In this document: positions 1-64,000 of the stretch, in pieces
How the letters are laid out: the number at the start of each line of letters is the position of its first letter
Numbering within the stretch: position 1 is the stretch's first letter
Translations under genes and position numbers: made by a program
Notes under the pieces: generated by a model
What the model saw: only the letters and a program-made list of their open reading frames with translations
Databases searched by the model: none
What the model was told of the DNA's origin: nothing
Assembly: GCF_053078305.1 (NCBI RefSeq)
Contig: NZ_CP166879.1
Length of the DNA stretch: 64,000 nt
Strand: one strand, 5' to 3'

Positions 1-132
1 CTGCGCTCCGACACTGCGTGGGTCGGTTGCTGCCTTTGTCCCGACAGCAGCTGTACCCACCACAGCGGCAGCCACGCACCCCTGTAACAATAAGGCTGAA
101 GTAAGGACAACAGCAGAATATAATAAACGCAT
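1..132 (-). CDS. BON-domain lipoprotein, YraP/DolP-like; only the first 44 codons are in the window (gene runs off the left edge)
   Basis: Own translation of the minus strand from ATG 132-130: MRLLYSAVVLTSALLLQGCVAAAVVGTAAVGTKAATDPRSVGAQ. Lipobox LLQGC. Nearly identical to my memory of the E. coli YraP N-terminus. GGGGAGA upstream. Absent from the ORF track because it is truncated. Confidence 0.6.
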   Translation of the reverse strand, partial: MRLLYSAVVLTSALLLQGCVAAAVVGTAAVGTKAATDPRSVGAQ

Positions 133-439
133 ATCTCCCCCGGAATTGTTTTGATTTTTACTTCATATTCCCGGAATTTATCGTACAAAAAGTTTACCTT
201 CAGTGAAACAAAACAAGCTACAGACTGTTATTATCCTCCGGCACAGCCGGAAACAGCGGATGCGTTACGTGGCATATCTGTATCTGTCAGACGGAAAGAT
301 TTATATCGGATATGGATGTACTGGAATTTAATATTGATCATGTTTTTTGCACGAAAACTTTGATACCGTCGTAAAGATTCTTTTTTTAACTATCTGGTTC
401 GCTGAACAGGATCTCCTTTTCGTTATACACAGGCTGAAA

Positions 440-467
440 GGCACCGTGGAGCCCCCGGTGCCTTTTT
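440..467. terminator. GC-rich hairpin with a T-run, possibly a bidirectional terminator downstream of the ydcH-like gene
   Basis: GGCACCG (440-446) pairs with CGGTGCC (456-462). TTTTT at 463-467 on the + strand; AAAG precedes the stem. Confidence 0.45.
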
Positions 468-509
468 CATAAAACAGAGAAAACACGTCTTTGAATATAC
501 CGTTTATGA

Positions 510-737
510 TTACCGTTCGCCCTTTTCTGACTCATCTTCAAGGATTTTCTGGATTTCTCTTTTGATCTCAAGTTTTTCAAGCTTCAGCCTGACCACTTTC
601 GTCGAATACGCTGAACCAAATTCATCTTCAATTCTTTTTATTTCGTGATCAAGTTTATTATGCTTTTCAAATAAAGAATCAAAGCGTTTATGATTTCCTT
701 TCAATGCTGAAATCAGTTCTCTGTACTCCGGGAACAT
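510..737 (-). CDS. YdcH-like small coiled-coil protein (DUF465-type)
   Basis: 75-aa ORF MFPEYRELISALKGNHKRFDSLFEKHNKLDHEIKRIE... fits the remembered YdcH/DUF465 pattern. AAGGAG lies 9 nt upstream of the ATG. Confidence 0.55.
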   Translation of the reverse strand: MFPEYRELISALKGNHKRFDSLFEKHNKLDHEIKRIEDEFGSAYSTKVVRLKLEKLEIKREIQKILEDESEKGER

Positions 738-854
738 TGTTTTTATCTCCTTTCATCAACACTGTAACAATACATATAAACATTAATATTATTAAAGATT
801 CTCACCATCAATATTCGCAGTGAATAATGCAGCATCTCATATTCACATCCTGCA

Positions 855-877
855 GAGAAAACCCCTCCGGAGAGGGG
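855..877 (-). terminator. Orphan terminator-like hairpin with no supported gene upstream
   Basis: CCCCTC (862-867) CGGA GAGGGG (872-877). On the minus strand it is followed by TTTTCTC. There is no ORF of 60 aa or more to its right before 1100. Confidence 0.3.
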
Positions 878-1846
878 TGAGTGTAGCGTAATGGAGTGTT
901 ATGTAGCATGGTGCCGGGTGCCTCCCGGTGAGTTCAGTATCAGCACCTGAACCCGCACAGATAAGGGATGTGACCAAACACCTACGATACTGATATGCCC
1001 CGCCGCTCAGGGGGATTCACCATGCAGTATTTTTTTAACAAATATCCCGTAAGACCGACAATAATCCACTGACTGAACTGTGAGGTATTTAACATTTACA
1101 GATGACTGACTGTGGTGATCAGAGGTATTACAGTCATCCCCCTGTGGCTGCAGTCCGACCATACCATAACCAGCCATACGTCTTACCCGGAAAGCAAATG
1201 GAGCTTTTTGCCATAAACAACACTCTCCGGCTTCAACAAATGGAGCAGAGAATATCTTCAGAAAGTAACAATCAGTTAAAAACAGATCTTTTTTGTATTC
1301 CGTAAATTTTTCAGAAGAGAAAAAGAATTAATTGTCGCCAACGCCTTCAACAGATCGCATCATCAACGAATGATAACAACCTGAAGGATACCGCGATGGA
1401 GTTGACTGTAGACCTGCTAAAAAACCTTAACAACATCAGACAAAATGCTACTATATATGTTCACGCATACCACTATACTGATGATGAAAAATGCGTTATG
1501 GTGCCACGGATATCTTTACCATCACTGAAATTAACTCCGTTGCAATCAGAAATAATTATTCTGACATCTTCTTAATGGAGTCAATTATATAAGGCACGAC
1601 GGGTATGTTCAGGGATATGAAGAAAAAAATGTGGCAACTTTCACAATACAGGAGGAGGGACACCATCGTTTCAAAGCAGACTTATCACAAAATGGGGAAA
1701 GTGATATAGCCAGCAATGTACTAAATCACTGGCTACATCGTATACATAAAACAGATATCATTGTTCTGTCTGTTGTTCTTACAGAATAAATCCTGTTACC
1801 TCCTGAATGTTACAAGGTTTTATATTTATCCTATGAGCATACGTAC

Positions 1847-2128
1847 GTGAAAACTAATAAAAAAGGCACAACATGGCACATTTTTTACCGTGAAAATTCA
1901 GGCGCGGAAGTTTTGCTTGAAATACCATCATTTCGGGAATGTCTTTCAGTATCTAAAGAATTAATGACCCCATCAAATTACATGATATGCATAGAAAAAA
2001 ATGGCGAAAGAATAAAACGCCGGGACAGGGAAATCATCGCTGGCTCTAACAAATGGATTAACTGCCCACCTGATAACTTCGAAATATCAGGTGAGCTAAT
2101 AACCATTAACAGAATTATTAAAAAGTAA
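1847..2128 (+). CDS. hypothetical protein (93 aa)
   Basis: ORF only, in an AT-rich region. No motif recognised. Confidence 0.3.
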   Translation: MKTNKKGTTWHIFYRENSGAEVLLEIPSFRECLSVSKELMTPSNYMICIEKNGERIKRRDREIIAGSNKWINCPPDNFEISGELITINRIIKK

Positions 2129-2250
2129 CTCCGGATTCAGACAATGCATTAAGCAAGGCACTATAACAAGCAACGGGTTCATTTTTTGCGGGAGAATGCC
2201 TGTAAGATATCTCTGTGCCAGCACTACCCCTCTATTTTTATAAAACACCT

Positions 2251-2718
2251 TTAACAAACCTCGTCATTCTGATAAACAGAAGCATTCTCCTCATGATGTA
2301 ATTCACCACAGACAGCCCCTTTCCTGTTTAATTTTGCCTGATAGTGTAAATCTGGATATAACTTCACAATATATCGAAGAAACACGGAGTAAGATATATG
2401 ACTGAATAACGCCTCATGCACATTTTTCAGCAAACAACCGGAATTAACCATGAGAGCCATCTCAGAATGTTGTTTCTGCATAAATACAGCAACAGTACTG
2501 CGATTAAAAAGAGCATTTTCATGTAACTCACTTGCATCACGTCTCAGTGAAAATACAAAACCATTCTGTGAAAACGTCAGTTCCGGGTGTTTTTCCTTCA
2601 GTAATCTGTAAATATCTGGCAGTCTCATTCCATCCTTAATCCAGAGTGCAATGGCGTCACGCTCCTGGTTGATTAAGTTTTTTATCTTATTTTTTTCTGG
2701 TATAATCTTACCTTTCAT
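2251..2718 (-). CDS. hypothetical protein, divergent from mod; possible small DNA-binding protein
   Basis: Start moved to the internal ATG at 2718 (MKGKIIPEK...), which is preceded by GAGGGAGA. The segment RDAIALWIKDGMRLPDIYRLL looks HTH-like, but this is a weak judgement. Confidence 0.45.
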   Translation of the reverse strand: MKGKIIPEKNKIKNLINQERDAIALWIKDGMRLPDIYRLLKEKHPELTFSQNGFVFSLRRDASELHENALFNRSTVAVFMQKQHSEMALMVNSGCLLKNVHEALFSHISYSVFLRYIVKLYPDLHYQAKLNRKGAVCGELHHEENASVYQNDEVC

Positions 2719-2821
2719 ATTATCTCCCTCAGGAACAACAAAGAAGTTCACATATACAGAACCAGCTTTGTCTACATACCCGGAATTCAGTAAAGAAACA
2801 TAATCTATAAGACTTACTCAC

Positions 2822-2850
2822 TTTAACAAAACAACATTCCTGGATAAAAT
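2822..2850 (+). promoter_or_regulatory. Candidate sigma70 promoter for the mod leader
   Basis: TTTAAC (2822-2827), 17-nt spacer, TAAAAT (2845-2850). This would place the GCAAC tract inside the transcript. Confidence 0.3.
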
Positions 2851-2893
2851 AATATCCGATGAAATAATCTCCGCATAAATACATGAGGCTGCC

Positions 2894-3118
2894 ATGACAC
2901 GCAACGCAACGCAACGCAACGCAACGCAACGCAACGCAACGCAACGCAACGCAACGCAACGCAACGCAACGCAACGCAACGCAACGCAACGCAACGCAAC
3001 GCAACAATATGCTCGCCTGAACTCTCTCCGTCAAGTACCTCTACCTCCGTGCTTTCTGGAGGTACTGTATGAATATACGCAACAATCATCTACCGGGAAC
3101 AGAAACTCTTTTTTCTGA
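2894..3118 (+). promoter_or_regulatory. Upstream leader ORF (74 codons) that translates the GCAAC tract and overlaps the mod start
   Basis: ATG 2894 with GAGG at 2885-2888. It reads the tract as a repeating five-residue peptide (NATQR)n, crosses the mod SD and ATG in another frame, and stops at 3116-3118. Confidence 0.4.
2901..3005 (+). repeat. Simple sequence repeat: 21 perfect tandem copies of GCAAC
   Basis: Counted directly: 8 copies on line 2881, 12 on line 2941 and 1 on line 3001. No interruptions. Confidence 0.97.
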
Positions 3119-5105
3119 AACTGAAACTGCGAACAGTAAACAACTTGCTGTTTTGAAAACTAACTTTCCACAGTGTTTCGATAAAAACGGAGCTTTCATT
3201 CAGGAAAAGCTGCTTGAGATCATCAGAGCATCAAATGTTGAAATCTCTAAAGAGTCATACTGCTTAAACTGGCTTGGCAAATCCTATGCTCGCCTGCTGG
3301 CTAACCTACCACCAACGACATTGCTGTCAGAAGATAAAGACCATAACCGACGTGAAGAGAACAAGAACAGTCAAAATCTGTTAATCAAAGGGGATAACCT
3401 TGAGGTATTAAAGCATATGGTTAATGCTTATTCTGAAAAGGTTAAAATGATTTATATCGATCCGCCATATAACACGGGTTCTGATGGGTTCGCCTATAAT
3501 GATGATCGCAAATTTACACCAGAACAGCTTTCTGATCTGGCGGGTATCGATCTTGATGAGGCTAAACGTATACTTGAATTTACCACGAATGGTTCAAGCA
3601 GCCATAGCGCATGGTTAACGTTCATTTATCCTCGTTTATATATTGCTCGTGAGCTTCTACGTGAAGATGGTGTGATATTTATTTCGATTGACGAAAATGA
3701 ATTAAATCAACTTAAAACTATTTGTGATGAAATTTTTGGCGAAGCAAATTTCATAGAAAATATTGTATGGAATAAACGTATCCCTAAAAATGATAAGGGT
3801 ATTGGTAATATCCATGAGTACATCCTTGCTTATGCGAAGAATAACGAAATAAGTAAAGAATTTTTAATGCGGAAAGATGGTATTGATGATGTATATCAGT
3901 TTATTGAAAAGTTAAAAAAGGAAAAGGTGCCATTAGATAAAGCAGAGCAGCAACTCAAAAAATTCTACAGCTCCAACGGATATGATCGTGGAATTACTCT
4001 TTACAACGGTTTGAACGAGGATTATAGGCCATGGGGTAAAATTAATATGAGTTGGCCTAATGCAGATTCATTTGGACCCACGTATGAAGTATTGCACCCT
4101 TTGACTAATAACCCTGTCAAAATCCCAGACAGAGGCTGGCGTTGGAAAGAAGGCACTTTTAATCATATTGCAAAAAGAATAGATGGAAAGTATGCAGATA
4201 TCAAAAAACTACATGATGGTAGCGTTATTTGTGGTGGAATTTGGTTTGCCCGTACAGAAAAAACCCAACCCAGTTCGGTTAAATTTTTAGATGAAGTTGA
4301 AGAGTTTTTACTAAGATCAATTATTTCAACTAAAAGTGATGGTGGTGTTGAGGTTGAAAATCTTTTTGGTGGGAAAGGATATTTCTCCTACCCGAAGCCA
4401 ACAAGTTTAATAAAAACACTATTTGGTTCAGTAAGAACCGAAGATAAAGACATTTATCTTGACTTTTTTGCTGGCTCTGGAACTACAGCTCATGGTATTC
4501 TGGAGTTAAATATTGAAGACGGCAGGAAAAGAAACTTCATCTGTGTTCAATTAGATGAAGAAACAGATAAAAAGAAACAAGCCTATAAAGAAGGGTATAA
4601 ATCCATCTTCAATATAACAAAAGACAGAATTATTAAGGCAGGAAAAAAGCTGAAAAAAGATAATCCTAATTATAATGGAGATTTGGGATTTAAAATATTT
4701 GAAACAGTTCATGATTTTCGAGCGAAAGATGAGTCTGAACTTACGCTTTCTAATCTTAGTTTCTTTGACGATGCTGTATTGACACCAGAGCAGTATGACA
4801 CTCTATTGACGACATGGTGCGTGTATGATGGCAGCTTGCTAACAACACCAATTGAAGATATTGACCTTAATGGCTACAAAGCACACTTGTGCGATGGTCG
4901 GCTATATCTAATTGCGCCTAATTTCACAAGTGAGGCTTTGAAAGCTTTACTTCAAAAGCTGGATGCAGACAAAGACTTTGCCCCTAACAAAGTTGTATTT
5001 TATGGCAGCAACTTCGAAAGTGCGAAACAGATGGAACTCAATGAAGCACTAAAAAGTTATGCTAATAAAAAATCTATTGATTTAGATTTGGTGGTAAGGA
5101 ACTAA
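3069..5105 (+). CDS. mod: Type III restriction-modification methyltransferase (Mod), beta-class N6-adenine type
   Basis: 678 aa. DPPYNTG (motif IV) comes before FFAGSGTTAHG (motif I), the order seen in type III Mod. GGAGG SD at 3058-3062. The stop lies 2 nt before the res ATG. Confidence 0.9.
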   Translation: MNIRNNHLPGTETLFSETETANSKQLAVLKTNFPQCFDKNGAFIQEKLLEIIRASNVEISKESYCLNWLGKSYARLLANLPPTTLLSEDKDHNRREENKNSQNLLIKGDNLEVLKHMVNAYSEKVKMIYIDPPYNTGSDGFAYNDDRKFTPEQLSDLAGIDLDEAKRILEFTTNGSSSHSAWLTFIYPRLYIARELLREDGVIFISIDENELNQLKTICDEIFGEANFIENIVWNKRIPKNDKGIGNIHEYILAYAKNNEISKEFLMRKDGIDDVYQFIEKLKKEKVPLDKAEQQLKKFYSSNGYDRGITLYNGLNEDYRPWGKINMSWPNADSFGPTYEVLHPLTNNPVKIPDRGWRWKEGTFNHIAKRIDGKYADIKKLHDGSVICGGIWFARTEKTQPSSVKFLDEVEEFLLRSIISTKSDGGVEVENLFGGKGYFSYPKPTSLIKTLFGSVRTEDKDIYLDFFAGSGTTAHGILELNIEDGRKRNFICVQLDEETDKKKQAYKEGYKSIFNITKDRIIKAGKKLKKDNPNYNGDLGFKIFETVHDFRAKDESELTLSNLSFFDDAVLTPEQYDTLLTTWCVYDGSLLTTPIEDIDLNGYKAHLCDGRLYLIAPNFTSEALKALLQKLDADKDFAPNKVVFYGSNFESAKQMELNEALKSYANKKSIDLDLVVRN

Positions 5106-5107
5106 TC

Positions 5108-8020
5108 ATGTCTAAAGGGTTCACATTCGAAAAAAATTTACCTCATCAAAAGGCTGGCGTTGATTCGGTAATGAATGTCTTTGTATCCGCCATACCTCAT
5201 CAGACGGATCATGTTGCAATTCGCCTGTTAGCTAATCCAGAACTGAATCTATCTGAACAACAATACTACAACAACATAAAAAATGTTCAGGAGTTCAATG
5301 GTATTGAGCACTCAAAAGATAATTACGATGCTAAAAGCAACGTAATTGATGTTTCTATGGAGACAGGTACAGGTAAAACTTATACTTACACCAAAACAAT
5401 TTTTGACCTGAACAAATCATTTGGTATTAACAAATTTATCATCATTGTTCCTACCCTATCGATCAAAGCCGGAACCGTTAACTTTTTAAAAAGCGATGCT
5501 ATAAAAGAACACTTTCGAGATGATTACGAGCGTGAACTAAAGACTTACGTTGTTGAAAGTCAGAAAAGTTCGGGTAAAAATACAAAATCGTATATGCCTC
5601 AAGCTATCCATGATTTTGTTGAAGCAAGTAATTTCAATAAGAAATATATACACATTCTTGTGATCAACTCAGGGATGATTAACTCTAAGTCTTTAACTGA
5701 CACTTATGATGTTGGCTTGCTTGATAATCAGTTTGATACCCCATTTTCTGCACTTAGTGCGATAAAACCATTCATTATCATTGATGAGCCTCATAAATTT
5801 CCTACTGGTAAAAAGACATGGGAACATATTCAAAAATTTAATGCCCAATATATCATCCGCTATGGCGCAACCTTTAGTGAAGGCTATAAGAACTTAGTTT
5901 ATCGTCTTACAGCCGTAGATGCCTTCAATGAAGATCTTGTTAAAGGTATTGATGCATACATTGAGGATATAGTTGGTGATGGTAATGCCAACCTCAAGTT
6001 GGTCAAATCTGACGGAAAAGAAGCTACATTTGAACTGAACGAAAATAATAATAAAAAAATTTTTAAGTTAGCCAAAGGTGAATCACTATCTAAGACGCAT
6101 AGTGCGATCCATGATTTAACTCTTGATGCTTTAAATAAGAATACAGCAGTGTTGAGTAATGGTATTGAGCTAAAAATTGGTAGTTCGATAAACCCCTATT
6201 CTTACGATCAGACACTTGCTGATAACATGATGCGTAAAGCTGTCAAAGAACACTTTAAGTTAGAAAAAGAGTATCTGACACAAAGGCCACGCATAAAACC
6301 TCTTACTCTTTTCTTCATTGATGACATTGAAGGCTATCGTGATGGTAATGATATTGCAGGAAGCCTGAAAACTAAGTTCGAAGAATACGTTTTGGCAGAA
6401 GCAAATGAACTGTTAAAAACAGAGAAAGATGAGTTTTACAGAAACTACCTTGAAAAAACTGTTAAGGATATATCTTCTGTTCATGGTGGTTATTTTTCAA
6501 AAGATAATAGTGATAAAGATGATAAAATTGAGCAGGAAATCAACGAAATCCTTCATGATAAAGAGCTTCTATTGTCTTTAGAAAATCCTCGCCGTTTCAT
6601 TTTCTCTAAATGGACGTTGCGTGAGGGATGGGATAACCCAAATGTCTTTCAGATTTGTAAGCTCCGTTCGAGCGGTAGCACCACATCTAAACTTCAGGAG
6701 GTAGGGCGTGGTTTACGTCTTCCAGTGAATGAATACATGTGCCGTGTGAAAAACCGCGATTTTACTCTCAACTATTATGTTGATTTTACGGAAAAAGATT
6801 TTGTTGATTCTCTTGTAAAAGAGGTTAATGATAGTTCTTTCAAAGAAACTGTTCCAGGTAAGTTTACTCAAGAACTTAAGGATAAAATCTTATCTCAGTA
6901 TCCTGAGCTTTCATCCAGAACACTCATGAATGAGATCTTTGATGCTGAAATTATTGATGATAATGAAAACTTCAAAGATTCCGATGCCTATAGCCGTTTA
7001 AAAGCAAAATATCCGGCTGCATTCCCTACCGGGGTGAAACCAACAAAAATAAAAAAAGCCACGGATGGAAAAAAGCGTACTAAAATGCGTATTGGTAAGT
7101 TCAGTGAGTTGAAAGAACTATGGGATTTGATCAATCAAAAAGTAGTAATTGAGTATAAAATAAATAGTGAAAATGAATTCTTATCCATTTTCAAATCATT
7201 CATGATTGAAGAAACAGATAGATTTACTAAATCAGGTGTTCATACTCGCATTGATAGAATTTATATTCATAATGATACGGCGATGTCGAAAAGTATCGTC
7301 AGTGACGATGATAACTTTGCTAAACTAAACACAATGAGCTATCGGGAATTTCTTGATAACTTATCACAAACTATTTTTGCTAAACACGATACCTTACATA
7401 AGGTTTTTTGTGATATAAAAGACACTATCAATATCACCGACTACCTGAACATTCAGACAATCAGAAAGATTAAATCTGGGTTTAGCAAGTATTTGTTGAA
7501 CAATTCATTTAACAAATTCAGCCTTGGATATAATGTAATTTCAGGCTCAATTCATCCTACAAAATTCACTAATGCAGACGGTAATCACCTGCATGAGGTA
7601 TTATCAGGTGATCTTGGAGTATTACAGGATAATACAAAAGCCCCCCTAGACTCTTATCTTTTTGAAGAAGTTTTTTATGATTCAGAGCTTGAAAGACTCA
7701 ATATAACAGACGGAGAGATCCACTCTGTTGCTGTTTTTACAAAGATACCGAAAAACTCAATTAAAATTCCAGTGGCAGGTGGATACACATATTCTCCTGA
7801 CTTTGCTTATGTTGTAAAAACAACAAAGGGTGACTACCTTAACTTTATTATTGAAACAAAAAATGTCGAAGGTAAAGAAAGTTTACGTAAAGAAGAACTG
7901 GATAAAATAAAGCATGCACAAAAACTTTTCGAACAGGTAAGTAAATCTGTAAAAGTAACTTTTATAACTCAATTCTCAGGTGACAGAATCCATGATCTGA
8001 TAAAAAATGTGATTCAGTAA
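5108..8020 (+). CDS. res: Type III restriction enzyme, Res subunit (SF2 helicase plus PD-(D/E)xK nuclease)
   Basis: 970 aa. Contains GTGKT, IIIDEPHKF (DEPH box) and QEVGRGLRLP (motif VI). The C-terminal SPDFAY...IIETK is nuclease-like. Confidence 0.9.
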   Translation: MSKGFTFEKNLPHQKAGVDSVMNVFVSAIPHQTDHVAIRLLANPELNLSEQQYYNNIKNVQEFNGIEHSKDNYDAKSNVIDVSMETGTGKTYTYTKTIFDLNKSFGINKFIIIVPTLSIKAGTVNFLKSDAIKEHFRDDYERELKTYVVESQKSSGKNTKSYMPQAIHDFVEASNFNKKYIHILVINSGMINSKSLTDTYDVGLLDNQFDTPFSALSAIKPFIIIDEPHKFPTGKKTWEHIQKFNAQYIIRYGATFSEGYKNLVYRLTAVDAFNEDLVKGIDAYIEDIVGDGNANLKLVKSDGKEATFELNENNNKKIFKLAKGESLSKTHSAIHDLTLDALNKNTAVLSNGIELKIGSSINPYSYDQTLADNMMRKAVKEHFKLEKEYLTQRPRIKPLTLFFIDDIEGYRDGNDIAGSLKTKFEEYVLAEANELLKTEKDEFYRNYLEKTVKDISSVHGGYFSKDNSDKDDKIEQEINEILHDKELLLSLENPRRFIFSKWTLREGWDNPNVFQICKLRSSGSTTSKLQEVGRGLRLPVNEYMCRVKNRDFTLNYYVDFTEKDFVDSLVKEVNDSSFKETVPGKFTQELKDKILSQYPELSSRTLMNEIFDAEIIDDNENFKDSDAYSRLKAKYPAAFPTGVKPTKIKKATDGKKRTKMRIGKFSELKELWDLINQKVVIEYKINSENEFLSIFKSFMIEETDRFTKSGVHTRIDRIYIHNDTAMSKSIVSDDDNFAKLNTMSYREFLDNLSQTIFAKHDTLHKVFCDIKDTINITDYLNIQTIRKIKSGFSKYLLNNSFNKFSLGYNVISGSIHPTKFTNADGNHLHEVLSGDLGVLQDNTKAPLDSYLFEEVFYDSELERLNITDGEIHSVAVFTKIPKNSIKIPVAGGYTYSPDFAYVVKTTKGDYLNFIIETKNVEGKESLRKEELDKIKHAQKLFEQVSKSVKVTFITQFSGDRIHDLIKNVIQ

Positions 8021-8103
8021 ACACATGCATGATAACAAAGTGGAGGTGGTTTCACCCCCACTTTATAATTATACACACATCACAAAATTCGCAGGTGAGT
8101 TCA

Positions 8104-8802
8104 ATGACAACATGTTCTGAACTGAAGGAAAGAGCCCGTTTTGATGGTATGCATGATGCTTCTCTTGAAGTGGCATGGCAATTACTTATGACGAAAAGTG
8201 TATCCACTATTACTACTGAGATAATATCCGGTGCAGACATGTCCAATTTTTCAGTGATTATCAGGGAACGATATAAACATGCAATAGCAAAATCTCTTCT
8301 CAATCATTTATCTCCCGATGTTGTTTCTGACATCATCGGTTTATCTCATGATGAGTTCAATCAACAATATAAAGGCAATTTAACCAGACAACAACACCTG
8401 AGAGATATTGCTGTAAGTTTAACAGATAAAGGATTCACAGAATCATCTGCATGTAATATTGTCAACCTGGACCTAATGTTACTTCCTGAAGAAAACTGGT
8501 TACTTTATAAAGAAAATTACAATACAGGATATCAGGATGCACTTTATAAATCCGTATGGAGAATGCACACATACGAATATCCAACAGCAACCATCAGTTG
8601 TTTGACAAAATTAAATAATGAAAATATATTAAATATTATTACAGGTATAGAAGTAATACTCCTCGCAGCAAAAAAACCTGCATGTAAAGACAGAACAGAT
8701 AAAATTGCTGAAATGCTGAAAATACCATTCTCTGTCGTCAAAGAATTTATTGATGAACAGGCTTTATTGAACAAATCAAACATTCAGGGAACTGGCAGTT
8801 GA
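8104..8802 (+). CDS. hypothetical protein (232 aa) immediately downstream of res
   Basis: Start set at the ATG at 8104 (MTTCSELKER...), which follows AGGTGAG. Two HTH-like segments are present, but no family was recognised. Confidence 0.45.
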   Translation: MTTCSELKERARFDGMHDASLEVAWQLLMTKSVSTITTEIISGADMSNFSVIIRERYKHAIAKSLLNHLSPDVVSDIIGLSHDEFNQQYKGNLTRQQHLRDIAVSLTDKGFTESSACNIVNLDLMLLPEENWLLYKENYNTGYQDALYKSVWRMHTYEYPTATISCLTKLNNENILNIITGIEVILLAAKKPACKDRTDKIAEMLKIPFSVVKEFIDEQALLNKSNIQGTGS

Positions 8803-8828
8803 ACAAAACGCCAGTCCGAAGACTGGCG
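8803..8828 (-). terminator. Rho-independent terminator for the 8849-9535 gene (hairpin shared with the + strand unit)
   Basis: CGCCAGTC (8809-8816) CGAA GACTGGCG (8821-8828). On the minus strand it is followed by TTTTGT. Confidence 0.6.
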
Positions 8829-8848
8829 CAGTGATAAAACATTCTGCA

Positions 8849-9535
8849 TCATGCCACATTCTGCTCCTGAAGATGACGCAGACGATGGTCCCAGTTTCCC
8901 AGGTAATGCCCGGGCGTCAGCAGTACGCGGCGTCGCTCATTACAGAGCGAGTTACCAATCACCACTTCTCCGGCCACACCACACAACGACAGTTGTATAT
9001 ACGCCATGCCGGCTGCCAGCGGGTCAATATCCGTTGCCGACACCCACATCCTGCGATATGCCGGATACCCCGAACGGTTCAGGGTGTCAGCCATTGCCAG
9101 AATCATACTGCCGGCACCACAGGCAGGTTCACTGAGCGTGATAAAGGGTTTGTTCTCAAACAACGCCTTCACATCTCCCATCTGCATCTGTGCCATCATG
9201 CTGGCAACACTCCAGGGCGTGAAAAACTGACTCCGGTATTTATCCCCCAGTTCCAGTTGCATGAACACACTCCCCAGAAAATCACAGACTCCCTGCTCCA
9301 GTCCCTCAATGACATGAGCAAGCAAATGCGCAATGTGGATAACATCCTGCTTTTCATAACCACTGACGATCCGCAGATACTTCTGTTCCCGGGCCTCACT
9401 GAACTGAAGCCGGTTTTCCAAGGCAATCACACTACAGCTGACAAAGTCTTCAAACACCTTATGACGTTTGTGATAACAGGCTGTCCGGTTAAACAACGAA
9501 ATGAACTCCTTCTGATGGTCAGTCATGGTGGCCAT
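8849..9535 (-). CDS. N6-DNA-methyltransferase-like protein that ends before the catalytic motif IV
   Basis: 228 aa. Contains FFTP, EPACGAGS (motif I) and TDIDP (motif II). The ORF ends after VIGNSL with no (N/D)PP(F/Y/W) motif. GGAG SD. Confidence 0.6.
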   Translation of the reverse strand: MATMTDHQKEFISLFNRTACYHKRHKVFEDFVSCSVIALENRLQFSEAREQKYLRIVSGYEKQDVIHIAHLLAHVIEGLEQGVCDFLGSVFMQLELGDKYRSQFFTPWSVASMMAQMQMGDVKALFENKPFITLSEPACGAGSMILAMADTLNRSGYPAYRRMWVSATDIDPLAAGMAYIQLSLCGVAGEVVIGNSLCNERRRVLLTPGHYLGNWDHRLRHLQEQNVA

Positions 9536-9545
9536 GTTTTCTCCG

Positions 9546-9591
9546 TAAAAACAGGGAACACATGGCCCGGACAGGGGAACAGGTGTTCCCC
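9546..9591 (-). terminator. Terminator with two alternative stems downstream of the 9647-10594 gene
   Basis: GGGAACAC (9554-9561) pairs with GTGTTCCC (9583-9590); alternatively GGGGAACA (9574-9581) pairs with TGTTCCCC (9584-9591). TGTTTTTA follows on the minus strand. Confidence 0.55.
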
Positions 9592-9646
9592 TTCGGGTTG
9601 AAATGTTGATAAAACGGGCATCACGGACATGATACCCGGAGGTTAA

Positions 9647-10594
9647 TTACTGGGCTGAGACCAGAGGAACCGGTAAAGGTGCGGCTTTCGTCTGTTCTTC
9701 AGCGCACTCCTCCACCAGGTACAGTCGGGGCTGTGGAAGTGTTTCCCTGCCCGGCCATTCGGCCTGCAGATCACTGTCCGTATGCTCTCCGCCATCGTAA
9801 CAGTTGTAACCCTGTATACCGTGTACCGGCTCGCTGTACCAGTGTCGGACCTCGCAGTCAAACACCTTCGAGATCTCACCAACCAGTTCGCCTGAAGGCG
9901 GATACCAGGGCGTGTCGATCAGCAGCACCAGACTGCTCATCTCATCACGCGCATGGCGAACATTATTTCCTGACGGCCACTCCACACCGTATATCCGGCT
10001 GTAAAGGCTGGTCGTTGTGGAAATACCCTGCAGCAGTCCACCTGAACCATTCAGCTCTGTAGCCAGACGGGAGGGTATGACCATCAGCATGTCACAGGGC
10101 TGCGCCTGTTCCGGGTAATCCGACAACCAGCTCCAGCAGGCTTCTGCATCAATGTGTTCACTCAGCCCGGCCAGACCAAACCAGTCAGAATACTGACGGC
10201 TCATCAGCGTGGTGATGATCTCCCTGGCATTATCCGGCAGATTACCCCAGCGAACAGCGCCGATACATGACTGGTGATAAAGACGCTCAATGGTCTTTAT
10301 CGTTTCACCATCCAGAACGGCATTTTTTACCAGCAACCCCAGCCACTGCTCAAACGCCTGGTTAGCCGGAGATGACAACCCCGTTCCGTGACGAACCAGC
10401 GCCGGATATGGCGGATACTGCGTCGTCCGTGTGGGTTTTACCAGCCCTGCACAACCGGCCAGAAACAGCTGTATACTCTGCTGTATGGCATGACGGTAGC
10501 GCGGGGTCTCACGCCCTTCAATCCACTGTGTAAGTACATCAAGACAGACTGATTTACCGGTAATTTCAAAACGGTTTTTGCACCATTCAGACAT
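9647..10594 (-). CDS. hypothetical protein (315 aa), conjugative-element type; possibly DUF1281-like
   Basis: AGGAG SD. The N-terminus MSEWCKNRFEITGKS resembles my memory of DUF1281/Api92-like proteins (low certainty). Confidence 0.55.
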   Translation of the reverse strand: MSEWCKNRFEITGKSVCLDVLTQWIEGRETPRYRHAIQQSIQLFLAGCAGLVKPTRTTQYPPYPALVRHGTGLSSPANQAFEQWLGLLVKNAVLDGETIKTIERLYHQSCIGAVRWGNLPDNAREIITTLMSRQYSDWFGLAGLSEHIDAEACWSWLSDYPEQAQPCDMLMVIPSRLATELNGSGGLLQGISTTTSLYSRIYGVEWPSGNNVRHARDEMSSLVLLIDTPWYPPSGELVGEISKVFDCEVRHWYSEPVHGIQGYNCYDGGEHTDSDLQAEWPGRETLPQPRLYLVEECAEEQTKAAPLPVPLVSAQ

Positions 10595-10623
10595 TGTTTA
10601 CGCTCCTCTTTTTTATACAGATG

Positions 10624-10661
10624 TAAAAAGAGGGCATTGTCCCGTGAGGTACAATGCCCTC
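10624..10661 (-). terminator. Rho-independent terminator after the 10678-10992 gene
   Basis: GAGGGCATTGT (10630-10640) pairs with ACAATGCCCTC (10651-10661). TTTTT follows on the minus strand. Confidence 0.6.
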
Positions 10662-10666
10662 ACGGG
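10641..10666. repeat. GC-rich dyad, family 1 (CCCGTGAGG ... CCTCACGGG)
   Basis: 9-bp perfect inverted repeat that overlaps the terminator stem, so the two pairings are mutually exclusive. Lies ~47 nt upstream of start 10594. Confidence 0.8.
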
Positions 10667-10677
10667 AAAACGGGGTA

Positions 10678-10992
10678 TCACGCCCCGTTGTTGCGGATAA
10701 AACCCTGCAGCCAGGCAGTTCGCTCAGGGCCATACCGCCTGTTGACATTCATCAGTTCGTCTGCAGACGGATTGATGAAAAGGTTGTAGTACCAGAGCTC
10801 TTCCTTTAAATCCGCCAGGTTCCCCCTGCCGGTCCTGAGCCACTCCTGTACAACATCCCTGATTTCAGATGTGACATCTCCACGGTAATTTGACGTGATC
10901 GTAACATCTGCCAGTAATTCACTGATATTTCCTGCTATCAGACACGGTTCAGAGATCCCGTTACAGAACCAGACAAGGCATTTACCAGCCAT
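10678..10992 (-). CDS. hypothetical protein (104 aa)
   Basis: GGAGG SD 6 nt upstream. Packed 3 nt from the upstream gene. Confidence 0.55.
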   Translation of the reverse strand: MAGKCLVWFCNGISEPCLIAGNISELLADVTITSNYRGDVTSEIRDVVQEWLRTGRGNLADLKEELWYYNLFINPSADELMNVNRRYGPERTAWLQGFIRNNGA

Positions 10993-10995
10993 ACC

Positions 10996-11433
10996 TTACC
11001 TCCTGTATTTGCTGGTATTTATCCCGATCTCGTTTATGGCTACGGATATGTTGCCCGGAAAACGCGCTGTTTCAATCTTCTCCAGCTCGTTTTTCCGGTA
11101 ACGCTCCACGGTCACACTCAACGGGACGTTCCCCTGTCCGTACTCTTTACGAAGGCGATCAATACACTCCTGTACCAGTTCATCGCTGAAATAACGGGAT
11201 TCAAGCACAGACAGCAGCCCGTCTTTATTCTCAAACCCCTCTGTGACAGAGCGTACTTCGGCCTCCGTTGGACCATCCAGCCAGCTCACCCACACATTGT
11301 TGAAAACTTTCGGGAAAGATGGATCGCATTTCCGCACAGAAAATTTCTGTCCCGGAAATGTATACGCCAGCACATCCCTGATACGGGCCACAACAGCATC
11401 GTCAACATCAACCAGTGCGTTATCGTTCATCAC
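10996..11433 (-). CDS. hypothetical protein (145 aa)
   Basis: AGGAA SD. The composition looks coding. No motif recognised. Confidence 0.55.
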   Translation of the reverse strand: MMNDNALVDVDDAVVARIRDVLAYTFPGQKFSVRKCDPSFPKVFNNVWVSWLDGPTEAEVRSVTEGFENKDGLLSVLESRYFSDELVQECIDRLRKEYGQGNVPLSVTVERYRKNELEKIETARFPGNISVAINEIGINTSKYRR

Positions 11434-11472
11434 TCAGTTCCTCTGTAATCCTGAAATAACAGAGAGCACTGC

Positions 11473-11498
11473 CCCGTGAGGGACAATGCCCTCACGGG
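11473..11498. repeat. GC-rich dyad, family 1 (CCCGTGAGGG-N6-CCCTCACGGG)
   Basis: 10-bp perfect inverted repeat with the same loop ACAATG as the 10641 copy. Lies ~40 nt upstream of start 11433. Confidence 0.8.
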
Positions 11499-11539
11499 AT
11501 AAATGGCGGTCAGGTTATAACCGCCACCGGTAGTAAAAA

Positions 11540-12517
11540 TTATGCTGCGCACTCCTGCGAAGTTCGCCGCGTCAGTAAATACTCTGATGCTTCACGTGCC
11601 TGCCGGCAGGCGCGAAACAGCGCTTTTTTGTCAGACTTCAGAACCTTAAGCCATCCGTCAATATAACTTTCGTGCTGTACGTCACCGGCAATCCCGAGAT
11701 GTGCACACAGAAAAGCACTGCCCATCTCGGCAATCAGCTCTTCAAACGCATATTCCGGGCTTTTGCGACCGGTAAAGGTACTTATCCCCACCCGCCGCAG
11801 GCGCTTTTCATGACCGGTACTGTGTACCAGCTCATGCAGCAGGGTGGCCTGGTAATCAGCCACCTGGTCAAACTGCGACGACAGTGGCATCACGATACGG
11901 TCAAGATCAGGCCGGTAGAATGCCCTGTCCTGTGGAAGTGACGAGACGCTGACGCCGCTGCCATTCAGTACCTGCAGCACCCGCTCACTGAAGGTATCTG
12001 CCGGCAGTGCATCCGCGCTGCCTTCCGCCTTCACCATCAGATGTTCAGGTAAACCGTCACACTGCCCCACATTAAACAGAGGATTCGATTTCAGTACCGG
12101 TACGATTTCCATGAGAGGCTCCCCCTCACTGTCCGTCAGCCGGTTACCGTGTTCATCCACAGCCTGTTTTTTCCAGTCTTTGTAAATCACCGCCAGCGTG
12201 GCCACCTCCCCTTTACGGACGTGGCCACCCAGTTGTTGCGCCTGACGGTACGTCAGCCAGTCATTGCTGACATACCCGGCTTCATCCGCGGCCAGCCACA
12301 GCAACAGGACGTTCACCCCTGTATAAGGCTTCCCGGTCAGGGCATTTGCCGGCATCATCTCCGGAAGCCCCACGCCATTACGCGCAGAGCGCCAGGGACG
12401 TTTCCAGGGTGGCACACCATTTTCAATGGCCGTAACAACCCTGTCGGTCACAAGCTGATACAGGTCACGTTCCGGAGTTTTAATCGCGGTACGTGAAGTA
12501 TGTTTTTTCGTTTTCAT
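11540..12517 (-). CDS. ardC: ArdC-type antirestriction protein (ssDNA-binding N-domain plus zincin metalloprotease domain)
   Basis: VVTAIENGVPPWKRPW (ArdC-N pattern) and LLHELVHSTGH (HEXXH). Start moved to ATG 12517 (MKTKKHTSR...), giving 325 aa. Confidence 0.8.
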   Translation of the reverse strand: MKTKKHTSRTAIKTPERDLYQLVTDRVVTAIENGVPPWKRPWRSARNGVGLPEMMPANALTGKPYTGVNVLLLWLAADEAGYVSNDWLTYRQAQQLGGHVRKGEVATLAVIYKDWKKQAVDEHGNRLTDSEGEPLMEIVPVLKSNPLFNVGQCDGLPEHLMVKAEGSADALPADTFSERVLQVLNGSGVSVSSLPQDRAFYRPDLDRIVMPLSSQFDQVADYQATLLHELVHSTGHEKRLRRVGISTFTGRKSPEYAFEELIAEMGSAFLCAHLGIAGDVQHESYIDGWLKVLKSDKKALFRACRQAREASEYLLTRRTSQECAA

Positions 12518-12609
12518 AAGAGCATGCCCCCTGAAAAAGATGCACGCTCCCTGTACGGTGAGAGTGCACCGTACAGTTAAATTAATAACGAAAATCAGAC
12601 TGGCCAGAA

Positions 12610-12993
12610 TTACCACAACGCCAGCATCACCAGTGAACGACGCTCAAAATCAAACGTCTTCAGCGTATTGCTGACCCACGCTTTTACGTCATCCACGTCA
12701 TACCAGTAATCACCGGCATAATCTTCCCCCCGTAAACACGAGCCTGTGACATAAGGAAACAGCCTGTGGCAGTTCCCCGGTGTCAGCATACTGAGGTCGC
12801 GCAATAATGCAGCCAGTGAACTGCGGGTTACAGGGAAAGCATGCTGCTCATCTGAAGCACCGGTATGTTCACGAAACCATGTCAGAAGAGGTTTCACCTT
12901 ACGGAAAGCCCCCACCTCCTGATGTTCCTGTGTTCCCACAACGGCACCACTGTGATGGTTATCACGAGCCAGAAAGTAAATATCGAGTCCCAT
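12610..12993 (-). CDS. hypothetical protein (127 aa)
   Basis: Start at ATG 12993 (MGLDIYFLARD...), preceded by AGGAG. Confidence 0.5.
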   Translation of the reverse strand: MGLDIYFLARDNHHSGAVVGTQEHQEVGAFRKVKPLLTWFREHTGASDEQHAFPVTRSSLAALLRDLSMLTPGNCHRLFPYVTGSCLRGEDYAGDYWYDVDDVKAWVSNTLKTFDFERRSLVMLALW

Positions 12994-13108
12994 AACAATT
13001 CTCCTGAATAAAGCCGGGACTCTCCCCACAGGGATATGTCCCTGCCGGGTGATATAATGACGGAATACGTGATGACGTTATTCCGGATAAAGAAACTACG
13101 GCGTTCTG

Positions 13109-13738
13109 TTACCGCCCACCGGCAAGAGCCCGCAGCCAGTAAAGCTGATATTCGGCCTCTTCCAGTGCTGCCCAGTCATCCGGGGATAACTGTCGCCCCT
13201 GACCGGACAAAAACTGCAGCAGTAAGCTGTCAAACACATCTCCCCTTACCAGGGTGGTTAATACAGACTCCGGAGCAGAAAAATTCTCATGCCCCAGGTA
13301 CCGTTTTATCCATTTCAGCGGCAGCGACCAGCTGGCACCACCGACAGTGGAATGAATACGAAAACAGTCCGGACACAGATTGTGCAACAGCACAAAGACT
13401 GTACGGGCAAAGAAATCTCCCGGCTGACGTCCGAAATTCAGCTCATTAAGAGCCAGAATATTCCGGCTGTGCTCCCGCTCAATAGTGACATTCACCGACC
13501 ACAGCCCGTCGGCAGACCGGCAGTAAAACGCCAGCGTGTCCGTTACCGGAAACAACTCTGACGCCCGGGTCAGGGAGCCGAAATACGCATTCTGCGGCCG
13601 TAACGCCTCCGGCAACTGCCAGAAGGTTTCAGTGGCAGCCAGAACAAAAGCATGCCACTGCTTTTCCGGTATTGTGGAAACCTGCTCAAGGGTATATACC
13701 ACCGGCTCACGGGCCGGACGTGAAGATAACTCAGACAT
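13109..13738 (-). CDS. hypothetical protein (209 aa)
   Basis: Start at ATG 13738 (MSELSSRPAREP...), preceded by GAGGA. Confidence 0.5.
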   Translation of the reverse strand: MSELSSRPAREPVVYTLEQVSTIPEKQWHAFVLAATETFWQLPEALRPQNAYFGSLTRASELFPVTDTLAFYCRSADGLWSVNVTIEREHSRNILALNELNFGRQPGDFFARTVFVLLHNLCPDCFRIHSTVGGASWSLPLKWIKRYLGHENFSAPESVLTTLVRGDVFDSLLLQFLSGQGRQLSPDDWAALEEAEYQLYWLRALAGGR

Positions 13739-13780
13739 GGAACATTCCTCATGGTTAAAACGAAACAACGGGGAATGTCT

Positions 13781-13807
13781 CCCGGACGGAGAACTCCCCC
13801 GTCAGGG
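13781..13807. repeat. GC-rich dyad, family 2 (CCCGGACGG ... CCGTCAGGG)
   Basis: 8 of 9 positions pair. Lies upstream of start 13738. Confidence 0.6.
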
Positions 13808-13819
13808 TCAGGTCATGAA

Positions 13820-14197
13820 TTACATCATGTCGTGCCGGGCAAAATATTCATCCGCTCCGGCCACCATCTTTCCGGTACTGATACTGTCAGCCCAGATTTC
13901 ATGATTAATTTCACGCCCCAGAGCCATCAGACTGTCGAGTGCCTGACGGGCCTGAATTCCCGGTGCGGAAATCTCCTCCTGCTCCAGGTCATACAACAGC
14001 CAGCCCAGCGCCTCGCCGGTATCCCACAGATACACGTATACCAGTGAAGGCTCCGTCTCATCATCCGGCTCCGGGGTAATACCCAGCCGTTGCCAGGCTC
14101 GTAACCGCATCAGCTCGCCTTCCATCTGACTGATATGAGCCAGCAGAGCAGACTGCGTCTGAAGCGCTGAATAATGAGCAATTAAAGGTGAATACAT
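13820..14197 (-). CDS. hypothetical acidic protein (125 aa)
   Basis: GGAGG SD. Rich in D and E. Confidence 0.5.
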   Translation of the reverse strand: MYSPLIAHYSALQTQSALLAHISQMEGELMRLRAWQRLGITPEPDDETEPSLVYVYLWDTGEALGWLLYDLEQEEISAPGIQARQALDSLMALGREINHEIWADSISTGKMVAGADEYFARHDMM

Positions 14198-14228
14198 GAT
14201 GACCTCCGTCTCTTAAAGGAAGTCCTGT

Positions 14229-14256
14229 CCCTGACGGAACAAAACTCCCGTCAGGG
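14229..14256. repeat. GC-rich dyad, family 2 (CCCTGACGG-N10-CCGTCAGGG)
   Basis: 9-bp perfect inverted repeat with loop AACAAAACTC, followed by AAAACACC. Lies 32 nt upstream of start 14197. Confidence 0.8.
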
Positions 14257-14509
14257 AAAACACCGGCGCAAAAACACGGTGCAGTAAGTAAAAGAAAAAC
14301 CGTTACGGGAGCAAAACAGCCATCATTGCAAAATGGCAGTTGCATCGCTCACGATTTGACATCCTTCCTGTGACTGACTGGCATCCTGCCCGTCAGTCTG
14401 CGTCGGAAAATTCAATACAGGCCTGCTTCAGGAGCCCGGCTATACGTTGATTCAGACATTCCGTCCAGCCATCGTTCCATCCACGCTCCCATGGATTGCA
14501 GACATCCTC

Positions 14510-14872
14510 CTATGGATTGCAGACATCGTTACAGCCATTCTTCCATGTCTTCCATGCCTCCATCTCCATGACAGCCCCCAGCCTGTGGCCTTTCACACGT
14601 ATATGCCACAGAAACGGCCGGAAAAGTCCTGATTTCAGTTGGTCACCACCGCTTTTGTAGCCCAGATGACATGCAACACTTTCAGTATATTCAAATGCAT
14701 CATTCTGCATTCCAGCCGCCTTAGCCAGCGAGCTGTACGCATCACGAAGTATCGTCATACCTTCCAGTTGATACTCACACCACGCACGGACAGCCGACAC
14801 TGGTGCGATTACCCGAAGAATGGTGCAGGGACGCCATACAACAATGTAAAGGAGTATTAACAGACTATGCAT
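14510..14872 (-). CDS. hypothetical protein ending at an amber codon inside a 21-bp tandem duplication; the frame stays open to 14393
   Basis: TAG at 14510-14512 corresponds to TGG in the neighbouring repeat copy. See findings. Confidence 0.4.
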   Translation of the reverse strand: MHSLLILLYIVVWRPCTILRVIAPVSAVRAWCEYQLEGMTILRDAYSSLAKAAGMQNDAFEYTESVACHLGYKSGGDQLKSGLFRPFLWHIRVKGHRLGAVMEMEAWKTWKNGCNDVCNP

Positions 14873-14889
14873 GTGTTCACCTCAGATAC

Positions 14890-14933
14890 AAAAAATAACG
14901 GGAACACACCTGCCTTGCGGGAAGCGTGTTCCC
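14890..14933 (-). terminator. Rho-independent terminator after the 14955-15347 gene
   Basis: GGGAACAC (14900-14907) pairs with GTGTTCCC (14926-14933). GTTATTTTTT follows on the minus strand. Confidence 0.6.
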
Positions 14934-14954
14934 GACAGGGTAATAAATGATAAA

Positions 14955-15347
14955 TCAGCAGGGCTGTGCGACGATTCCATCACCCTGCAGACCAAACCGG
15001 TAACGCAGGGTGGTCAGTTGCTCCGCCATACGGCAGGCAGCATGCCATGTCCTGCGACGGGATATCCGTCCGGTAAACCGGTTCAGATAAATGACCTCAC
15101 GCGGTAACGGCTGATACCATCCTGTGTACTCGTTGCGATACATTCCCTGCCGGTAATACAGGCAGGGTGTCCAGACACCGCCACGACGGAACATACAGAC
15201 CCGCACGCTCAGATTGCCGGCCGGATTAGTGTACCAGCGACTGTAATATGACAGGTTATTGCGGGAAAAAAACACCCGCAACTGAGCCGTCATTCGCCGG
15301 AAAAAAGAAGAGATGCCCGGTTCAGGGCACAAAATAAACGTTGACAT
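14955..15347 (-). CDS. hypothetical protein (130 aa)
   Basis: Start moved to ATG 15347 (MSTFILCPEP...), preceded by AGGAG. The longer ORF-track version would run into the structured repeat. Confidence 0.5.
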   Translation of the reverse strand: MSTFILCPEPGISSFFRRMTAQLRVFFSRNNLSYYSRWYTNPAGNLSVRVCMFRRGGVWTPCLYYRQGMYRNEYTGWYQPLPREVIYLNRFTGRISRRRTWHAACRMAEQLTTLRYRFGLQGDGIVAQPC

Positions 15348-15378
15348 AAAGACTCCTGTAAAAAAACGGGAGCCTTCG

Positions 15379-15406
15379 CCCCGACGGACAAAAACTCCCG
15401 TCAGGG
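15379..15406. repeat. GC-rich dyad, family 2 (CCCCGACGG-N10-CCGTCAGGG)
   Basis: 8 of 9 positions pair. Same loop and same trailing AAAACACC as the 14229 copy. Lies 32 nt upstream of start 15347. Confidence 0.7.
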
Positions 15407-15442
15407 TTAAAACACCACCAGTACAGCATGGTGTTGCTGTCA

Positions 15443-15777
15443 GAAAAAGCCCGTTAATAAAGGGCGCAGTTATAAAGAAACCTTCATCGTCATGACTGAC
15501 GATATCTGCTCTCAAAGGTGGGCAGATTTACCACCACCAGAAACATCCTGGCTGCACATCCCCTTTCAGGTTACGGGGGTGTTGATCACCCGAAGGCGTT
15601 CCTCTCAGATCAACGGAACATTGGTGCCCACCGAAGCGGGATGTGGTCACCCGAAGGCGCTCCTCTCAGACCACTTATGGAGCATTGGTGGTCGCCGAAG
15701 CGACATGTAGCCACCCGAAGGCGCTCCTCTCAGGCCACTTGTGGAGCATTGGTGGTCGCCGGAGCGACATATAAGCC
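15443..15777 (-). ncRNA. STAXI-like structured element, locus A: three tandem ~64-nt pseudoknot modules plus a ~135-nt 3' part
   Basis: On the minus strand there are six UNCG tetraloop hairpins, two covarying stems per module, G.U pairs that exist only in the minus-strand reading, and a terminal GCCC/GGGC hairpin followed by U5. See findings. Confidence 0.55.
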
Positions 15778-15782
15778 TGTAT

Positions 15783-15811
15783 ATTTTTAAATCACAAAAG
15801 ATGAATGTCAA
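15783..15811 (-). promoter_or_regulatory. Candidate sigma70 promoter for locus A
   Basis: Minus strand: TTGACA (15811-15806), 17-nt spacer, AAAAAT (15788-15783). The predicted start falls just before the first hairpin. Confidence 0.4.
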
Positions 15812-15812
15812 G

Positions 15813-16136
15813 TTATTCAACATCAATCCAAAGAGGAATATTATGTATTCCCTTAACGGGTTCTCCCAGAGGAAAAACACAGGTCCCTTTAATCAGTATT
15901 TTTCTTCCCGACCATCTGACATCACAGTTAAAATCTCCCACCACATCAAAATAATCCGCAATGGATTCATAGATGTCCCATTCATCATAGATATCCCATT
16001 TATCTGCTGTTCCTTCACATTCAAACTCGGCCTGATATCCGGAATCAACATATCGCGCCAGATAGTGTGACCACAAAGGCGAATTTTTTGTAATCTCTTT
16101 TACAGAGATTATTTTCAGCAAAATAGTACAATCCAT
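15813..16136 (-). CDS. hypothetical acidic protein (107 aa) downstream of the recombinase
   Basis: ORF only. D/E/W-rich. No clear SD. Confidence 0.4.
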   Translation of the reverse strand: MDCTILLKIISVKEITKNSPLWSHYLARYVDSGYQAEFECEGTADKWDIYDEWDIYESIADYFDVVGDFNCDVRWSGRKILIKGTCVFPLGEPVKGIHNIPLWIDVE

Positions 16137-16168
16137 AATATTTACCCGTACGAAATCGCCATGAGTTA

Positions 16169-17071
16169 TTACTCATAGCCTAACAACTGACAATAAACCT
16201 GTTCAATATATCGTCCTCTGCCATCACCATGACCAAGATCAATTGATGTCAGTGCAAGTGCCTCCTTATAACTGTAACCGTTCATAATATGATATTTCAT
16301 GGCACTTGCAGCGTAACTGTACCGAAAACTGTGTGCAGTCTCATCTCTGCCTTTCAGTTCTCCATAACGACGTAATGTATTAAGATAATAATCCATTGCC
16401 GACTTAAGATTATCTCTGTCTATAAGACGTCCATTATGTTCACTGGCATATTTGAGTGCATAATTAACAGCATCAAGAACGTTATCCCGGTCAACAACCG
16501 TTGTCATTCTTTCCCGTCCCCCTTTCGTACCAAAAATCACTCTTATTTTTTCATCTCCCCGTTGTAACGCTTTTTTCCAGGTTCGTAATGATTTGGCCGA
16601 CTGGATAGCTTCTTCATTTCTCAGACCGAGGTAACGTGACAGTTTAACAACAGCAGCCACCCCTTTATCTTTTGCTTCCACACGCTGAAGAATCTCCCGA
16701 AAACGCTCATCCGTGATTAATTTTTTTGTTCCCTTACGACTGGAGCCGGAAATGCCTAACGCTTTATTGCTGAGACGAGGATGTTCGGGATCAGCCATCT
16801 TATATTTACCTGCCTGACGTAACATAACCCGTATTGCAGACATTTCATTTTCCCTTGTTCGCCCAGAAACATTATTCCGGCTTCTCATATATAGCTCAAT
16901 ATGCCGGACTTTTACCTGCGCGGCAGAACTGATCTGTACATTCATTTTTGCCAGACTTTCAGCAAAGCGGTGCATGATCCTGGTGTAATCACTCAGCTTC
17001 TTGAAGCTGCCTTTGTCTTTTCGAATGTGAGCAACCAGATCCTGTTTCAGTAATTTTTCACGTCTGGACAT
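16169..17071 (-). CDS. Tyrosine recombinase (XerC/D-like phage-integrase family)
   Basis: YLGLRNEEA (Arg I), AHSFRYSYA (HxxR) and LGHGDGRGRY (catalytic Tyr). Start set at ATG 17071, preceded by GGAG 6 nt upstream. The ORF-track start at 17086 is a GTG. Confidence 0.85.
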   Translation of the reverse strand: MSRREKLLKQDLVAHIRKDKGSFKKLSDYTRIMHRFAESLAKMNVQISSAAQVKVRHIELYMRSRNNVSGRTRENEMSAIRVMLRQAGKYKMADPEHPRLSNKALGISGSSRKGTKKLITDERFREILQRVEAKDKGVAAVVKLSRYLGLRNEEAIQSAKSLRTWKKALQRGDEKIRVIFGTKGGRERMTTVVDRDNVLDAVNYALKYASEHNGRLIDRDNLKSAMDYYLNTLRRYGELKGRDETAHSFRYSYAASAMKYHIMNGYSYKEALALTSIDLGHGDGRGRYIEQVYCQLLGYE

Positions 17072-17120
17072 CAACTTCTCCTGCACATAATAATTTTTAC
17101 CTTAAACAGCTGTACGTTCG

Positions 17121-17171
17121 GCAGATGAGTTTTTCTGTTGTGCCGTGAACACAACAGAAAAACTCATCTGC
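17121..17171. repeat. Perfect 22-bp inverted repeat (7-nt spacer), 50 nt upstream of the recombinase start
   Basis: GCAGATGAGTTTTTCTGTTGTG (17121-17142) pairs with CACAACAGAAAAACTCATCTGC (17150-17171). No T-run on either side. Confidence 0.9.
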
Positions 17172-17782
17172 ATTTCTCCCTGACGACACGGTTAAACGTT
17201 GCGATCCTTCGGGTAGTGACTGCCTGTGCGCCAGGGTAGCGCAGATTGTTTAGGTATTGAGGGGTAACAAATCGGTGTTGCACACCGACTGCAGCATTTG
17301 CTGTACCTGTCTCCAGGTCGCCCCCGACACCACCTCTAATAAGTGGTATCGCCGATTCGGCATCTCACTACATAAAACTCCTTAAAAAAACAATTGATTC
17401 TGCAAAAAACCATTTATGGACGTTATTCACAAAATCGTCCGTAAATTTGCAGAAGAGGTTGAAAAAACACTCTCACGCCGGGTCACTTCTTCAAATGTTA
17501 AAAAACATCACGTGAAACGGCAGTTCGTGCGGGTTCGTTAAGCAGACGCGCGTGCGTCACTTTGTCATCGTGACACGCTGACGAAAGTGACGCCGCGCAG
17601 CTTCAGACGCCAGATACACGCGTAAGCGACCAAATTTCAAATGGTCTTATACAGCGCGCACAGTCGCAGGAAGTGCTGGCAAACAAATGAAAAGAATAAA
17701 AGAAGTCAATACCGCCATTACGCAGTAAGAACATTCCGGCATCACCGGATGGATAAGGATCACACAACCACTGCTGTGTATT

Positions 17783-18050
17783 GCCCGTAATAAAGGGCGC
17801 GGTTAAAAGAAACCTTCATCGTCATGACTGACGATATCTGCTCTCAAAGGTGGGCAGATTTACCACCACCAGAAACATCCTGGCTGCACATCCCCTTTCA
17901 GGTTACGGGGGTGTTGATCACCCGAAGGCGTTCCTCTCAGATCAACGGAACATTGGTGCCCACCGAAGCGGGATGTGGTCACCCGAAGGCGCTCCTCTCA
18001 GACCACTTATGGAGCATTGGTGGTCGCCGAAACGACAGATAATGTATTCT
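17783..18050 (-). ncRNA. STAXI-like structured element, locus B: two tandem modules plus the same 3' part
   Basis: Identical to locus A over 15477-15699 / 17809-18031, at an offset of 2332. Confidence 0.5.
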
Positions 18051-18051
18051 G

Positions 18052-18080
18052 AGCATATCAGAGCGCATAAAAGGCGTCAA
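18052..18080 (-). promoter_or_regulatory. Candidate sigma70 promoter for locus B
   Basis: Minus strand: TTGACG (18080-18075), 17-nt spacer, TATGCT (18057-18052). It lies in sequence not shared with locus A. Confidence 0.4.
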
Positions 18081-18385
18081 TTATCCATGCTCCCTCACGA
18101 AACAGAAGCTGAACTCTTAACACCTGCTATCGGAACTCACTGAATAAACAACTAAAAAGGACATTGTGAAAATTAACATCAACAGTATGTAAAGTGATTT
18201 GTTTTGTCTTAAATGGGTGAATGTAAAAAAATATTCTATACAATCCACACATCCTTGTATCATATATCAAGTAAACATCCACAGAGATAACAGCTTATTT
18301 CAAATAAGCAGATTCTGTTTGATACTTCAGAAAAATAGTATATGCTCCTGATTTACTGATGTTATAAGTTATACAGGATAGTTAA

Positions 18386-19342
18386 ATGTGTGATTTTATA
18401 AAATCATGTTATGCAGCACCAAGAATTAACAAAATGGCTGATTTTTTCTCATCAACAGCATCTGGAGTAAAACATAAACCTTTGAAGCATGTAAAAATTG
18501 ATAACAGGCTTTTCCCATCTCCTGAGTATATAATTTTTTCTGACTATCTTACGAAAAACAGTGGTCCATTTGTTAACCACTACTTTTGCAGTATTCCATA
18601 CAGCAAAGAAGAAGAATGCAGGCTGGGTGTGACTATTATGAAATATGCAAGCCATCGAAATAAGCCATTGAGCTTATGGTGTCTTGGAATGGCAGAAGGA
18701 GCCATGGCCAGAACAATTTCTCAACTATCAAAAGGACAGGTTTTATCATTAACAACCAGCCCAACAAAAGAAAATGAACCTGTATTCTTTAGTCATGGTT
18801 CTCATATTCACTCTTACTTTATTTGCTCCCCATTCTTTCTTGTTCATGAAGAAATAAAAAATAACAACCCTGAACTATTTCCTCATGGTTTTGATATTAT
18901 AATAGAAGATACAACGTTTCAGATGTATTCTCCCGACAGAGAACAACAAATAAAACATGTAAAAAAAACATTAAAATACGATGGTATTTTCATTTTCACA
19001 GAGAAATTTTCCACCTCCACAAAAGAATATCAGATTAGAGAATATCAAAAAGATTTTTCATTTAAACAAAGATATTTTTCACAAGATGAAATAGACGCAA
19101 AAAAAGAAAACGTTCTTAATATCATGAATTTAAATGAAGTAACTCTCGAAAGAATGATTACAGCCATTAAGTCACATTTTAAATATTATTCTGTCTACTG
19201 GAATAGTGGTAATTTCTATTCAATAGCTGCCAGCAATTCGCAAAAAAACATTTCTGACTTTATAATGTTGCTTCCTGAGGCAGCCATACCTATGGAGTAT
19301 GTTTATTTTAAGGTTCCAACCAGAATAACAGGAGTTATATAA
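18386..19342 (+). CDS. Class I SAM-dependent methyltransferase-like protein (318 aa)
   Basis: Rossmann-like pattern LWCLGMAEGAMAR ... FDIIIEDTTFQMY ... LKYDGIFIFTE. AT-rich. The call is weak. Confidence 0.5.
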   Translation: MCDFIKSCYAAPRINKMADFFSSTASGVKHKPLKHVKIDNRLFPSPEYIIFSDYLTKNSGPFVNHYFCSIPYSKEEECRLGVTIMKYASHRNKPLSLWCLGMAEGAMARTISQLSKGQVLSLTTSPTKENEPVFFSHGSHIHSYFICSPFFLVHEEIKNNNPELFPHGFDIIIEDTTFQMYSPDREQQIKHVKKTLKYDGIFIFTEKFSTSTKEYQIREYQKDFSFKQRYFSQDEIDAKKENVLNIMNLNEVTLERMITAIKSHFKYYSVYWNSGNFYSIAASNSQKNISDFIMLLPEAAIPMEYVYFKVPTRITGVI

Positions 19343-19346
19343 TCCC

Positions 19347-19922
19347 ATGGACTTCTCAACATTAATAACATTCTCTATTATAACCTTATCACAAACAGTA
19401 TCGATTGGTCCGGGGGTGGCATTAATCATATCTGAAAGTCTGACATATGGTGCAAAAAAAGCAATAACGACAAGTATATATATAAGATTTGGCGAAATTG
19501 TTGTCATGCTAGTCACACTATTTTCTATAGCACTGGCAATCAATTTAGAAAAACATCTTGACACAATAAAAACTTGTGGTGGTGGATATCTGATTTTTCT
19601 TGGTATTACTCGTCTCATCAAGAGAAAAGGATCTAAAGGAAACAAAGCAAATATCCCTTTTTTAATACCGATGCTCAATCCAAAGGCCTTTTTGTTCTTT
19701 GCTGCATTTATGCCATCATTCATAAAAAACAACAGTAACTTTAATACTGACTTTTTGTTACTTTGTATCATTTTTATAATTGTGTCATTACTCACTGACT
19801 TAATATATATATGTATATGTTTAACTATAAGAGGGCGTATAAATTCATCATTTTCAAAATATGTTAATTTTATCAGCTCTTTATTTATACTTTTAACTGG
19901 CGCATATCTGGTTTTTTTATGA
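19347..19922 (+). CDS. LysE/RhtB-family amino-acid exporter (191 aa)
   Basis: Multi-pass membrane protein. N-terminal pattern ...LSQTVSIGPGVALIISESLTYG and the size fit the LysE family. Starts 4 nt after the upstream gene. Confidence 0.7.
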   Translation: MDFSTLITFSIITLSQTVSIGPGVALIISESLTYGAKKAITTSIYIRFGEIVVMLVTLFSIALAINLEKHLDTIKTCGGGYLIFLGITRLIKRKGSKGNKANIPFLIPMLNPKAFLFFAAFMPSFIKNNSNFNTDFLLLCIIFIIVSLLTDLIYICICLTIRGRINSSFSKYVNFISSLFILLTGAYLVFL

Positions 19923-20070
19923 TATGCCGTCAGGGTGTGCTTCCTTACATATCACGCCCTCTTCCAGACGTCGCTGGTCGTCGCCCTCTGCGTCCCTTAC
20001 TTTCAGCCCCTCTGAGCATAATCGCCCCTCCAGAGGAGCCCATCACAACGACAATGCCAGCGGGTTAATT

Positions 20071-20643
20071 TTATCTGACCCGGCCTTCAGCCACATCCTT
20101 CACACGTTTAACTAATGGCTCAATAAATTTATCTTTCAGATGCCCCGGTGCCGGAGATGCATACGTTATATATATCCGACTTCCTTTGCCATTTTTTTCA
20201 AGTTCAAGCGTCAGATGATCATCAAACTCGCCACCATCCCAGTCACTGCCCATTTTATAATAACTACCGGGCATGGCATCCCACATATGCCCGTTCTGAC
20301 TTATTGCTGCTGCGGCCCACTTCCCGTTCGCATGTCCGTTATTACGAATCGCATCGACTTCTTCATTTGAATAAAACTTATAGTACCGTTTCAGTCTTCC
20401 CGCAGCTGTATCCACATCAACAGGGACTTCTATGACATGATCACGTTTCTCTCTTTTTGCCCGGGGTGCCTGAGACAGATATTTGAGATCATCATCTGCC
20501 TGGTTTACACCTACGTTCAGTACTTTTGTCACAGCAAATGCACCGTCACTTATCTGCCTGTTCAGCTCTGCAATTTCCTGTGCAGAACAGGCACTCAGCG
20601 CAACACACGAAGCACAAACGAGTAACATTTTTTTAGTCAGCAT
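20071..20643 (-). CDS. lipoprotein of unknown function (190 aa)
   Basis: Signal peptide with lipobox VALSAC. Confidence 0.6.
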   Translation of the reverse strand: MLTKKMLLVCASCVALSACSAQEIAELNRQISDGAFAVTKVLNVGVNQADDDLKYLSQAPRAKREKRDHVIEVPVDVDTAAGRLKRYYKFYSNEEVDAIRNNGHANGKWAAAAISQNGHMWDAMPGSYYKMGSDWDGGEFDDHLTLELEKNGKGSRIYITYASPAPGHLKDKFIEPLVKRVKDVAEGRVR

Positions 20644-21595
20644 GTCTTCATCCTCATCAGCAGCTCTTCAGTGGATAACATCCACAGTTACACCTGCATT
20701 TACGCGCAACAAAAACACCAGATGAAGATTTTATTCATTCAGCTCCGCTAAAAATTAATCTTGCTGTGGAATATCGGGAAAACAGGAAGTTACGTTAAAA
20801 GCCGAAGGAAAAACTCACAATCCCTTCTTCAATCAGCCTCTGAAAATCGGCTTTTCAGCATGTCTTCCCCCATTGTTCGTATACCCTGTTCGATGGATTA
20901 TTATTGATCCATATGATCGCTTCACGTAAACACGATTCTGGCTCCACACCATTCTGGACGCGATTGTTACCAAAAAAGACAACCATCACAAGACGTCACA
21001 GACGGTGCGTGCGCTTACTCCTGTATATCTGGCGCAACAGAATCTACCAGTGTAAACTCTCTATGCTTTTGCGCAGAAGCAGTGGGCCTGGGTTCGCTTA
21101 TGTCCTGCATCTACAAGCGAATGACTGACCAGAGACTCCCATATCTGGTCAGTCGCCCATTTTTATTTTCCCTATACACTCAGACTACAATAGCCGTAAC
21201 AAACAGCATACCCCCAGTCATAGTGGCCCCTTTATCTTCTTATGGCTTGTCTGTGGTACTGGAGATAGAGCAACTGTGGGAGTACTGTTATGGCCCCCGG
21301 TAAGAAAAACTCTTGCTTAATGTACAGCAGAACTGTTCCCAGAAAGAAGCCTGTGCATATTTTCATAGAAGGAGATCACCCATAACGGCGTTTTTCACGG
21401 TAATACACGCCAGGTAAAGAATGCTGGATTATCAATCAAAGCTCCGCACAGGAAGCGCTTATGCCGTAGAGCGCCCTCTGGAGAAAAGTGCTACTTCTTG
21501 TCGATTCAGACTAGTTCAGGAAATTATACGAAAATATTACCTGAATGAGCTAAATGTTATTTACCTTCCTTTCTGTTCATTGTAAATTTTTTCTT

Positions 21596-21614
21596 GCTAA
21601 CGCAAATCATTATC
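21596..21614. promoter_or_regulatory. Fur box upstream of the TonB-dependent receptor
   Basis: GCTAACGCAAATCATTATC matches the GATAATGATAATCATTATC consensus at 15 of 19 positions. It overlaps a possible TTGCTA-N17-TACGAT promoter. Confidence 0.5.
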
Positions 21615-21640
21615 ATTACGATTTTAGAAAAGGGAAATTT

Positions 21641-23689
21641 ATGAAGAACAAATATATCATTGCTCCGGGCATTGCCGTGATATGTTCTGCAGTCATATCA
21701 TCAGGTTATGCCAGTTCTGATAAAAAAGAAGATACGCTTGTTGTTACTGCCTCCGGCTTCACTCAGCAACTCAGAAATGCACCGGCCAGTGTTTCAGTCA
21801 TTACTTCAGAGCAACTGCAAAAAAAACCGGTTTCAGACCTGGTCGATGCGGTAAAAGATGTTGAAGGGATTAGTATCACCGGTGGGAATGAAAAACCGGA
21901 TATCAGTATACGTGGGTTAAGTGGCGATTATACATTGATTCTGGTCGATGGACGACGTCAGAGTGGTCGGGAATCCAGACCAAACGGCAGCGGCGGTTTT
22001 GAAGCCGGATTTATCCCTCCTGTGGAAGCAATTGAGCGTATTGAAGTTATACGTGGCCCTATGTCTTCCCTGTATGGTTCCGATGCTATCGGAGGAGTTA
22101 TTAATATCATAACCAAACCTGTTAATAACCAGACATGGGATGGCGTACTTGGGCTTGGGGGAATTATTCAGGAACATGGGAAATTTGGTAACTCAACCAC
22201 GAATGACTTCTACCTGTCAGGCCCATTGGTTAAGGATAAACTTGGTCTTCAGTTATATGGAGGAATGAACTATCGCAAGGAAGATAGTATCTCTCAGGGA
22301 ACACCAGCAAAAGATAATAAGAATATAACGGCAACACTCCAGTTTACTCCGACTGAAAGCCAGAAGTTTGTTTTTGAATACGGAAAAAATAACCAGGAAC
22401 ATACATTAACACCTGGTGATTCTCTTGATGCCTGGACTATGCGGGGAAATCTTAAACAACCAAACAGTAAAAGAGAAACACATAACTCACGTAGTCACTG
22501 GGTAGCAGCATGGAATGCCCAGGGCGAAATACTGCATCCTGAAATTGCTGTTTATCAGGAGAAAGTTATTCGTGAGGTTAAATCTGGTAAAAAAGATAAA
22601 TATAATCATTGGGATCTTAATTACGAGTCAAGAAAACCGGAAATAACCAACACGATCATAGATGCAAAAGTGACGGCATTTCTGCCGGAAAATGTGCTGA
22701 CCATCGGAGGTCAATTTCAGCATGCAGAACTCCGTGATGACTCAGCCACAGGTAAAAAAACGACAGAAACACAGTCTGTTTCAGTTAAACAGAAAGCTGT
22801 TTTTATAGAAAATGAATATGCTGCAACGGATTCTCTCGCCCTGACTGGAGGGCTGCGCCTCGATAACCATGAAATCTATGGCAGTTACTGGAATCCAAGA
22901 TTGTATGCTGTTTATAACCTGACCGATAATCTCACTCTCAAAGGAGGGATCGCAAAAGCATTTCGGGCCCCTTCGATTCGTGAGGTCAGTCCTGGATTTG
23001 GAACACTGACGCAGGGTGGTGCCTCTATTATGTATGGAAACAGGGACCTGAAACCGGAGACCAGTGTAACCGAAGAGATCGGTATTATTTATAATAATGA
23101 CAGTGGTTTTTCAGCAAGCGCGACTCTGTTTAATACAGATTTTAAAAATAAGCTGACCAGTTACGATATAGGCACAAAAGATCCAGTCACTGGGCTAAAC
23201 ACTTTTATTTATGATAATGTGGGTGAGGCAAATATCAGAGGTGTGGAGCTTGCAACTCAGATTCCTGTGTATGATAAATGGCGTGTATCTGCAAACTATA
23301 CATTCACTGACTCCCGTCGAGAAAGCGATGACGAAAGTCTCAATGGCAAGTCGCTGAAAGGGGAACCTCTGGAAAGAACTCCCAGACATGCAGCCAATGC
23401 AAAACTGGAATGGGATTACACTCAGGATATTACATTTTATTCATCTCTGAATTATACAGGAAAACAAATCTGGGCAGCACAAAGAAATGGTGCCAAGGTT
23501 CCCCGTGTTCGTAATGGATTCACTTCTATGGATATTGGTATGAATTACCAGTTCCTGCCAGGCACGCTGATTAATTTTGCCGTACTTAACGTCACAGACA
23601 GAAAGAGCGAAGATATCGATACCATTGATGGTAACTGGCAGGTCGATGAAGGACGTCGTTACTGGGCTAATGTAAGAATATCCTTCTGA
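21641..23689 (+). CDS. ireA: TonB-dependent catecholate-siderophore receptor/adhesin of the IrgA family, IreA-like (682 aa)
   Basis: TonB box DTLVVTA, plug motifs (IRGLSGDYTLILVDGRRQ, IEVIRGPMSSLYGSDAIGGVINIIT) and a terminal F. Start at ATG 21641 (MKNKYIIAPG...). The length and N-terminus match my memory of IreA rather than Iha. Confidence 0.8.
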   Translation: MKNKYIIAPGIAVICSAVISSGYASSDKKEDTLVVTASGFTQQLRNAPASVSVITSEQLQKKPVSDLVDAVKDVEGISITGGNEKPDISIRGLSGDYTLILVDGRRQSGRESRPNGSGGFEAGFIPPVEAIERIEVIRGPMSSLYGSDAIGGVINIITKPVNNQTWDGVLGLGGIIQEHGKFGNSTTNDFYLSGPLVKDKLGLQLYGGMNYRKEDSISQGTPAKDNKNITATLQFTPTESQKFVFEYGKNNQEHTLTPGDSLDAWTMRGNLKQPNSKRETHNSRSHWVAAWNAQGEILHPEIAVYQEKVIREVKSGKKDKYNHWDLNYESRKPEITNTIIDAKVTAFLPENVLTIGGQFQHAELRDDSATGKKTTETQSVSVKQKAVFIENEYAATDSLALTGGLRLDNHEIYGSYWNPRLYAVYNLTDNLTLKGGIAKAFRAPSIREVSPGFGTLTQGGASIMYGNRDLKPETSVTEEIGIIYNNDSGFSASATLFNTDFKNKLTSYDIGTKDPVTGLNTFIYDNVGEANIRGVELATQIPVYDKWRVSANYTFTDSRRESDDESLNGKSLKGEPLERTPRHAANAKLEWDYTQDITFYSSLNYTGKQIWAAQRNGAKVPRVRNGFTSMDIGMNYQFLPGTLINFAVLNVTDRKSEDIDTIDGNWQVDEGRRYWANVRISF

Positions 23690-23703
23690 GAGAATATAGA
23701 TAA

Positions 23704-23724
23704 CCTGAGGCCGTGCGCCTCAGG
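23704..23724 (+). terminator. Hairpin after the receptor gene
   Basis: CCTGAGGC (23704-23711) pairs with GCCTCAGG (23717-23724). No strong T-run. Confidence 0.4.
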
Positions 23725-24362
23725 TACCAGTATAGTAATCAGTAACGTCAGCTTCCAGGTTGTAATGCTTTTAATTTTGATAAAAATAAACTTAATAAAT
23801 TACATTTGTTAAATATTGATAATTTTAATTTGGTTTTATTACTCCAGTTATACTCACACTCTATCTTTACACAATTCATCACCATTACACCTCCATAGCC
23901 TGTTGATTTAAAAGATTTAATTTCCTGTGAAACAATCAGGCCTGTATGAACCTGATTATACCACAGAATCTTTTAAGTTATTTAAATTTAACTCTCGGGC
24001 TTTTCTGTCAGTAAAATCAGAAAAATTGCAGGATTTCGTTTTTTTTGCTGCGAAGTGAAATGTATCTCATTTTTACTGCCTTCGCCAGTGCGTCAGGCAA
24101 TGGCAGGTAGTGTACCTGCATTCTGCTGTAACGCGTAATGTCGGGTAGTTTACTTAAACTTAATATGTTTTATGTTTGCATTATTATAAATCACTTTATT
24201 GCCTTTTGTCTGCTTTTTAATGGTTCCCGTTTTGTTCACTTCTGGCTTTATAAAAAATGGATGCTGAAGAAATGAAGGTAGTCCACCTTACATAATATTC
24301 ATGCATGATTTTTATGCTATTCCGACTGAGTGGAAGAAAATAAAGGAGAAAAGAGGGTATAT

Positions 24363-27300
24363 ATGAACCTCAGAAAAAAACATATCTGTATAGCCATATC
24401 ACTTGTTCTTAATCCGGCATCCATATCACAGGTCAGTGCTCAGGCAGATACAAATAAGTTAACTGTTGAAGTTGATGAAACCAGCCTTGGCCATGATGTC
24501 TATGGCGATGACTGGAAGAGCATTGAAATAGGTACAACGAAATTTACAGCAAAAGATGAATCAAAGGGAATTAATTTCGACCATAAATCACCGGTGGCTG
24601 AAGGACGTAACTCTATCGCGATTGGTACCAGTGCAGAGGCTGGAGGTGACATTAGCACGAAGGAAGGTTTGTACACAGGCGAGTCTATTGCGATAGGAGC
24701 GAAAACGAAAGCAACTAAAGAACAGTCAATTGCAATAGGTGGCGATACCAAAGCTACCGGATGGGGGGCTATTGTTATTGGTGGGGATGATTTAACTCCT
24801 TTGCATGGTAAGACTTATGGTCGGGAAAAAATAGAGAATGGCTATCTTGCATCGGAAGCGCAGGGGGATGGCAGTATTGCGCTGGGCAGCAGAACTTTTG
24901 CTAAAGGCGAATTGTCAGTATCGCTTGGTTCGGTGAGTTCTGCTGAGGGGATGGCCTCGAATGCAATTGGAGCCACGGCGGAAGCTAAAGGGGATATGGC
25001 GACTGCGGTTGGTTTTAATGCGCTGGCTAATGCCGGTAATGCTCTGGCCGTTGGTAGTCAGTCCTCTGCAAATAAAAACGATGCTCTTGCTGTTGGTTCA
25101 GAGGCAAATGCCGCTCAGAATGAAACGGTTGCCCTGGGGCATGGAGCAACCGTTACTGTCGCAAAGGGGAACGTGTCCATCGGCGCTGACTCCAGGGATA
25201 AGCAGGCACAAAAAGTAACAGAGGCTAAGGTCAGAACTAAAAGAGGCGCGGAAGTCACATATAGTGGCTTTGCCGGAAATAACGCAGCATCAGTAGTATC
25301 TGTTGGTGATGCGGGTAAAGAGCGTCAGATTGTTAACGTGGGGGCGGGTGCGATTTCTGACACAAGTACAGATGCCATTAACGGTAGTCAGTTATATGCG
25401 ATAGCGAAGACACTGAAAGATGACCTTGATGCCATTAATCCGACGTGGACGCTAAAGGATGATAAGGGAGGTTCTGCGACTATTAATGGTGGGAAGGATA
25501 ATAAGAATGGTAACACTTTAACTGTTAAAGGTGATGGAGATATTGCAGTTACTGTTAATGATAAAGGAATGACGATTGACGGAACAACGCTGAAAAATGA
25601 AATAAAAAATGATGCCATCAAAATTAAAGGTGGAGATGGTAAGACGCTGACGAAGAGTCTTGGTGACAATGTCGAAATCACTGGCAAAGGCCCAATAAAA
25701 ACCCAGGTGGCTGGAGATAAACTGGAGATTTCAGCAGAGACAGCTTCGTTGCCTGTAAATGGTGGTAACGGGAAGATTACAGTAAACAATGGTGATGGCG
25801 ATAAACTTGTTACTGCGAAAAACATTGCTGATGCCATAAACCAGTCTGGCTGGAAAATTAAAGCGGATAAAGATACCGGTGGTGTTATCGAGGGAAATGG
25901 TCAGGGAACAGAAACACTGATAAAACCCGGTGATATGGTTACGCTGAAAGCCGGTAAAAATCTCAGCGTGAAACAAAGTGGTGGTGATTTTACATTCTCT
26001 GTTATTGATACTCCGTCATTCAGCAGTGTTCAGCTGAATGGAAAAGGAAATAACGGAAGTGTAACGCTCTCATCCGAAGGTAATAAGCTGACATTGTCAG
26101 GCGGTAATGGTGCCGGACAAAATGGTGTTGTTATCAGTGGTGTGGCAAGTGGACTGGAAGGTAAGGAACTTTCGACGTTAACGAATACTGATAAAGAGAT
26201 GAAAAATGCCGCCAGTGTTGCAGACCTGAAAACGGCAATTGATGGTGTGTCCTCCAGTATGCAGGGTGCAGGTTTCGCACTGAAAGACTCTGATGATAAG
26301 GAAGTGAAACAGTCTCTTGGGCAGGCGATTAAAGTATCCGGGGACAGCAATATCACCACCACAGCCATCACCAATGGGGATAAGGGGTTAAAAATATCCC
26401 TGAATAATGACCTGAGCGTTGGGAGCAATAATACTCCCGGCAGCATCAAAGTTAACGGGGCTGATGGTAAGGAGGCTGTGAGTCTGAATGGTCAGGATGG
26501 CACGATTAAACTGACATCCTCGCCTGCTGCGGGTGGAAAGTCTGCGTCAGCAACCATTGCTGTTAATGCAGGCAAAGGTGGATTAACAGATGCTGCCGGT
26601 ACCACGAAGACACGTCTGACTTATACCCCGGATGGAAAATCACCGGCAGAAGAGCTGGCGACCATGAATGACGGTCTTTCTTTTGAGGGTGATGACGGAA
26701 AGGTTATTCATAAAAAACTGAATGAAAAACTGACCATCAAAGGTGGTGCAGAGAAGAATGCTGAAGTGACTGACGGCAATATCCGGGTTGATAATGATAA
26801 TGGCGGGCTTCTGGTGAGGATGACCAGAAACCTCCGTGATTTGGCCAGCGCGGTTTTTGGTACAGGTGGGCAGATAACAACAGTTAATGATAAAGGCATC
26901 ACAATCACAACACCTGCTGCGGGCGGTGGTCAGGGGAATACGGTTTCCCTTACCGGCTCCGGCCTGAATAACGGTGGAAATCAGATAACCAGTGTGGCCA
27001 GTGGTCTGAACGGCACTGCGCTTGCTGACGCCGGTGGAGATGTTCTGAATAATGCGGCCAATATCGGTGACCTGAAAAATGCTCTCCGTGACAGCAGTGC
27101 GGCACTGGTGAATACCGGCTTTGGTCTGCAGGCGGATGACGGAAGCAAGGTGAACACGTCTCTCGGGAAGCATATCACGGTTGGTGGTGACGGGCAGAAT
27201 ATCAGCACGACTGTTCAGAACGGGAGCCTGACGGTCAGACTCGCTGATAACATTCGCCTGGGAGATGACGGCAGTGTTTCTGTCGGCGGAACCCGGATGG

Positions 27301-28694
27301 ATAAAAACGGACTGACCATCAAGGATGGCCCGTCAGTGACTGTGAACGGTATTGATGCGGCTGGCCGGGTTATTTCCGGCGTGAAAGACGGGGTGAATGA
27401 CCAGGACGCCGTTAACGTTTCACAACTGAACCGTGAAATCAGTCAGGCAACGGCAGCAACGACCTGGGCACTGAAGACTGAATCCGGTGATGAGGCTGTT
27501 GCTGTTTCCTCCCAGACGGTTGAAGTCCGTCACGGACAGAATACCCGGGTTTCAGCCATCAGTAAGGATGATAAGGGAAATTACAGCTATGAGATTGATG
27601 TGACGGGGATTCCGGTGGAGTACACCGACAGCCAGGGGAACCCGCTTGTCAATATTGGTGGTCGTTTTTACACACAGACCGAAGATGCTGCGACCGGGAA
27701 ACTGACAATGACGCCGGCTGAGCCGGCCCGTGTCAGAATAAGCAGTGAGCAGCCTCTTGTTCTGACAAATGTGGCGGCCGGAAATGTGTCACCGGTATCC
27801 ACGGATGCGGTTAACGGGAGCCAGCTGGCATCTGCAGCCAGAATTGCTGGCGGTGATAATGTTGTCTGGAAAGACGGAAAAGCAGCGCTGGCTCCTGACA
27901 CCTTCAGTGAGCTGACAACTGCAGGTGGCGGTAAGACAACGGTGAATGGTGGTGTACATAAAACACCGGATAATGTGGCTGATGCAGTGAATATGCTGAA
28001 CCGTGAAGGCACGAAGTATTTTAAAGCTGCCTCTTCCGGTCAGGCAGCAAAAGCGGAAGGGCGTGACAGTATTGCTGTCGGACAGGGGGCCGTTTCCCGG
28101 GGACAAAACAGCATTGCCATGGGTAATGGTGCTGAAGTCACGCGTCAGGCTGCTGCCGGCTCTGTTGCAGTTGGCAGCCATGCCCGTGCTGGCCGCGCGA
28201 ATACCGGGACTTATGCCCTGAACGGTCAGGCTGTTGCGGGACGTACCGGAAGTGATACTGCGGTGGTTTCTTTTGGTCAGCCGGGACAGGAGCGTCAGCT
28301 GCAGTCAGTGGCACCGGGTGTGTTGTCTGCGAATTCAACGGATGCCGTCAATGGCAGTCAGTTGCATGCAACTAACCGTCAGGTTGCCGGAAATACACAG
28401 GCGATAAACACCCTCGGGAATAAATTCAGTCAGCTGAGCTACCGGGTGGAAGAGCTTAACCGGGATATCCGTGGTGTTGGTGCATCGGCTGCGGCCATGA
28501 GCGGGATACCTCAGGCCTATCTGCCGGGTAAAAGTCTGATGGGGCTGGGTGTCGGTGGATATGGTGGTGAAAGCGCCATTGCAATAGGGGTGTCCCGAAT
28601 CTCCGATAACGGTAAGATGATAATGAAACTGAATGCAGGTCAGAACACCCGGGGTAATTTCTCCGTCGGTGCCGGTGTGGGCTGGCAGTGGTAA
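24363..28694 (+). CDS. Trimeric autotransporter adhesin (YadA/Hia family, 1443 aa)
   Basis: Signal peptide. SIAIG/ALAVG head repeats. Repeated neck motifs (TDA(I/V)NGSQL). C-terminal YadA-type anchor ...GYGGESAIAIGVSRISDNGKMIMKLNAGQNTRGNFSVGAGVGWQW. Start set at ATG 24363. Confidence 0.9.
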   Translation: MNLRKKHICIAISLVLNPASISQVSAQADTNKLTVEVDETSLGHDVYGDDWKSIEIGTTKFTAKDESKGINFDHKSPVAEGRNSIAIGTSAEAGGDISTKEGLYTGESIAIGAKTKATKEQSIAIGGDTKATGWGAIVIGGDDLTPLHGKTYGREKIENGYLASEAQGDGSIALGSRTFAKGELSVSLGSVSSAEGMASNAIGATAEAKGDMATAVGFNALANAGNALAVGSQSSANKNDALAVGSEANAAQNETVALGHGATVTVAKGNVSIGADSRDKQAQKVTEAKVRTKRGAEVTYSGFAGNNAASVVSVGDAGKERQIVNVGAGAISDTSTDAINGSQLYAIAKTLKDDLDAINPTWTLKDDKGGSATINGGKDNKNGNTLTVKGDGDIAVTVNDKGMTIDGTTLKNEIKNDAIKIKGGDGKTLTKSLGDNVEITGKGPIKTQVAGDKLEISAETASLPVNGGNGKITVNNGDGDKLVTAKNIADAINQSGWKIKADKDTGGVIEGNGQGTETLIKPGDMVTLKAGKNLSVKQSGGDFTFSVIDTPSFSSVQLNGKGNNGSVTLSSEGNKLTLSGGNGAGQNGVVISGVASGLEGKELSTLTNTDKEMKNAASVADLKTAIDGVSSSMQGAGFALKDSDDKEVKQSLGQAIKVSGDSNITTTAITNGDKGLKISLNNDLSVGSNNTPGSIKVNGADGKEAVSLNGQDGTIKLTSSPAAGGKSASATIAVNAGKGGLTDAAGTTKTRLTYTPDGKSPAEELATMNDGLSFEGDDGKVIHKKLNEKLTIKGGAEKNAEVTDGNIRVDNDNGGLLVRMTRNLRDLASAVFGTGGQITTVNDKGITITTPAAGGGQGNTVSLTGSGLNNGGNQITSVASGLNGTALADAGGDVLNNAANIGDLKNALRDSSAALVNTGFGLQADDGSKVNTSLGKHITVGGDGQNISTTVQNGSLTVRLADNIRLGDDGSVSVGGTRMDKNGLTIKDGPSVTVNGIDAAGRVISGVKDGVNDQDAVNVSQLNREISQATAATTWALKTESGDEAVAVSSQTVEVRHGQNTRVSAISKDDKGNYSYEIDVTGIPVEYTDSQGNPLVNIGGRFYTQTEDAATGKLTMTPAEPARVRISSEQPLVLTNVAAGNVSPVSTDAVNGSQLASAARIAGGDNVVWKDGKAALAPDTFSELTTAGGGKTTVNGGVHKTPDNVADAVNMLNREGTKYFKAASSGQAAKAEGRDSIAVGQGAVSRGQNSIAMGNGAEVTRQAAAGSVAVGSHARAGRANTGTYALNGQAVAGRTGSDTAVVSFGQPGQERQLQSVAPGVLSANSTDAVNGSQLHATNRQVAGNTQAINTLGNKFSQLSYRVEELNRDIRGVGASAAAMSGIPQAYLPGKSLMGLGVGGYGGESAIAIGVSRISDNGKMIMKLNAGQNTRGNFSVGAGVGWQW

Positions 28695-28718
28695 CAGGGA
28701 AAAGCAAGGAGAAATGTA

Positions 28719-29498
28719 ATGTTATTTAGTCGAATGATGATGACGGGTGTGCTGTCCCTGATGCTTGCAGGATGTGGAAATCTGAGTCATGTCACGGATG
28801 AAGGAACGACGGAAGAAGTGGTATGGCCTTCTCCGGAGAAGGTGATGTTTAATCATGACGGAACACAGAAAGGTTCGTGGCCACTGCCAGAAAAGTTACG
28901 TCAGATAAAGGCGGGTATGAATAAGGACCAGATTTATCAGCTGGCGGGGAGACCACACTTTGCTGAAGGGATGTCTGGTGTAAGGGAATGGGATTACCTG
29001 TTCAACTTTACCGGACCGGAGGGGGATTATACCTGCCAGTACAAGATACTGTTTGACCGGAACATGGATGCCCGCTCTTTCTACTGGAAGCCGGAAAACT
29101 GTCTGCCGGAGGCAGAGACAGCAGAATACAGGGAGTCAGTCCCCGGTGATATATTATTTGATTTTGATTCATGGACTCTGACAGAGAGGGGGCGTGATGC
29201 GCTTTCCCGTGTGGCAGAGAAGTTTCAGGCGGGTCATGTTGTCGGGGTGAAGATAGAAGGATTTACGGACCATCTTGGCGGGCAGGCGTATAACCGGCTC
29301 CTGTCAGAGAAACGGGCGGAATCAGTCAGGGGGTGGTTTATTGCCCGGGGATTCAGGGCTGAAAGGATACATGCAACGGGCCGTGGATATGATGCACCAG
29401 TGGTGTTCTGCCCGGATGTGGAGGGCGAAGCACTGAAGGAATGTCTGCGCCCCAACCGCAGGGTTGAAATAACCGGGGAAACATCAGTGACTGATTAA
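28719..29498 (+). CDS. OmpA-family lipoprotein (BamE/SmpA-like N-domain plus OmpA_C peptidoglycan-binding domain)
   Basis: Lipobox LMLAGC, KAGMNKDQIYQLAGRPHF, FDFDSWTL...EGFTDHLGG..YN..LSEKRAESV, NRRVEI. Starts 24 nt after the adhesin gene. Confidence 0.85.
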   Translation: MLFSRMMMTGVLSLMLAGCGNLSHVTDEGTTEEVVWPSPEKVMFNHDGTQKGSWPLPEKLRQIKAGMNKDQIYQLAGRPHFAEGMSGVREWDYLFNFTGPEGDYTCQYKILFDRNMDARSFYWKPENCLPEAETAEYRESVPGDILFDFDSWTLTERGRDALSRVAEKFQAGHVVGVKIEGFTDHLGGQAYNRLLSEKRAESVRGWFIARGFRAERIHATGRGYDAPVVFCPDVEGEALKECLRPNRRVEITGETSVTD

Positions 29499-29522
29499 CA
29501 ATAAAGTGCCCCGGGAACTAAT

Positions 29523-29555
29523 GCCAGTCAGTTCAGCAACTGACTGGCTCTTTTT
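29523..29555 (+). terminator. Rho-independent terminator of the adhesin/OmpA-like unit
   Basis: GCCAGTCAGTT (29523-29533) pairs with AACTGACTGGC (29538-29548), followed by TCTTTTT. Confidence 0.8.
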
Positions 29556-29612
29556 CGGGGCTGTGGGGTATTTCCAGGGAGCCTGTTTAGGAATCTGTGT
29601 AAATGCCTTTTC

Positions 29613-30134
29613 TCAGAAGTGACCGTCCAGGCGGTCACCGAACTCGATAATAAAGCGGCTCATTGCCATTCGCCGGTTTTGCCATTCTACAACCTGCTCC
29701 ATCACGGCATCGGTGACCTTTGATATCAGTGCCGGTGAAACATCTGCGTCATACAGCTCTTTGAACGCAGCAGCGATCTCACGGGTGGTCATCCCTTTGG
29801 CATACAACGAGAAGATCTGGTTATCCATCCCAGTAATACGGGTCTGATTTTTCTTTACCAGTTGTGGTTCGAAGGTACCGTCACGATCGCGCGGAGTACG
29901 CAGTTCCAGTGGACCGTCGCCTGTGATAACGGTCTTTGTGGAATAACCGTTGCGGGAGTTAGTTCCCGGTTTGGACTGATTTTTCTCATACCCAAGATGG
30001 TGTGTCATCTCTGCATTGAGAGCGGCTTCAACGCTGATCTTTTTCAGTAGACGGTCAAACTGGCTGAGGTCTTCAGGGGTTTTGAGGTTTTTGGCCAGTT
30101 CGTTAGCCAGAGCCTGTAACTGTTTTTCGTCCAT
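29613..30134 (-). pseudogene. IS256-family (mutator-type) transposase, N-terminal fragment only
   Basis: MDEKQLQALANELAKNLKTPEDLSQFDRLLKK...GMTTREI... is the conserved N-terminal part. Similarity ends after VEWQNR and there is no DDE domain. Confidence 0.8.
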
Positions 30135-30149
30135 AAATTAACCTTCATT

Positions 30150-31560
30150 TGATGCTTGATTGAACATATCAAAATCAGGCAATTACACAAATCTATGTAC
30201 AGGCTCTTTCCAAGGCCTCTCCTTTACCACTCTCGGGAAGCCCCTTTCCCTTCTTGTCGGTAATTTCACAAGTTGTCCCATACTTGCAAGATCGCGCATC
30301 AGCCCCGGTATACGTCCCGGTGAAGCGCCCTGCAATGTCATCACCATTCCGCATGATTCTGAGAAACTCAGTTGATTCGGCCAGTAACCTTTCAGATGTT
30401 CCGCCATTTTAATCATCTGACATCTTACCAGATTATAAGCCAGTAAGACACCCCACAGCTCTTGCTCCACAAGCTCCGGCTTTTTACAGCGTCAGCCTGC
30501 TCAGTTGCATCGTCTGTTTTATCTCCCTGTATCCCAGTTCAATTTCCCGGCGATGACTGTACAGATCCGCCATTTCTCCCCCGGGGAAGCGCATGGCGTC
30601 CGTCATCGACGTCAGCAGATGGCAGACTTCTCCTTTGCGCGTCACGGTCAGCAGGCGGGCTGTCACCTCATTTCCCAGTCCCGGCCACTTTTTTCGTGCC
30701 TGCGGGCTGGTTTTCAGCTTCACCAGATGATCGCCTTTACCCAGTTTTCTGATCTCTTCATATTGCGCTCCCTTTCTGAGAGGGATCATCCAGTGGCGGT
30801 GTTCTCCCACCAGGCTCCAGGCATTTAACAGTCCCAGTGAGTAATAACCTTTATCCATTAACGTCAGGGTGTTATCGCCGGTTTGTTCTATAAGTTGCTC
30901 AGCAAGCTCATTTTCGCTGTTCTTCATCGTGCCGAAGGCTCAGCCGTAAGCAGATGGCTGGTCAGTTCCATCTGGCAGACTATTTTGACCTGCGGGTAGA
31001 GCGCCGGGTTGCCGGCATGTATCTGGCGGGGGAAGGCTGCATCGTTCTCTGGTGTATCCGGTGTGCGCCAGAACATACCATCGATGGCCAGCAGGGTCAG
31101 GCCGCATCAGTGCGGATGCGGCGTGGCGTTATGCCAGAGCTGCGCTGTTTTCGTGAACACGCGGCGGACAGCCTCACTTCCCAGGTGCTGGCGGGCCTGA
31201 ATAACGGCACTGGGGGCAACGAAGGGGCGATTGCCGGCAGCATGATGTCCAGGCGATTCACAATCTGGTGAAGGGGCTCTTTACGCTCAAGCGCCATGCC
31301 AACAATACACCAGACCATCATTTCGAGGGGAAGACGGCGCTTGCGTAGCGTTACCGTACCTGATTCGGCAAGGCAACGAGAGATGAGTTCGGGGTCGAGG
31401 TAATCCCCCAGAGAAGCCAGTGGGTTACGCAGAGAATCGTAACGGGATACCAGATCAAGGGCCTGTCCAGTGTGCATAAAAAATCCGGAAACGAGTGAGC
31501 GTTTCCGGATTCTTACACAACCACTGGATCGGTCAACTGATCCTTAACCGATCGGCATTA
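30150..31560 (-). mobile_element. IS4 copy with an inactivated transposase. Right terminus is at 31560; the left terminus is approximate.
   Basis: The terminal sequence ...CCGATCGGCATTA ends at 31560, which I remember as an IS4 end. The size is consistent with ~1.43 kb. Confidence 0.7.
30183..31477 (-). pseudogene. IS4 transposase (InsG-like) broken by frameshifts
   Basis: Three collinear ORF pieces (31477-31097, 30927-30484, 30470-30183) match the remembered InsG sequence (MHTGQALDLVSRYDSLRNPL..., ...MKNSENELAEQLIEQTGDNTLTLMDKGYY..., ...EQELWGVLLAYNLVR...). The middle third is readable only in another frame. Confidence 0.85.
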
Positions 31561-31590
31561 CGGCATTGCCGGGGTCAGACTAAGCATCTT

Positions 31591-32166
31591 TTAGACGTTG
31601 ACGCCGTGCTGGGAAGCAAGCGCTGACAGGCCACCGGAAAAACCCTGACCGACAGCTTTAAACTTCCACTCAGCGCCATGGCGATACAGTTCACCGAAGA
31701 CCATTGCGGTTTCAGTTGAGGCGTCTTCAGACAGATCGAAACGGGCAATTTCCGCGCCGTTATCGTTGTTGTAAACGCGCATGAAGCTGTTGCTCACCAT
31801 GCCGAAATTTTGTTTACGCGCTTCTGCATCATAGATGGTAACGGCAAATACCAGTTTTTTGACGTCAACTGAGACTTTTGCCAGATCGATTTTAATTTGC
31901 TCATCGTCACCATCGCCTTCACCGGTACGGTTGTCACCCTGGTGCTCTACTGCGCCATCAGGGCTGGTTTTATTATTGAAGAAAATGAAATGGGCATCTG
32001 ACAGCACTTTACCGTCTTCACCTACTGCGAATACGGAAGCGTCCAGATCAAAAGCCTGACCGTCAGTTACACGGGCATCCCAGCCAAGACCAACCATAGC
32101 AACATTCATGGTCGGTGCTTCTTTGGTCAGAGATATGTTGCCGCCTTTTACGAGAGAAACTGCCAT
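31591..32166 (-). CDS. terE: Tellurium resistance protein TerE (TerD-domain, 191 aa)
   Basis: [18 protein letters not shown]...[13 protein letters not shown]... Start set at ATG 32166 after AGGAG. Confidence 0.92.
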
Positions 32167-32233
32167 TTTTAACTCCTGCAAACAGTTGAATGAGGGCTGA
32201 ATCAACAGCCCGGAATGAAAAGTTAGTTTTCGA

Positions 32234-32812
32234 TCAAGACGCGTTAATGCCGTACTGAGCACATACAGATGCCAGCCCCCCCGCATAACCCTGACCTACA
32301 GCACGGAATTTCCACTCACCATTGTGACGATACAGTTCACCGAACAGCATGGCGGTTTCAGTGGACGCATCTTCAGTCAGATCGTAGCGAGCAACTTCAG
32401 TCTGGTTATCGTCATTAACCAGGCGAATAAACGCCCCGGAAACCTGACCAAAGTTCTGACGGCGAGCCTGAGCATCATGGATCGTCACAACGAAGATGAT
32501 CCTGTCGATGTCAGACGGGACAGTATCAAGTTTAATTTTCAGCGATTCATCATCACCATCCCCCTCACCAGTACGGTTATCGCCGGTGTGCGTTACAGAA
32601 CCGTCGGATGACGTCAGGTTGTTATAGAAGATGAAATCTGAATCGCCACGCACTTTGCCGTTTGCGGTCAGCAGGAATGCTGAAGCATCCAAGTCAAAGT
32701 CCTGACCGTCAGTTGAACGTGCATCCCAGCCAAGACCCACCAGGACGTTTTTCATTGACGGAGCTGCTTTACTCAGGGAGACGTTCCCGCCTTTGGAAAG
32801 AGAAACACTCAT
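32234..32812 (-). CDS. terD: Tellurium resistance protein TerD (192 aa)
   Basis: [32 protein letters not shown]...[13 protein letters not shown]. Start set at ATG 32812. Confidence 0.92.
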
Positions 32813-32860
32813 AAAATAACCTCTTCGATTAGTAATTGCTCCGGTTAACACTTAAGGGGA

Positions 32861-33901
32861 TCAGTTCCCCTTTTCCTCAGATTCAGGTTTGCCGGGGAAA
32901 ATAACGCTTGCGAGAATGCCCAGCACCAGAACCCCCAGTACAACATACAGGCTGGTTGTCGCAGCGATGCTGTAACCATGATGCCAGATGTGATCGGTCG
33001 CGTTCAGGCCCAGTTTTACCGCAATGAAGAACAACAACACGATAACAGCCTTTTCCAGATGAATCAGGTACTGTTTCAGTGCTTCAAGGACAAAGTACAG
33101 AGTACGCAGCCCCAGGATAGCAAACATCATGGCACTATAGACGATAAGCGGTTCACGACTGACAGCAATGATTGCCGGTACCGAGTCAAACGCAAACATA
33201 ACATCCGAGAGTTCAACCACGGCCACACACAGGAACAGAGGGGTCGCATACAGCGCCGCCTTTTTACCACGGTCAATGGTTACATCACTGTTTTCTGGTT
33301 TCGCCAGTTCAGCATCCACTTCCTTCTGGTTAAGCAGGAAGGCATGCCCACGTAGCTTCGGCCAGACAGGGAAGAAACGTTTAACCATGCGGTAAGCCAG
33401 ATGCTGGGAGTAATCTTCAATTTCATCATCATCATCACCGCTTTTAAGCATCATGACCGCTGTCCAGGCAACGATGATAGCGAAGACGACTTCAACGTAC
33501 GGCCCCAGACTCAGCAGGCTCGTACCGATGGCGACAAAGATTCCCCTGAAGACGATCGCTCCAATGATCCCCCAGTAAAGCACACGGTGCCGATAACGAT
33601 CCGGAACAGCGAACCAGGAAAAGATGGCCATCATGACAAACAGGTTGTCGACCGACAGTACTTTCTCCAGCGCATACCCCGTGACAAACAAACTGGCAAC
33701 TTCAGCACCGTGGTGGATATAGAGGAAACCGGCAAATGCCATCGCAACAACAACCCAGAATACGGACCAGAGCGCCGCACTCTTCAGGGAGATTGGCTTG
33801 TCATCACGGTGCATAAACAGGTCAATAAAGATGGCTCCGACTGAAAGAGCAATAAAAACAATGACCGTTTCAGTCGGGAAGCCGATGTGTGTGGAAACCA
33901 T
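32861..33901 (-). CDS. terC: Integral membrane protein TerC (346 aa)
   Basis: Multi-pass membrane protein with the TerC-family pattern ...YALEKVLSVDNLFVM... The position in the operon also fits. Confidence 0.92.
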   Translation of the reverse strand: MVSTHIGFPTETVIVFIALSVGAIFIDLFMHRDDKPISLKSAALWSVFWVVVAMAFAGFLYIHHGAEVASLFVTGYALEKVLSVDNLFVMMAIFSWFAVPDRYRHRVLYWGIIGAIVFRGIFVAIGTSLLSLGPYVEVVFAIIVAWTAVMMLKSGDDDDEIEDYSQHLAYRMVKRFFPVWPKLRGHAFLLNQKEVDAELAKPENSDVTIDRGKKAALYATPLFLCVAVVELSDVMFAFDSVPAIIAVSREPLIVYSAMMFAILGLRTLYFVLEALKQYLIHLEKAVIVLLFFIAVKLGLNATDHIWHHGYSIAATTSLYVVLGVLVLGILASVIFPGKPESEEKGN

Positions 33902-33919
33902 ATTTTACCCTTAGGGATG

Positions 33920-34375
33920 TCAGAGGCCAAATTCAGCCGGCTCGAAGCCCAACGCGATAGCGATCTCGCGGGAGGCCAGTTTCTCGTCCTGATCGAAGTT
34001 ACCGTCGCTTTTCGCAACAGCAATACCAACACGTAAGGCCAGTTGAGCGGCCTCAGGCTGATCTTTCAGCGCCAGGATGTATTTCATGGTCTCGCCCTTG
34101 CCGATTTCAACATCGAAATCGAAGCTTGAAACCAGTTTATTGAAGAACTCGATCACCTCATTGGTATCGAAGACCTTCAGCTCTTCTGAAGAGCGCAGAA
34201 AGCCCATCATTTTCTGCTTTTCTTCCGAACTCACGCCGTCACTCGATACGGCAATACGGGCACATACAGCAACGGTGCCCTGCATGAATTTTTTGTTTTT
34301 GAAACGACCAACCTGGCGGGTCAGTTCGTCACGACCAGAGTTAATGGCACCTTTAACTTTGTCGAAAAAGCTCAT
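33920..34375 (-). CDS. terB: Tellurium resistance protein TerB (151 aa)
   Basis: MSFFDKVKGAINSGRDELTRQVGRFKNKKF... Start set at ATG 34375. Confidence 0.9.
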   Translation of the reverse strand: MSFFDKVKGAINSGRDELTRQVGRFKNKKFMQGTVAVCARIAVSSDGVSSEEKQKMMGFLRSSEELKVFDTNEVIEFFNKLVSSFDFDVEIGKGETMKYILALKDQPEAAQLALRVGIAVAKSDGNFDQDEKLASREIAIALGFEPAEFGL

Positions 34376-34397
34376 ACCAGTTTCCTTTATTGCTGTG

Positions 34398-35555
34398 TTA
34401 TTTAGAACCGGCGCTCCAGCGAAATCCCCAGCCAAATGCCCGGTCCATTTCGTCCTGGCCTTTGAAGTACTGGTTGATACGCTCAACTTTAATCGCACCG
34501 TTTTCGTTTACGAGTCTGGCAATGGCGCACAATGTGCGACGGTTTTCACCTTCAGTCAGGCGGGTCTCAATGGGCGGTTGATCCGGCACATAAATGGTGA
34601 CCACTCCATCAGTCTTGTCCCAACTGGGAACACCTTCATAAATAAAGGCGTAAATCAGCACTTCGCGGATATGCTTCCATTCACGTCCATTGATATGCAG
34701 CCACTCGCCGTCTGATACATCACCCGTCCGGTCATCGCCCTTGAGCTGAACATAAGGTTCATCGCGATAATCACCGAATGCATTACCGAGCGCCTGAATG
34801 ACCGACTTATACCCGTCCTGAAGCTCAACAAAGGCTCCCAGATCCAGGTCGATGCCTTTGGAGCCGAACATGCCTGCAAAGCCGGATTTGCCGCTGCCCC
34901 GGTGCCAGTTCAGGTTGATCCTGATTTCACCGAAGTTATCCCGTTTGGTCAGACTGATTGCAGGCATCTCTTTTGTCAGAGATACTTTACTCAGGCTGAT
35001 TTTTGTCTCAGCTGGCAGAGGGGGTACAACCGGAGGAGTCGGGGCTGCGGGAGCCGGTTCGTCGGCAATATTTACGCCGAAATGCTCTGCCAGCGGTTTA
35101 AGTCCACCGTTGAACCCCTGCGCAACGAAGCGGAATTTCCAGCCATTATTACGACGGTAAAATTCACCCAGAATTAAGGCTGCTTCCTGACGGCCGCTCA
35201 GTTCGACACAGCCGCTCACCAGGCCGGTAGCCCCTTGCTCCACGTCGATGGAAAGATTACGAAGACCGGACACCGTCTGCCCACCGTCACAGGTCACGGT
35301 GAACGCAATTTTCTGGACATCAGGTTTCAGCCGGTTGAGCGCGACAGTAAAGGTTGAGTACTGACCTTCACTGACCAGGCTGACAGTACCATCATCGTTA
35401 CGTGGCTGACCATAAAACACCATGTCCGCATCCCCCTGCACCTTCCCGGCGGCATACAGGCGAAACGCTGAAGCATCCACCTGGACGCCCGAGGTTATCC
35501 GGACCCGCAACTCCTGGGCTGGAACGGGGGCATTGCCCCCCGGCATCAGGTTCAT
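34398..35555 (-). CDS. terA: Tellurium resistance protein TerA (385 aa, double TerD-like domain)
   Basis: Sequence, length and operon position fit. The ATG overlaps the terZ stop (TAATG). Confidence 0.9.
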   Translation of the reverse strand: MNLMPGGNAPVPAQELRVRITSGVQVDASAFRLYAAGKVQGDADMVFYGQPRNDDGTVSLVSEGQYSTFTVALNRLKPDVQKIAFTVTCDGGQTVSGLRNLSIDVEQGATGLVSGCVELSGRQEAALILGEFYRRNNGWKFRFVAQGFNGGLKPLAEHFGVNIADEPAPAAPTPPVVPPLPAETKISLSKVSLTKEMPAISLTKRDNFGEIRINLNWHRGSGKSGFAGMFGSKGIDLDLGAFVELQDGYKSVIQALGNAFGDYRDEPYVQLKGDDRTGDVSDGEWLHINGREWKHIREVLIYAFIYEGVPSWDKTDGVVTIYVPDQPPIETRLTEGENRRTLCAIARLVNENGAIKVERINQYFKGQDEMDRAFGWGFRWSAGSK

Positions 35556-36136
35556 TAGCGAATAACCGCAGAAACGATATCGGAGTGCATATCGTCAATT
35601 GTGCGACCGCGACAGGCATGACCAAGGGCGGTAAAGTCCCAGTTGCCGTTATTACGGCGCAGCGAAGAAATAACGATCCCGGTATGTGAGCCCTGCTCAG
35701 TCAGCTTGTAGCAAGCCAGCTCTTTGCCGGTTTGATCGACCACACGACAGAACGCATTTTCGACGTCATTGAACGACTGCCCACGGAAGCTGTTAACCGT
35801 AAACGCCAGGTATTCAACGTTTGCAGGCAGACGGGAGAGGTTGACCTTAATCACTTCATCGTCGCCGTCACCCTCACCAGTCAGGTTATCACCGCTATGC
35901 ACAACAGCTTTGCAGGTGGATTCCAGTTTGCGGAACCAGATGGTGTCAATTGTTTTACCGGTGCTGTCCATTAATACACAGCCAGCATCGAGATCGATTG
36001 AGTCGTTACCTCCAAACAATCCTCCAAGAAAACCTTTTTTCTTAACCGGATCCCAACCGAGACCGAAATGAAGCTGGCTTAATGCAGGTGATTCTTTGCT
36101 GAGTGATACCGTCTGATTCTTAACTAATGAAACCAT
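35555..36136 (-). CDS. terZ: Tellurium resistance protein TerZ (193 aa)
   Basis: MVSLVKNQTVSLSKESP...[13 protein letters not shown]. First gene of the operon. Confidence 0.9.
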   Translation of the reverse strand: MVSLVKNQTVSLSKESPALSQLHFGLGWDPVKKKGFLGGLFGGNDSIDLDAGCVLMDSTGKTIDTIWFRKLESTCKAVVHSGDNLTGEGDGDDEVIKVNLSRLPANVEYLAFTVNSFRGQSFNDVENAFCRVVDQTGKELACYKLTEQGSHTGIVISSLRRNNGNWDFTALGHACRGRTIDDMHSDIVSAVIR

Positions 36137-36455
36137 GTTTTATTCCTTAAAATGCTGATAACTGAGACAATCAAAAGTATATTTAGTAACTGGCGAAGAA
36201 AATCATATCATGATGAAGTTCTCTGACAAGGGAAATTTGGTAGCTTTCTGTAAAAACACAAAGAGAAATCCTTTTCATGATGTCCTTTCATCTAAATACC
36301 AATTAAATATCAACACATTAACAGGTAACACAAAAACACTGATACACTCCATAACCTCAGGTGTTATTAATCATATTATGATTGACATGTAGCATATACA
36401 CCCATAAACTCACTTCTCGACAATAAATTTTCTTGCCGTTCCGGATAATAAAAAA

Positions 36456-37514
36456 ATGAACAAAAAAATTTGGTTTATGGAAGGTTTGTCCTCTCAGAGA
36501 GATATTATTCAGGGGGTTAAATTATTTGCACAAAAAAATAATTTTGCCATTACCGTTTTTGCCTCCCACCGTAACGAAAGAAATGAAATCCTTTCCGTTG
36601 CCGATTATTCTTTGACTGAACCTGAAGATCCTCAAAAACGTCTTCAGTTTATTCAGGAAACCATTCAGACCTACGGCATCCACCATATTCATACTGGTCG
36701 TAACAACCAGTGGTTTGAAGAACACCGAACCGCCATTGAATCGACCGGTGCCACCCTTACTACCGGTGCAACGGGCATCGACTGGTTAACTCTGGCTGAC
36801 GAAAAAGTTACTTTTGCTCAGTTTATGGAGCAAAAGGGGCTCCCGGTCGTACCATCCTGGCGGGTGAATACGCTGGCAGAATTAAAGACACGCCTCGCGG
36901 CTCCGCCGTTCACTGACAGTCCGGTATGCGTGAAGCCGGTGACGGGTATCTACGGCATGGGATTCTGGCGCTTTGATGACAGTGCTTTGCCTATGGCCGT
37001 CTTTAATCACCCCGAACATCGTCTGGTCAGCCCGCAACTGTATATTGCTGCAGCGTCGGCTTCTGAGTCGTTTAAACCCCTTGTTTTGATGCCGTACCTG
37101 CCTGGCCCGGAATTTTCCGTCGATATCCTCGCGGATAAGGGCGAAATACTCGCAGCCGTGGGACGCCGTAAGGAAGGGGCTATCCAGTATCTGGTAAACC
37201 AAGGAAGCGCCTGGGAACTGGCGTGTGACTGCGCCCGGGTTATGAAGGCCGACGGGCTGGTGAATGTTCAGACGCGAAACGATGTGAATGGCAACCCGGT
37301 GCTGCTTGAAACCAACATGCGTCCGTCAGGCGGGGTGGGTTATACCCTTCACAGCGGGGTTAACCTTCCCGGGTTGTTTGCTGCTTTTAAGCTCGGTCTG
37401 ATGTCTGAAGATGCGGTGATCCAGAGCGCCAGAAATACCTTTTCTCCGGTTGCAGTGAGATCCATCACAGATGTCATCGTTTACCCGGAATCACTCTCTA
37501 ACCTTCTGAATTAA
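36456..37514 (+). CDS. ter-associated ATP-grasp enzyme (352 aa)
   Basis: First gene of the divergent ter-linked cluster. The gene order matches my memory of R478/O157-type ter islands. An ATP-grasp-like C-terminal half is present. Confidence 0.7.
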   Translation: MNKKIWFMEGLSSQRDIIQGVKLFAQKNNFAITVFASHRNERNEILSVADYSLTEPEDPQKRLQFIQETIQTYGIHHIHTGRNNQWFEEHRTAIESTGATLTTGATGIDWLTLADEKVTFAQFMEQKGLPVVPSWRVNTLAELKTRLAAPPFTDSPVCVKPVTGIYGMGFWRFDDSALPMAVFNHPEHRLVSPQLYIAAASASESFKPLVLMPYLPGPEFSVDILADKGEILAAVGRRKEGAIQYLVNQGSAWELACDCARVMKADGLVNVQTRNDVNGNPVLLETNMRPSGGVGYTLHSGVNLPGLFAAFKLGLMSEDAVIQSARNTFSPVAVRSITDVIVYPESLSNLLN

Positions 37515-37523
37515 GGCGTGTTT

Positions 37524-38666
37524 ATGTCTGATACCCTCGAAGATATGATTTATCGCCGTACCCTCTCATGCGGTACGATTCAGGTAACCCGCGACCAGGG
37601 TGAAGTTTCGCTCGATGACCTGTTTGATATCGCTGAAAGACGTAACCCGAAACGCGCCTTTCTGTTTGTCAGCAAAGTACTCGGCAGGCACATTCCCGTG
37701 CCACCCTCAGTCATGCGGCAGGCCTACAGACAGCTTGCCAGCCAGTTCCCCTCAACGCTGACAGGGCCCATACTGTTTATCGGTATGGCAGAAACCGCCG
37801 TTGGGCTTGGGGCTGGTGTGTTTGATGAAGTGCGCCACCAGCATCGTGAATCTGTCTATCTGACCTCTACCCGTCACCCGGTTGATGGCACATTGCTTTG
37901 CGAGTTCAAGGAAGAACACAGCCACGCCACCGATCATCTGATCTATCTGCCAGACGATGAAGAGAAAAGACGTCGTGTTACAAACGCGCGAACTCTGGTT
38001 TTGATTGATGACGAAGCAACCACCGGTAATACCTTTATTAACCTGCTTTCTGCCCTGCGTAATACCGGCAAGCTTCAACATATTGAACAGGTTATCGCTG
38101 TTACGCTTACGGACTGGAGCGAAAATGCCCTGTCCAGGCGCAGCACTTTACCCGTCACTTCGGTTTCTCTTGTAAGTGGTCAGTGGGGATGGACTCCATT
38201 ACCAGATGCACCTGTCCCGGACATGCCGAAGGTCAACGTAACTTCACGTGGAAAATGGGACATCCAGGGAAAACAGTCCTGGGGTCGACTGGGGATGCTC
38301 GCACCTGCGGCCGATCTCGGTCATGAGGTATCCTTCCGCAAGGGGGAGCGTGTTCTGGTTCTCGGGACAGGGGAATTCGTCTGGGAGCCGTTCCTGCTTG
38401 CTGAACGGCTCGAAGCTGCCGGAGCACAGGCATTTTATGGTGCGACCACCCGCTCCCCTATCGCCGTTGGTTATGCCATTAAGTCCGCAATTTCCTTTAC
38501 GGATAACTACGGCCTGGGCATCCCCAATTTTGTCTATAACGTCGCCCATCAGCAATTTGACCGCATTCTTGTGTGTACTGAGACACCTGCAGAAAGTATT
38601 GACACGCGGCTTCTTAAAGCGCTGGCTGAGGTTGCACCCGTCGTGGAGATTGTTACCTATGAATAA
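37524..38666 (+). CDS. ter-associated phosphoribosyltransferase-domain protein (380 aa)
   Basis: PRTase-type motif VLIDDEATTGNT. Start set at ATG 37524. Confidence 0.7.
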   Translation: MSDTLEDMIYRRTLSCGTIQVTRDQGEVSLDDLFDIAERRNPKRAFLFVSKVLGRHIPVPPSVMRQAYRQLASQFPSTLTGPILFIGMAETAVGLGAGVFDEVRHQHRESVYLTSTRHPVDGTLLCEFKEEHSHATDHLIYLPDDEEKRRRVTNARTLVLIDDEATTGNTFINLLSALRNTGKLQHIEQVIAVTLTDWSENALSRRSTLPVTSVSLVSGQWGWTPLPDAPVPDMPKVNVTSRGKWDIQGKQSWGRLGMLAPAADLGHEVSFRKGERVLVLGTGEFVWEPFLLAERLEAAGAQAFYGATTRSPIAVGYAIKSAISFTDNYGLGIPNFVYNVAHQQFDRILVCTETPAESIDTRLLKALAEVAPVVEIVTYE

Positions 38667-39432
38667 ACCCGTTGTTCTGAGCGACCTTGACGACACGCTC
38701 TTTCAGACCCGTCGTAAAATGGTAGACGAGCTGGCCCTGGAGCCATTCCGTACCGGTGCCGTTGATCGTACTCTGAATCCACGAAGCTTTATGACAGAAG
38801 AACAGTCCATGTTAGTGGACTGGCTCCTAGAGCAGGCTGAACTCATTCCCGTTACCGCACGGGGAACTGAAGAAATCAGCCGCGTAAGGATCCCTTTCCA
38901 CTCCTGGGCAATCACCACGCACGGGGCCGTCATTCTCACGCCTGAAGGCAAACCCGACGAGGAGTGGAAGGCCCATATGCTCGGCCAGCTAACTCCCTAC
39001 CAGGAAAAGCTGGCATCGATGCAGCGTCTGATCACTGAAATGATGGACGCAAAAGGGATCAATGCCTGGGCAAGACTGAACTTCGAATACGGTGAAACGG
39101 CGGTTTATATGGTGATGAAACACCGCGACAGCACTCGCCTTGACGAACTCAATGCCATTGCAGATGAGATAGAAACGGTATTTTCGACCGAGGGCTTCTA
39201 CATCCACCGCAACAGTAACAACGTAGCCTGGCTTCCCACCCCGGTTGAGAAAGGGCTGGCCGTCAGCTGGCTGCTTGAAAAACTTCGGGCTGAACGCGGA
39301 GTTTTCCCCGTAATTGGTCTGGGCGACAGCCTGAGCGATCATCGTTTTATGAAACTGTGCAGCTGGTTTGGCATCCCGCGTCAGAGTCAGTTTGCAGATG
39401 CCATTTCACAGCGAATTTTTGGAGAAAATTAA
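38659..39432 (+). CDS. ter-associated HAD-family phosphatase (257 aa)
   Basis: MNKPVVLSDLDDTLF (DxDxT). Its ATG at 38659 lies just before the upstream stop (ATGAATAA). The 394-aa ORF-track version is a 5' over-extension. Confidence 0.75.
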   Translation: MNKPVVLSDLDDTLFQTRRKMVDELALEPFRTGAVDRTLNPRSFMTEEQSMLVDWLLEQAELIPVTARGTEEISRVRIPFHSWAITTHGAVILTPEGKPDEEWKAHMLGQLTPYQEKLASMQRLITEMMDAKGINAWARLNFEYGETAVYMVMKHRDSTRLDELNAIADEIETVFSTEGFYIHRNSNNVAWLPTPVEKGLAVSWLLEKLRAERGVFPVIGLGDSLSDHRFMKLCSWFGIPRQSQFADAISQRIFGEN

Positions 39433-39433
39433 A

Positions 39434-40513
39434 ATGCAGCCACATGAAACATTTACCGGCTCATACCAGCCCGGTGACGTGGAATTTCTGCTAAAGCCGG
39501 TTGTCATTGAAATGACGCCAGTTGATCAAAAAGAAGAGCTGATTCAGTCCGGGAAGAAACATTATTCGGACATGCTCAGCCAGGAGCCAGCGCCGACACA
39601 ATGGCATCTTGATTTGTTTCACCGGGCGCTGGATCGGGGCGCAGAGAGACTTGCAAAAGAAGTCACACAGCTCGCTATTGCTCTGGCCGAACGCTTCGGT
39701 GATGAGCCCATAGTACTGGCCAGTCTTGTCAGGGCTGGCGTACCGCTCGGCGTTATGCTACACCAGGCTCTGCGTGACATGGGAAAAACCTCATGGCATT
39801 ACGGCATCAGCATCATCCGGGATCGTGGAATTGACGGTACAGCACTTGATATCATTGAAGAGCGGCATGGTACCAGCGGCATTGTCTTTGTTGACGGATG
39901 GACAGGTAAAGGCGCAATTACCGGAGAGCTTGTACGCGCACTGAGAGATCGCCCGGGCTATCCTGAGCAGCCGCGACTGGTTGTCCTGGCCGATCCCTGT
40001 GGCTGTTCCTGGCTTGCAGCAAGTGATGATGACTGGCTCATTCCTTTTGGCATCATGGGGGCTCCGGTGTCAGGCCTGCTCTCCCGGTCAGTATGGTCCT
40101 CTGAAGGATTACATGGGTGCATGGTTTGCGAGCATCTCAGTGAATTCGAATGCAGCCGGATGCTTGTCGATACCGTCGCTCATTTCCGTAAGAAGTTAAC
40201 ACCGTCATCCCTCGCTCCTCTGAGCTGGAATACGGAGTCAACCCGGGTCTTATGGCAGACAAGTCGCGACGTTATCGCGTTCCTGGCCGATGAATTTAAA
40301 GTGGACAGCGTCAACCGTATTAAACCCGGTATTGCTGAAGCAACCCGGGCTGTATTACGTCGGGTACCGGACCATGTATTTGTGCGTTCGATTGACGACC
40401 CGGACGTTGCCTTACTTGTGGGGCTTGCTCGTGAAAAGGGAATAATTGTTACAGAAATGGGGGGAACCCTCGGCCAGTATCGGGCTGTAACCATTATCAA
40501 AAAGGTATTCTAA
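39434..40513 (+). CDS. ter-associated PRTase-like / StiP-family protein (359 aa)
   Basis: Start at ATG 39434, 1 nt after the HAD gene stop. Family assigned from position and remembered annotation, not from a motif. Confidence 0.6.
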   Translation: MQPHETFTGSYQPGDVEFLLKPVVIEMTPVDQKEELIQSGKKHYSDMLSQEPAPTQWHLDLFHRALDRGAERLAKEVTQLAIALAERFGDEPIVLASLVRAGVPLGVMLHQALRDMGKTSWHYGISIIRDRGIDGTALDIIEERHGTSGIVFVDGWTGKGAITGELVRALRDRPGYPEQPRLVVLADPCGCSWLAASDDDWLIPFGIMGAPVSGLLSRSVWSSEGLHGCMVCEHLSEFECSRMLVDTVAHFRKKLTPSSLAPLSWNTESTRVLWQTSRDVIAFLADEFKVDSVNRIKPGIAEATRAVLRRVPDHVFVRSIDDPDVALLVGLAREKGIIVTEMGGTLGQYRAVTIIKKVF

Positions 40514-41469
40514 TGAAAAATCGTCTTTCTCCCTGGAATCTTGGTGCCACTCTATACATGCCTGCAACACGGGAAGATATTGCTGATGCCGTTCTGCACG
40601 AGAAAATCCCGGGTTTGCGCTCTCTGGTGATTTGCCTGGAGGATGCTGTCAGTGAAGCAGACATCCCCGTCGCCCTCAAAAATCTAGAGCACCTGCTGCA
40701 CGAACTCAGTAACAGCATGCGTAGCCTGGGTAAAAATAACTGGCCCCTGTTGTTCATTCGCCCCCGGCATGCCGAAATGGGCAAATGGTTAAAAGAACAT
40801 TATGATCTTTCCGCTGTCGACGGGTTTGTGTTACCGAAATTTACCCTAAGTTCGTTAGCTGAATGGTGGGATATCATGGGCGGAACTCACCTGAGCATGA
40901 TGCCAACGCTGGAAACAGAAAACGTCTTTGATGTGATTCAGATGCGCGAGCTGGCCACCCGGCTGTTGGAACATCCCTGCCACAAGCGCATTATTGCGCT
41001 TCGAATCGGCGGCAACGATCTTATGAACGTCGTGTCGCTTCGCCGTCCCCGAGCCCTGACGCTGTATGACAGTCCGATGGGCTACGTCATCAAAATGCTC
41101 GTTTCAGTCTTCAGCCCGCGTGATTTTGCCCTGACCGCGCCCGTATGTGAGCATATTGACGATCATGCCGTTATGGCCAGAGAGCTGGCTCTTGATATGG
41201 CACATGGACTTGTTGGAAAAACGGCCATTCATCCAGATCAGATAGAGGTCATTCAAAACGCGCTGATGGTCACTCAGGGTGAGTACTCTGACGCTCTGCG
41301 GATCCTGAACTCTACCCAGGCCGTGTTTAAGTCGCAGGGGGCGATGTGTGAACCTGCCACACATCGCCGCTGGGCGGCTGGCATTCTGGACAGAGCCCGG
41401 TTTTACGGGTTACATAACGAGCAAAGCGCTGATGGAATCAGATTACTTACTATAACCCAGCATCATTAA
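40513..41469 (+). CDS. HpcH/HpaI aldolase / citrate-lyase beta-like protein (318 aa)
   Basis: TAATG overlap with the upstream gene. ...RSLVICLEDAV... and ...GKTAIHPDQI... are CitE/HpcH-like motifs. Confidence 0.7.
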   Translation: MKNRLSPWNLGATLYMPATREDIADAVLHEKIPGLRSLVICLEDAVSEADIPVALKNLEHLLHELSNSMRSLGKNNWPLLFIRPRHAEMGKWLKEHYDLSAVDGFVLPKFTLSSLAEWWDIMGGTHLSMMPTLETENVFDVIQMRELATRLLEHPCHKRIIALRIGGNDLMNVVSLRRPRALTLYDSPMGYVIKMLVSVFSPRDFALTAPVCEHIDDHAVMARELALDMAHGLVGKTAIHPDQIEVIQNALMVTQGEYSDALRILNSTQAVFKSQGAMCEPATHRRWAAGILDRARFYGLHNEQSADGIRLLTITQHH

Positions 41470-41479
41470 GGAAATCATA

Positions 41480-42487
41480 ATGGGGTTCAGGTTCAGAGGT
41501 ACTTCCGTTTCTTTCTGTAGCCGGGGGGCCTATGCCAATCTGGGGTTACCCGGTACCGAGCTGAGTTACCGTACCCGGTTTGAGCTGGCCGCGCCTTCCG
41601 GAGGTGGAAACAGGACAGCAACCGTCCCGGATCTCAGACAGTCGCTTGAGCAGGAAGCAGTTGAACTCATGTCAGCGGTGACCGCAATTCGTAACATTCA
41701 CGAGTTGACGCTGGATCCAAAAACAGGCATCAATTGGGCAGAGCTGGAAGCAGTATACCTGCATAGCAGAACATCGCTTTTTCAGGTTCCGGCACCAGTG
41801 CGTCCTGAAAAACCAGAATACCATGCATTGTCGGAAAATCCTGCAGGGAACAAAGGCATTGTTTTTCTGGGTAAATGGTTTGAATCGGAATCAGCTAAAG
41901 CTGAGCGTCAAGCAGGGAATCTTCGCCGATGGCGGCAAGAACTGATTGATGTGAAGCGTGAGAATCCCCTTCGACAGCACCGGTACCAGCAACGGCAGAC
42001 GACCAGGGCCGAACAGTATTCAAACTGGAAGTGTGATGCTGAAGAACATGAAAAAAGGCTCGCCACGACTCAGGCAGATGCCCGGCAGTTGTTCCGGGCA
42101 GACGCAGCGTTTTTCGAATCATACCTTGCGGGTGTGCTTTCAGAAACTGAATGGCCGCGTGAAACGCTTGTTGCATTTGAAGTAAAGCCGGAGATATCAA
42201 CAGTCCTGCCGGATGTTGGTTTAGCTGAGATTGAAGATTTCCCTGATAAGATTTACGGCGTCAATGCCCGGGGCATGGAGCTGACGCAAAAAGCCATACG
42301 CGAAAACTATGCCCGCCACAGCCATGGCTGCTTGTTCCGACTGGTCGGTATCGTGTTACATACGCTACCTTTCGACAAGGTGATCGCATCAGGATTTACA
42401 CAACGAGTAAGCGGAACGACTATCTGGAGGATGTTTATATCCTGTCCTGCAAATGCACTCGCAGCCAGAAGGCATAGAACATATTGA
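41480..42487 (+). CDS. DUF4236-domain protein; the 3' end looks frameshifted
   Basis: N-terminus MGFRFRGTSVSF...LGLPGTELSYR fits DUF4236. Coding-like sequence continues in other frames to ~42577. Confidence 0.55.
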   Translation: MGFRFRGTSVSFCSRGAYANLGLPGTELSYRTRFELAAPSGGGNRTATVPDLRQSLEQEAVELMSAVTAIRNIHELTLDPKTGINWAELEAVYLHSRTSLFQVPAPVRPEKPEYHALSENPAGNKGIVFLGKWFESESAKAERQAGNLRRWRQELIDVKRENPLRQHRYQQRQTTRAEQYSNWKCDAEEHEKRLATTQADARQLFRADAAFFESYLAGVLSETEWPRETLVAFEVKPEISTVLPDVGLAEIEDFPDKIYGVNARGMELTQKAIRENYARHSHGCLFRLVGIVLHTLPFDKVIASGFTQRVSGTTIWRMFISCPANALAARRHRTY

Positions 42488-42592
42488 TCCGGTTGAAGCG
42501 TTAGGCTATCACCCTGTTATTCGAAAGATGAGAAACACATTCATTTTTCAGCCTATTGAACCACTAACCCTTTAAGCAAACTAAATATTACG

Positions 42593-43060
42593 ATGCAATT
42601 AAATACCAGACAGGCCAGAATTTTTAAGCTTGCCAACTTACTGGGCTCCGGCAAGCCTGTTTCCGCTACCGACATTATAACCTATCTGGACTGCTCAGAG
42701 CCGACATTAACACGGGCCCTCAAAGAGCTACGAAAGTCATATTCTGCAGAAATCAAATACAGTAAGGCAGGTCATTCCTATCATCTCGTTAATCCGGGTC
42801 AACTGGATAAAAAGACACTTCGCCGGATGAATGAGGCGCTTGCACAGAATGCTGATCTGAAAACCGGTGAGTCTACAGGAAAGGTCGTACTCGATAAGGA
42901 TAAAAAAACAGCCGTATCATTATCGCTACGCATGCGAATTTTAAGAAAAATTGACCGTCTGGCTGCACTGAGTGGATCGACCCGAAGTGAAGCTGTTGAA
43001 AAACTGGCACTGCATTCCGTTGACGAACTGATAAAAGAATACAGCGCTAAAAAATCCTGA
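42593..43060 (+). CDS. terW: TerW, HTH regulator of the ter island (155 aa)
   Basis: MQLNTRQARIFKLANLLGSGKPVSATDIITYLDCSEPTLTRALKELR... The length and position match remembered TerW. Confidence 0.8.
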   Translation: MQLNTRQARIFKLANLLGSGKPVSATDIITYLDCSEPTLTRALKELRKSYSAEIKYSKAGHSYHLVNPGQLDKKTLRRMNEALAQNADLKTGESTGKVVLDKDKKTAVSLSLRMRILRKIDRLAALSGSTRSEAVEKLALHSVDELIKEYSAKKS

Positions 43061-43075
43061 TGACAAATCTCAGCT

Positions 43076-43098
43076 CGGGGTGAATACCCCGGTTTTTT
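43076..43098 (+). terminator. Rho-independent terminator after terW
   Basis: CGGGGT (43076-43081) GAAT ACCCCG (43086-43091), followed by TTTTTT at 43093-43098. Confidence 0.8.
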
Positions 43099-43326
43099 CA
43101 TATTTCAACTCTGTCTTGGCGTGACGTATTTTTGATCTATTCTCCTCCCGCAATGCCAGCAGCTCCTTACAGCCTACAAAACCTAGCGTCTTGACATCCT
43201 CTTGTGCTACGCATCAATCTTTGGGCGATTTACACTCCACTCATGCAAATCTGTGATGTATGATGATTTTCAGTAAGTGTAAACTGACTGCCGTATGTAG
43301 CCATTAAGCCAGTATTGGTAACGTAG

Positions 43327-44082
43327 ATGCCCACCTTTTCACTTATTTGGTGGACACCACTTTGTCTAACTCGTCAGATTCTGACCAAACGTTTCAGGCT
43401 GTACGCTTACTCTGAAGGGGGGAGAATAGTAGCCCGTGATAGCATTGAGCTAACTGACAGCCAGATCGCAGCACTAAAGCGTAAAGCCAGTGATGACGAG
43501 GCCTGTGGCGAAAGCGAAACGGCTCATCCGGGATATCTGGGTTCGCAGGACACGTTCTATGTAGGCAACCTGAAAGGTGTCGGGCGTATTTATCAGCAGA
43601 CGTTCGTTGATACGTACTCGAAAGTGGCTCACTGTAAGCTTTACGTCACCAAAACACCGATTACCGCGGCTGACTTACTGAATGATCGTGTACTGCCGTT
43701 TTATACGTCTCAGGGCCTGCCGATGCTGAGAATACTGACCGACAGAGGCACGGAGTACTGTGGCAAAGTAGAGCAGCATGATTATCAGCTTTATCTGGCA
43801 ATAAACGATATAGAACACACGAAAACAAAGGCGATGTCCCCGCAGACCAACGGCATCTGCGAGCGGTTCCATAAAACAATCCTGAACGAATTTTATCAGG
43901 TAACGTTCCGTAAAAAACTGTACGGCGATCCTGATACATTACAGTCGGATCTTGATGAATGGCTGGCTCACTATAATAATGAGCGAAGCCATCAGAGAAA
44001 AATGTGCAATGGGCGGACGCCAATGGAAACGTTACTTGATGGAAAGCGCATCTGGGCCGAGAAAAATTTAAGCCAGATGTAA
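43327..44082 (+). pseudogene. IS481-family transposase, 5'-truncated (DDE/rve core only)
   Basis: ...FVDTYSKVAHCKLY...LTDRGTEYCG...SPQTNGICERFHKT...YNNERSHQ... is an rve-type core. The N-terminal HTH region is missing. Confidence 0.7.
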
Positions 44083-44142
44083 TCTGACAGATACCTGTAT
44101 AAATAACCGGTAACTGTCAGATCAGGTCTGAGCTAATACAAA

Positions 44143-45348
44143 TTAAGGTTTTAAATTCATTAAGTAATCAATATCAACTGGATGATTATAATCCACTGAC
44201 TCAAATCCAAAACCATTTAATTGTAAAAATTCTTTTTTGTATCCGATATAATCACCTACAGAAGTAAAGTTTTCATCATTCATTTTTGACATCAAATCAA
44301 TTACTTTTTGTTGCACATCCTCTCTTAATTCAAGATCGTCTATGCGAATTAGTCTTGATGAATCAACAACAACATTATCGACATTGTATAAATATTCAGT
44401 AAAAAGACGATGCATTTGTCCAATACATGTTTCATGCAATCCCATAGACTTCATTACCTTATATAAGCAGAGTATATAAGGAGAGAAACAGGGAATATAC
44501 ACACTAGCCTTCGTAACTAAAGCTTTACAAACTACTACATAAGCGCCACTATGTTTATCTGTGGAAATTAATTTATTTAGACGATCAGATGTTTCGTGTA
44601 AATGTTGTTTGGCTTTTCCTAATGTCCCTGTATGATAAATCGGATAAGTCATTTCTGGACCGATATATGAAAAAGCAATTGTTTTGGTCTTCTTAGTAAG
44701 AACATTATTTTCCTTTAACCAAAGTATCCATGACTCCCAGTCATCCCCCCCCATAACTTTTATAGTATCTGCAATTTCAGCCTCTGAAGCAACATCAATA
44801 ATTGTTGATTCAAGTTTATTATCTTCGATATTAACCGTTTTCCCTGTAAAAGCACTGCCAGTCGTTTTTAAACAGGAACGCCAAATGTTACCTGTTGCTG
44901 GATCTGACCTTTGCCCTGTGGCCAGACTATATATAATAAGATCGACCTCGCCATCAAAATCCTTATTTATTAAGTTAAGAACTTTATTTTTTACATCATC
45001 AGAGAAAGCATCGCCAATAACATTATGAGCAATTCTGCCTTCAGCTTCAGCAAATTCCTTAAAGAATATATTATTATACCATCCTGCAGTTCCTATAGAT
45101 TTCTCAGAGGGACCTTTTTCAAACGAAACTCCGATAGAATCGCACTTTGCGCCGCCAAAAGTGAGAGAAATTCTTGCAGCAAGACCAAATCCTGAAGATG
45201 CACCGAGAATCAGAACTCGTTTCGGGCCATTATTAATTTGCTGAAGATGGGACTGGCAATACTTAATCTGTTCCATTATCGCATGACGACATCCCTCTGG
45301 ATGAGCACTTTTCGAGACAACACCTTTAATTACAGGTTTTATAATCAT
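44143..45348 (-). CDS. trans-2-enoyl-CoA reductase (TER/FabV family, 401 aa)
   Basis: N-terminus MIIKPVIKGVVSKSAHPEGC is the hallmark FabV/TER start. GASSGFG nucleotide-binding motif. Confidence 0.8.
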   Translation of the reverse strand: MIIKPVIKGVVSKSAHPEGCRHAIMEQIKYCQSHLQQINNGPKRVLILGASSGFGLAARISLTFGGAKCDSIGVSFEKGPSEKSIGTAGWYNNIFFKEFAEAEGRIAHNVIGDAFSDDVKNKVLNLINKDFDGEVDLIIYSLATGQRSDPATGNIWRSCLKTTGSAFTGKTVNIEDNKLESTIIDVASEAEIADTIKVMGGDDWESWILWLKENNVLTKKTKTIAFSYIGPEMTYPIYHTGTLGKAKQHLHETSDRLNKLISTDKHSGAYVVVCKALVTKASVYIPCFSPYILCLYKVMKSMGLHETCIGQMHRLFTEYLYNVDNVVVDSSRLIRIDDLELREDVQQKVIDLMSKMNDENFTSVGDYIGYKKEFLQLNGFGFESVDYNHPVDIDYLMNLKP

Positions 45349-45373
45349 ATAAGGTCCTTGATAGTTAAATAAA

Positions 45374-45790
45374 TTAAGATTTTGGAGCCATGACTACTGC
45401 AATGCCTTCGATTACAACCTCATCATTTTGATTTGTTGTGATTGTTGAAAGCTTTACAATATTTTTTTCTTTATTAATATCAACTACCTCGCAAGTTGCT
45501 TTAACAGTGTCACCAATAAAAACAGGTTTGCGAAAATTGTTTTCCTGACGAAGATATATTGTGCCTTCACCTGGGAGTTTCATACCTAATACTGCTGATG
45601 TTAGAGATGATACAAGAACACCATGAGCTACTCGTTTCTTGAAAATACTCTTCTTTGCAGCTTCCTCATTAATATGAACAGAATTAATATCGCCAGAAAT
45701 ACCAGAAAAAATTAAAACATCTGCCTCTGTTATTGTTTTTTCAAAGCTCGCCTTCTGACCTAAGTGTAGTTTATCAATAGTGTATACCAT
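45374..45790 (-). CDS. MaoC/PhaJ-type (R)-specific enoyl-CoA hydratase (138 aa)
   Basis: Hot-dog fold hydratase-2 motif SGISGDINSVHIN. Confidence 0.8.
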   Translation of the reverse strand: MVYTIDKLHLGQKASFEKTITEADVLIFSGISGDINSVHINEEAAKKSIFKKRVAHGVLVSSLTSAVLGMKLPGEGTIYLRQENNFRKPVFIGDTVKATCEVVDINKEKNIVKLSTITTNQNDEVVIEGIAVVMAPKS

Positions 45791-45792
45791 GA

Positions 45793-47358
45793 TTAATCCT
45801 TTAGTTCTAATCCCATCGGTTGTTCCAAAAAAATACGCTCATCCATAATTTTCAAAGACGGAGAAATTTCTGGAACAAACTCCATGCATTCAATAATATT
45901 TTTTTGCAAATCGACTCCGGGCGCTATTTCAATCAACTCAATGGATTTTTGAGAAAGTCTAAAAACAGCACGCTCTGTAATATAAAACACTTCTTTATTA
46001 TTTTTCCTTGCAGTATCTGACGAGAAAGTGATTTGTTGAACCTTCTTAATGAATTTTTTTACACTCCCATCCTCTTTTATATGCAATTTCCCATTGCTGA
46101 CATAAATCTTATTTTTTCCAGCAGTGAAAGAACCGCAGAAATATACTTTTTTAGCATTTTGAGTTATGTTAATAAATCCTCCGCACCCTGCAATTTTTGT
46201 TCCAAATTTAGAAACATTTAAATCTCCTTTTTCATCTGTTTCAGCTAATCCAAGAAACGCTTGATCAAGCCCACCACCGTCATAGAAATCAAACATCTGA
46301 TCCTGAGTAATTATCGCCTGAGGGAACGAAGAAGCTCCAAATGACAGACCTCCAGCAGGCGTTCCTCCAATTGCACCTGGTTCAACAGTTGCGATAAGTT
46401 CGGAGGTAATCCCCTCTTCATCTGTTACTTCAGCTATAACTTCAGGTGCCCCTATGCCATAATTTACAACTGCATTTTTTTTCAGTTCCATTGCGGCTCG
46501 TCGAGCTATAATTTTTTTTATATCAAGAGGGCGTGTTTCTTTGTCTTTTACCTCTTTTACACCTTTCCCGACATAGCTGAAGTTCATATACTCCGCAAAA
46601 GTTTGCATATGATATTCATCTTCAGAAACAACAACAGCATCAACATAAATACCTGGAATTCTGACTTGTAAAGGATCTAATGTACCGTCACGTACTATTT
46701 GTTTTACCTGAACAATAACTTTCCCTCCATTATTATGGACTAACTGGGCTGCAGCTAGGTTTTCAAGAATCAAACATTCATCCTCCATTGTTATATTCCC
46801 ACTCTGATCAGATGTAGTACCTCTGAGGATTGCTATGTTAGCATCAATCTTCTTATAAAATAGGTTTTCCACACCATTAATTTCTGTGACGGACACAATA
46901 TCCTCTTGTGTTTTATCATTAATTTTCCCGCCCTCTACGCGGGGATCAACAAATGTACCTAAACCAACATGAGTTAATGTCCCTAACTTCCCAGCAGCAC
47001 AATCTCGGAATAAATGGCAAATAACCCCTTGAGGAAGATTATAACCCGTAATTTTTCCCTCATTAGCTAACTTCTGCAATTTAGGTATTAGTCCCCAATG
47101 CCCGCCAATGGCACTAGTGACAAGCCCCTCATGAGATAAATGATTGACAGCTTTTGTTCCTGCATCCCCTTGACCAGCAGCAAAAATAATCTTGAGATTT
47201 CTTGGTTTTCCCGTTTTCAAAAAACGATCTTCTATGCCTTTTTCTATACACTCAGGAACAACTGCACCAATAAATCCGCCAAGAATAACACAATCATTAT
47301 CATGAATCATATTTACGGCATCTTCTAGTGTACATTGTTTTCTTGAATAAATAGACAT
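45793..47358 (-). CDS. Fused family-I acyl-CoA:acetate CoA-transferase, YdiF-like (521 aa)
   Basis: Long stretches resemble remembered E. coli YdiF (...YNLPQG...GLGTFVDPR..GGK.N..., ...ITERAVF.L....L.LIEIAPGVDLQK.I...M.F.P.IS..LK.MDERIF). Confidence 0.8.
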   Translation of the reverse strand: MSIYSRKQCTLEDAVNMIHDNDCVILGGFIGAVVPECIEKGIEDRFLKTGKPRNLKIIFAAGQGDAGTKAVNHLSHEGLVTSAIGGHWGLIPKLQKLANEGKITGYNLPQGVICHLFRDCAAGKLGTLTHVGLGTFVDPRVEGGKINDKTQEDIVSVTEINGVENLFYKKIDANIAILRGTTSDQSGNITMEDECLILENLAAAQLVHNNGGKVIVQVKQIVRDGTLDPLQVRIPGIYVDAVVVSEDEYHMQTFAEYMNFSYVGKGVKEVKDKETRPLDIKKIIARRAAMELKKNAVVNYGIGAPEVIAEVTDEEGITSELIATVEPGAIGGTPAGGLSFGASSFPQAIITQDQMFDFYDGGGLDQAFLGLAETDEKGDLNVSKFGTKIAGCGGFINITQNAKKVYFCGSFTAGKNKIYVSNGKLHIKEDGSVKKFIKKVQQITFSSDTARKNNKEVFYITERAVFRLSQKSIELIEIAPGVDLQKNIIECMEFVPEISPSLKIMDERIFLEQPMGLELKD

Positions 47359-47370
47359 ATTAAACCTCTT

Positions 47371-48708
47371 TTAAATTAAAAATAAGAATGCATATACCAA
47401 CATGGAGAGAACCGCAAATGCGGGAAACACACAAGTAACAATAAAAAGCTCTTTATAACTTTGCTTATGAGATAAGCCACAAACTCCTAGCAATGTGATA
47501 ATAAAGCCAGAATGAGGAAGCGTATCCAGCGTTGATGCACTAAAAACAATAATACGATGCATTAAACCTGGCGAAATATTCTGAGCTTGAGATAGTTCTA
47601 ATAAGTCTTGACCAAACGTTACCATAACTAATCCCACCCCTCCTGATGTTGAGCCCACTATTCCCGAAAGAATTGCTGTACCTATAATTGCAGGAAATAA
47701 TGCTACTCCAGGAATAGAAAAAATTGTTGTTTGAATAAGGGTAAACACAGGAAGGACTTTAATTACCCCACCATAACCAACTTGGGTAGATGTATTAAAT
47801 ATTGGTAAAAGAGACTCTGTAGCACCTAATGTAAGTGTTTTCTTTATATCACTTTTAAAAGTATTCCAGTAAATACAAATAGTGACGACAATAGCAATTG
47901 CTATGGAAATTAAAATTGCCCATGTTCCCTGAACACCTCCAAAATCTCTGTAATAATCAACCACTTCGTCAATCTGGAAAAAATATGTTAAAAATGCATT
48001 TCCTATAATAACTATCAGTATAGGTATAAATGCCAAAGTAACTTTTCCAGTCTCAAGATTACAGTCATTACTTACTTCTGTACCATATCCTTCTCCTTTT
48101 ATCTTAGCATTTTTAATTTTTGCAGACATATACCATACAGCGAACAATAACCATACAGCAGTGCCAACGATACCAATTACTAAACCTGAATATATGGTTG
48201 TATTGAACACAGGAATTGGTATTGCATTTATAAACTGGGCAGAACCAGGAGCCACATATGCTGGTAAGCAACCAGCACAGATAGCACTGGGTAATAATCT
48301 TTGAGGGTAATTACTTTTTATAAATATAGTTCTCGCAATAGGTAAAACTGCAAAAACCACAACAAAAACTGATATTCCTCCATAAGTTAATAAAAATGAT
48401 GCAATAATAACTGCAATAATAGCCCTCTTCTCACCCATTTTATCTGATATAAAATGGGCAATAGTTAATGCTGCACCACTTGCATTCATTAATGTTCCAA
48501 AAACAGCACCAACAAGAAATATAGGGAAGTATGCGGATATAAAACTCACAACCGAGTCCATAAATGGACCGGTCCATGAATAAAAAACAGGAATATCACT
48601 TCCCATAAAGACAGCCAGCATTGCCATCAAAGGGGATACTATCAGAACTGGAAAACCACGATATATGAGATATATTAGTAAAATAAGTGAAATTATCAAG
48701 CCTATCAT
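47371..48708 (-). CDS. GntP-family organic-acid:H+ symporter (445 aa)
   Basis: Polytopic membrane protein with a GntP-like N-terminus. Start set at ATG 48708; the ORF-track start at 48759 is a TTG. Confidence 0.65.
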   Translation of the reverse strand: MIGLIISLILLIYLIYRGFPVLIVSPLMAMLAVFMGSDIPVFYSWTGPFMDSVVSFISAYFPIFLVGAVFGTLMNASGAALTIAHFISDKMGEKRAIIAVIIASFLLTYGGISVFVVVFAVLPIARTIFIKSNYPQRLLPSAICAGCLPAYVAPGSAQFINAIPIPVFNTTIYSGLVIGIVGTAVWLLFAVWYMSAKIKNAKIKGEGYGTEVSNDCNLETGKVTLAFIPILIVIIGNAFLTYFFQIDEVVDYYRDFGGVQGTWAILISIAIAIVVTICIYWNTFKSDIKKTLTLGATESLLPIFNTSTQVGYGGVIKVLPVFTLIQTTIFSIPGVALFPAIIGTAILSGIVGSTSGGVGLVMVTFGQDLLELSQAQNISPGLMHRIIVFSASTLDTLPHSGFIITLLGVCGLSHKQSYKELFIVTCVFPAFAVLSMLVYAFLFLI

Positions 48709-48777
48709 ATTATAACTCTCAATATTAATATTATTATTTAAGTATCTCCTGACAAGCAAGAGATACTTATTTCAAAG

Positions 48778-49986
48778 TTAACTGCACAATTCGATAATAA
48801 CAGCTGTCCCCATTCCTCCACCAATACAAAGGGAGGCGAGACCTCTTTTTTTATTATTTTTTATCATTTGATATAATAAAGAAACAACAATTCTTGAGCC
48901 AGATGCTCCCAAAGGATGGCCTAGAGCTATCGCCCCTCCATTAACATTTGTTCTTTGATTTAGCCAATCAATACTAACTGAGTGATTTTCAGAAATACTT
49001 TTTAAGACCCCTATTGCCTGAGCCGCAAACGCCTCGTTAATTTCAAAAAGATCAATATCTTTAATATCCAGTTTTGCTTTTTTTAATGCATTATCTATTG
49101 CTGGAACAGGCCCCAGCCCCATCACTGATGCATCAACGCCTCCTTGTCCAAATGAGCGAATTTCAGCCAAAGGTTGTAATTCCAATGTCTGAATTGCTTT
49201 CTCTGAAGTAAGAATAAGAGCTGCTGCACCATCGTTTATTCCAGATGAATTTCCTGCAGTCACGGTACCATTTTTTTCAAATGCTGGACGTAACACAGAA
49301 AGTTTCTCTAATGAGGAGTCTCTACGAGGATACTCATCTGTAGTAACTTCAATATTTCCTTTTCGGGTATGTACTTGTACCGGAGTAATTTCATCCTCAA
49401 ATTCTCCATTGTCAATGGCCTTTAAGGCTCTCTTCTGACTTTCAAGCGCAAATGTATCCTGTTCATATCTTGTAATATTGAACTGTCGGGCTATATTTTC
49501 TGCTGTAATCCCCATATGATAGTGATTAAAAGCATCAGTAAGACCATCTGTAATAAGAGAGTCACTCATTACCTGATTACCCATTCGTACACCACTTCTT
49601 GCATGATGATCAATCAAGTAAGGTGCCTGACTCATATTCTCTATGCCTGCCGTAACAACAACATCCATATCTCCACTACGAATTTTCATTGCAGCATCGA
49701 TAATAGTTTTCATACCACTACCACAAATCATATTCAAAGTCAGAGCCGGAGTTTTCCATGGTATACCGGCTTTAACAGCAGCTTGTCTACCTGGCCCCAT
49801 TCCTTGTCCAGCAGACAAAACATTCCCGACAATAACTTCATCAATACATTCAACGTTTATTCTGCTCTGTTTAATTGCTGCAGATATCGCAATTGCTCCA
49901 AGATCTGAAGCTGACACTGTTGATAACGAACCGCCAAAACATCCTATAGGCGTTCTTTTTGCCCCTGTAATATATACTTTTTCCAT
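48778..49986 (-). CDS. Acetyl-CoA C-acetyltransferase (thiolase II, 402 aa)
   Basis: Contains ...NMICGSGMK... (active-site Cys), ...NVNGGAIALGHPLGASG... and ...CIGGGMG... GGAGGAGG SD. Confidence 0.9.
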   Translation of the reverse strand: MEKVYITGAKRTPIGCFGGSLSTVSASDLGAIAISAAIKQSRINVECIDEVIVGNVLSAGQGMGPGRQAAVKAGIPWKTPALTLNMICGSGMKTIIDAAMKIRSGDMDVVVTAGIENMSQAPYLIDHHARSGVRMGNQVMSDSLITDGLTDAFNHYHMGITAENIARQFNITRYEQDTFALESQKRALKAIDNGEFEDEITPVQVHTRKGNIEVTTDEYPRRDSSLEKLSVLRPAFEKNGTVTAGNSSGINDGAAALILTSEKAIQTLELQPLAEIRSFGQGGVDASVMGLGPVPAIDNALKKAKLDIKDIDLFEINEAFAAQAIGVLKSISENHSVSIDWLNQRTNVNGGAIALGHPLGASGSRIVVSLLYQMIKNNKKRGLASLCIGGGMGTAVIIELCS

Positions 49987-49995
49987 TCCTCCTCC

Positions 49996-50715
49996 TTAAA
50001 TAACTAATCCACCATCAATTTTTAATGTTTGACCAGTAATAAAAGATGATTTCTCACTAGCTAAAAAAAGAACACCATTCGAAATATCCTCAGGTGTTGC
50101 CATTCGCCCTAAAGGGGTTTTAGCTATCATATGGTTAATGACTTTCTCTGGCAGATTTTCTGTCATCGGGGTAATAACGAATCCTGGAGCTACACAATTC
50201 ACGCGTACTTTAGCACCTTTTCGGGAAAATTCTTTAGCCCAACCTTTAGACATTGCAATAACACCACCTTTAGTTGCGGCATAATTACTCTGACCTATAT
50301 TACCATCAGTTCCTACAACAGAAGACATTGTTATGATTGCCCCATGATTTTGTTCCATCATAATAGGTGCAACTGCCTGAGTTATATTAAAAACACCTTT
50401 AAGGTTTATATCAATTACAATATCCCAGTCTTGCTCTGTCATATTATTGATCAGATTATCTCTTGTAACTCCTGCGTTATTAACTAAAACATCTATTCTA
50501 CCTTCATCAGAATATATCTTACTAATTACTGTATTAATCGAATCCCGATCGCAAACATCAAGAATTACCGGAGTGACATTCTCTGGATAGGATTTATCAG
50601 TATGTTTTATATCACATGCATATACTCTTTTTACCTCTGATTTAGAAAAATCCTCCACAATTTTTCTTCCTATACCTTGTGCTGCTCCAGTAACTATACA
50701 TACTTTATTACGCAT
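49996..50715 (-). CDS. 3-oxoacyl-CoA/ACP reductase (SDR, FabG/PhaB-like, 239 aa)
   Basis: TGAAQGIG, NNAG and YAATK motifs. Start set at ATG 50715 after GAGGG. Confidence 0.85.
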   Translation of the reverse strand: MRNKVCIVTGAAQGIGRKIVEDFSKSEVKRVYACDIKHTDKSYPENVTPVILDVCDRDSINTVISKIYSDEGRIDVLVNNAGVTRDNLINNMTEQDWDIVIDINLKGVFNITQAVAPIMMEQNHGAIITMSSVVGTDGNIGQSNYAATKGGVIAMSKGWAKEFSRKGAKVRVNCVAPGFVITPMTENLPEKVINHMIAKTPLGRMATPEDISNGVLFLASEKSSFITGQTLKIDGGLVI

Positions 50716-51088
50716 TTTTATTCCCTCATTTTTGAATATAGAACAGGATGCCTTTCGTTTTGCAACAAAACATCTTTTAACCATTCTCGTTCATAAAGTA
50801 AAACCTTAAAAATACAGAATCACAAAAAAAAAACACTTATAACACTCACGCAACAATCAAAAAATACATTATTTCCCAATGAGTTATCTGTTAATGAAAA
50901 AACAACCACTATATAAAGTGCAATAATCATCACAAACACCTCTTCAAAAATGAAAAACTGTACTTTATAAATAAAACACAAACCACATTACTTCACATTT
51001 ATCAGAAAAATTAAAAACAAAACTTGTTTGATAAATTTAATATGATATTTTCATATTGCATTGAAGTTTTGTTTGCTTGGGTTGATTC

Positions 51089-52003
51089 ATGATACTTGAT
51101 AAACTTTTATTCTTTACTGAAATCATAAATTCCGGTTCTATATCCGGCGCATCTAATTGCTTTAACATAAGCACTGCAACAGGTAGTCGTTGGGTAAAAG
51201 ATCTTGAAGATAAACTAAATGTTAAATTACTAAGAATCTCCAACAGAGGTATTGAACCTACAGAAGCAGGTATGGTTTTATTCAAAGAGTTTTCTTCTAT
51301 TAATGAAGACATAAATCAATTATATAAAAAGATAAATACCATAAACAATTCCAACAGTGGGGTTATTTCGATATCATCGACCCCATTATTTACAATGAAT
51401 TTTCTATCTACTATTATTGGTGAATATCTTTATAAATATCCTGACATACGTTTTCGCGTAGAGGAGTCACCAATTATTAATGAAAACAATAAAAATATTG
51501 ATTTTTATATAAAAGCATCGTCCACATATAAAGGACATATAGAAAATAATAGCGACTTAGTAAAAAAAGTGTTGTTCAGCTATCCATTGATACTATGCTG
51601 TTCTCCTGACTATATAAATAAATATGGAATACCCTCCAATCCATTCAGTTTAAAGCATCATAACTGTTTATACGCATCTTCTCTTGTTGGAGGGAATTGT
51701 TGGCATTTCTATATTCGTGATGAAATAACAACATTGGAAATAGCTAAAACAGTAAACATTGAAAATAGTGAGTTTTTAAAAGCAGTTGCACTAATGGGTG
51801 GGGGGATAGCATACTTACCATATCCTCTTGTTCAATCAGAAATACTGTCAGGAAAACTAGTATCAATAATGAATGATTATATTAAAACTCGTTTTGAAGT
51901 AAGTCTGTGGTTTAGGAAGCCCCTATCCTTGCGTTGTGTTACATTTAGGAATTTCCTAGTAGAAAGAGCCTCACAACTCAAGGATACTGTACAATTCAGA
52001 TAA
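51089..52003 (+). CDS. LysR-family transcriptional regulator (304 aa), divergent from the acyl-CoA cluster
   Basis: N-terminal wHTH (...SGSISGASNCFNISTATGSRWVKDLEDKLNVKLL) followed by a substrate-binding domain. Confidence 0.85.
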   Translation: MILDKLLFFTEIINSGSISGASNCFNISTATGSRWVKDLEDKLNVKLLRISNRGIEPTEAGMVLFKEFSSINEDINQLYKKINTINNSNSGVISISSTPLFTMNFLSTIIGEYLYKYPDIRFRVEESPIINENNKNIDFYIKASSTYKGHIENNSDLVKKVLFSYPLILCCSPDYINKYGIPSNPFSLKHHNCLYASSLVGGNCWHFYIRDEITTLEIAKTVNIENSEFLKAVALMGGGIAYLPYPLVQSEILSGKLVSIMNDYIKTRFEVSLWFRKPLSLRCVTFRNFLVERASQLKDTVQFR

Positions 52004-52176
52004 ATCACTTAACTTGATGCATCAATCACCCAGCGACCAGTTATGCTCATCATAATCATTATTCAGGTGTGAGCATAATGAGCATAACCCAGCGATCCAG
52101 ACAGGTTCCCTGAATCTCCAGACAACCAATATCAATTAAATAAGTGATAGTCTAAAAACTAGTCATTAGAGAACAG

Positions 52177-52442
52177 ATGATTGATGTCTTAGGGCCGGAG
52201 AAACGCGGACGGCGTACCACACAGGAAAAGATCGCTATTGTTCAGCAGAACTTTGAACCGGGAATAACTGTCTCCCTCGTTGCACGGCAACACGGTGTGA
52301 CAGCCAGTTATTTCTCTGGCGTAAGCAATACCAGGAAGGAAATCTCACTGCTGTGGCTGCTGGAGAACAGGTTGTTCTGGCCTCTGAGCTTGCTGCCGCC
52401 ATGAAGCACATTAAAGAACTCCAGCGCCTGCCCGGCAAGAAA
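52177..52442 (+). pseudogene. IS2 orfA (InsC), frameshifted and interrupted at 52442/52443
   Basis: [29 protein letters not shown]... The remainder is readable in a second frame ([15 protein letters not shown]). Confidence 0.8.
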
Positions 52443-53792
52443 TCTATGGTCCCCACCATTTTTGCAACACTGATTTTGATTGATGTTGGCTTGCCTAAAT
52501 CTATCCGGCGTCATTATGGGCATGGATGCCCGCGCCTCGATGAGTTCCGCACCTGATGAGCCCAAAAAACCATCCGGCTTCAGTGAGCCATTTTCTTGCT
52601 GAGGCTTTTCATCAGGCCGATATGCCGTTCATGTCATCAATAATCAGTCTTCGCAAAACCAGATTGGGAACTACTTTAATTCATGATTAACCTGCCAGCC
52701 AGATTGGCGCCATCGTTACCTTTCGAACACAGTCTGCTGTGTTGTGATTGCCCACGCTATCCGGGCTAATTTGTTGGCCAGTGCGCAACATACTACGCTG
52801 GAGTGTTTTCTTGCCAACAACGCCCTGACCCAATCCGCCAACCTTCCTGACTGATTCTCGATTCTCTGAATAAAGGATCTTGCGCACTGAACGAGTAACC
52901 GTCGCAGATTTTTATCTCCACGTTTACTTATCCCTAAAAGTGTATTTTTACCACCTGTGCTGTACTGCCGGGGTACCAGACCGGTTGAAGCAGCAAAGTC
53001 CCGACTGCAGCTATATTGTTTACCGTCTCCCAGCTGCGATGACAGTACGCTGGCGGTTATCGGACCAATACCGGGTATTGTCTGAAGACGTTGTCCTACC
53101 TCATCACGACTCAGTTCCTGCTCCAGTGCGATTTCAAGCTCGGTGATCTGTCCGACAAGATAAATATAATGGGCATGTAAGCGCATCAGTAACTGCGCCA
53201 GATAGGGAGGAAGTTCGTTCTCTGCAAGTACTGTTGAAAGTCGTTTTACCACTGCGACTCCTGTCGGCATACTGATGCCAAATTCCAGCAAAAAAGCATG
53301 CATCTGATTGGTCGTTTTGACTTTATCACTGACCAATGATTCCCTGGCCCGGTGAAGCGCCCGCATGGCCTGCTGAGCTTCTGTTCGTGGTTGCACAAAT
53401 CGCATGGAGGGACGAGATGCCGCTTCGCATATGGCTTCTGCATCGACAAAATCGTTCTTGTTGCTCTTAACAAAAGGGCGAACGAACTGCGGAGAAATCA
53501 ATTTTGCTTCATGACCTAAATCAGCAATCCGGCGAGCCATAAAATGAGCTCCGGCGCAGGCTTCCATCACAACGGTAGACGAGGCACAGCCTGCCAGAAA
53601 CTCAATAAGTTTGGTACGGGTAAACTTTTTACGCAGCAATACCTTGCCTGACTTATCTTGGCAGTGAATGTGAAAGGAATGCTTGCCAAGATCTATACCA
53701 ATAAGCGTAATGTTTTGCATGATGGTCTTCTCCATGAAAGAAAAACACTCTACTAGGGTACAGCTCACAGGGTGGTGGGGACCATCTCATTA
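52443..53792 (-). mobile_element. IS110-family element of the IS1111 type (~1350 bp) inserted in IS2 orfA
   Basis: The IS2 sequence resumes exactly at 53793. Subterminal 12-bp inverted repeats ATGGTCCCCACC (52446-52457) and GGTGGGGACCAT (53774-53785). 77 nt of non-coding sequence lies 5' of the transposase and 270 nt lies 3' of it. Confidence 0.75.
52716..53720 (-). CDS. IS110-family DEDD transposase/recombinase (334 aa)
   Basis: MQNITLIGIDLGKHSFHIHCQD... (N-terminal RuvC-like DEDD domain) and a C-terminal ...GLVPRQYSTGGK...LGISKRGDKNLRRLL... Start set at ATG 53720. Confidence 0.85.
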   Translation of the reverse strand: MQNITLIGIDLGKHSFHIHCQDKSGKVLLRKKFTRTKLIEFLAGCASSTVVMEACAGAHFMARRIADLGHEAKLISPQFVRPFVKSNKNDFVDAEAICEAASRPSMRFVQPRTEAQQAMRALHRARESLVSDKVKTTNQMHAFLLEFGISMPTGVAVVKRLSTVLAENELPPYLAQLLMRLHAHYIYLVGQITELEIALEQELSRDEVGQRLQTIPGIGPITASVLSSQLGDGKQYSCSRDFAASTGLVPRQYSTGGKNTLLGISKRGDKNLRRLLVQCARSFIQRIENQSGRLADWVRALLARKHSSVVCCALANKLARIAWAITTQQTVFER

Positions 53793-54428
53793 ACGATGGA
53801 AAATTAACTCATTAGAGAAGCCGTTGAATATTGGCGTGCAAAAAAGTGGATAGCGCACGCCCAATATTGCCCGGGAATGGGGAGTAAGTTTCGTCAGCCG
53901 TTATCTCCGTGTGTTGCGTGCGCAGTTGCACGTCATTCTCAGACGAACCGATGACTGGAAGGATGGCCGCCGCATGATACGGATGTTTATCTCCGTAATA
54001 ACATGGTGTACACCATGTTATCGGAGAGCTGCCCACGTATGGTTATCGTCGGCTGTGAAACAGTACAGGACGTCATGCTGGGAGCGGTAGAACACCGCTT
54101 CGGCAGCGACCTTCCTGCGTCTCCAGTGGAGTGCCTGACGGATAATAGTTCATGCTATCAGGCTAATGAAACACGCCAGTTCGCCCGGATGTTGGAACTT
54201 GAACCGAAGAACACGGCGGTGCGGTATCCGGAGAGTAACGGCATAGCAGAGAGCTTCGTGAAAACGATAAAGCGTGACTACATCAGTATCATGCCCAAAC
54301 CAGACGGGTTAACGGCAGCAAAGAACCTTGCAGAGGCGTTCGAGCATTATAACGAATGGCATCCACATAGTGCGCTGGGTTATCGCTCTCCACGGGAATA
54401 TCTGCGGCGGCGGGCAGTAATGGGTTAA
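53793..54428 (+). pseudogene. Remainder of IS2 orfA/orfB with a large internal deletion
   Basis: Sequence jumps from ...GGTTATCGTCGG directly to CTGTGAAACAGTACAGG... compared with remembered IS2. Only the C-terminal 141 codons of InsD are intact (54003-54428). Confidence 0.75.
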
Positions 54429-54499
54429 GTGATACCAGATGTCTGGAAATATAGGAGCAAATCCACCACGCATGGAGCCTGTTAAGACTCTCACTCTCA

Positions 54500-54763
54500 T
54501 CATTCTCCCTTCTGAGTCCCAACGAAACGACCAAAACGCTGAGTAAAGCGGGCAACATTGCCTTCTGATGCCACCGTTCTGAGTTTACCGGTATAGAACG
54601 GATGCGATTTGGAGGAAACGTCAATCGTCACATACGGATACGTCACACCATCCAGTTCAATCTCGCGATCTGTTTTGATGGTAGAACCTATTTTAAAGTA
54701 CTCATCCACACTCGTGTCATGGAACACTACTGTGCGGTATTCAGGATGGATATTTGGTTTCAT
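54500..54763 (-). CDS. ykgM: 50S ribosomal protein L31 type B (zinc-independent paralogue)
   Basis: [60 protein letters not shown]... This is an L31 sequence that lacks the CxxC zinc ribbon. Confidence 0.9.
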
Positions 54764-54776
54764 CTCTCTTCACTCA

Positions 54777-54791
54777 TGTTATAACATAACA
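54777..54791. promoter_or_regulatory. Zur box upstream of ykgM
   Basis: TGTTATAACATAACA matches the palindromic core TGTTATAwTATAACA at 14 of 15 positions. It lies 14-28 nt upstream of the ATG. Confidence 0.65.
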
Positions 54792-54952
54792 ATAAGATAC
54801 ATTCTCAGCTAGATCATTTCAACAGAATCCCCGAGCCCAAGGGTAATGTGGCATCGCAGCCTCTCATCAAATGGAAGACATGTGATTGCACATTTATCAT
54901 ACAAGACGTATGATAACACTGTGTTATTTATCCTGCTGCCGAGGGTATAGAT

Positions 54953-55195
54953 ATGAATAACGAATCTGAAAAAGCAATGTGGCGTTGTAAGCCTGTGGAT
55001 AATCCATGGACGTTGGATTCATTACTAAAAAAGACTATTTCTGCTGTTTTACCTGCATCAGACAAAGTTTCACACCAAAATAAAAACAAATTACGTAATA
55101 ATGAATTCATTAAAATTGAGCATCCATGCTCAAAGTCTGAATCCAGAATCGATGGTGACTACATCATTAGTGGAGGAACAGAATACCGTTTGTAA
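54953..55195 (+). CDS. hypothetical protein (80 aa)
   Basis: GAGGG SD and its own strong terminator. No motif recognised. Confidence 0.45.
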   Translation: MNNESEKAMWRCKPVDNPWTLDSLLKKTISAVLPASDKVSHQNKNKLRNNEFIKIEHPCSKSESRIDGDYIISGGTEYRL

Positions 55196-55201
55196 TTAAG
55201 C

Positions 55202-55237
55202 AGGAGAATTTTCTGTAAATTCTCCTGTAACTTTTTT
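55202..55237 (+). terminator. Rho-independent terminator
   Basis: AGGAGAATTT (55202-55211) pairs with AAATTCTCCT (55217-55226). TTTTTT at 55232-55237. Confidence 0.7.
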
Positions 55238-55242
55238 ACTTC

Positions 55243-56748
55243 CTATTTTATACCTCGATTAGCAATACTTCCTGCACTCGAAGCTGCACCTTTCGCTTCC
55301 GAAATACCATTCGGTAATCCTCGACTGATTCCATCGCCAATATGAACACCAGCCCAGGACAACGCTCCCAGCCACACTGCCGGCAAGACGAGAAACATCG
55401 TCCCCATCACCAGATTCATTATCAGATCATCCGATGTGTTCTGGAATCCCATCATATTGAACCGGGTATGTGTATCCGAACTGTACAGCGCCGTCAGCAT
55501 CCAGCTGTCAAGCCACCGTGCAAGCTCCCACCAGAACGTCAGAAAGTGTACCGCAAACACCACAAACGTCAGTGTGATTAACGTCGACAGTTCATATGCC
55601 GCAAACGCCAGAATCAGCGGTATCATGATGTAAATCGCCATCAGTATTATCGACTGTACCATCGGCAGTGCCTGCCGCATTGCATCCAGTGCCGGAAACG
55701 CACCCAGTGCTGCTACCGCACTGCCCGCCGTTCCCGCAATCCGGGCCACCGCATTCATGGTCGTCATATCTGCATTGCCACCATAGCCACGATACACCTC
55801 TCCCCCCTGAGAGAGCGTCAGGTTTGCCGGACTCACCAGACGCTTGATCACCTCCTCCTTATAATCCACCTGACTACTGCCAATCATCTTCATTGCAGCT
55901 GACAGACGTAACCAGTAATGGTCACTGACCTCCTCCATGACCCGTTTTTTCAGCCCCACACTACTGTCACTCCACCACTCCCGGCATGTCGGATAGCCTC
56001 CCCGCCCCGTATCCGGTCGTCCGCTGTCACGTGCTGTATTCCACGGGAACGCAGCCCGCGGCATCTTTGACTGCAGCGTCCCGTAATCCCCCTGCATGAA
56101 TGTGGCGCTCCCTATCCAGGAGATATCATCAAGCACTTTTTTATCTTTACTCTGCCCCTGATCACGCTGTTTCCACATATACAGTGCCAGTGAATAACAG
56201 TCGTTCATAAAGTCCTGCAGCTCATCAGCAAGTGCCCTGTTTTCTATAAACGTTCGCTGGATCTCAAAACGCAACTGGCGCAAATCAGGCCGGCACGGAA
56301 TCGAAGCCACTGCCGCCTGGGTGACACCTTTCGACAATTTATGAACCACCACCCACCATACCGGGGCTGCAGCAGTCTGATCCCCTATACTGCTGATCAC
56401 CCCACTGTACCCCGTCTCTCCGGGCTCTTCAGGTGTCCATACCCCACAGGTCTGTGCCCTGGATTTATCGAATGACAGCGTATCCAGCGTCACCTGTACC
56501 AGAGGAACACAGCAGGATATCATCACAAAAAAAGCACCATAGAGAACATGCTCAATACGCGGCAGGGAAAGCATCCCTTTGTTTCCCTCATCCGCACCTT
56601 CTTCCCTGACTTTCAGCCAGATCCCGATGATCCTGAATGCCAGTGGCAGGGCAAACAGTCCTGTGCTGATCAACACATTCCACAGACCGTTATTCACCAC
56701 CCAGCCCAGCAGAGTCAGAAAATATTCCAGATAGTTATTTGTGGTCAT
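55243..56748 (-). CDS. ICE conjugal-transfer membrane protein with a TraG N-terminal-type domain (501 aa)
   Basis: Polytopic protein. The sequence is typical of the last large gene of MPF-G (ICEclc/pKLC102-type) T4SS operons as I remember them. Confidence 0.65.
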   Translation of the reverse strand: MTTNNYLEYFLTLLGWVVNNGLWNVLISTGLFALPLAFRIIGIWLKVREEGADEGNKGMLSLPRIEHVLYGAFFVMISCCVPLVQVTLDTLSFDKSRAQTCGVWTPEEPGETGYSGVISSIGDQTAAAPVWWVVVHKLSKGVTQAAVASIPCRPDLRQLRFEIQRTFIENRALADELQDFMNDCYSLALYMWKQRDQGQSKDKKVLDDISWIGSATFMQGDYGTLQSKMPRAAFPWNTARDSGRPDTGRGGYPTCREWWSDSSVGLKKRVMEEVSDHYWLRLSAAMKMIGSSQVDYKEEVIKRLVSPANLTLSQGGEVYRGYGGNADMTTMNAVARIAGTAGSAVAALGAFPALDAMRQALPMVQSIILMAIYIMIPLILAFAAYELSTLITLTFVVFAVHFLTFWWELARWLDSWMLTALYSSDTHTRFNMMGFQNTSDDLIMNLVMGTMFLVLPAVWLGALSWAGVHIGDGISRGLPNGISEAKGAASSAGSIANRGIK

Positions 56749-56754
56749 GATTGC

Positions 56755-57096
56755 TCAACGCCCCGGCTCAGCAAAAATGGCGTATTCACACAGCAGGATA
56801 AACAGAACACTGACTGTGGCCATACGCAGAAAAGAAGCCCGGTATTCTGCCCTGAACCCCGGCGCATGCCAGATCCTCCACCCCAGCCATCCGATCGCAC
56901 TGTAAAGACACAGACGCCATCCCAGCCAGCCATAACGTGTCTCATACATCCACTCCCGCAGGGCCGCAAATCCTTCTGCGTGACGTATACCGGTATCGGC
57001 CAGCCAGAGGGAAAACACGGTAATCCCTGTCAGCAACAGCGTATACAGGGCGAATACCTTCATCCTCTTTTTCACCCGGCCATAAATTCTGCTCAT
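56755..57096 (-). CDS. small ICE membrane protein (113 aa)
   Basis: Start moved to ATG 57096 after AGGAG. Three predicted transmembrane segments. Confidence 0.5.
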   Translation of the reverse strand: MSRIYGRVKKRMKVFALYTLLLTGITVFSLWLADTGIRHAEGFAALREWMYETRYGWLGWRLCLYSAIGWLGWRIWHAPGFRAEYRASFLRMATVSVLFILLCEYAIFAEPGR

Positions 57097-57100
57097 CCTC

Positions 57101-58525
57101 TCACTCCTTATCCGGGGCATCGAGAGAATGGATACGGCTGTCAGCATTGTCAGCCTGCTGGATCATCGGGTTATTCCCCACACGCTCGTTATCCCGTTCA
57201 ATGATGGTCAGAACACTGTTACGCGCCAGATCCCGCTTCAGCTCCATCTCGTTTTTCAGCGCCATAATTTCCCGATCCAGCGCCTCAATACGGCGTTCCC
57301 CCTCTTCCAGTGCAGCAGGCTGAGCTGCAGCATACGGCTCGGCCATCCCCGTGAGCAGCATCCTGCGCATCAGCAGCGCCGTTTCAACGGTATCCGCCAT
57401 GGCCAGTTCTCCCGCCAGACGCGACGTCAGGGCACCATTGTCCGGATCACGCTGCAGGGCACGGATCACTCCCGCTGTCACAGACAGACTCCCGGCTTTC
57501 AGTTTTGCCAGATTCCCGGCTGTCGGCTTGTCACGACCATTGACCATACCTGCCAGCAGTTCCGTGTTAACCCGCGTCGCTTCTTCAAGCATCGGCGCAA
57601 ACCCCGTGCCGGCAATACTGGTCCCCGGCTGCTGATCAGCATCCCCGCTGGTACATGCCTTTGCATCACCACAGGTCCGCATGGATTTATCCCCCAGAAC
57701 CTTCACCACCGCCCGGGCAGCTTCCTCTGCATTACGGTATTTCATGCAGGCACTCCCGTTACAGTTCCCGGGACTGACACTGGATGTACTGGTCGAAGGC
57801 AGACTGTTCATCATATTGAAACCGGCAGCTGTCAGATCATGTGTCGGCCGGATAGCAGACTGTCCCGCTCCACCACGCTGCTGCCCTCCGATCCAGCGTT
57901 GCCCCTCCTCCCCGGTAACCTGACGACCTGCTTCATCCCCTTTGATCGCATCACCGTCCCCCGTATTCACAATTTTTTTGTACTCCTCGAGCATGGCCGC
58001 CTGCGTCCACTTATTGCTGTCCGTGAACTCCATCATGCGTTTCGCCATGTTCTGACAATTGAGCTGCGCTTTGTCGAATGCCACATTCGCCTGCAGTACA
58101 CCGTTGGTCAGCATGTCATACAGCCCCGGATTAGCCCGCTGTATCACCATTGCCGGCAGACTCGCCACGGCTCCGCTCGCCCCCTGAATCACATCCCCCA
58201 TCAGGTTTTTGAAACCATCAGTGATCCCGTTCAGCTGGTTACCCACTGTTGTTTTCAGGTCAAAATTGCCACACATCAGATCACTGCTCCACCCGAGATC
58301 CACCCCAAGTTTCTGCATATTGCTGCGCGTTGCCGGCTGCGATATCACCGAGCCCCCTCCCAGGGTATAAAACAGTTTGTCTGATACTGCGCCGTCCACG
58401 GATTTACCGTAGCCAAACGCACTGTCATTCACTTTCGGCAGGGACAAAAAGTTTCCGTCAGCCTGTACCGTACCCGCACAAAGCACCACAGCCAGAACAG
58501 GTATCGTCATTTTCTGTTTCATCAC
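57101..58525 (-). CDS. ICE T4SS periplasmic protein (474 aa; 'integrating conjugative element protein, PFL_47xx' type; family number not verified)
   Basis: Signal peptide MMKQKMTIPVLAVVLCAGTVQA. Position next to the TraU-like gene. Confidence 0.6.
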   Translation of the reverse strand: MMKQKMTIPVLAVVLCAGTVQADGNFLSLPKVNDSAFGYGKSVDGAVSDKLFYTLGGGSVISQPATRSNMQKLGVDLGWSSDLMCGNFDLKTTVGNQLNGITDGFKNLMGDVIQGASGAVASLPAMVIQRANPGLYDMLTNGVLQANVAFDKAQLNCQNMAKRMMEFTDSNKWTQAAMLEEYKKIVNTGDGDAIKGDEAGRQVTGEEGQRWIGGQQRGGAGQSAIRPTHDLTAAGFNMMNSLPSTSTSSVSPGNCNGSACMKYRNAEEAARAVVKVLGDKSMRTCGDAKACTSGDADQQPGTSIAGTGFAPMLEEATRVNTELLAGMVNGRDKPTAGNLAKLKAGSLSVTAGVIRALQRDPDNGALTSRLAGELAMADTVETALLMRRMLLTGMAEPYAAAQPAALEEGERRIEALDREIMALKNEMELKRDLARNSVLTIIERDNERVGNNPMIQQADNADSRIHSLDAPDKE

Positions 58526-58535
58526 TTCCCCTTAC

Positions 58536-59510
58536 TTAAAAATTCGTACTGCCCAGGAATGTCTGTCCCCGTTTCTTGCAGCAACTGTAGGGCTGCCACA
58601 GGGCAAAGGCAGCATTACCTGTTTCAGCCGCTTCATGCTCTCCGTCAGGGAAGACTGCGCAGGACGTGGAGACTGAAGGCGTCAGTCTCTGCCATTTATG
58701 GTTCCGGGTACCCGTATTTTCCTCCACCGGATCCGGTGGCCAGTAACCGTCCTTCTTCCCTGCTTTCACCGCCTGATAGACATGTGGCTCACCGGTGCGG
58801 GTGATAATGTCAGCCACCCGCTGGGCCACCACCGCAGCAGCTTTATCATCATCTGTCTGGGTCACGAACCCGGAGCGGGGATACACATTGCCCCACATAT
58901 TCTCTTCTTCCTGGCTGCCTATTTCGCGTTTACCGGGGATCAGGGCCTCCGGGTACAGTGACTCCGGTAGTCCTGTACGCCAGGCAATACTGTCAAGCGT
59001 ACTGAGAAAATAAGGAACAAAAGGTGTCACCGGTGACTCACAGGAATATCCCGGCACCATCCCTCCGATAAGCGTGGTGGCCGGGTGCCCTGTTGCATCG
59101 GCATATTTAAAACGGATTGACGAACGACGTTCCCCCTGTACCTTCATGTCTGCGGGGTTCCCTCCTCCTGCTGACAGACCGGCAATACCTTTGCTTATGG
59201 CATTCTCCGGACCACCGGCTGTACTGCTGACCGCCGACATTTCACGCCAGGGATTTCCGCCAGGTGCGGTATAGGTGGAAACAACCACTTCCGGGATATA
59301 ATGGGAAACTTTCACTGATGTTCTGACCTTGCAACTGAATTTGGTGCAGAACAGCCAGTAGCAAATCCCGCTGACCCGCCAGCTGATACAGCTCTGTGAG
59401 GCTGCACTGGCCACTATCTGCGCGGTGTTCAGCGATGCCTCTGCCACCGGCAATACCGCCATACTTAACAGCAGAACACCGGCGCGATGACGTGATGTGC
59501 AGGAAATCAT
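58536..59510 (-). CDS. TraU-like T4SS protein (324 aa)
   Basis: Signal peptide and the Cys/Trp-rich segment CISWRVSGICYWLFCTKFSC, typical of the TraU family. ATGA overlap with the upstream gene. Confidence 0.7.
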   Translation of the reverse strand: MISCTSRHRAGVLLLSMAVLPVAEASLNTAQIVASAASQSCISWRVSGICYWLFCTKFSCKVRTSVKVSHYIPEVVVSTYTAPGGNPWREMSAVSSTAGGPENAISKGIAGLSAGGGNPADMKVQGERRSSIRFKYADATGHPATTLIGGMVPGYSCESPVTPFVPYFLSTLDSIAWRTGLPESLYPEALIPGKREIGSQEEENMWGNVYPRSGFVTQTDDDKAAAVVAQRVADIITRTGEPHVYQAVKAGKKDGYWPPDPVEENTGTRNHKWQRLTPSVSTSCAVFPDGEHEAAETGNAAFALWQPYSCCKKRGQTFLGSTNF

Positions 59511-59902
59511 GGCTGCCCTCCCCCTGTACGCAGTTGTTCTGCCAGCACCACGTCTGTGGTTCCGTAGACCACTTCACTGTCATCAAAAACCACAGCCGGA
59601 TATTTTTTCAGTCCAAGGGACCAGGCATGTGCTAATGCACGGTAGTGTTCAGCAAGCCCTGCCTGAAACGACTGCCATTCAGGCGACTGCATCCGTTCCA
59701 TGACACGGGCAGATGCTTCTGCAGGCTCTGCGGGAAGTACCCCGAAAAATGTATCCTGCGTCTGCTCAGGAGCATCAAGCAGGACAACACGAACACCTGC
59801 TGGCGGGTTCATGGGGCGCTGGTGCGAATCGGTATAAATTGTTGTACCGGCAGATGCAGCCACCGGTAGTATCAGGAAGGAATACAGTAACAGTCGGTAC
59901 AT
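59507..59902 (-). CDS. small secreted ICE T4SS protein (131 aa)
   Basis: Signal peptide MYRLLLYSFLILPVAASA. Translationally coupled to the TraU-like gene. Confidence 0.55.
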   Translation of the reverse strand: MYRLLLYSFLILPVAASAGTTIYTDSHQRPMNPPAGVRVVLLDAPEQTQDTFFGVLPAEPAEASARVMERMQSPEWQSFQAGLAEHYRALAHAWSLGLKKYPAVVFDDSEVVYGTTDVVLAEQLRTGGGQP

Positions 59903-60037
59903 GATGCGACTCCGTCAGACAACTGGTATCTGACAGCGTGCGCAAAGGCAAAGGGACAATCAGCAATAAATTCAAAACCGGATGATAAAAATTAAGCCTC
60001 TTCCTCTGAATAACGCACACTCTGCATCTGAATCAAA

Positions 60038-60757
60038 TTAATCCGGTTGCATCACAGGAAGCCACTGATTCGGGGTAATACCATAATAACGCCTGAACAC
60101 AGAAATAAAATAAGAAGCACTGGCATAGCCACACAACTCTGCCACCCGGGAAATACGGTTTTCTCCCGCAGACAAAAGCTGAACGGCATACTGCATTCTC
60201 TCTTTCAGAAGAAGCTCACTGAAGGTCGTCAGCTCTTCCTGAAGCTTTTTCTTCAGTAAACTCTCACTTATATATAACAGACTGGCCACTTCACCCAGCA
60301 TCCATGGACGGGACAAATCAGCACTGATAATATTCTTCACCCGGACAGTGCAGCTCCGGATACACCCCGTGAGCAGGGCATGGAAATCCGGATGTTCCTC
60401 AAACAGCGCCAGACTGGAAAAAGCCACCGCATCCCTGAAGTACACCGGCGATGGTTCATCTGTAATAAGTTGTCTGATCAGACATTCCGCCAGCACGGAC
60501 ATCTGTGGCCGGATCTGTAAAAGCAAAGACGACGGGCTGACTGCCATACCGGATAATGGCGTGCAGAACCGCAGATACCGCCTCACCACCTCCTCACTGA
60601 GGTCAGCGATAAGGAAACGTCCGGTATGAGCCTGAAAAGCAGGGCGCAGATGCCCGGCAATCAGAAGCATTGTGCCGGCAGGTATGACAGAGTTCCTGTG
60701 CTCCAGACAAAGCATTGTCTGTTTGAGAGCCATAATGACAGCGCAGGTACAGGGCAT
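60038..60757 (-). CDS. AraC-family transcriptional regulator (239 aa or slightly shorter)
   Basis: C-terminal double HTH ...RISRVAELCGYASASYFISVFRRYYGITPNQW. Confidence 0.8.
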   Translation of the reverse strand: MPCTCAVIMALKQTMLCLEHRNSVIPAGTMLLIAGHLRPAFQAHTGRFLIADLSEEVVRRYLRFCTPLSGMAVSPSSLLLQIRPQMSVLAECLIRQLITDEPSPVYFRDAVAFSSLALFEEHPDFHALLTGCIRSCTVRVKNIISADLSRPWMLGEVASLLYISESLLKKKLQEELTTFSELLLKERMQYAVQLLSAGENRISRVAELCGYASASYFISVFRRYYGITPNQWLPVMQPD

Positions 60758-60861
60758 CGGATATCCGGTAAATATGCTGATTTATTAAAGAGACAGACAT
60801 GCCCCGTATATAAAATTCCGTGTCACCGGGTGCTGAAAAAAACTGCACCGGCGGCGCTCTT

Positions 60862-61311
60862 TTACTCCTCCGTTACGGATATTTCAGCTCCCTTTTCAGG
60901 AGCGGTATCCTTCACATCACTGAGACCGGACTGAGTCGCTTCAGAGACCTCTGCCACCTTTCCGGCTGCCTGTGTTTTTACTTCCTCCACGGCATCCTTC
61001 ACCTCGCTGAGCCCGGACTGAGCCGCTTCAGAGACCTCTGCCATCTTTCCGGCTGCCTGTGTTTTCACTTCCTCCACGGCATCCTTCACCTCGCTGAGCC
61101 CGGACTGAGCCGCTTCAGAAACCTCTGCCACTTTTCCGGCAGCCTGCATTTTCACGTCCTCCGCGGCATCCTTCACATCACTGAGTTGAGTCTGCGCAGC
61201 TTCCTTTATATCTGCCGCCTTCTTACTTACATTCTCCTTTGTCGCATCATCACAGCCCGCAACCAGAAATGGTGCGGAAATACATAACGCCAGAATTGTT
61301 TTTTTCAGCAT
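60862..61311 (-). CDS. Repetitive lipoprotein (149 aa) with 29-residue amphipathic repeats
   Basis: Start at ATG 61311 (MLKKTILALCISAPFLVAGC, a lipobox). AAQSGLSEVKDAVEEVKTQAAGK(M/V)AEVSE is repeated. Confidence 0.7.
   Translation of the reverse strand: MLKKTILALCISAPFLVAGCDDATKENVSKKAADIKEAAQTQLSDVKDAAEDVKMQAAGKVAEVSEAAQSGLSEVKDAVEEVKTQAAGKMAEVSEAAQSGLSEVKDAVEEVKTQAAGKVAEVSEATQSGLSDVKDTAPEKGAEISVTEE
60895..61215. repeat. About 3.5 tandem copies of an 87-bp unit inside the lipoprotein gene
   Basis: Unit boundaries at 60919, 61006, 61093 and 61180. The two central copies are nearly identical. Confidence 0.9.
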
Positions 61312-61694
61312 ACAATCTCTCATTATTAAGTGTTAACGCAGAACAGCTTATATTTCGTCCCCGGAAAATGGTCAAAAGACAACCAGAACATCACAGTGTC
61401 AGGGCACACTCCCGGTATATGCTTTTATAACCATAACATGCTGTTCCTGATATTACCGGAAATGTGCCCACTACATTTAACCTGTTTTCAGCACCGGGTC
61501 ATCGGCTGTGCTGTATTTTTTATTCCCGTCACAGAAACACACTATTACCGTTGATTTCATGACGAATAAAATGAATAAATTCTCCCGTGGTCTTTACCAC
61601 CATTATTATACCAATAACACCATTTACACAGATACACTCCGGGACTATCTGTTTTTGCCCCCTCCGACTCCACCGGAGGTTTTTATTTTCATAC

Positions 61695-61940
61695 TCAGGC
61701 CTTCACCACTTCACACCGGAAGTCCTCCACCCTGACGCCAATATACCGTCCCGGCTCTTTTGCGGGCGCAAACAGTTTTTCACATTCATCCTGAGTCATT
61801 TTTTCATCCTGGTAACGCAGCCACTGAACCGGCATATTGCCTGGTTTGATTATTGTCGCAGTTATTTTATATCGCTTTCCCATACTGGCTCTCATCTCAA
61901 CACCAAAATCACCGGCTGAGCCATCACTCCGGTAATGCAT
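61695..61940 (-). CDS. hypothetical protein (81 aa)
   Basis: ORF only. Confidence 0.35.
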   Translation of the reverse strand: MHYRSDGSAGDFGVEMRASMGKRYKITATIIKPGNMPVQWLRYQDEKMTQDECEKLFAPAKEPGRYIGVRVEDFRCEVVKA

Positions 61941-62064
61941 GCGAAAAAAAGTGAGCGTCTCAGCAATGGCTCATGCGGTGATTCTGTACGGTACCCGCAC
62001 AAAATACGGACACCAACAGCGTCGCAGAATACAACGAAGGCATCAGGGCAGCACCTCTCTCCCG

Positions 62065-62259
62065 CTATTTTTCAGAGTTCTTTACCCTCCTCCTGACACG
62101 GGAGTACAACCCTGACAGCATCCGGGCCAGTACATTCGCAAGCACCCATGAAAACACAGCCACACCCACAGCTCCCGCCAGAAACAGCACAGGTTCACTG
62201 GCAATTTGATCTGACAGCGATGGATACAGTGGTCCCGGAAAATCGATATCGCTCCTCAT
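62065..62259 (-). CDS. small membrane protein (64 aa)
   Basis: Start moved to ATG 62259 after GGAGAGGGG. TGATATG junction with the upstream gene. One transmembrane segment. Confidence 0.45.
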   Translation of the reverse strand: MRSDIDFPGPLYPSLSDQIASEPVLFLAGAVGVAVFSWVLANVLARMLSGLYSRVRRRVKNSEK

Positions 62260-62260
62260 A

Positions 62261-62638
62261 TCACCCCTCTCCCAGCCACAACAGCAGATAGAACAAATCC
62301 GCCGCATCAGTCACTGATATATACCAGCGGGGATGAATATACTCCTCCTCCGACGGCCAGCTCTCATGCCCACTCACAGTAAGCAGAATATGCACATACT
62401 GACCCTGCTGACCTTCCAGCATCACCGCCACACTGCTGTTCAGACCCACCCTCTGTGGCTGGCAACGGATACACTCCACCCGCCCCAGTTGCGCCGCCAG
62501 ATGCCCGCGAAGACGTTCAAGATTATCCCGTGTGGTGCAACTTATCCCCGGCGCACCCTGTGGCGGCAGAACAAACACACTTCCGGCGGGGTGAACAGCA
62601 GACACCACTTCCGGTTCCGGATACTTCAGACACAGCAT
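62261..62638 (-). CDS. hypothetical ICE protein (125 aa)
   Basis: Start moved to ATG 62638 after GGGAG, 4 nt downstream of the ATPase stop. Confidence 0.5.
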   Translation of the reverse strand: MLCLKYPEPEVVSAVHPAGSVFVLPPQGAPGISCTTRDNLERLRGHLAAQLGRVECIRCQPQRVGLNSSVAVMLEGQQGQYVHILLTVSGHESWPSEEEYIHPRWYISVTDAADLFYLLLWLGEG

Positions 62639-62642
62639 AGTC

Positions 62643-64000
62643 TCACTCCCTGCCAGCCAGACCACGTAGCCCGTCCAGCTTTCGTGCCACATGAAACGCT
62701 GCTTCCAGTTCGCTGCACTGGTGCACCTTCATCAGGGCGCGGCGTTCAGCCTTCTCTTCTTTCTCCGTCATCCCCAGAGCCAGATACAGACTCGGTGGCA
62801 CAACCCGGAACAACGCTTCTGTGCGCTTCGCCAGTACCACCCCCTCCGTATAACAGCCGGACAGTTTACTGGCTGACAGCAGTACCGCCTTCTGCTCCTC
62901 CGTCAGGGATTTAAAACGGGCAATATTGTTCACTTCCTCCGGCGGCATGGTCAGGCACACCCACCACTCTGCCATATTCAGCATCTTCTCCGAGACATCC
63001 GGATAATCCTTCAGGTTCTGCGTGGCCAGCCACAGCCAGGCCCCCAGCTTGCGCCACATTTTCACCACTTTGGTCATATACGGGGACAAAAGCGGGTTTA
63101 CCGTCACGATATGCGCCTCATCCACCACAAACAGAATATCCCGTCCCAGATACTGATCGCGCTCGGCAATGTTGTTAATCATATTGGTCATTGACACCAT
63201 GGTCAGTGCCATCTGGGCTTCATAACCTTCACGGGCAAGATGCCCCAGATCAATCAGGGTCACATCCGCTTCCGGCCACAGTTTTCCTTCCCGGTTAAAC
63301 AGCTCCGCTTCAAAACTGCCCGGCTGGGTGAACATCCCCAGCGACTCTGCCATCTCTGCGGCTTTAGCACGGCGAACATCATTACGCTGAGTGTCCCGCG
63401 AAATTTCCCACAACGCACTCTGCAGATCCACCGGCAGCATCTGACGCCCCTCCCGGTACGTGGTGTGCGTGGCCATCAGCAGTGCCTCACGGATCATCGC
63501 CCTGTCCGCACGTTTGAGCGCTGCTTCTTCTTTCGGATCCCCTCCGGTGATCATCATGCGGGCAGAGATTTCCATCTCCCCCAGAATGTCGCGTTTCTCT
63601 TCCTCTTCATCCCCCTCATCTTCATCAAGATCGGGCAGTGAATGCTCATCCACACTCTGCAGCGTCTCTCCCTGCTCCACCAGTTGATGAGCATCCGCAA
63701 ATGGAGGAAGACACACCCCCGTTCCCGGTTTGACACTGATTTTATTAACCGAAAGCCCGAGACTCTCAAAATAATCCGCCAGCAGACCAAACGAGTTCCC
63801 GGCCTCAGCGATAAACAGACGGGGACGATGAACTGCCATTATCTGCGACAACGAACCACACAGCGTGGCCGATTTACCGGCTCCGGTAGGCCCGAAAAGC
63901 AGCAGATGTGCATTCTGGGTCCGGTCCAGCTTGTTCAGCGGATCAAAGGTCAGCACATCCCCGCCACGGTTAAAGAAACTGAATCCGGGATGCCCCGTAC
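62643..64000 (-). CDS. Conjugative transfer ATPase (VirB4/TraC-like), C-terminal ~450 codons; the gene continues off the right edge
   Basis: Walker A LLFGPTGAGKS and Walker B ILFVVDEAH. The frame stays open from 63956 to the window edge. Confidence 0.85.
   Translation of the reverse strand, partial: TGHPGFSFFNRGGDVLTFDPLNKLDRTQNAHLLLFGPTGAGKSATLCGSLSQIMAVHRPRLFIAEAGNSFGLLADYFESLGLSVNKISVKPGTGVCLPPFADAHQLVEQGETLQSVDEHSLPDLDEDEGDEEEEKRDILGEMEISARMMITGGDPKEEAALKRADRAMIREALLMATHTTYREGRQMLPVDLQSALWEISRDTQRNDVRRAKAAEMAESLGMFTQPGSFEAELFNREGKLWPEADVTLIDLGHLAREGYEAQMALTMVSMTNMINNIAERDQYLGRDILFVVDEAHIVTVNPLLSPYMTKVVKMWRKLGAWLWLATQNLKDYPDVSEKMLNMAEWWVCLTMPPEEVNNIARFKSLTEEQKAVLLSASKLSGCYTEGVVLAKRTEALFRVVPPSLYLALGMTEKEEKAERRALMKVHQCSELEAAFHVARKLDGLRGLAGRE

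What the first reader, a model, noticed from the sequence alone, without database searches (positions are those of the whole stretch)
15449..18037. Two ~255-bp direct copies of the structured element bracket a 2.3-kb recombinase module: a nested integrative module or a recombination-prone duplication
Seen in the sequence: 15449-15705 and 17783-18037 are direct repeats. They are exact over 15477-15699 / 17809-18031, with small indels only at the left edge. Copy A carries one extra module (15706-15775). Each copy has its own promoter-like sequence, in non-homologous DNA. Between the copies lie only a 107-aa acidic ORF, a XerC/D-like tyrosine recombinase, and ~700 bp without any ORF of 60 aa or more. 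The interior is visibly more AT-rich than the DNA to the left. Inference: either the recombinase module integrated site-specifically into a pre-existing structured element, so the repeats are attL/attR-like, or the element was duplicated. In either case, RecA-dependent or recombinase-dependent deletion of 2332 bp is expected.
Basis: partly seen in the sequence, partly recalled or inferred. Interest (0 to 1): 0.55.

Follow-up and report, generated by a model that had tools for sequence, protein, structure and literature searches.

The report
Paired STAXI RNA repeats flanking recombinase

Summary
15474-15705 and 17806-18037 are an exact 232-nt direct repeat, 2332 bp apart, and copy A has one extra 64-nt module. 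Both copies are minus-strand STAXI RNA arrays (Rfam RF01728). Between them lie an EFASI RNA (RF02957), a tyrosine recombinase of Pfam family Integrase_1, and a 107-aa acidic ORF.

This is not a recent insertion. The order STAXI - EFASI - int - STAXI recurs in 67 of 78 related loci across Enterobacterales. It sits at a fixed place in MPF_G-type integrative conjugative elements (ICEs), between TraG and the ArdC/DUF1281/methylase cluster. Each copy has its own conserved, non-homologous sigma-70 promoter ending about 13-15 nt upstream. The int-distal copy is usually followed by a strong terminator. The two copies are normally 70-90% alike but evolve in concert; this window is the extreme case, best explained by a recent conversion tract.

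The predicted 2332-bp deletion exists in E. coli Z1323MEC0001: one hybrid copy and no integrase. None of 70 genomes with diverged repeats shows it. A tandem duplication and 64-nt module-number changes also occur.

Verdict: recombination-prone paralogous RNA leaders. The attL/attR reading is not supported.

The parts
15476..15775 (-). STAXI array, copy A (int-distal, 'D' copy). It heads the hyp...ArdC operon. 15474-15705 is the exact repeat and 15706-15775 is the extra 5' module.
   Evidence: Rfam RF01728 scores 75.7 bits against a gathering score of 40.5 at 15476-15641. nhmmer hits lie at 15478-15635, 15641-15704 and 15704-15768. 15705-17673 is orthologous to NGF1 L002 9417-11376 at 88.7%.
17806..18037 (-). 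STAXI array, copy B (int-proximal, 'U' copy). It lies at the 5' end of the EFASI-integrase unit and is the exact repeat partner of 15474-15705.
   Evidence: Rfam RF01728 scores 91.0 bits at 17872-18037. nhmmer hits lie at 17810-17967 and 17972-18036.
15449..15473 (.). Imperfect 3'-side extension of the repeat. Its partner is 17783-17805.
   Evidence: family D5 gives 90% identity with a 1-nt offset. The alignment is shown.
18052..18080 (-). Sigma-70-type promoter in front of copy B (TTGACG, 17 nt, TG-TATGCT).
   Evidence: Found. The motif TTGNNN-N16-18-TANNNT is present upstream of 64 of 68 non-redundant U copies, against 9.6% of shuffles. It ends 13-15 nt before the array.
15783..15811 (-). 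Sigma-70-type promoter in front of copy A (TTGACA, 17 nt, AAAAAT). It is not homologous to the copy-B promoter.
   Evidence: Found. The motif is present upstream of 40 of 54 non-redundant D copies.
15365..15402 (-). Strong intrinsic terminator between copy A and the first downstream gene (14955-15347).
   Evidence: One search shows 17 pairs followed by a T-run. RNAfold gives -24.8 kcal/mol. A terminator of -12 kcal/mol or stronger lies 40-100 nt after the D copy in 43 of 60 loci, but after the U copy in only 5 of 69.
15813..16136 (-). ORF107, a small acidic protein (19 D+E, 10 K+R). It is clade-specific.
   Evidence: There is no Pfam or NCBIfam hit. tblastn finds it in only 2 of 80 loci.
16169..17071 (-). 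Tyrosine recombinase, Pfam Integrase_1 + Phage_int_SAM_2 (300 aa; the ORF can extend to the GTG at 17086).
   Evidence: PF12835 E=4.6e-55 and PF12834 E=5.1e-22. R151, K183, H247, R250, H281 and Y288/Y293 are invariant in 17 homologues. The AlphaFold2 model has pLDDT 88.7. Foldseek matches XerA, XerH, lambda Int and Cre at probability 1.0.
17121..17171 (.). Perfect 22-nt inverted repeat with a 7-nt centre, 50 nt upstream of the integrase start. It is a candidate RNA hairpin, operator or recombinase core site.
   Evidence: I1. It is the only copy in the window. The same position in other clades carries 16-22-nt inverted repeats, perfect in most, with different arm sequences and a conserved centre TCACNCNG.
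17214..17371 (-). EFASI RNA.
   Evidence: Rfam RF02957 scores 53.2 bits against a gathering score of 51.2. nhmmer scores 94 at 17218-17364, and EFASI is found in 79 of the 80 fetched integrase loci.
17476..17644 (-). Conserved non-coding block between STAXI-B and EFASI. Its core is the inverted repeat GCGTCACTT(G/T)...(C/A)AAGTGACGC at 17554-17593.
   Evidence: The conservation profile gives 0.6-0.83 per 20 columns. Nine stem pairs are invariant and the tenth covaries G-C/T-A in 5 of 14 sequences. No Rfam match at E<=1. No conserved ORF.
11540..15347 (-). Downstream operon headed by copy A: five small hypothetical genes, then ArdC. It continues to DUF1281 (9647-10594) and an N6 DNA methylase (8849-9535).
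   Evidence: RefSeq annotation of the 99.9%-identical locus L001. Synteny in related loci was checked by tblastn.

Best explanation
The two repeats are paralogous STAXI RNA arrays. They belong to the conserved backbone of an MPF_G (PAPI-1 / ICEclc / SGI-4-type) ICE. Each array starts a few bases after its own sigma-70 promoter and forms the 5' end of a transcription unit on the minus strand.

Unit 1 runs promoter - STAXI-B - conserved inverted-repeat block - EFASI - long hairpin - Integrase_1 recombinase - ORF107. Unit 2 runs promoter - STAXI-A - intrinsic terminator - small genes - ArdC - DUF1281 - DNA methylase.

The duplication is ancient, but the bodies of the two arrays are repeatedly homogenised by gene conversion. 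In this E. coli sub-lineage a tract of about 232-257 nt was converted recently. That left the original 5' module of copy A (15706-15775) untouched.

Because the copies are now long, identical direct repeats, they are substrates for homology-dependent unequal recombination. This recombination deletes the 2332-bp recombinase module, changes the number of 64-nt modules and, in another lineage, has duplicated the module.

Shown here: the identity of the elements, the conserved anatomy, the concerted evolution and the natural deletion. Inferred: that the arrays act as RNA leaders or small RNAs, and that the rearrangements are RecA-type rather than integrase-catalysed.
For: Both copies score well above the STAXI gathering score, and EFASI lies between copy B and the integrase.

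The same order and strand are found in NGF1 and in 9 of 11 diverse genera by Rfam. By nhmmer, 78 loci have the STAXI-EFASI-int order and 67 of them also have a downstream STAXI.

The module sits at a fixed place: TIGR03755 and TraG upstream, ArdC, DUF1281 and methylase downstream. It is also present in the SGI-4 circle.

Position-specific conserved promoters occur in 64/68 and 40/54 loci against 9.6% of shuffles. A strong terminator follows the D copy in 43/60 loci and the U copy in only 5/69.

The copies evolve in concert. Within-locus similarity is about 0.79, while orthologous copies of distant loci score 0.54-0.58. In close relatives, orthologous copies (0.87) are more alike than the two copies within a locus (0.73).

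Orthology with NGF1 resumes exactly at 15705, the end of the exact tract.

The precise deletion is present in Z1323MEC0001, alongside 13 two-copy genomes of the same sub-lineage. Among 70 genomes whose repeats are only about 93% identical, none has it.

Copy A measures 227, 291 or 355 nt in close relatives. A tandem duplication of the module occurs in Photorhabdus.

Published RT-qPCR detected STAXI and EFASI sequences in cDNA from outer-membrane vesicles of one E. coli strain (PMC12370729).
Against: No transcript ends were mapped for this locus, so the promoter and terminator assignments are consensus matches supported only by conservation.

The identical tract hides the crossover point, so the deletion does not tell RecA-type from integrase-mediated recombination. 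The contrast of 1 in 14 against 0 in 70 rests on a single event.

Concerted evolution could also reflect selection for a shared lineage-specific partner rather than conversion.

About 11 loci lack a detectable downstream copy. Some are truncated contigs; others have IS or cargo insertions.

The function of STAXI RNA itself remains unknown.
Confidence: 0.75

Rival explanations
1. The STAXI arrays are the recombination sites of the Integrase_1 recombinase. On this reading the 2.3-kb unit is an excisable, re-insertable cassette with structured attL/attR-like ends, somewhat like integron attC sites. The deletion, the duplication and the homogenisation would all be products of site-specific recombination.
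For: STAXI, EFASI and this integrase family are tightly linked. The two flanking copies evolve in concert. Both the deletion and the tandem duplication have their boundaries in STAXI arrays. The recombinase keeps a complete catalytic set. The discoverers of STAXI raised a single-stranded-DNA role (PMC2864571).
Against: The module keeps one position and orientation in the ICE backbone across genera. Each copy has its own conserved promoter at a fixed distance, and the D copy has a terminator; this is the anatomy of RNA genes or leaders. Most lineages have copies only 70-90% identical. None of 70 genomes with diverged repeats has an empty site. Copy A kept an orthologous 5' module. UUCG loops favour RNA. 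A better-shaped core-site candidate, a perfect 22-7-22 palindrome, lies next to the gene.
Confidence: 0.12
2. The single-copy form seen in Z1323MEC0001 is ancestral for this sub-lineage. On this reading the recombinase module entered it as a circle, by one crossover within STAXI (Campbell-type), and that crossover created the two identical copies.
For: A single crossover of a circle carrying one STAXI copy would give exactly two identical direct repeats and a 2332-bp unit. The single-copy genome exists. A tandem-duplicated form exists elsewhere.
Against: The two-copy state is the rule in 67 of 78 loci, including the nearest relatives NGF1 and Salmonella. Thirteen of 14 genomes of the sub-lineage have two copies. 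The single-copy genome has no integrase anywhere, whereas every other backbone examined has one. The left flank and the interior show similar levels of identity to NGF1 (94% and 89%), which fits vertical co-descent.
Confidence: 0.06
3. The similarity of the two copies within each element is kept by selection: both RNAs must fit the same lineage-specific partner. On this reading no DNA exchange is involved, and the identity in this window is the limit of that constraint.
For: Homology between the copies stops at the element boundaries in almost all lineages and does not extend into the promoters. Within-locus similarity exceeds orthologous similarity at long distances.
Against: 232 consecutive identical bases, including loop and linker positions, alongside 72-77% identity to the orthologous copies of a 90%-related ICE, is not what purifying selection produces. 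The tract excludes one functional module and runs about 25 nt past the STAXI model's end. That is tract-like behaviour, not element-like.
Confidence: 0.07

Closest known systems
STAXI RNA motif (Rfam RF01728; Weinberg et al. 2010, PMC2864571) and EFASI RNA motif (RF02957)
   Same: Both copies are full-length matches above the gathering score. They consist of tandem ~64-nt pseudoknot modules, occur in Enterobacterales, and lie next to an integrase and antirestriction genes. EFASI sits a few hundred bases downstream of a STAXI and upstream of the integrase, as the Rfam description states. STAXI is already known to be enriched in MPF_G ICEs (PMC5587801).
   Different: The papers I could read do not mention several features seen here: a second STAXI downstream of the integrase that brackets it; position-specific promoters; the terminator after the distal copy; concerted evolution of the pair; or repeat-mediated loss of the integrase. 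Copy A has 4-5 modules rather than the usual 2-3.
Dispersed Frpo/ssi repeats in the leading regions of F and ColIb-P9 plasmids (from my own knowledge, not tested here)
   Same: These too are several direct copies of a structured non-coding element. Each sits at the head of an operon of early-entry genes (antirestriction, ssb, psiB), all in one orientation, in the segment next to the transfer genes.
   Different: Frpo is a long single hairpin that mimics a promoter in single-stranded DNA. STAXI is a tandem pseudoknot with UUCG loops, predicted on the sense strand and preceded by an ordinary double-stranded sigma-70 promoter. There is no sequence relationship. Which strand of this ICE is transferred is unknown.
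RecA-dependent deletion, duplication and gene conversion between direct repeats (the general mechanism of concerted evolution, as in rRNA operons and IS copies)
   Same: Identical direct repeats of about 230-260 bp lie 2.3 kb apart. The products seen are a precise deletion with one hybrid copy, the reciprocal-type tandem duplication, module-number changes and a bounded conversion tract.
   Different: The repeats here are functional RNA elements adjacent to a site-specific recombinase, so an enzyme-mediated route cannot be excluded from sequence alone.
Simple tyrosine recombinases without an arm-binding domain (XerC/D, XerA, XerH, Cre)
   Same: The protein has a two-domain fold of about 300 aa, a complete R-K-H-R-H-Y set, and Foldseek probability 1.0 to XerA, XerH, lambda Int core and Cre.
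   Different: It shows no detectable sequence similarity to any solved recombinase and only 11-16% identity in structural alignments. It belongs to a separate Pfam family (PF12835). Its substrate is unknown, and it is not the ICE's integration enzyme as far as position suggests.

Membership tests
STAXI RNA (RF01728) | Covariance-model score at or above the curated gathering score (40.5 bits) | tested here: met
   Scores are 91.0 bits (17872-18037) and 75.7 bits (15476-15641), both on the minus strand and both full-length against the model.
STAXI RNA (RF01728) | Pseudoknot module repeated in tandem at least two, usually three, times | tested here: met
   Units with a 64-nt period are 86% alike (D2). 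nhmmer finds 2 hits in copy B and 3 in copy A. The pseudoknot pairing itself was not re-derived here.
STAXI RNA (RF01728) | Lies near genes for integrase, antirestriction, Ssb or topoisomerase, in Enterobacterales | tested here: met
   An integrase lies between the copies, and ArdC lies 3 kb downstream of copy A. The host is E. coli.
EFASI RNA (RF02957) | Score at or above the gathering score (51.2 bits), located downstream of a STAXI and upstream of an integrase gene | tested here: met
   The score of 53.2 bits is only marginally above threshold. Relatives score 55-86.5 bits at the same position.
Tyrosine recombinase superfamily | Catalytic R-K-H-R-(H/W)-Y residues and the two-domain recombinase fold | tested here: met
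   PF12835 and PF12834 both match. R151, K183, H247, R250, H281 and Y288/Y293 are invariant; their assignment to catalytic roles follows motif context and is an inference. Foldseek gives probability 1.0 to XerA, XerH, lambda Int and Cre, with TM-scores of 0.4-0.56.
XerC/XerD family proper | Recognisable sequence homology to XerC/D | tested here: not met
   phmmer and a 17-sequence profile found no recombinase in PDB sequences. There is no NCBIfam hit.
XerC/XerD family proper | Action at a dif-like 11-6-11 site | not tested
   No search for a dif-like site was run. The only nearby palindrome found in passing is the 22-7-22 inverted repeat at 17121-17171, which is not of that form.
Nested integrative module with attL/attR | Related elements show an empty site with a single copy and joined flanks | tested here: met
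   One genome, Z1323MEC0001, has this form. None of 70 NGF1-type genomes does.
Nested integrative module with attL/attR | The module is variably present, or sits at varying positions, among related host elements | tested here: not met
   The module keeps the same position, order and strand in 67 of 78 loci from many genera.
Nested integrative module with attL/attR | The repeats were generated by the insertion, so each is a hybrid of element and target | tested here: not met
   Both copies carry their own conserved promoters. The 5' module of copy A is orthologous to the same-position copy in NGF1.
Nested integrative module with attL/attR | A circular excision product, and dependence on the recombinase | not testable with these tools
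   This needs outward-facing PCR or long reads, plus integrase and recA mutants.
Frpo/ssi-type single-stranded-DNA promoters | A hairpin in the transferred strand that mimics a -35/-10 promoter | not tested
   The resemblance is positional only. The STAXI structure is on the sense strand and has a conventional upstream promoter.

The most novel reading that the evidence does not exclude
The STAXI arrays, perhaps folded as single strands, are the substrates of the Integrase_1 recombinase. The STAXI-EFASI-int unit would then be a self-excising, self-homogenising cassette inside the ICE, a new kind of structured recombination site. Recombinase action would explain the concerted evolution, the deletion in Z1323MEC0001 and the tandem duplication in Photorhabdus.
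Probability: 0.1. Interest if true: 0.75.

Novelty: new member of a known kind. Interest (0 to 1): 0.35.

Why it matters
STAXI, EFASI and the Integrase_1 recombinase are widespread in enterobacterial ICEs that carry virulence and metal-resistance cargo (a subAB island here, and SGI-4). None of the three has a known function.

This work gives them a defined anatomy: two promoter-proximal STAXI leaders, one followed by a terminator in front of the antirestriction operon, plus two further conserved inverted repeats. It also provides a natural integrase-less deletion strain. Together these make the function testable.

In practical terms, the identical repeats make this locus structurally unstable and liable to break short-read assemblies.

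Tried and rejected
- **Plasmid DNA search.** It found nothing useful for the locus.
- **Spacer between STAXI-B and EFASI.** I looked for a conserved small ORF and found none.
- **Permissive Rfam search of 17080-17830.** It returned only EFASI and spurious microRNA matches to the palindrome.
- **Partner for the 22-nt palindrome arm.** The window holds no second copy.
- **PDB sequence searches with the integrase.** The single sequence and the profile both gave no recombinase hit. Only fold comparison worked.
- **Copy B arriving with the AT-rich cargo to its right.** Rejected: relatives with different right-hand DNA carry the same copy B up to 18085.
- **The conserved inverted repeat at 17554-17593 as the ICE's oriT.** The literature I could reach did not place oriT for this family, so this stays a speculation.
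- **Homology tracts running into the flanks.** I checked whether within-locus homology extends into flanking DNA, which would prove conversion. It does not, except for up to about 50 nt at the 3' side, so the test was uninformative.
Full report
**1. The observation**

The repeat is real. The repeat finder gives an exact 232-nt direct repeat, 15474-15705 = 17806-18037, with a start-to-start spacing of 2332. A further 21 nt on the left are 90% identical with a 1-nt offset. Copy A carries one more unit of a 64-nt tandem module (families D2 and D5).

Between the copies lie three things:
- a 107-aa acidic ORF (15813-16136, minus strand; 19 D+E against 10 K+R);
- a 300-305-aa recombinase ORF (16169-17071/17086, minus strand);
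- 696 bp without an ORF of 60 aa or more.

GC content is 0.427 inside the bracket, 0.525 to the left and 0.337 to the right.

**2. What the elements are**

A scan of the whole window against Rfam finds two STAXI RNAs (RF01728): 91.0 and 75.7 bits against a gathering score of 40.5. Both are on the minus strand and coincide with the two repeats. One EFASI RNA (RF02957, 53.2 against 51.2 bits) lies at 17214-17371, also on the minus strand, between copy B and the recombinase.

The recombinase matches Pfam Integrase_1 (PF12835, E=4.6e-55) and Phage_int_SAM_2. Seventeen homologues down to 50% identity keep R151, K183, H247, R250, H281 and Y288/Y293.
- An AlphaFold2 model (pLDDT 88.7) matches XerA, XerH, lambda Int and Cre at Foldseek probability 1.0, but with only 11-16% identity.
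- Sequence searches of the PDB find nothing.

So it has the tyrosine-recombinase fold but is not a XerC/D family member.

Rfam's own description says EFASI is typically found a few hundred bases downstream of a STAXI and upstream of an integrase gene (quoted in PMC12370729). STAXI was named for its neighbours: Ssb, topoisomerase, antirestriction and XerDC integrase (PMC2864571). It is known to be enriched in MPF_G ICEs (PMC5587801).

**3. Context**

A 99.9%-identical locus in E. coli FHI_NMBU_10 shows the surroundings. On the same strand as the integrase, the backbone runs traD ... TIGR037xx genes ... TraG, then the module, then five small genes, ArdC, LPD29, DUF1281 and an N6 DNA methylase. 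After that comes cargo, including subAB.

In the window itself, TraG and TIGR03755/6 lie at 55-59 kb. About 37 kb of cargo therefore sits to the right of copy B.

**4. Is the bracket an insertion?**

No. The related ICE of strain NGF1, about 90% identical, has the same STAXI - ORF - int - EFASI - STAXI order. Its copies are about 93% identical over 175 nt.

I fetched 80 loci encoding relatives of the integrase, one per species, mostly 50-56% protein identity, from Serratia, Yersinia, Proteus, Photorhabdus, Pantoea, Pectobacterium and others.
- By Rfam, 9 of 11 sampled loci have STAXI, EFASI, int and STAXI on one strand.
- By nhmmer, 78 loci have the STAXI-EFASI-int order, and 67 of them also have a second STAXI 0.1-3 kb downstream of the integrase.
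- tblastn shows the flanks are syntenic: TIGR03755 and TraG upstream, ArdC (55 loci), DUF1281 and the methylase downstream.
- Exceptions carry IS elements or cargo at that point.
- The excised SGI-4 circle of Salmonella has the same arrangement.

**5. Anatomy around each copy**

The DNA just upstream of the two copies is not homologous between them, but each is conserved across the family. The motif TTGNNN-N16-18-TANNNT lies upstream of 64 of 68 non-redundant int-proximal copies and 40 of 54 int-distal copies, against 9.6% of shuffled controls. It typically ends 13-15 nt before the array. In the window these promoters are at 18080-18052 and 15811-15783.

A strong intrinsic terminator (-12 kcal/mol or stronger) follows the distal copy within 40-100 nt in 43 of 60 loci; in the window it is at 15402-15365, -24.8 kcal/mol. 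The proximal copy has one in only 5 of 69 loci.

This is the anatomy of two promoter-proximal RNA leaders or small RNAs. One heads the EFASI-integrase unit; the other stands in front of the ArdC operon.

**6. Why the copies are identical here**

Within-locus identity ranges from about 0.65 to 0.98. Three comparisons bear on the cause:
- For loci with distant integrases, orthologous copies score 0.54-0.58.
- The two copies of one locus score about 0.79.
- For very close loci, orthologues (0.87) are more alike than the two copies within a locus (0.73).

This is the signature of occasional homogenisation on top of an old duplication. The conserved, position-specific promoters show that the duplication is old.

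In the window, orthology with NGF1 runs from 15705 to 17673 at 88.7%. It starts exactly where the exact tract ends, and the tract itself is only 72-77% like either NGF1 copy. The extra module 15706-15775 is therefore the surviving part of the original copy A, and the rest was overwritten by a conversion tract of about 232-257 nt. All 13 two-copy genomes of this sub-lineage share the homogenised state.

**7. Are the repeats recombination-prone?**

Yes.
- E. coli Z1323MEC0001 matches both ends of the 4.5-kb query across only 2167 bp. Its annotation runs from the small genes straight into the methyltransferase-like gene, LysE and ireA.
- The alignment shows one STAXI copy with copy A's left edge and copy B's right edge. 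That genome has no other match to the query, so the integrase module is gone, not moved.
- A synthetic empty-site query for the NGF1 type, whose repeats are diverged, found no deleted form in 70 genomes.
- Copy A is 227, 291 or 355 nt long in close relatives, in steps of one 64-nt module, while copy B stays at 227.
- Photorhabdus antumapuensis carries STAXI-EFASI-int-STAXI-EFASI-int remnant-STAXI, the reciprocal-type duplication.

All of this fits homology-dependent unequal exchange. Because the tract is identical, the crossover point cannot be seen, so integrase-mediated exchange is not excluded.

**8. Other conserved features inside the bracket**

A perfect 22-nt inverted repeat with a 7-nt centre lies at 17121-17171, 50 nt before the integrase start. 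At the same position other clades have 16-22-nt inverted repeats, perfect in most, with quite different arm sequences but a conserved centre, TCACNCNG. There is no second copy in the window. It could be an RNA hairpin, an operator or the recombinase's core site.

A 170-nt block (17476-17644) is as conserved as EFASI. Its core is GCGTCACTT(G/T)...(C/A)AAGTGACGC at 17554-17593: nine invariant pairs, with a tenth that covaries. It has no Rfam match and no conserved ORF.

**9. Verdict**

Of the two interpretations offered, 'recombination-prone duplication with an expected 2332-bp deletion' is supported, and a natural example exists. 'A recombinase module that integrated into a pre-existing element, leaving attL/attR-like repeats' is not supported, because the bracket is an ancient, fixed and separately promoted part of the ICE backbone.

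The elements belong to known families whose association is already recorded, so novelty is modest. What appears to be new is the systematic two-copy bracket, its concerted evolution, the promoter and terminator anatomy, and the two unannotated inverted repeats. The functions of STAXI, EFASI and this recombinase remain open.

Noticed in passing
window 17476-17644 (core 17554-17593), minus strand: A conserved non-coding block lies between STAXI-B and EFASI. It holds a sequence-invariant 9-10-bp inverted repeat, GCGTCACTT(G/T)...(C/A)AAGTGACGC, around a variable ~20-nt centre. It is not in Rfam. It could be a protein-binding site; an oriT-like role is pure speculation.
   Followed up: partly
window 17121-17171: A perfect 22-nt inverted repeat with a 7-nt centre lies just upstream of the integrase start. 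Other clades keep a 16-22-nt inverted repeat (perfect in most) at the same position, with different arms and a conserved centre TCACNCNG. It is a candidate recombinase core site, operator or RNase III-type hairpin.
   Followed up: partly
L087 979-1205; L088 2179-2533; window 15478-15768: In near-identical E. coli ICEs, the STAXI array at the copy-A position is 227, 355 or 291 nt long, differing by whole 64-nt modules. Copy B is always 227 nt.
   Followed up: yes
L021 3730-8269 (Photorhabdus antumapuensis): The module is tandemly duplicated: three STAXI arrays, two EFASI, one intact integrase and one internally deleted integrase copy (93-95% identical segments).
   Followed up: partly
L086 6001-6486 (E. 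coli O157:H7 ter/ure island); about 576 E. coli records: A 78%-identical remnant of the EFASI plus conserved-block region (window 17180-17665) sits next to IS66 elements in the tellurite/urease island. No integrase lies beside it, so it looks like a decayed ICE fragment.
   Followed up: partly
window 852-1054, minus strand: A full-length STnc100 sRNA match (RF02076, 138.7 bits) lies far from the finding. Two weaker STnc100 matches lie upstream of the module in Trabulsiella (L026).
   Followed up: no
window 18038-20070 and on to about 55000: Very AT-rich cargo (GC 0.337: a methyltransferase-like ORF and a LysE translocator) begins about 50 nt beyond the copy-B promoter. Together with ireA, a 1454-aa ORF (24330-28694) at the position of the 'hemagglutinin' gene annotated in L085, and other genes, about 37 kb separates the module from TraG (55243-56748). 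In NGF1 that distance is under 2 kb, so this looks like a cargo hotspot.
   Followed up: partly
protein table: Many short-read (Logan/ENA) contigs encoding this integrase are only 2.0-2.4 kb long. That is the size expected if near-identical flanking STAXI copies break assemblies at both ends.
   Followed up: no
window 15492-15710, 15518-15790, 17824-18042, 17850-18143 (+) and 14955-15515 (-): The mechanical ORFs that run through the repeats occur as duplicated pairs. They lie on the strand opposite the RNA or overrun the annotated 130-aa gene (14955-15347). They are almost certainly not genes.
   Followed up: partly
L083 (E. coli EM22-18-53) 9001-13114: The left flank is 94% identical to the window, but the integrase allele is too diverged for megablast, and an IS2 sits between the flank and the integrase. 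Backbone and module are mosaic, with the break near the STAXI copy.
   Followed up: partly

Follow-up and report, generated by a model that had tools for sequence, protein, structure and literature searches.

What leads an insertion sequence to settle inside another one, at a single codon position and in a single orientation? The question is raised by a stretch of 64,000 nucleotides (contig NZ_CP166879.1 of NCBI RefSeq assembly GCF_053078305.1; hereafter, the window), in which an intact insertion sequence of 1350 bp occupies positions 52443–53792 and interrupts a decayed orfA gene of the IS2 type. In 2024, Durrant et al. and Siddiquee et al. showed that elements of the IS110 family are guided by RNAs that they encode themselves. 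A first-pass annotation of the window had proposed that the element is an IS1111-type member of this family with a DEDD transposase, nested in IS2 orfA, and that its long downstream non-coding region encodes such a guide RNA; all the sequence features that it listed were found where it had placed them, small corrections aside. We consider it very probable that the element is an RNA-guided member of the IS1111 group, with its guides in a hairpin and its target in orfA genes of the IS3 family.

The element runs along the minus strand, with its left end at 53792 and its right end at 52443, and both ends are confirmed as earlier placed. In its own orientation, it consists of a 7-nt left terminal extension (TAATGAG, 53786–53792), a 13-bp subterminal inverted repeat (ATGGTCCCCACCA), 52 nt of non-coding sequence, a 334-aa open reading frame, and a 273-nt 3' non-coding region (52443–52715) that closes with the inverted copy of the repeat and the 3-nt extension AGA. 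Sequence comparison of the two ends shows the repeats to be perfect over 13 bp (ATGGTCCCCACCA at 52446–52458 and TGGTGGGGACCAT at 53773–53785), one more than the 12 bp first counted; together with the 3-nt extension (52443–52445), the right end spans 52443–52458. The same 7-nt left extension is found in nearly all relatives with locatable ends. Around the transposase gene, 72 nt of non-coding sequence lie upstream and 273 nt downstream, in place of the earlier figures of 77 and 270 nt, and the downstream region is the longer one, as had been said. The conserved RNA scaffold covers 52443–52662.

On the plus strand, the element is flanked by two halves of its target in the IS2-type orfA, GGCAAGAAA at 52434–52442 (codons G-K-K) and ACGATGG at 53793–53799 (codons T-M). 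Once joined as GGCAAGAAA|ACGATGG, the flanks match more than 3300 plasmid copies of IS2-type elements in a single unbroken alignment, and an IS2-type copy free of the interruption reads GGCAAGAAAACGATGG. Because the joined flanks are the uninterrupted IS2-type sequence, the insertion was precise and without duplication, and the earlier placement of the element in IS2 orfA is borne out.

The transposase gene (52716–53720, minus strand) encodes 334 aa from its ATG and ends with TAA. The protein has a DEDD (RuvC-like) N-terminal domain (PF01548, E 9e-21) and a Transposase_20 (IS116/IS110/IS902) C-terminal domain (PF02371, E 3e-23), and scores 349.6 bits, where the cut-off is 140, with the NCBIfam model NF033542, "IS110 family RNA-guided transposase". 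The NCBI annotation pipeline already names the protein family "RNA-guided transposase". Residues 247–257, GLVPRQYSTGG, fit the C-terminal IS1111 motif GL-P----S(T)G as given in PMC11187229. According to the same study by Siddiquee et al., the IS1111 group is defined by subterminal repeats, terminal extensions of 7 nt on the left and 3 nt on the right, a long non-coding region downstream of the gene, and the absence of target duplication. Here the protein length falls within the expected 330–350 aa or so, the 13-bp repeats lie within the range of 11–13 bp, the extensions are TAATGAG and AGA (7/3), the longer non-coding region is downstream, and insertion is specific for site and orientation with no target duplication. 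The element is therefore a member of the IS1111 group of the IS110 family, in agreement with the first reading of its transposase.

The element is common in E. coli. A scan of 5426 complete E. coli genomes yielded 65 full-length copies with at least 98% identity, one metagenome contig carries a 100% identical copy, and the exact transposase protein is present on 211 public contigs. The closest named element found is ISSfl8, a name used in PGAP annotation and ISfinder-derived lists, with a transposase identity of 79.9%; IS4321 (72.5%), IS1328 (72%), and ISEc11 (36%) are more distant. Because its transposase is less than 80% identical, ISSfl8 is counted as a different element. The search for the closest ISfinder entry thus gave a nearest named relative, and the ISfinder-derived tables that accompany Durrant et al. 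and Siddiquee et al. contain no entry with peptides of this transposase. Within the 90% protein cluster, the names are generic apart from a loose label, "IS1328", on one Yersinia member, and we rejected that name since IS1328 itself is only 72% identical. The "tail-only" matches that turned up in about 190 E. coli genomes might suggest orphan copies of the guide RNA, but this was rejected too: they belong to complete ISSfl8 elements, in which the tail is conserved and the coding part too diverged for megablast. For comparison, a scan of one genome per species supplied 80 relatives with 68–93% protein identity, and L095, a relative at 90%, came from a metagenome scan. Nearly all of the 80 with locatable ends share the end structure, and their flanks are diverse.

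What in such an element could read its target? In the sense of the transposase gene (minus strand), the 3' non-coding region contains a hairpin at 52551–52618 closed by CCUGAUGA/UCAUCAGG, the candidate seekRNA core or target-binding loop, whose stem carries compensatory changes and whose layout is that of ISEc11. Two blocks flank a small central stem-loop in it. The first, GCAAGAAAAU (52590–52599; ATTTTCTTGC on the plus strand), would be the right-target guide, pairing with T|TTTCTTGC on the target's top strand; it is variable and tracks the right flank of each relative. The central stem-loop, GGCUCACUGAAGCC (52576–52589), has compensatory variants of the forms AGCU..AGCU and GGCC..GGCC. The second block, AUGGUUUUUU (52564–52573), on the 3' side of the hairpin, would be the left-target guide; it has the same sense as the top-strand sequence ATGGT|TTTCT and so would pair with the bottom strand. 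When set beside the IS2 site (ATCGT|TTTCT), it shows one mismatch and one G-U wobble. A fixed T-rich core, the T-run, is common to the guides GCAAGAAAAU and AUGGUUUUUU, which overlap there.

The main evidence that these blocks are guides comes from the relatives. When the tails of the window copy, ISSfl8 (L001), and a plasmid relative (L002) are aligned, variation is confined to two blocks in the hairpin, set in a conserved scaffold, and each block fits the flanks of its own element. In the relatives, the 5' block reverse-complements the right flank and the one or two bases that end the left flank, and the 3' block copies the left flank's last 5–6 bases and continues with the T-run. We measured this tracking with a register-free statistic, the longest exact match between block and target, over 27 distinct guide pairs with permuted target assignments. 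Each block has a longest match of 7.7 nt on average with its element's own target, against 4.6 and 4.7 nt with the targets of others, and none of the 100,000 permuted assignments reached the observed sum (417, against 256 +/- 10.5). The change is visible at the level of single bases as well. In the near relatives L095 and L006, the guides differ by 1–3 nt and the targets by the corresponding bases; the guides of L095, GCAUGAAAAU and ACGGUUUUUU, are each one base away from those of the window copy, and its target, CCCCACGGT|TTTCATGC, is altered at the corresponding bases. The IS4321/IS5075-type members (1327 bp) served as a positive control, and their blocks, AAAACGGAAA and UAUUUUC, fit the known target in the inverted repeats of Tn21. 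Two guides that overlap on the T-run and both follow their targets across 27 guide types are the arrangement of a seekRNA.

The RNA scaffold also carries the marks of a conserved structure. We tested a structure in which a closing stem is combined with the target hairpin (its outer and inner stems and its central stem-loop) and with a second stem-loop, on an alignment of 36 sequences, using as a control the same stems with partners slid by 1–3 columns. As many as 96.4% of the cells are paired, against 27–42% in the slid controls, and 14 pairs show compensatory changes; in the outer stem of the hairpin, for example, UA becomes CG in 11 sequences and AU becomes GC in 8. Identity between the window copy and its relatives is 70–93% in scaffold columns and 22–83% in guide columns. 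The fold of the whole tail taken alone has a z-score of only -1.76 and is uninformative by itself. A scan of positions 51500–55000 with Rfam 15 (E up to 10) returned no relevant family; its four matches belong to unrelated families and are all far under the gathering scores, and just one of them overlaps the tail (52585–52635), a hit to a snoRNA model that scores 15.6 bits where the gathering score is 44. Neither further target sites nor further copies of the RNA turned up when the window was searched.

Taken together, the target-tracking blocks and the covarying stems indicate that the 3' non-coding tail encodes a guide (seek/bridge) RNA, which apparently directs the element to a conserved run of codons in IS3-family transposase genes. 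The proposal that the long downstream region holds such an RNA gains support in this way, and the segment at 52590–52599, which the first-pass annotation had singled out as a target-recognition segment in a hairpin, does track targets across the relatives.

Where, then, does the element prefer to insert? Its other copies (L003, L084–L087, and L091–L100) all lie at one codon position, in the same orientation, in orfA genes of the IS3 family, and at least three clearly different orfA sequences serve as hosts. The consensus of their targets is GG(C/T)AAGAAA|AC(C/G)ATGGAA, also written here as GCAAGAAAAC(C/G)ATGG. Comparison with other insertion sites had been suggested as a check, and it agrees with the guides: the 3' guide matches ATGGT|TTT exactly, with one mismatch to the site in the window (ATCGT). 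A point missed earlier is that the guides fit GCAAGAAAACCATGG, as it occurs in other IS3-family orfA genes, better than they fit the IS2 site. From the shared codon position and the guide match, it appears that the element targets the G-K-K-T-M codons of IS3-family OrfA, with GCAAGAAAACCATGG as its preferred target and the IS2 site here as a one-mismatch variant. We predict that GCAAGAAAACCATGG is used more efficiently than GCAAGAAAACGATGG.

Downstream of the target hairpin lies a second module (52497–52544, minus strand), built, like the first hairpin, as block, stem-loop, and block: CUCAUCG, a covarying stem-loop, and GGAUAGAUUU. The stem-loop (52507–52536) is formed by GGCG..CGCC enclosing GGGCAU..AUGCCC, and its inner stem shows compensatory changes; for instance, CG is replaced by GC in 10 sequences and by UA in 3. 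The block before it (52538–52544) is a putative right-donor guide, in which CUCAU is the reverse complement of ATGAG, positions 3–7 of the left end. The block after it (52497–52506) is a putative left-donor guide, GGAUAGAUUU, which equals the right-end terminus ATAGA plus the T-run, and this terminus plus T-run appears in it as AUAGAUUU. Donor-complementary loops have been described in IS1111 bridge RNAs by Durrant et al. We think it reasonably probable that the second module reads the element's own left and right termini, that is, that it is a donor-binding loop.

The strongest competitor to this reading comes from the experimental work on ISEc11. There, an 82-nt seekRNA alone supports transposition (PMC11187229), and the donor flanks must carry target sequence. 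On this account, only the first hairpin would read DNA, that of the target as well as the target-derived flanks of the element once integrated, and the second module would be a protein-binding scaffold or a plain internal stem, with the transposase recognizing the ends through the subterminal repeats. CUCAUC and GAUAGA are invariant and able to pair with one another, and RNAalifold offers just such an alternative, with UCAUC paired with GAUAGA as an invariant internal stem. In addition, three variants of the left end, including TAATGAT and TAATGTG, are found without compensation in the putative right-donor guide. That segment is itself invariant within the clade. Against the single-loop account stand, besides the shared build of the two modules and the loops of Durrant et al., the changes of the flanking segments with the termini. 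CUCAU and AUAGAUUU fit the ends ATGAG and ATAGA|TTT of this element and are invariant within the clade, and the homologous places in ISEc11 hold UUACAU (reverse complement of the left end, ATGTAA) and GGAUAUAAA (AUAUAAA, for the right end ATATA|AA). Elements of the IS4321 type carry AUAGAUUC, with UUC where the right flank begins with TTC. The donor-loop reading thus rests on one cross-family comparison, with ISEc11, and one variant within the clade, and we leave the single-loop account a substantial, though minor, share of the probability.

If the second module does act as a donor-binding loop, a further possibility arises for the clade of IS4321, ISSfl8, and this element. Here GGAUAGAUUU might read the right-end terminus together with a target-derived T-run, so that the RNA would carry a fixed T-rich core of 3–4 nt in three places. 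With the integrated junction ATAGA|TTT, GGAUAGAUUU agrees at 8/8 positions, and with the simple circle junction ATAGA|TAA at only 6/8; its T-run is encoded again in both target guides. We regard this extension as speculative and would sooner doubt than accept it. If true, the triple T-rich core would explain why TT(T) is found at the crossover in nearly every target of the clade, would mean that the second loop acts on the integrated junction (in excision or in a handshake after strand exchange) and not on the circle alone, and would set these elements apart mechanistically from IS621 with its 2-nt CT core. A separate part of the same reading would make the element a dedicated parasite of IS3-family transposons.

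How the guide RNA might be expressed is suggested by the ends themselves. Joined as a circle, they would create TTGCAA, a 17-nt spacer, and GATAAT across the right end and left end; the -35 hexamer TTGCAA of this predicted promoter is read at 52462–52467 (minus strand). TTGCAAAA is invariant in 36/36 aligned relatives, as would be expected for a junction promoter, and a promoter of this kind is documented for ISEc11 (PMC11187229). The promoter predicted here would arise only once the ends are joined in a circle. The sequence upstream of the hairpin was searched for an internal promoter that might drive the guide RNA, and none was found.

It could be objected that the hairpin merely terminates or stabilizes the transposase mRNA, that the protein itself picks the target, and that the matches are chance in A/T-rich sequence. 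The central stem-loop was indeed flagged as terminator-like by a scan, since a U-run follows it, and a 9-nt match between tail and target is, within the window alone, only marginally unusual (P about 0.06): it arose in 5.5% of 2000 dinucleotide-preserving shuffles, or 7% when the left junction was also allowed. The earlier warning that matches so short might be accidental was therefore justified, and it is the comparative data that decide. A terminator has no need of two blocks that change in step with each element's flanks, to an extent reached by none of the 100,000 permutations; the terminator-like stem has only 5 pairs and lies inside a larger covarying hairpin; and the homologous RNA of ISEc11 is required for transposition and reprograms it (PMC11187229). 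We hold this objection to be very improbable.

Even less credible is the first version of the guides, in which 52590–52599 was joined by a second match across the stop codon (UAACGAUGG, 52710–52718, minus strand; CCATCGTTA on the plus strand): both 9-nt matches exist and the second equals the right junction of element and flank on the plus strand, but it lies outside the recognition segments of the guide RNA, its region does not track targets (longest match 4.95 nt on average to an element's own junction, against 5.06 nt to those of other elements), the sequence GGTAACGA[TC]G is kept in L033, L007, and L042 despite their unrelated targets, the left half of the target is tracked by 52564–52573 in every relative, and validated IS1111 seekRNAs hold both matches within one short RNA (PMC11187229). 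The match at 52710–52718 is thus due to chance, and the second target guide is most likely the block at 52564–52573.

The RNA-guided reading can be put together as follows. The element has inserted, in a fixed orientation and without duplication, between GGCAAGAAA and ACGATGG of the decayed IS2-type orfA. Its 3' non-coding region would be transcribed in the sense of the transposase gene, presumably by read-through or from the promoter at the circle junction, and the transcript would fold into a guide RNA of roughly 170–220 nt. The first module of this RNA would be the hairpin at 52551–52618, presenting its two guide blocks around the small stem-loop, with their overlap on the fixed T-rich core and in the order top strand, then bottom strand, described for IS1111 seekRNAs; the second module (52497–52544) would probably read the element's own termini as a donor-binding loop. 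Bound to this RNA, the DEDD transposase would recombine the circular element into DNA that matches the guides. What counts against this explanation is that the second guide is mismatched to the IS2 site actually occupied, that the promoter search upstream of the hairpin was negative, and that Rfam 15 has no matching family.

The closest experimental parallel is ISEc11 (Siddiquee et al. 2024, PMC11187229), the seekRNA of which was validated by co-purification with its transposase and by reprogramming. Only for ISEc11, ISKpn4, ISPa11, and ISPst6 have experiments shown that such an RNA is produced, that it co-purifies with the transposase, and that transposition requires it (PMC11187229). We compared the copy L089, obtained by tblastn with the published ISEc11 protein. 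Its hairpin, GACUCAC..[CAGUAUUUU][GGGCUUGAAGUCC]GCC[GUGAAAAUAA]..GUGAGUC, is again built as block, stem-loop, and block, with the top-strand guide first, then the small stem-loop and the bottom-strand guide. The two elements share subterminal inverted repeats, 7-nt and 3-nt extensions, a downstream non-coding region, insertion without duplication, a second module with the motif GCCGGAUA, and the -35 hexamer TTGCAA near the right end. They differ in their transposases (36% identical), in length (1443 bp for ISEc11 and 1350 bp here), and in target (GTGAAAATACTG in the case of ISEc11), and the ISEc11 RNA has been demonstrated by experiment, whereas the RNA described here is known from sequence alone.

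Nearer relatives show the same RNA with other guides. In ISSfl8, the RNA scaffold is 90% identical, the right terminus is the same, and the left extension is nearly so (TAATGAT, against TAATGAG here), but the guides are CAGAUGAAA and GGGGAUUUUU and the target is AGTGGGGA|TTTCATCT in a DUF4942 gene. IS4321/IS5075, also of the IS1111 family, have the same ends, RNA scaffold, and guide layout, and their guides match the known target TTTATT|TTCCGTTTT; they differ in length and in this target, which belongs to the terminal repeats of Tn21-family transposons.

In the IS110 group, the bridge RNA of IS621 (Durrant et al. 2024; Hiraizumi et al. 2024) is likewise an element-encoded RNA that guides a DEDD recombinase. 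It lies upstream of the gene and has its guides in the order left, then right, whereas the RNA here lies downstream, with the right guide before the left; IS621 has a CT dinucleotide core and subterminal repeats of 2–3 bp, in place of the T-rich core and 13-bp repeats seen here. ISEc21, of the same group and with an upstream RNA, is also RNA-guided, and the site it naturally targets is likewise a conserved part of transposase genes of the IS3 family, although a different stretch of them.

The mechanism itself was already known; what is new here is the guide segments, the scaffold, and the preferred target of an element common on E. coli plasmids and chromosomes. The roughly 27 naturally retargeted relatives on one scaffold might serve as a design table for the reprogramming of IS1111-type recombinases. 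This would be the second natural case, after ISEc21, of an RNA-guided element landing in coding sequence that is conserved among IS3-family transposase genes, a site that would be a safe harbour and at which insertion inactivates another transposon. Such a target preference would also explain why the element is met again and again inside IS2-like elements close to virulence genes, aggR among them.

Relatives with about 90% identity to the window element occur in a metagenome contig (AGFS01101911.1, locus L095) and in Yersinia pekkanenii (L006), and their guides differ by 1-3 nt from those of the window element. These two relatives share a target family, GTGCCCCAC(GG/AC)T|TTT(T)CATGCTCTCC (the bar marks the insertion point), that is distinct from the target of the window element.

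ISSfl8, the closest named relative found, interrupts a DUF4942 gene at AGTGGGGA|TTTCATCT (positions 1505-2861 of locus L001, from the E. coli Z247 chromosome), and is found in about 190 E. coli records. Because its tail, the 3' non-coding region, is about 87% identical to that of the window element, but its coding part has diverged too far to be detected by megablast, these matches resemble orphan tails. That reading was rejected: the tails belong to ISSfl8, with a coding part that is invisible to megablast.

The pAA-type plasmid lineage adjoining aggR (L003, L087, L091-L094, L096, L098, L099, and L102) carries a frameshifted copy of 1349 bp. Its right junction reads AGA|TTCTTGCCC, one T short of the AGA|TTTCTTGCC seen in the window, L084, and L085. 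The missing T could reflect slippage within the T-run core, an insertion offset by 1 nt, or a homopolymer sequencing error.

In the Xenorhabdus/Photorhabdus relatives (L015, L026, and L032), the left extension is ATACAAG, as opposed to TAATGAG, and the left flank common to all three is ...GATTAAAG; either the left end of this subgroup is different or its boundary lies elsewhere. In metagenome contig Ga0192259_1023 (L103), an additional TAGA stands between the right end and TTTCTTACCC, and the apparent length of the element, 1619 bp, suggests that it carries an internal insertion.

Within the guide hairpin of the window element, the central stem-loop is followed by a U-run, and the two together are flagged as an intrinsic-terminator-like site (52575-52590, minus strand). 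A short form of the RNA might end there, between the two guides, or the site may be a mere by-product of the T-rich core.

The IS2-type element that hosts the insertion (from about 52090 to 52442, then from 53793 to roughly 54440) is decayed, with about 91-93% identity to typical IS2 copies. Its orfA contains frameshifts and stop codons, and only a 141-aa ORF (54003-54428) is left of its orfB part, which suggests that internal deletions have occurred. Three neighbouring ORFs are described from the look of their translations alone: the product of 51089-52003 (plus strand) resembles a LysR-type regulator, that of 54500-54763 (minus strand, 87 aa) a ribosomal protein L31-like protein, and that of 55243-56748 (minus strand, 501 aa) a multi-pass membrane protein.
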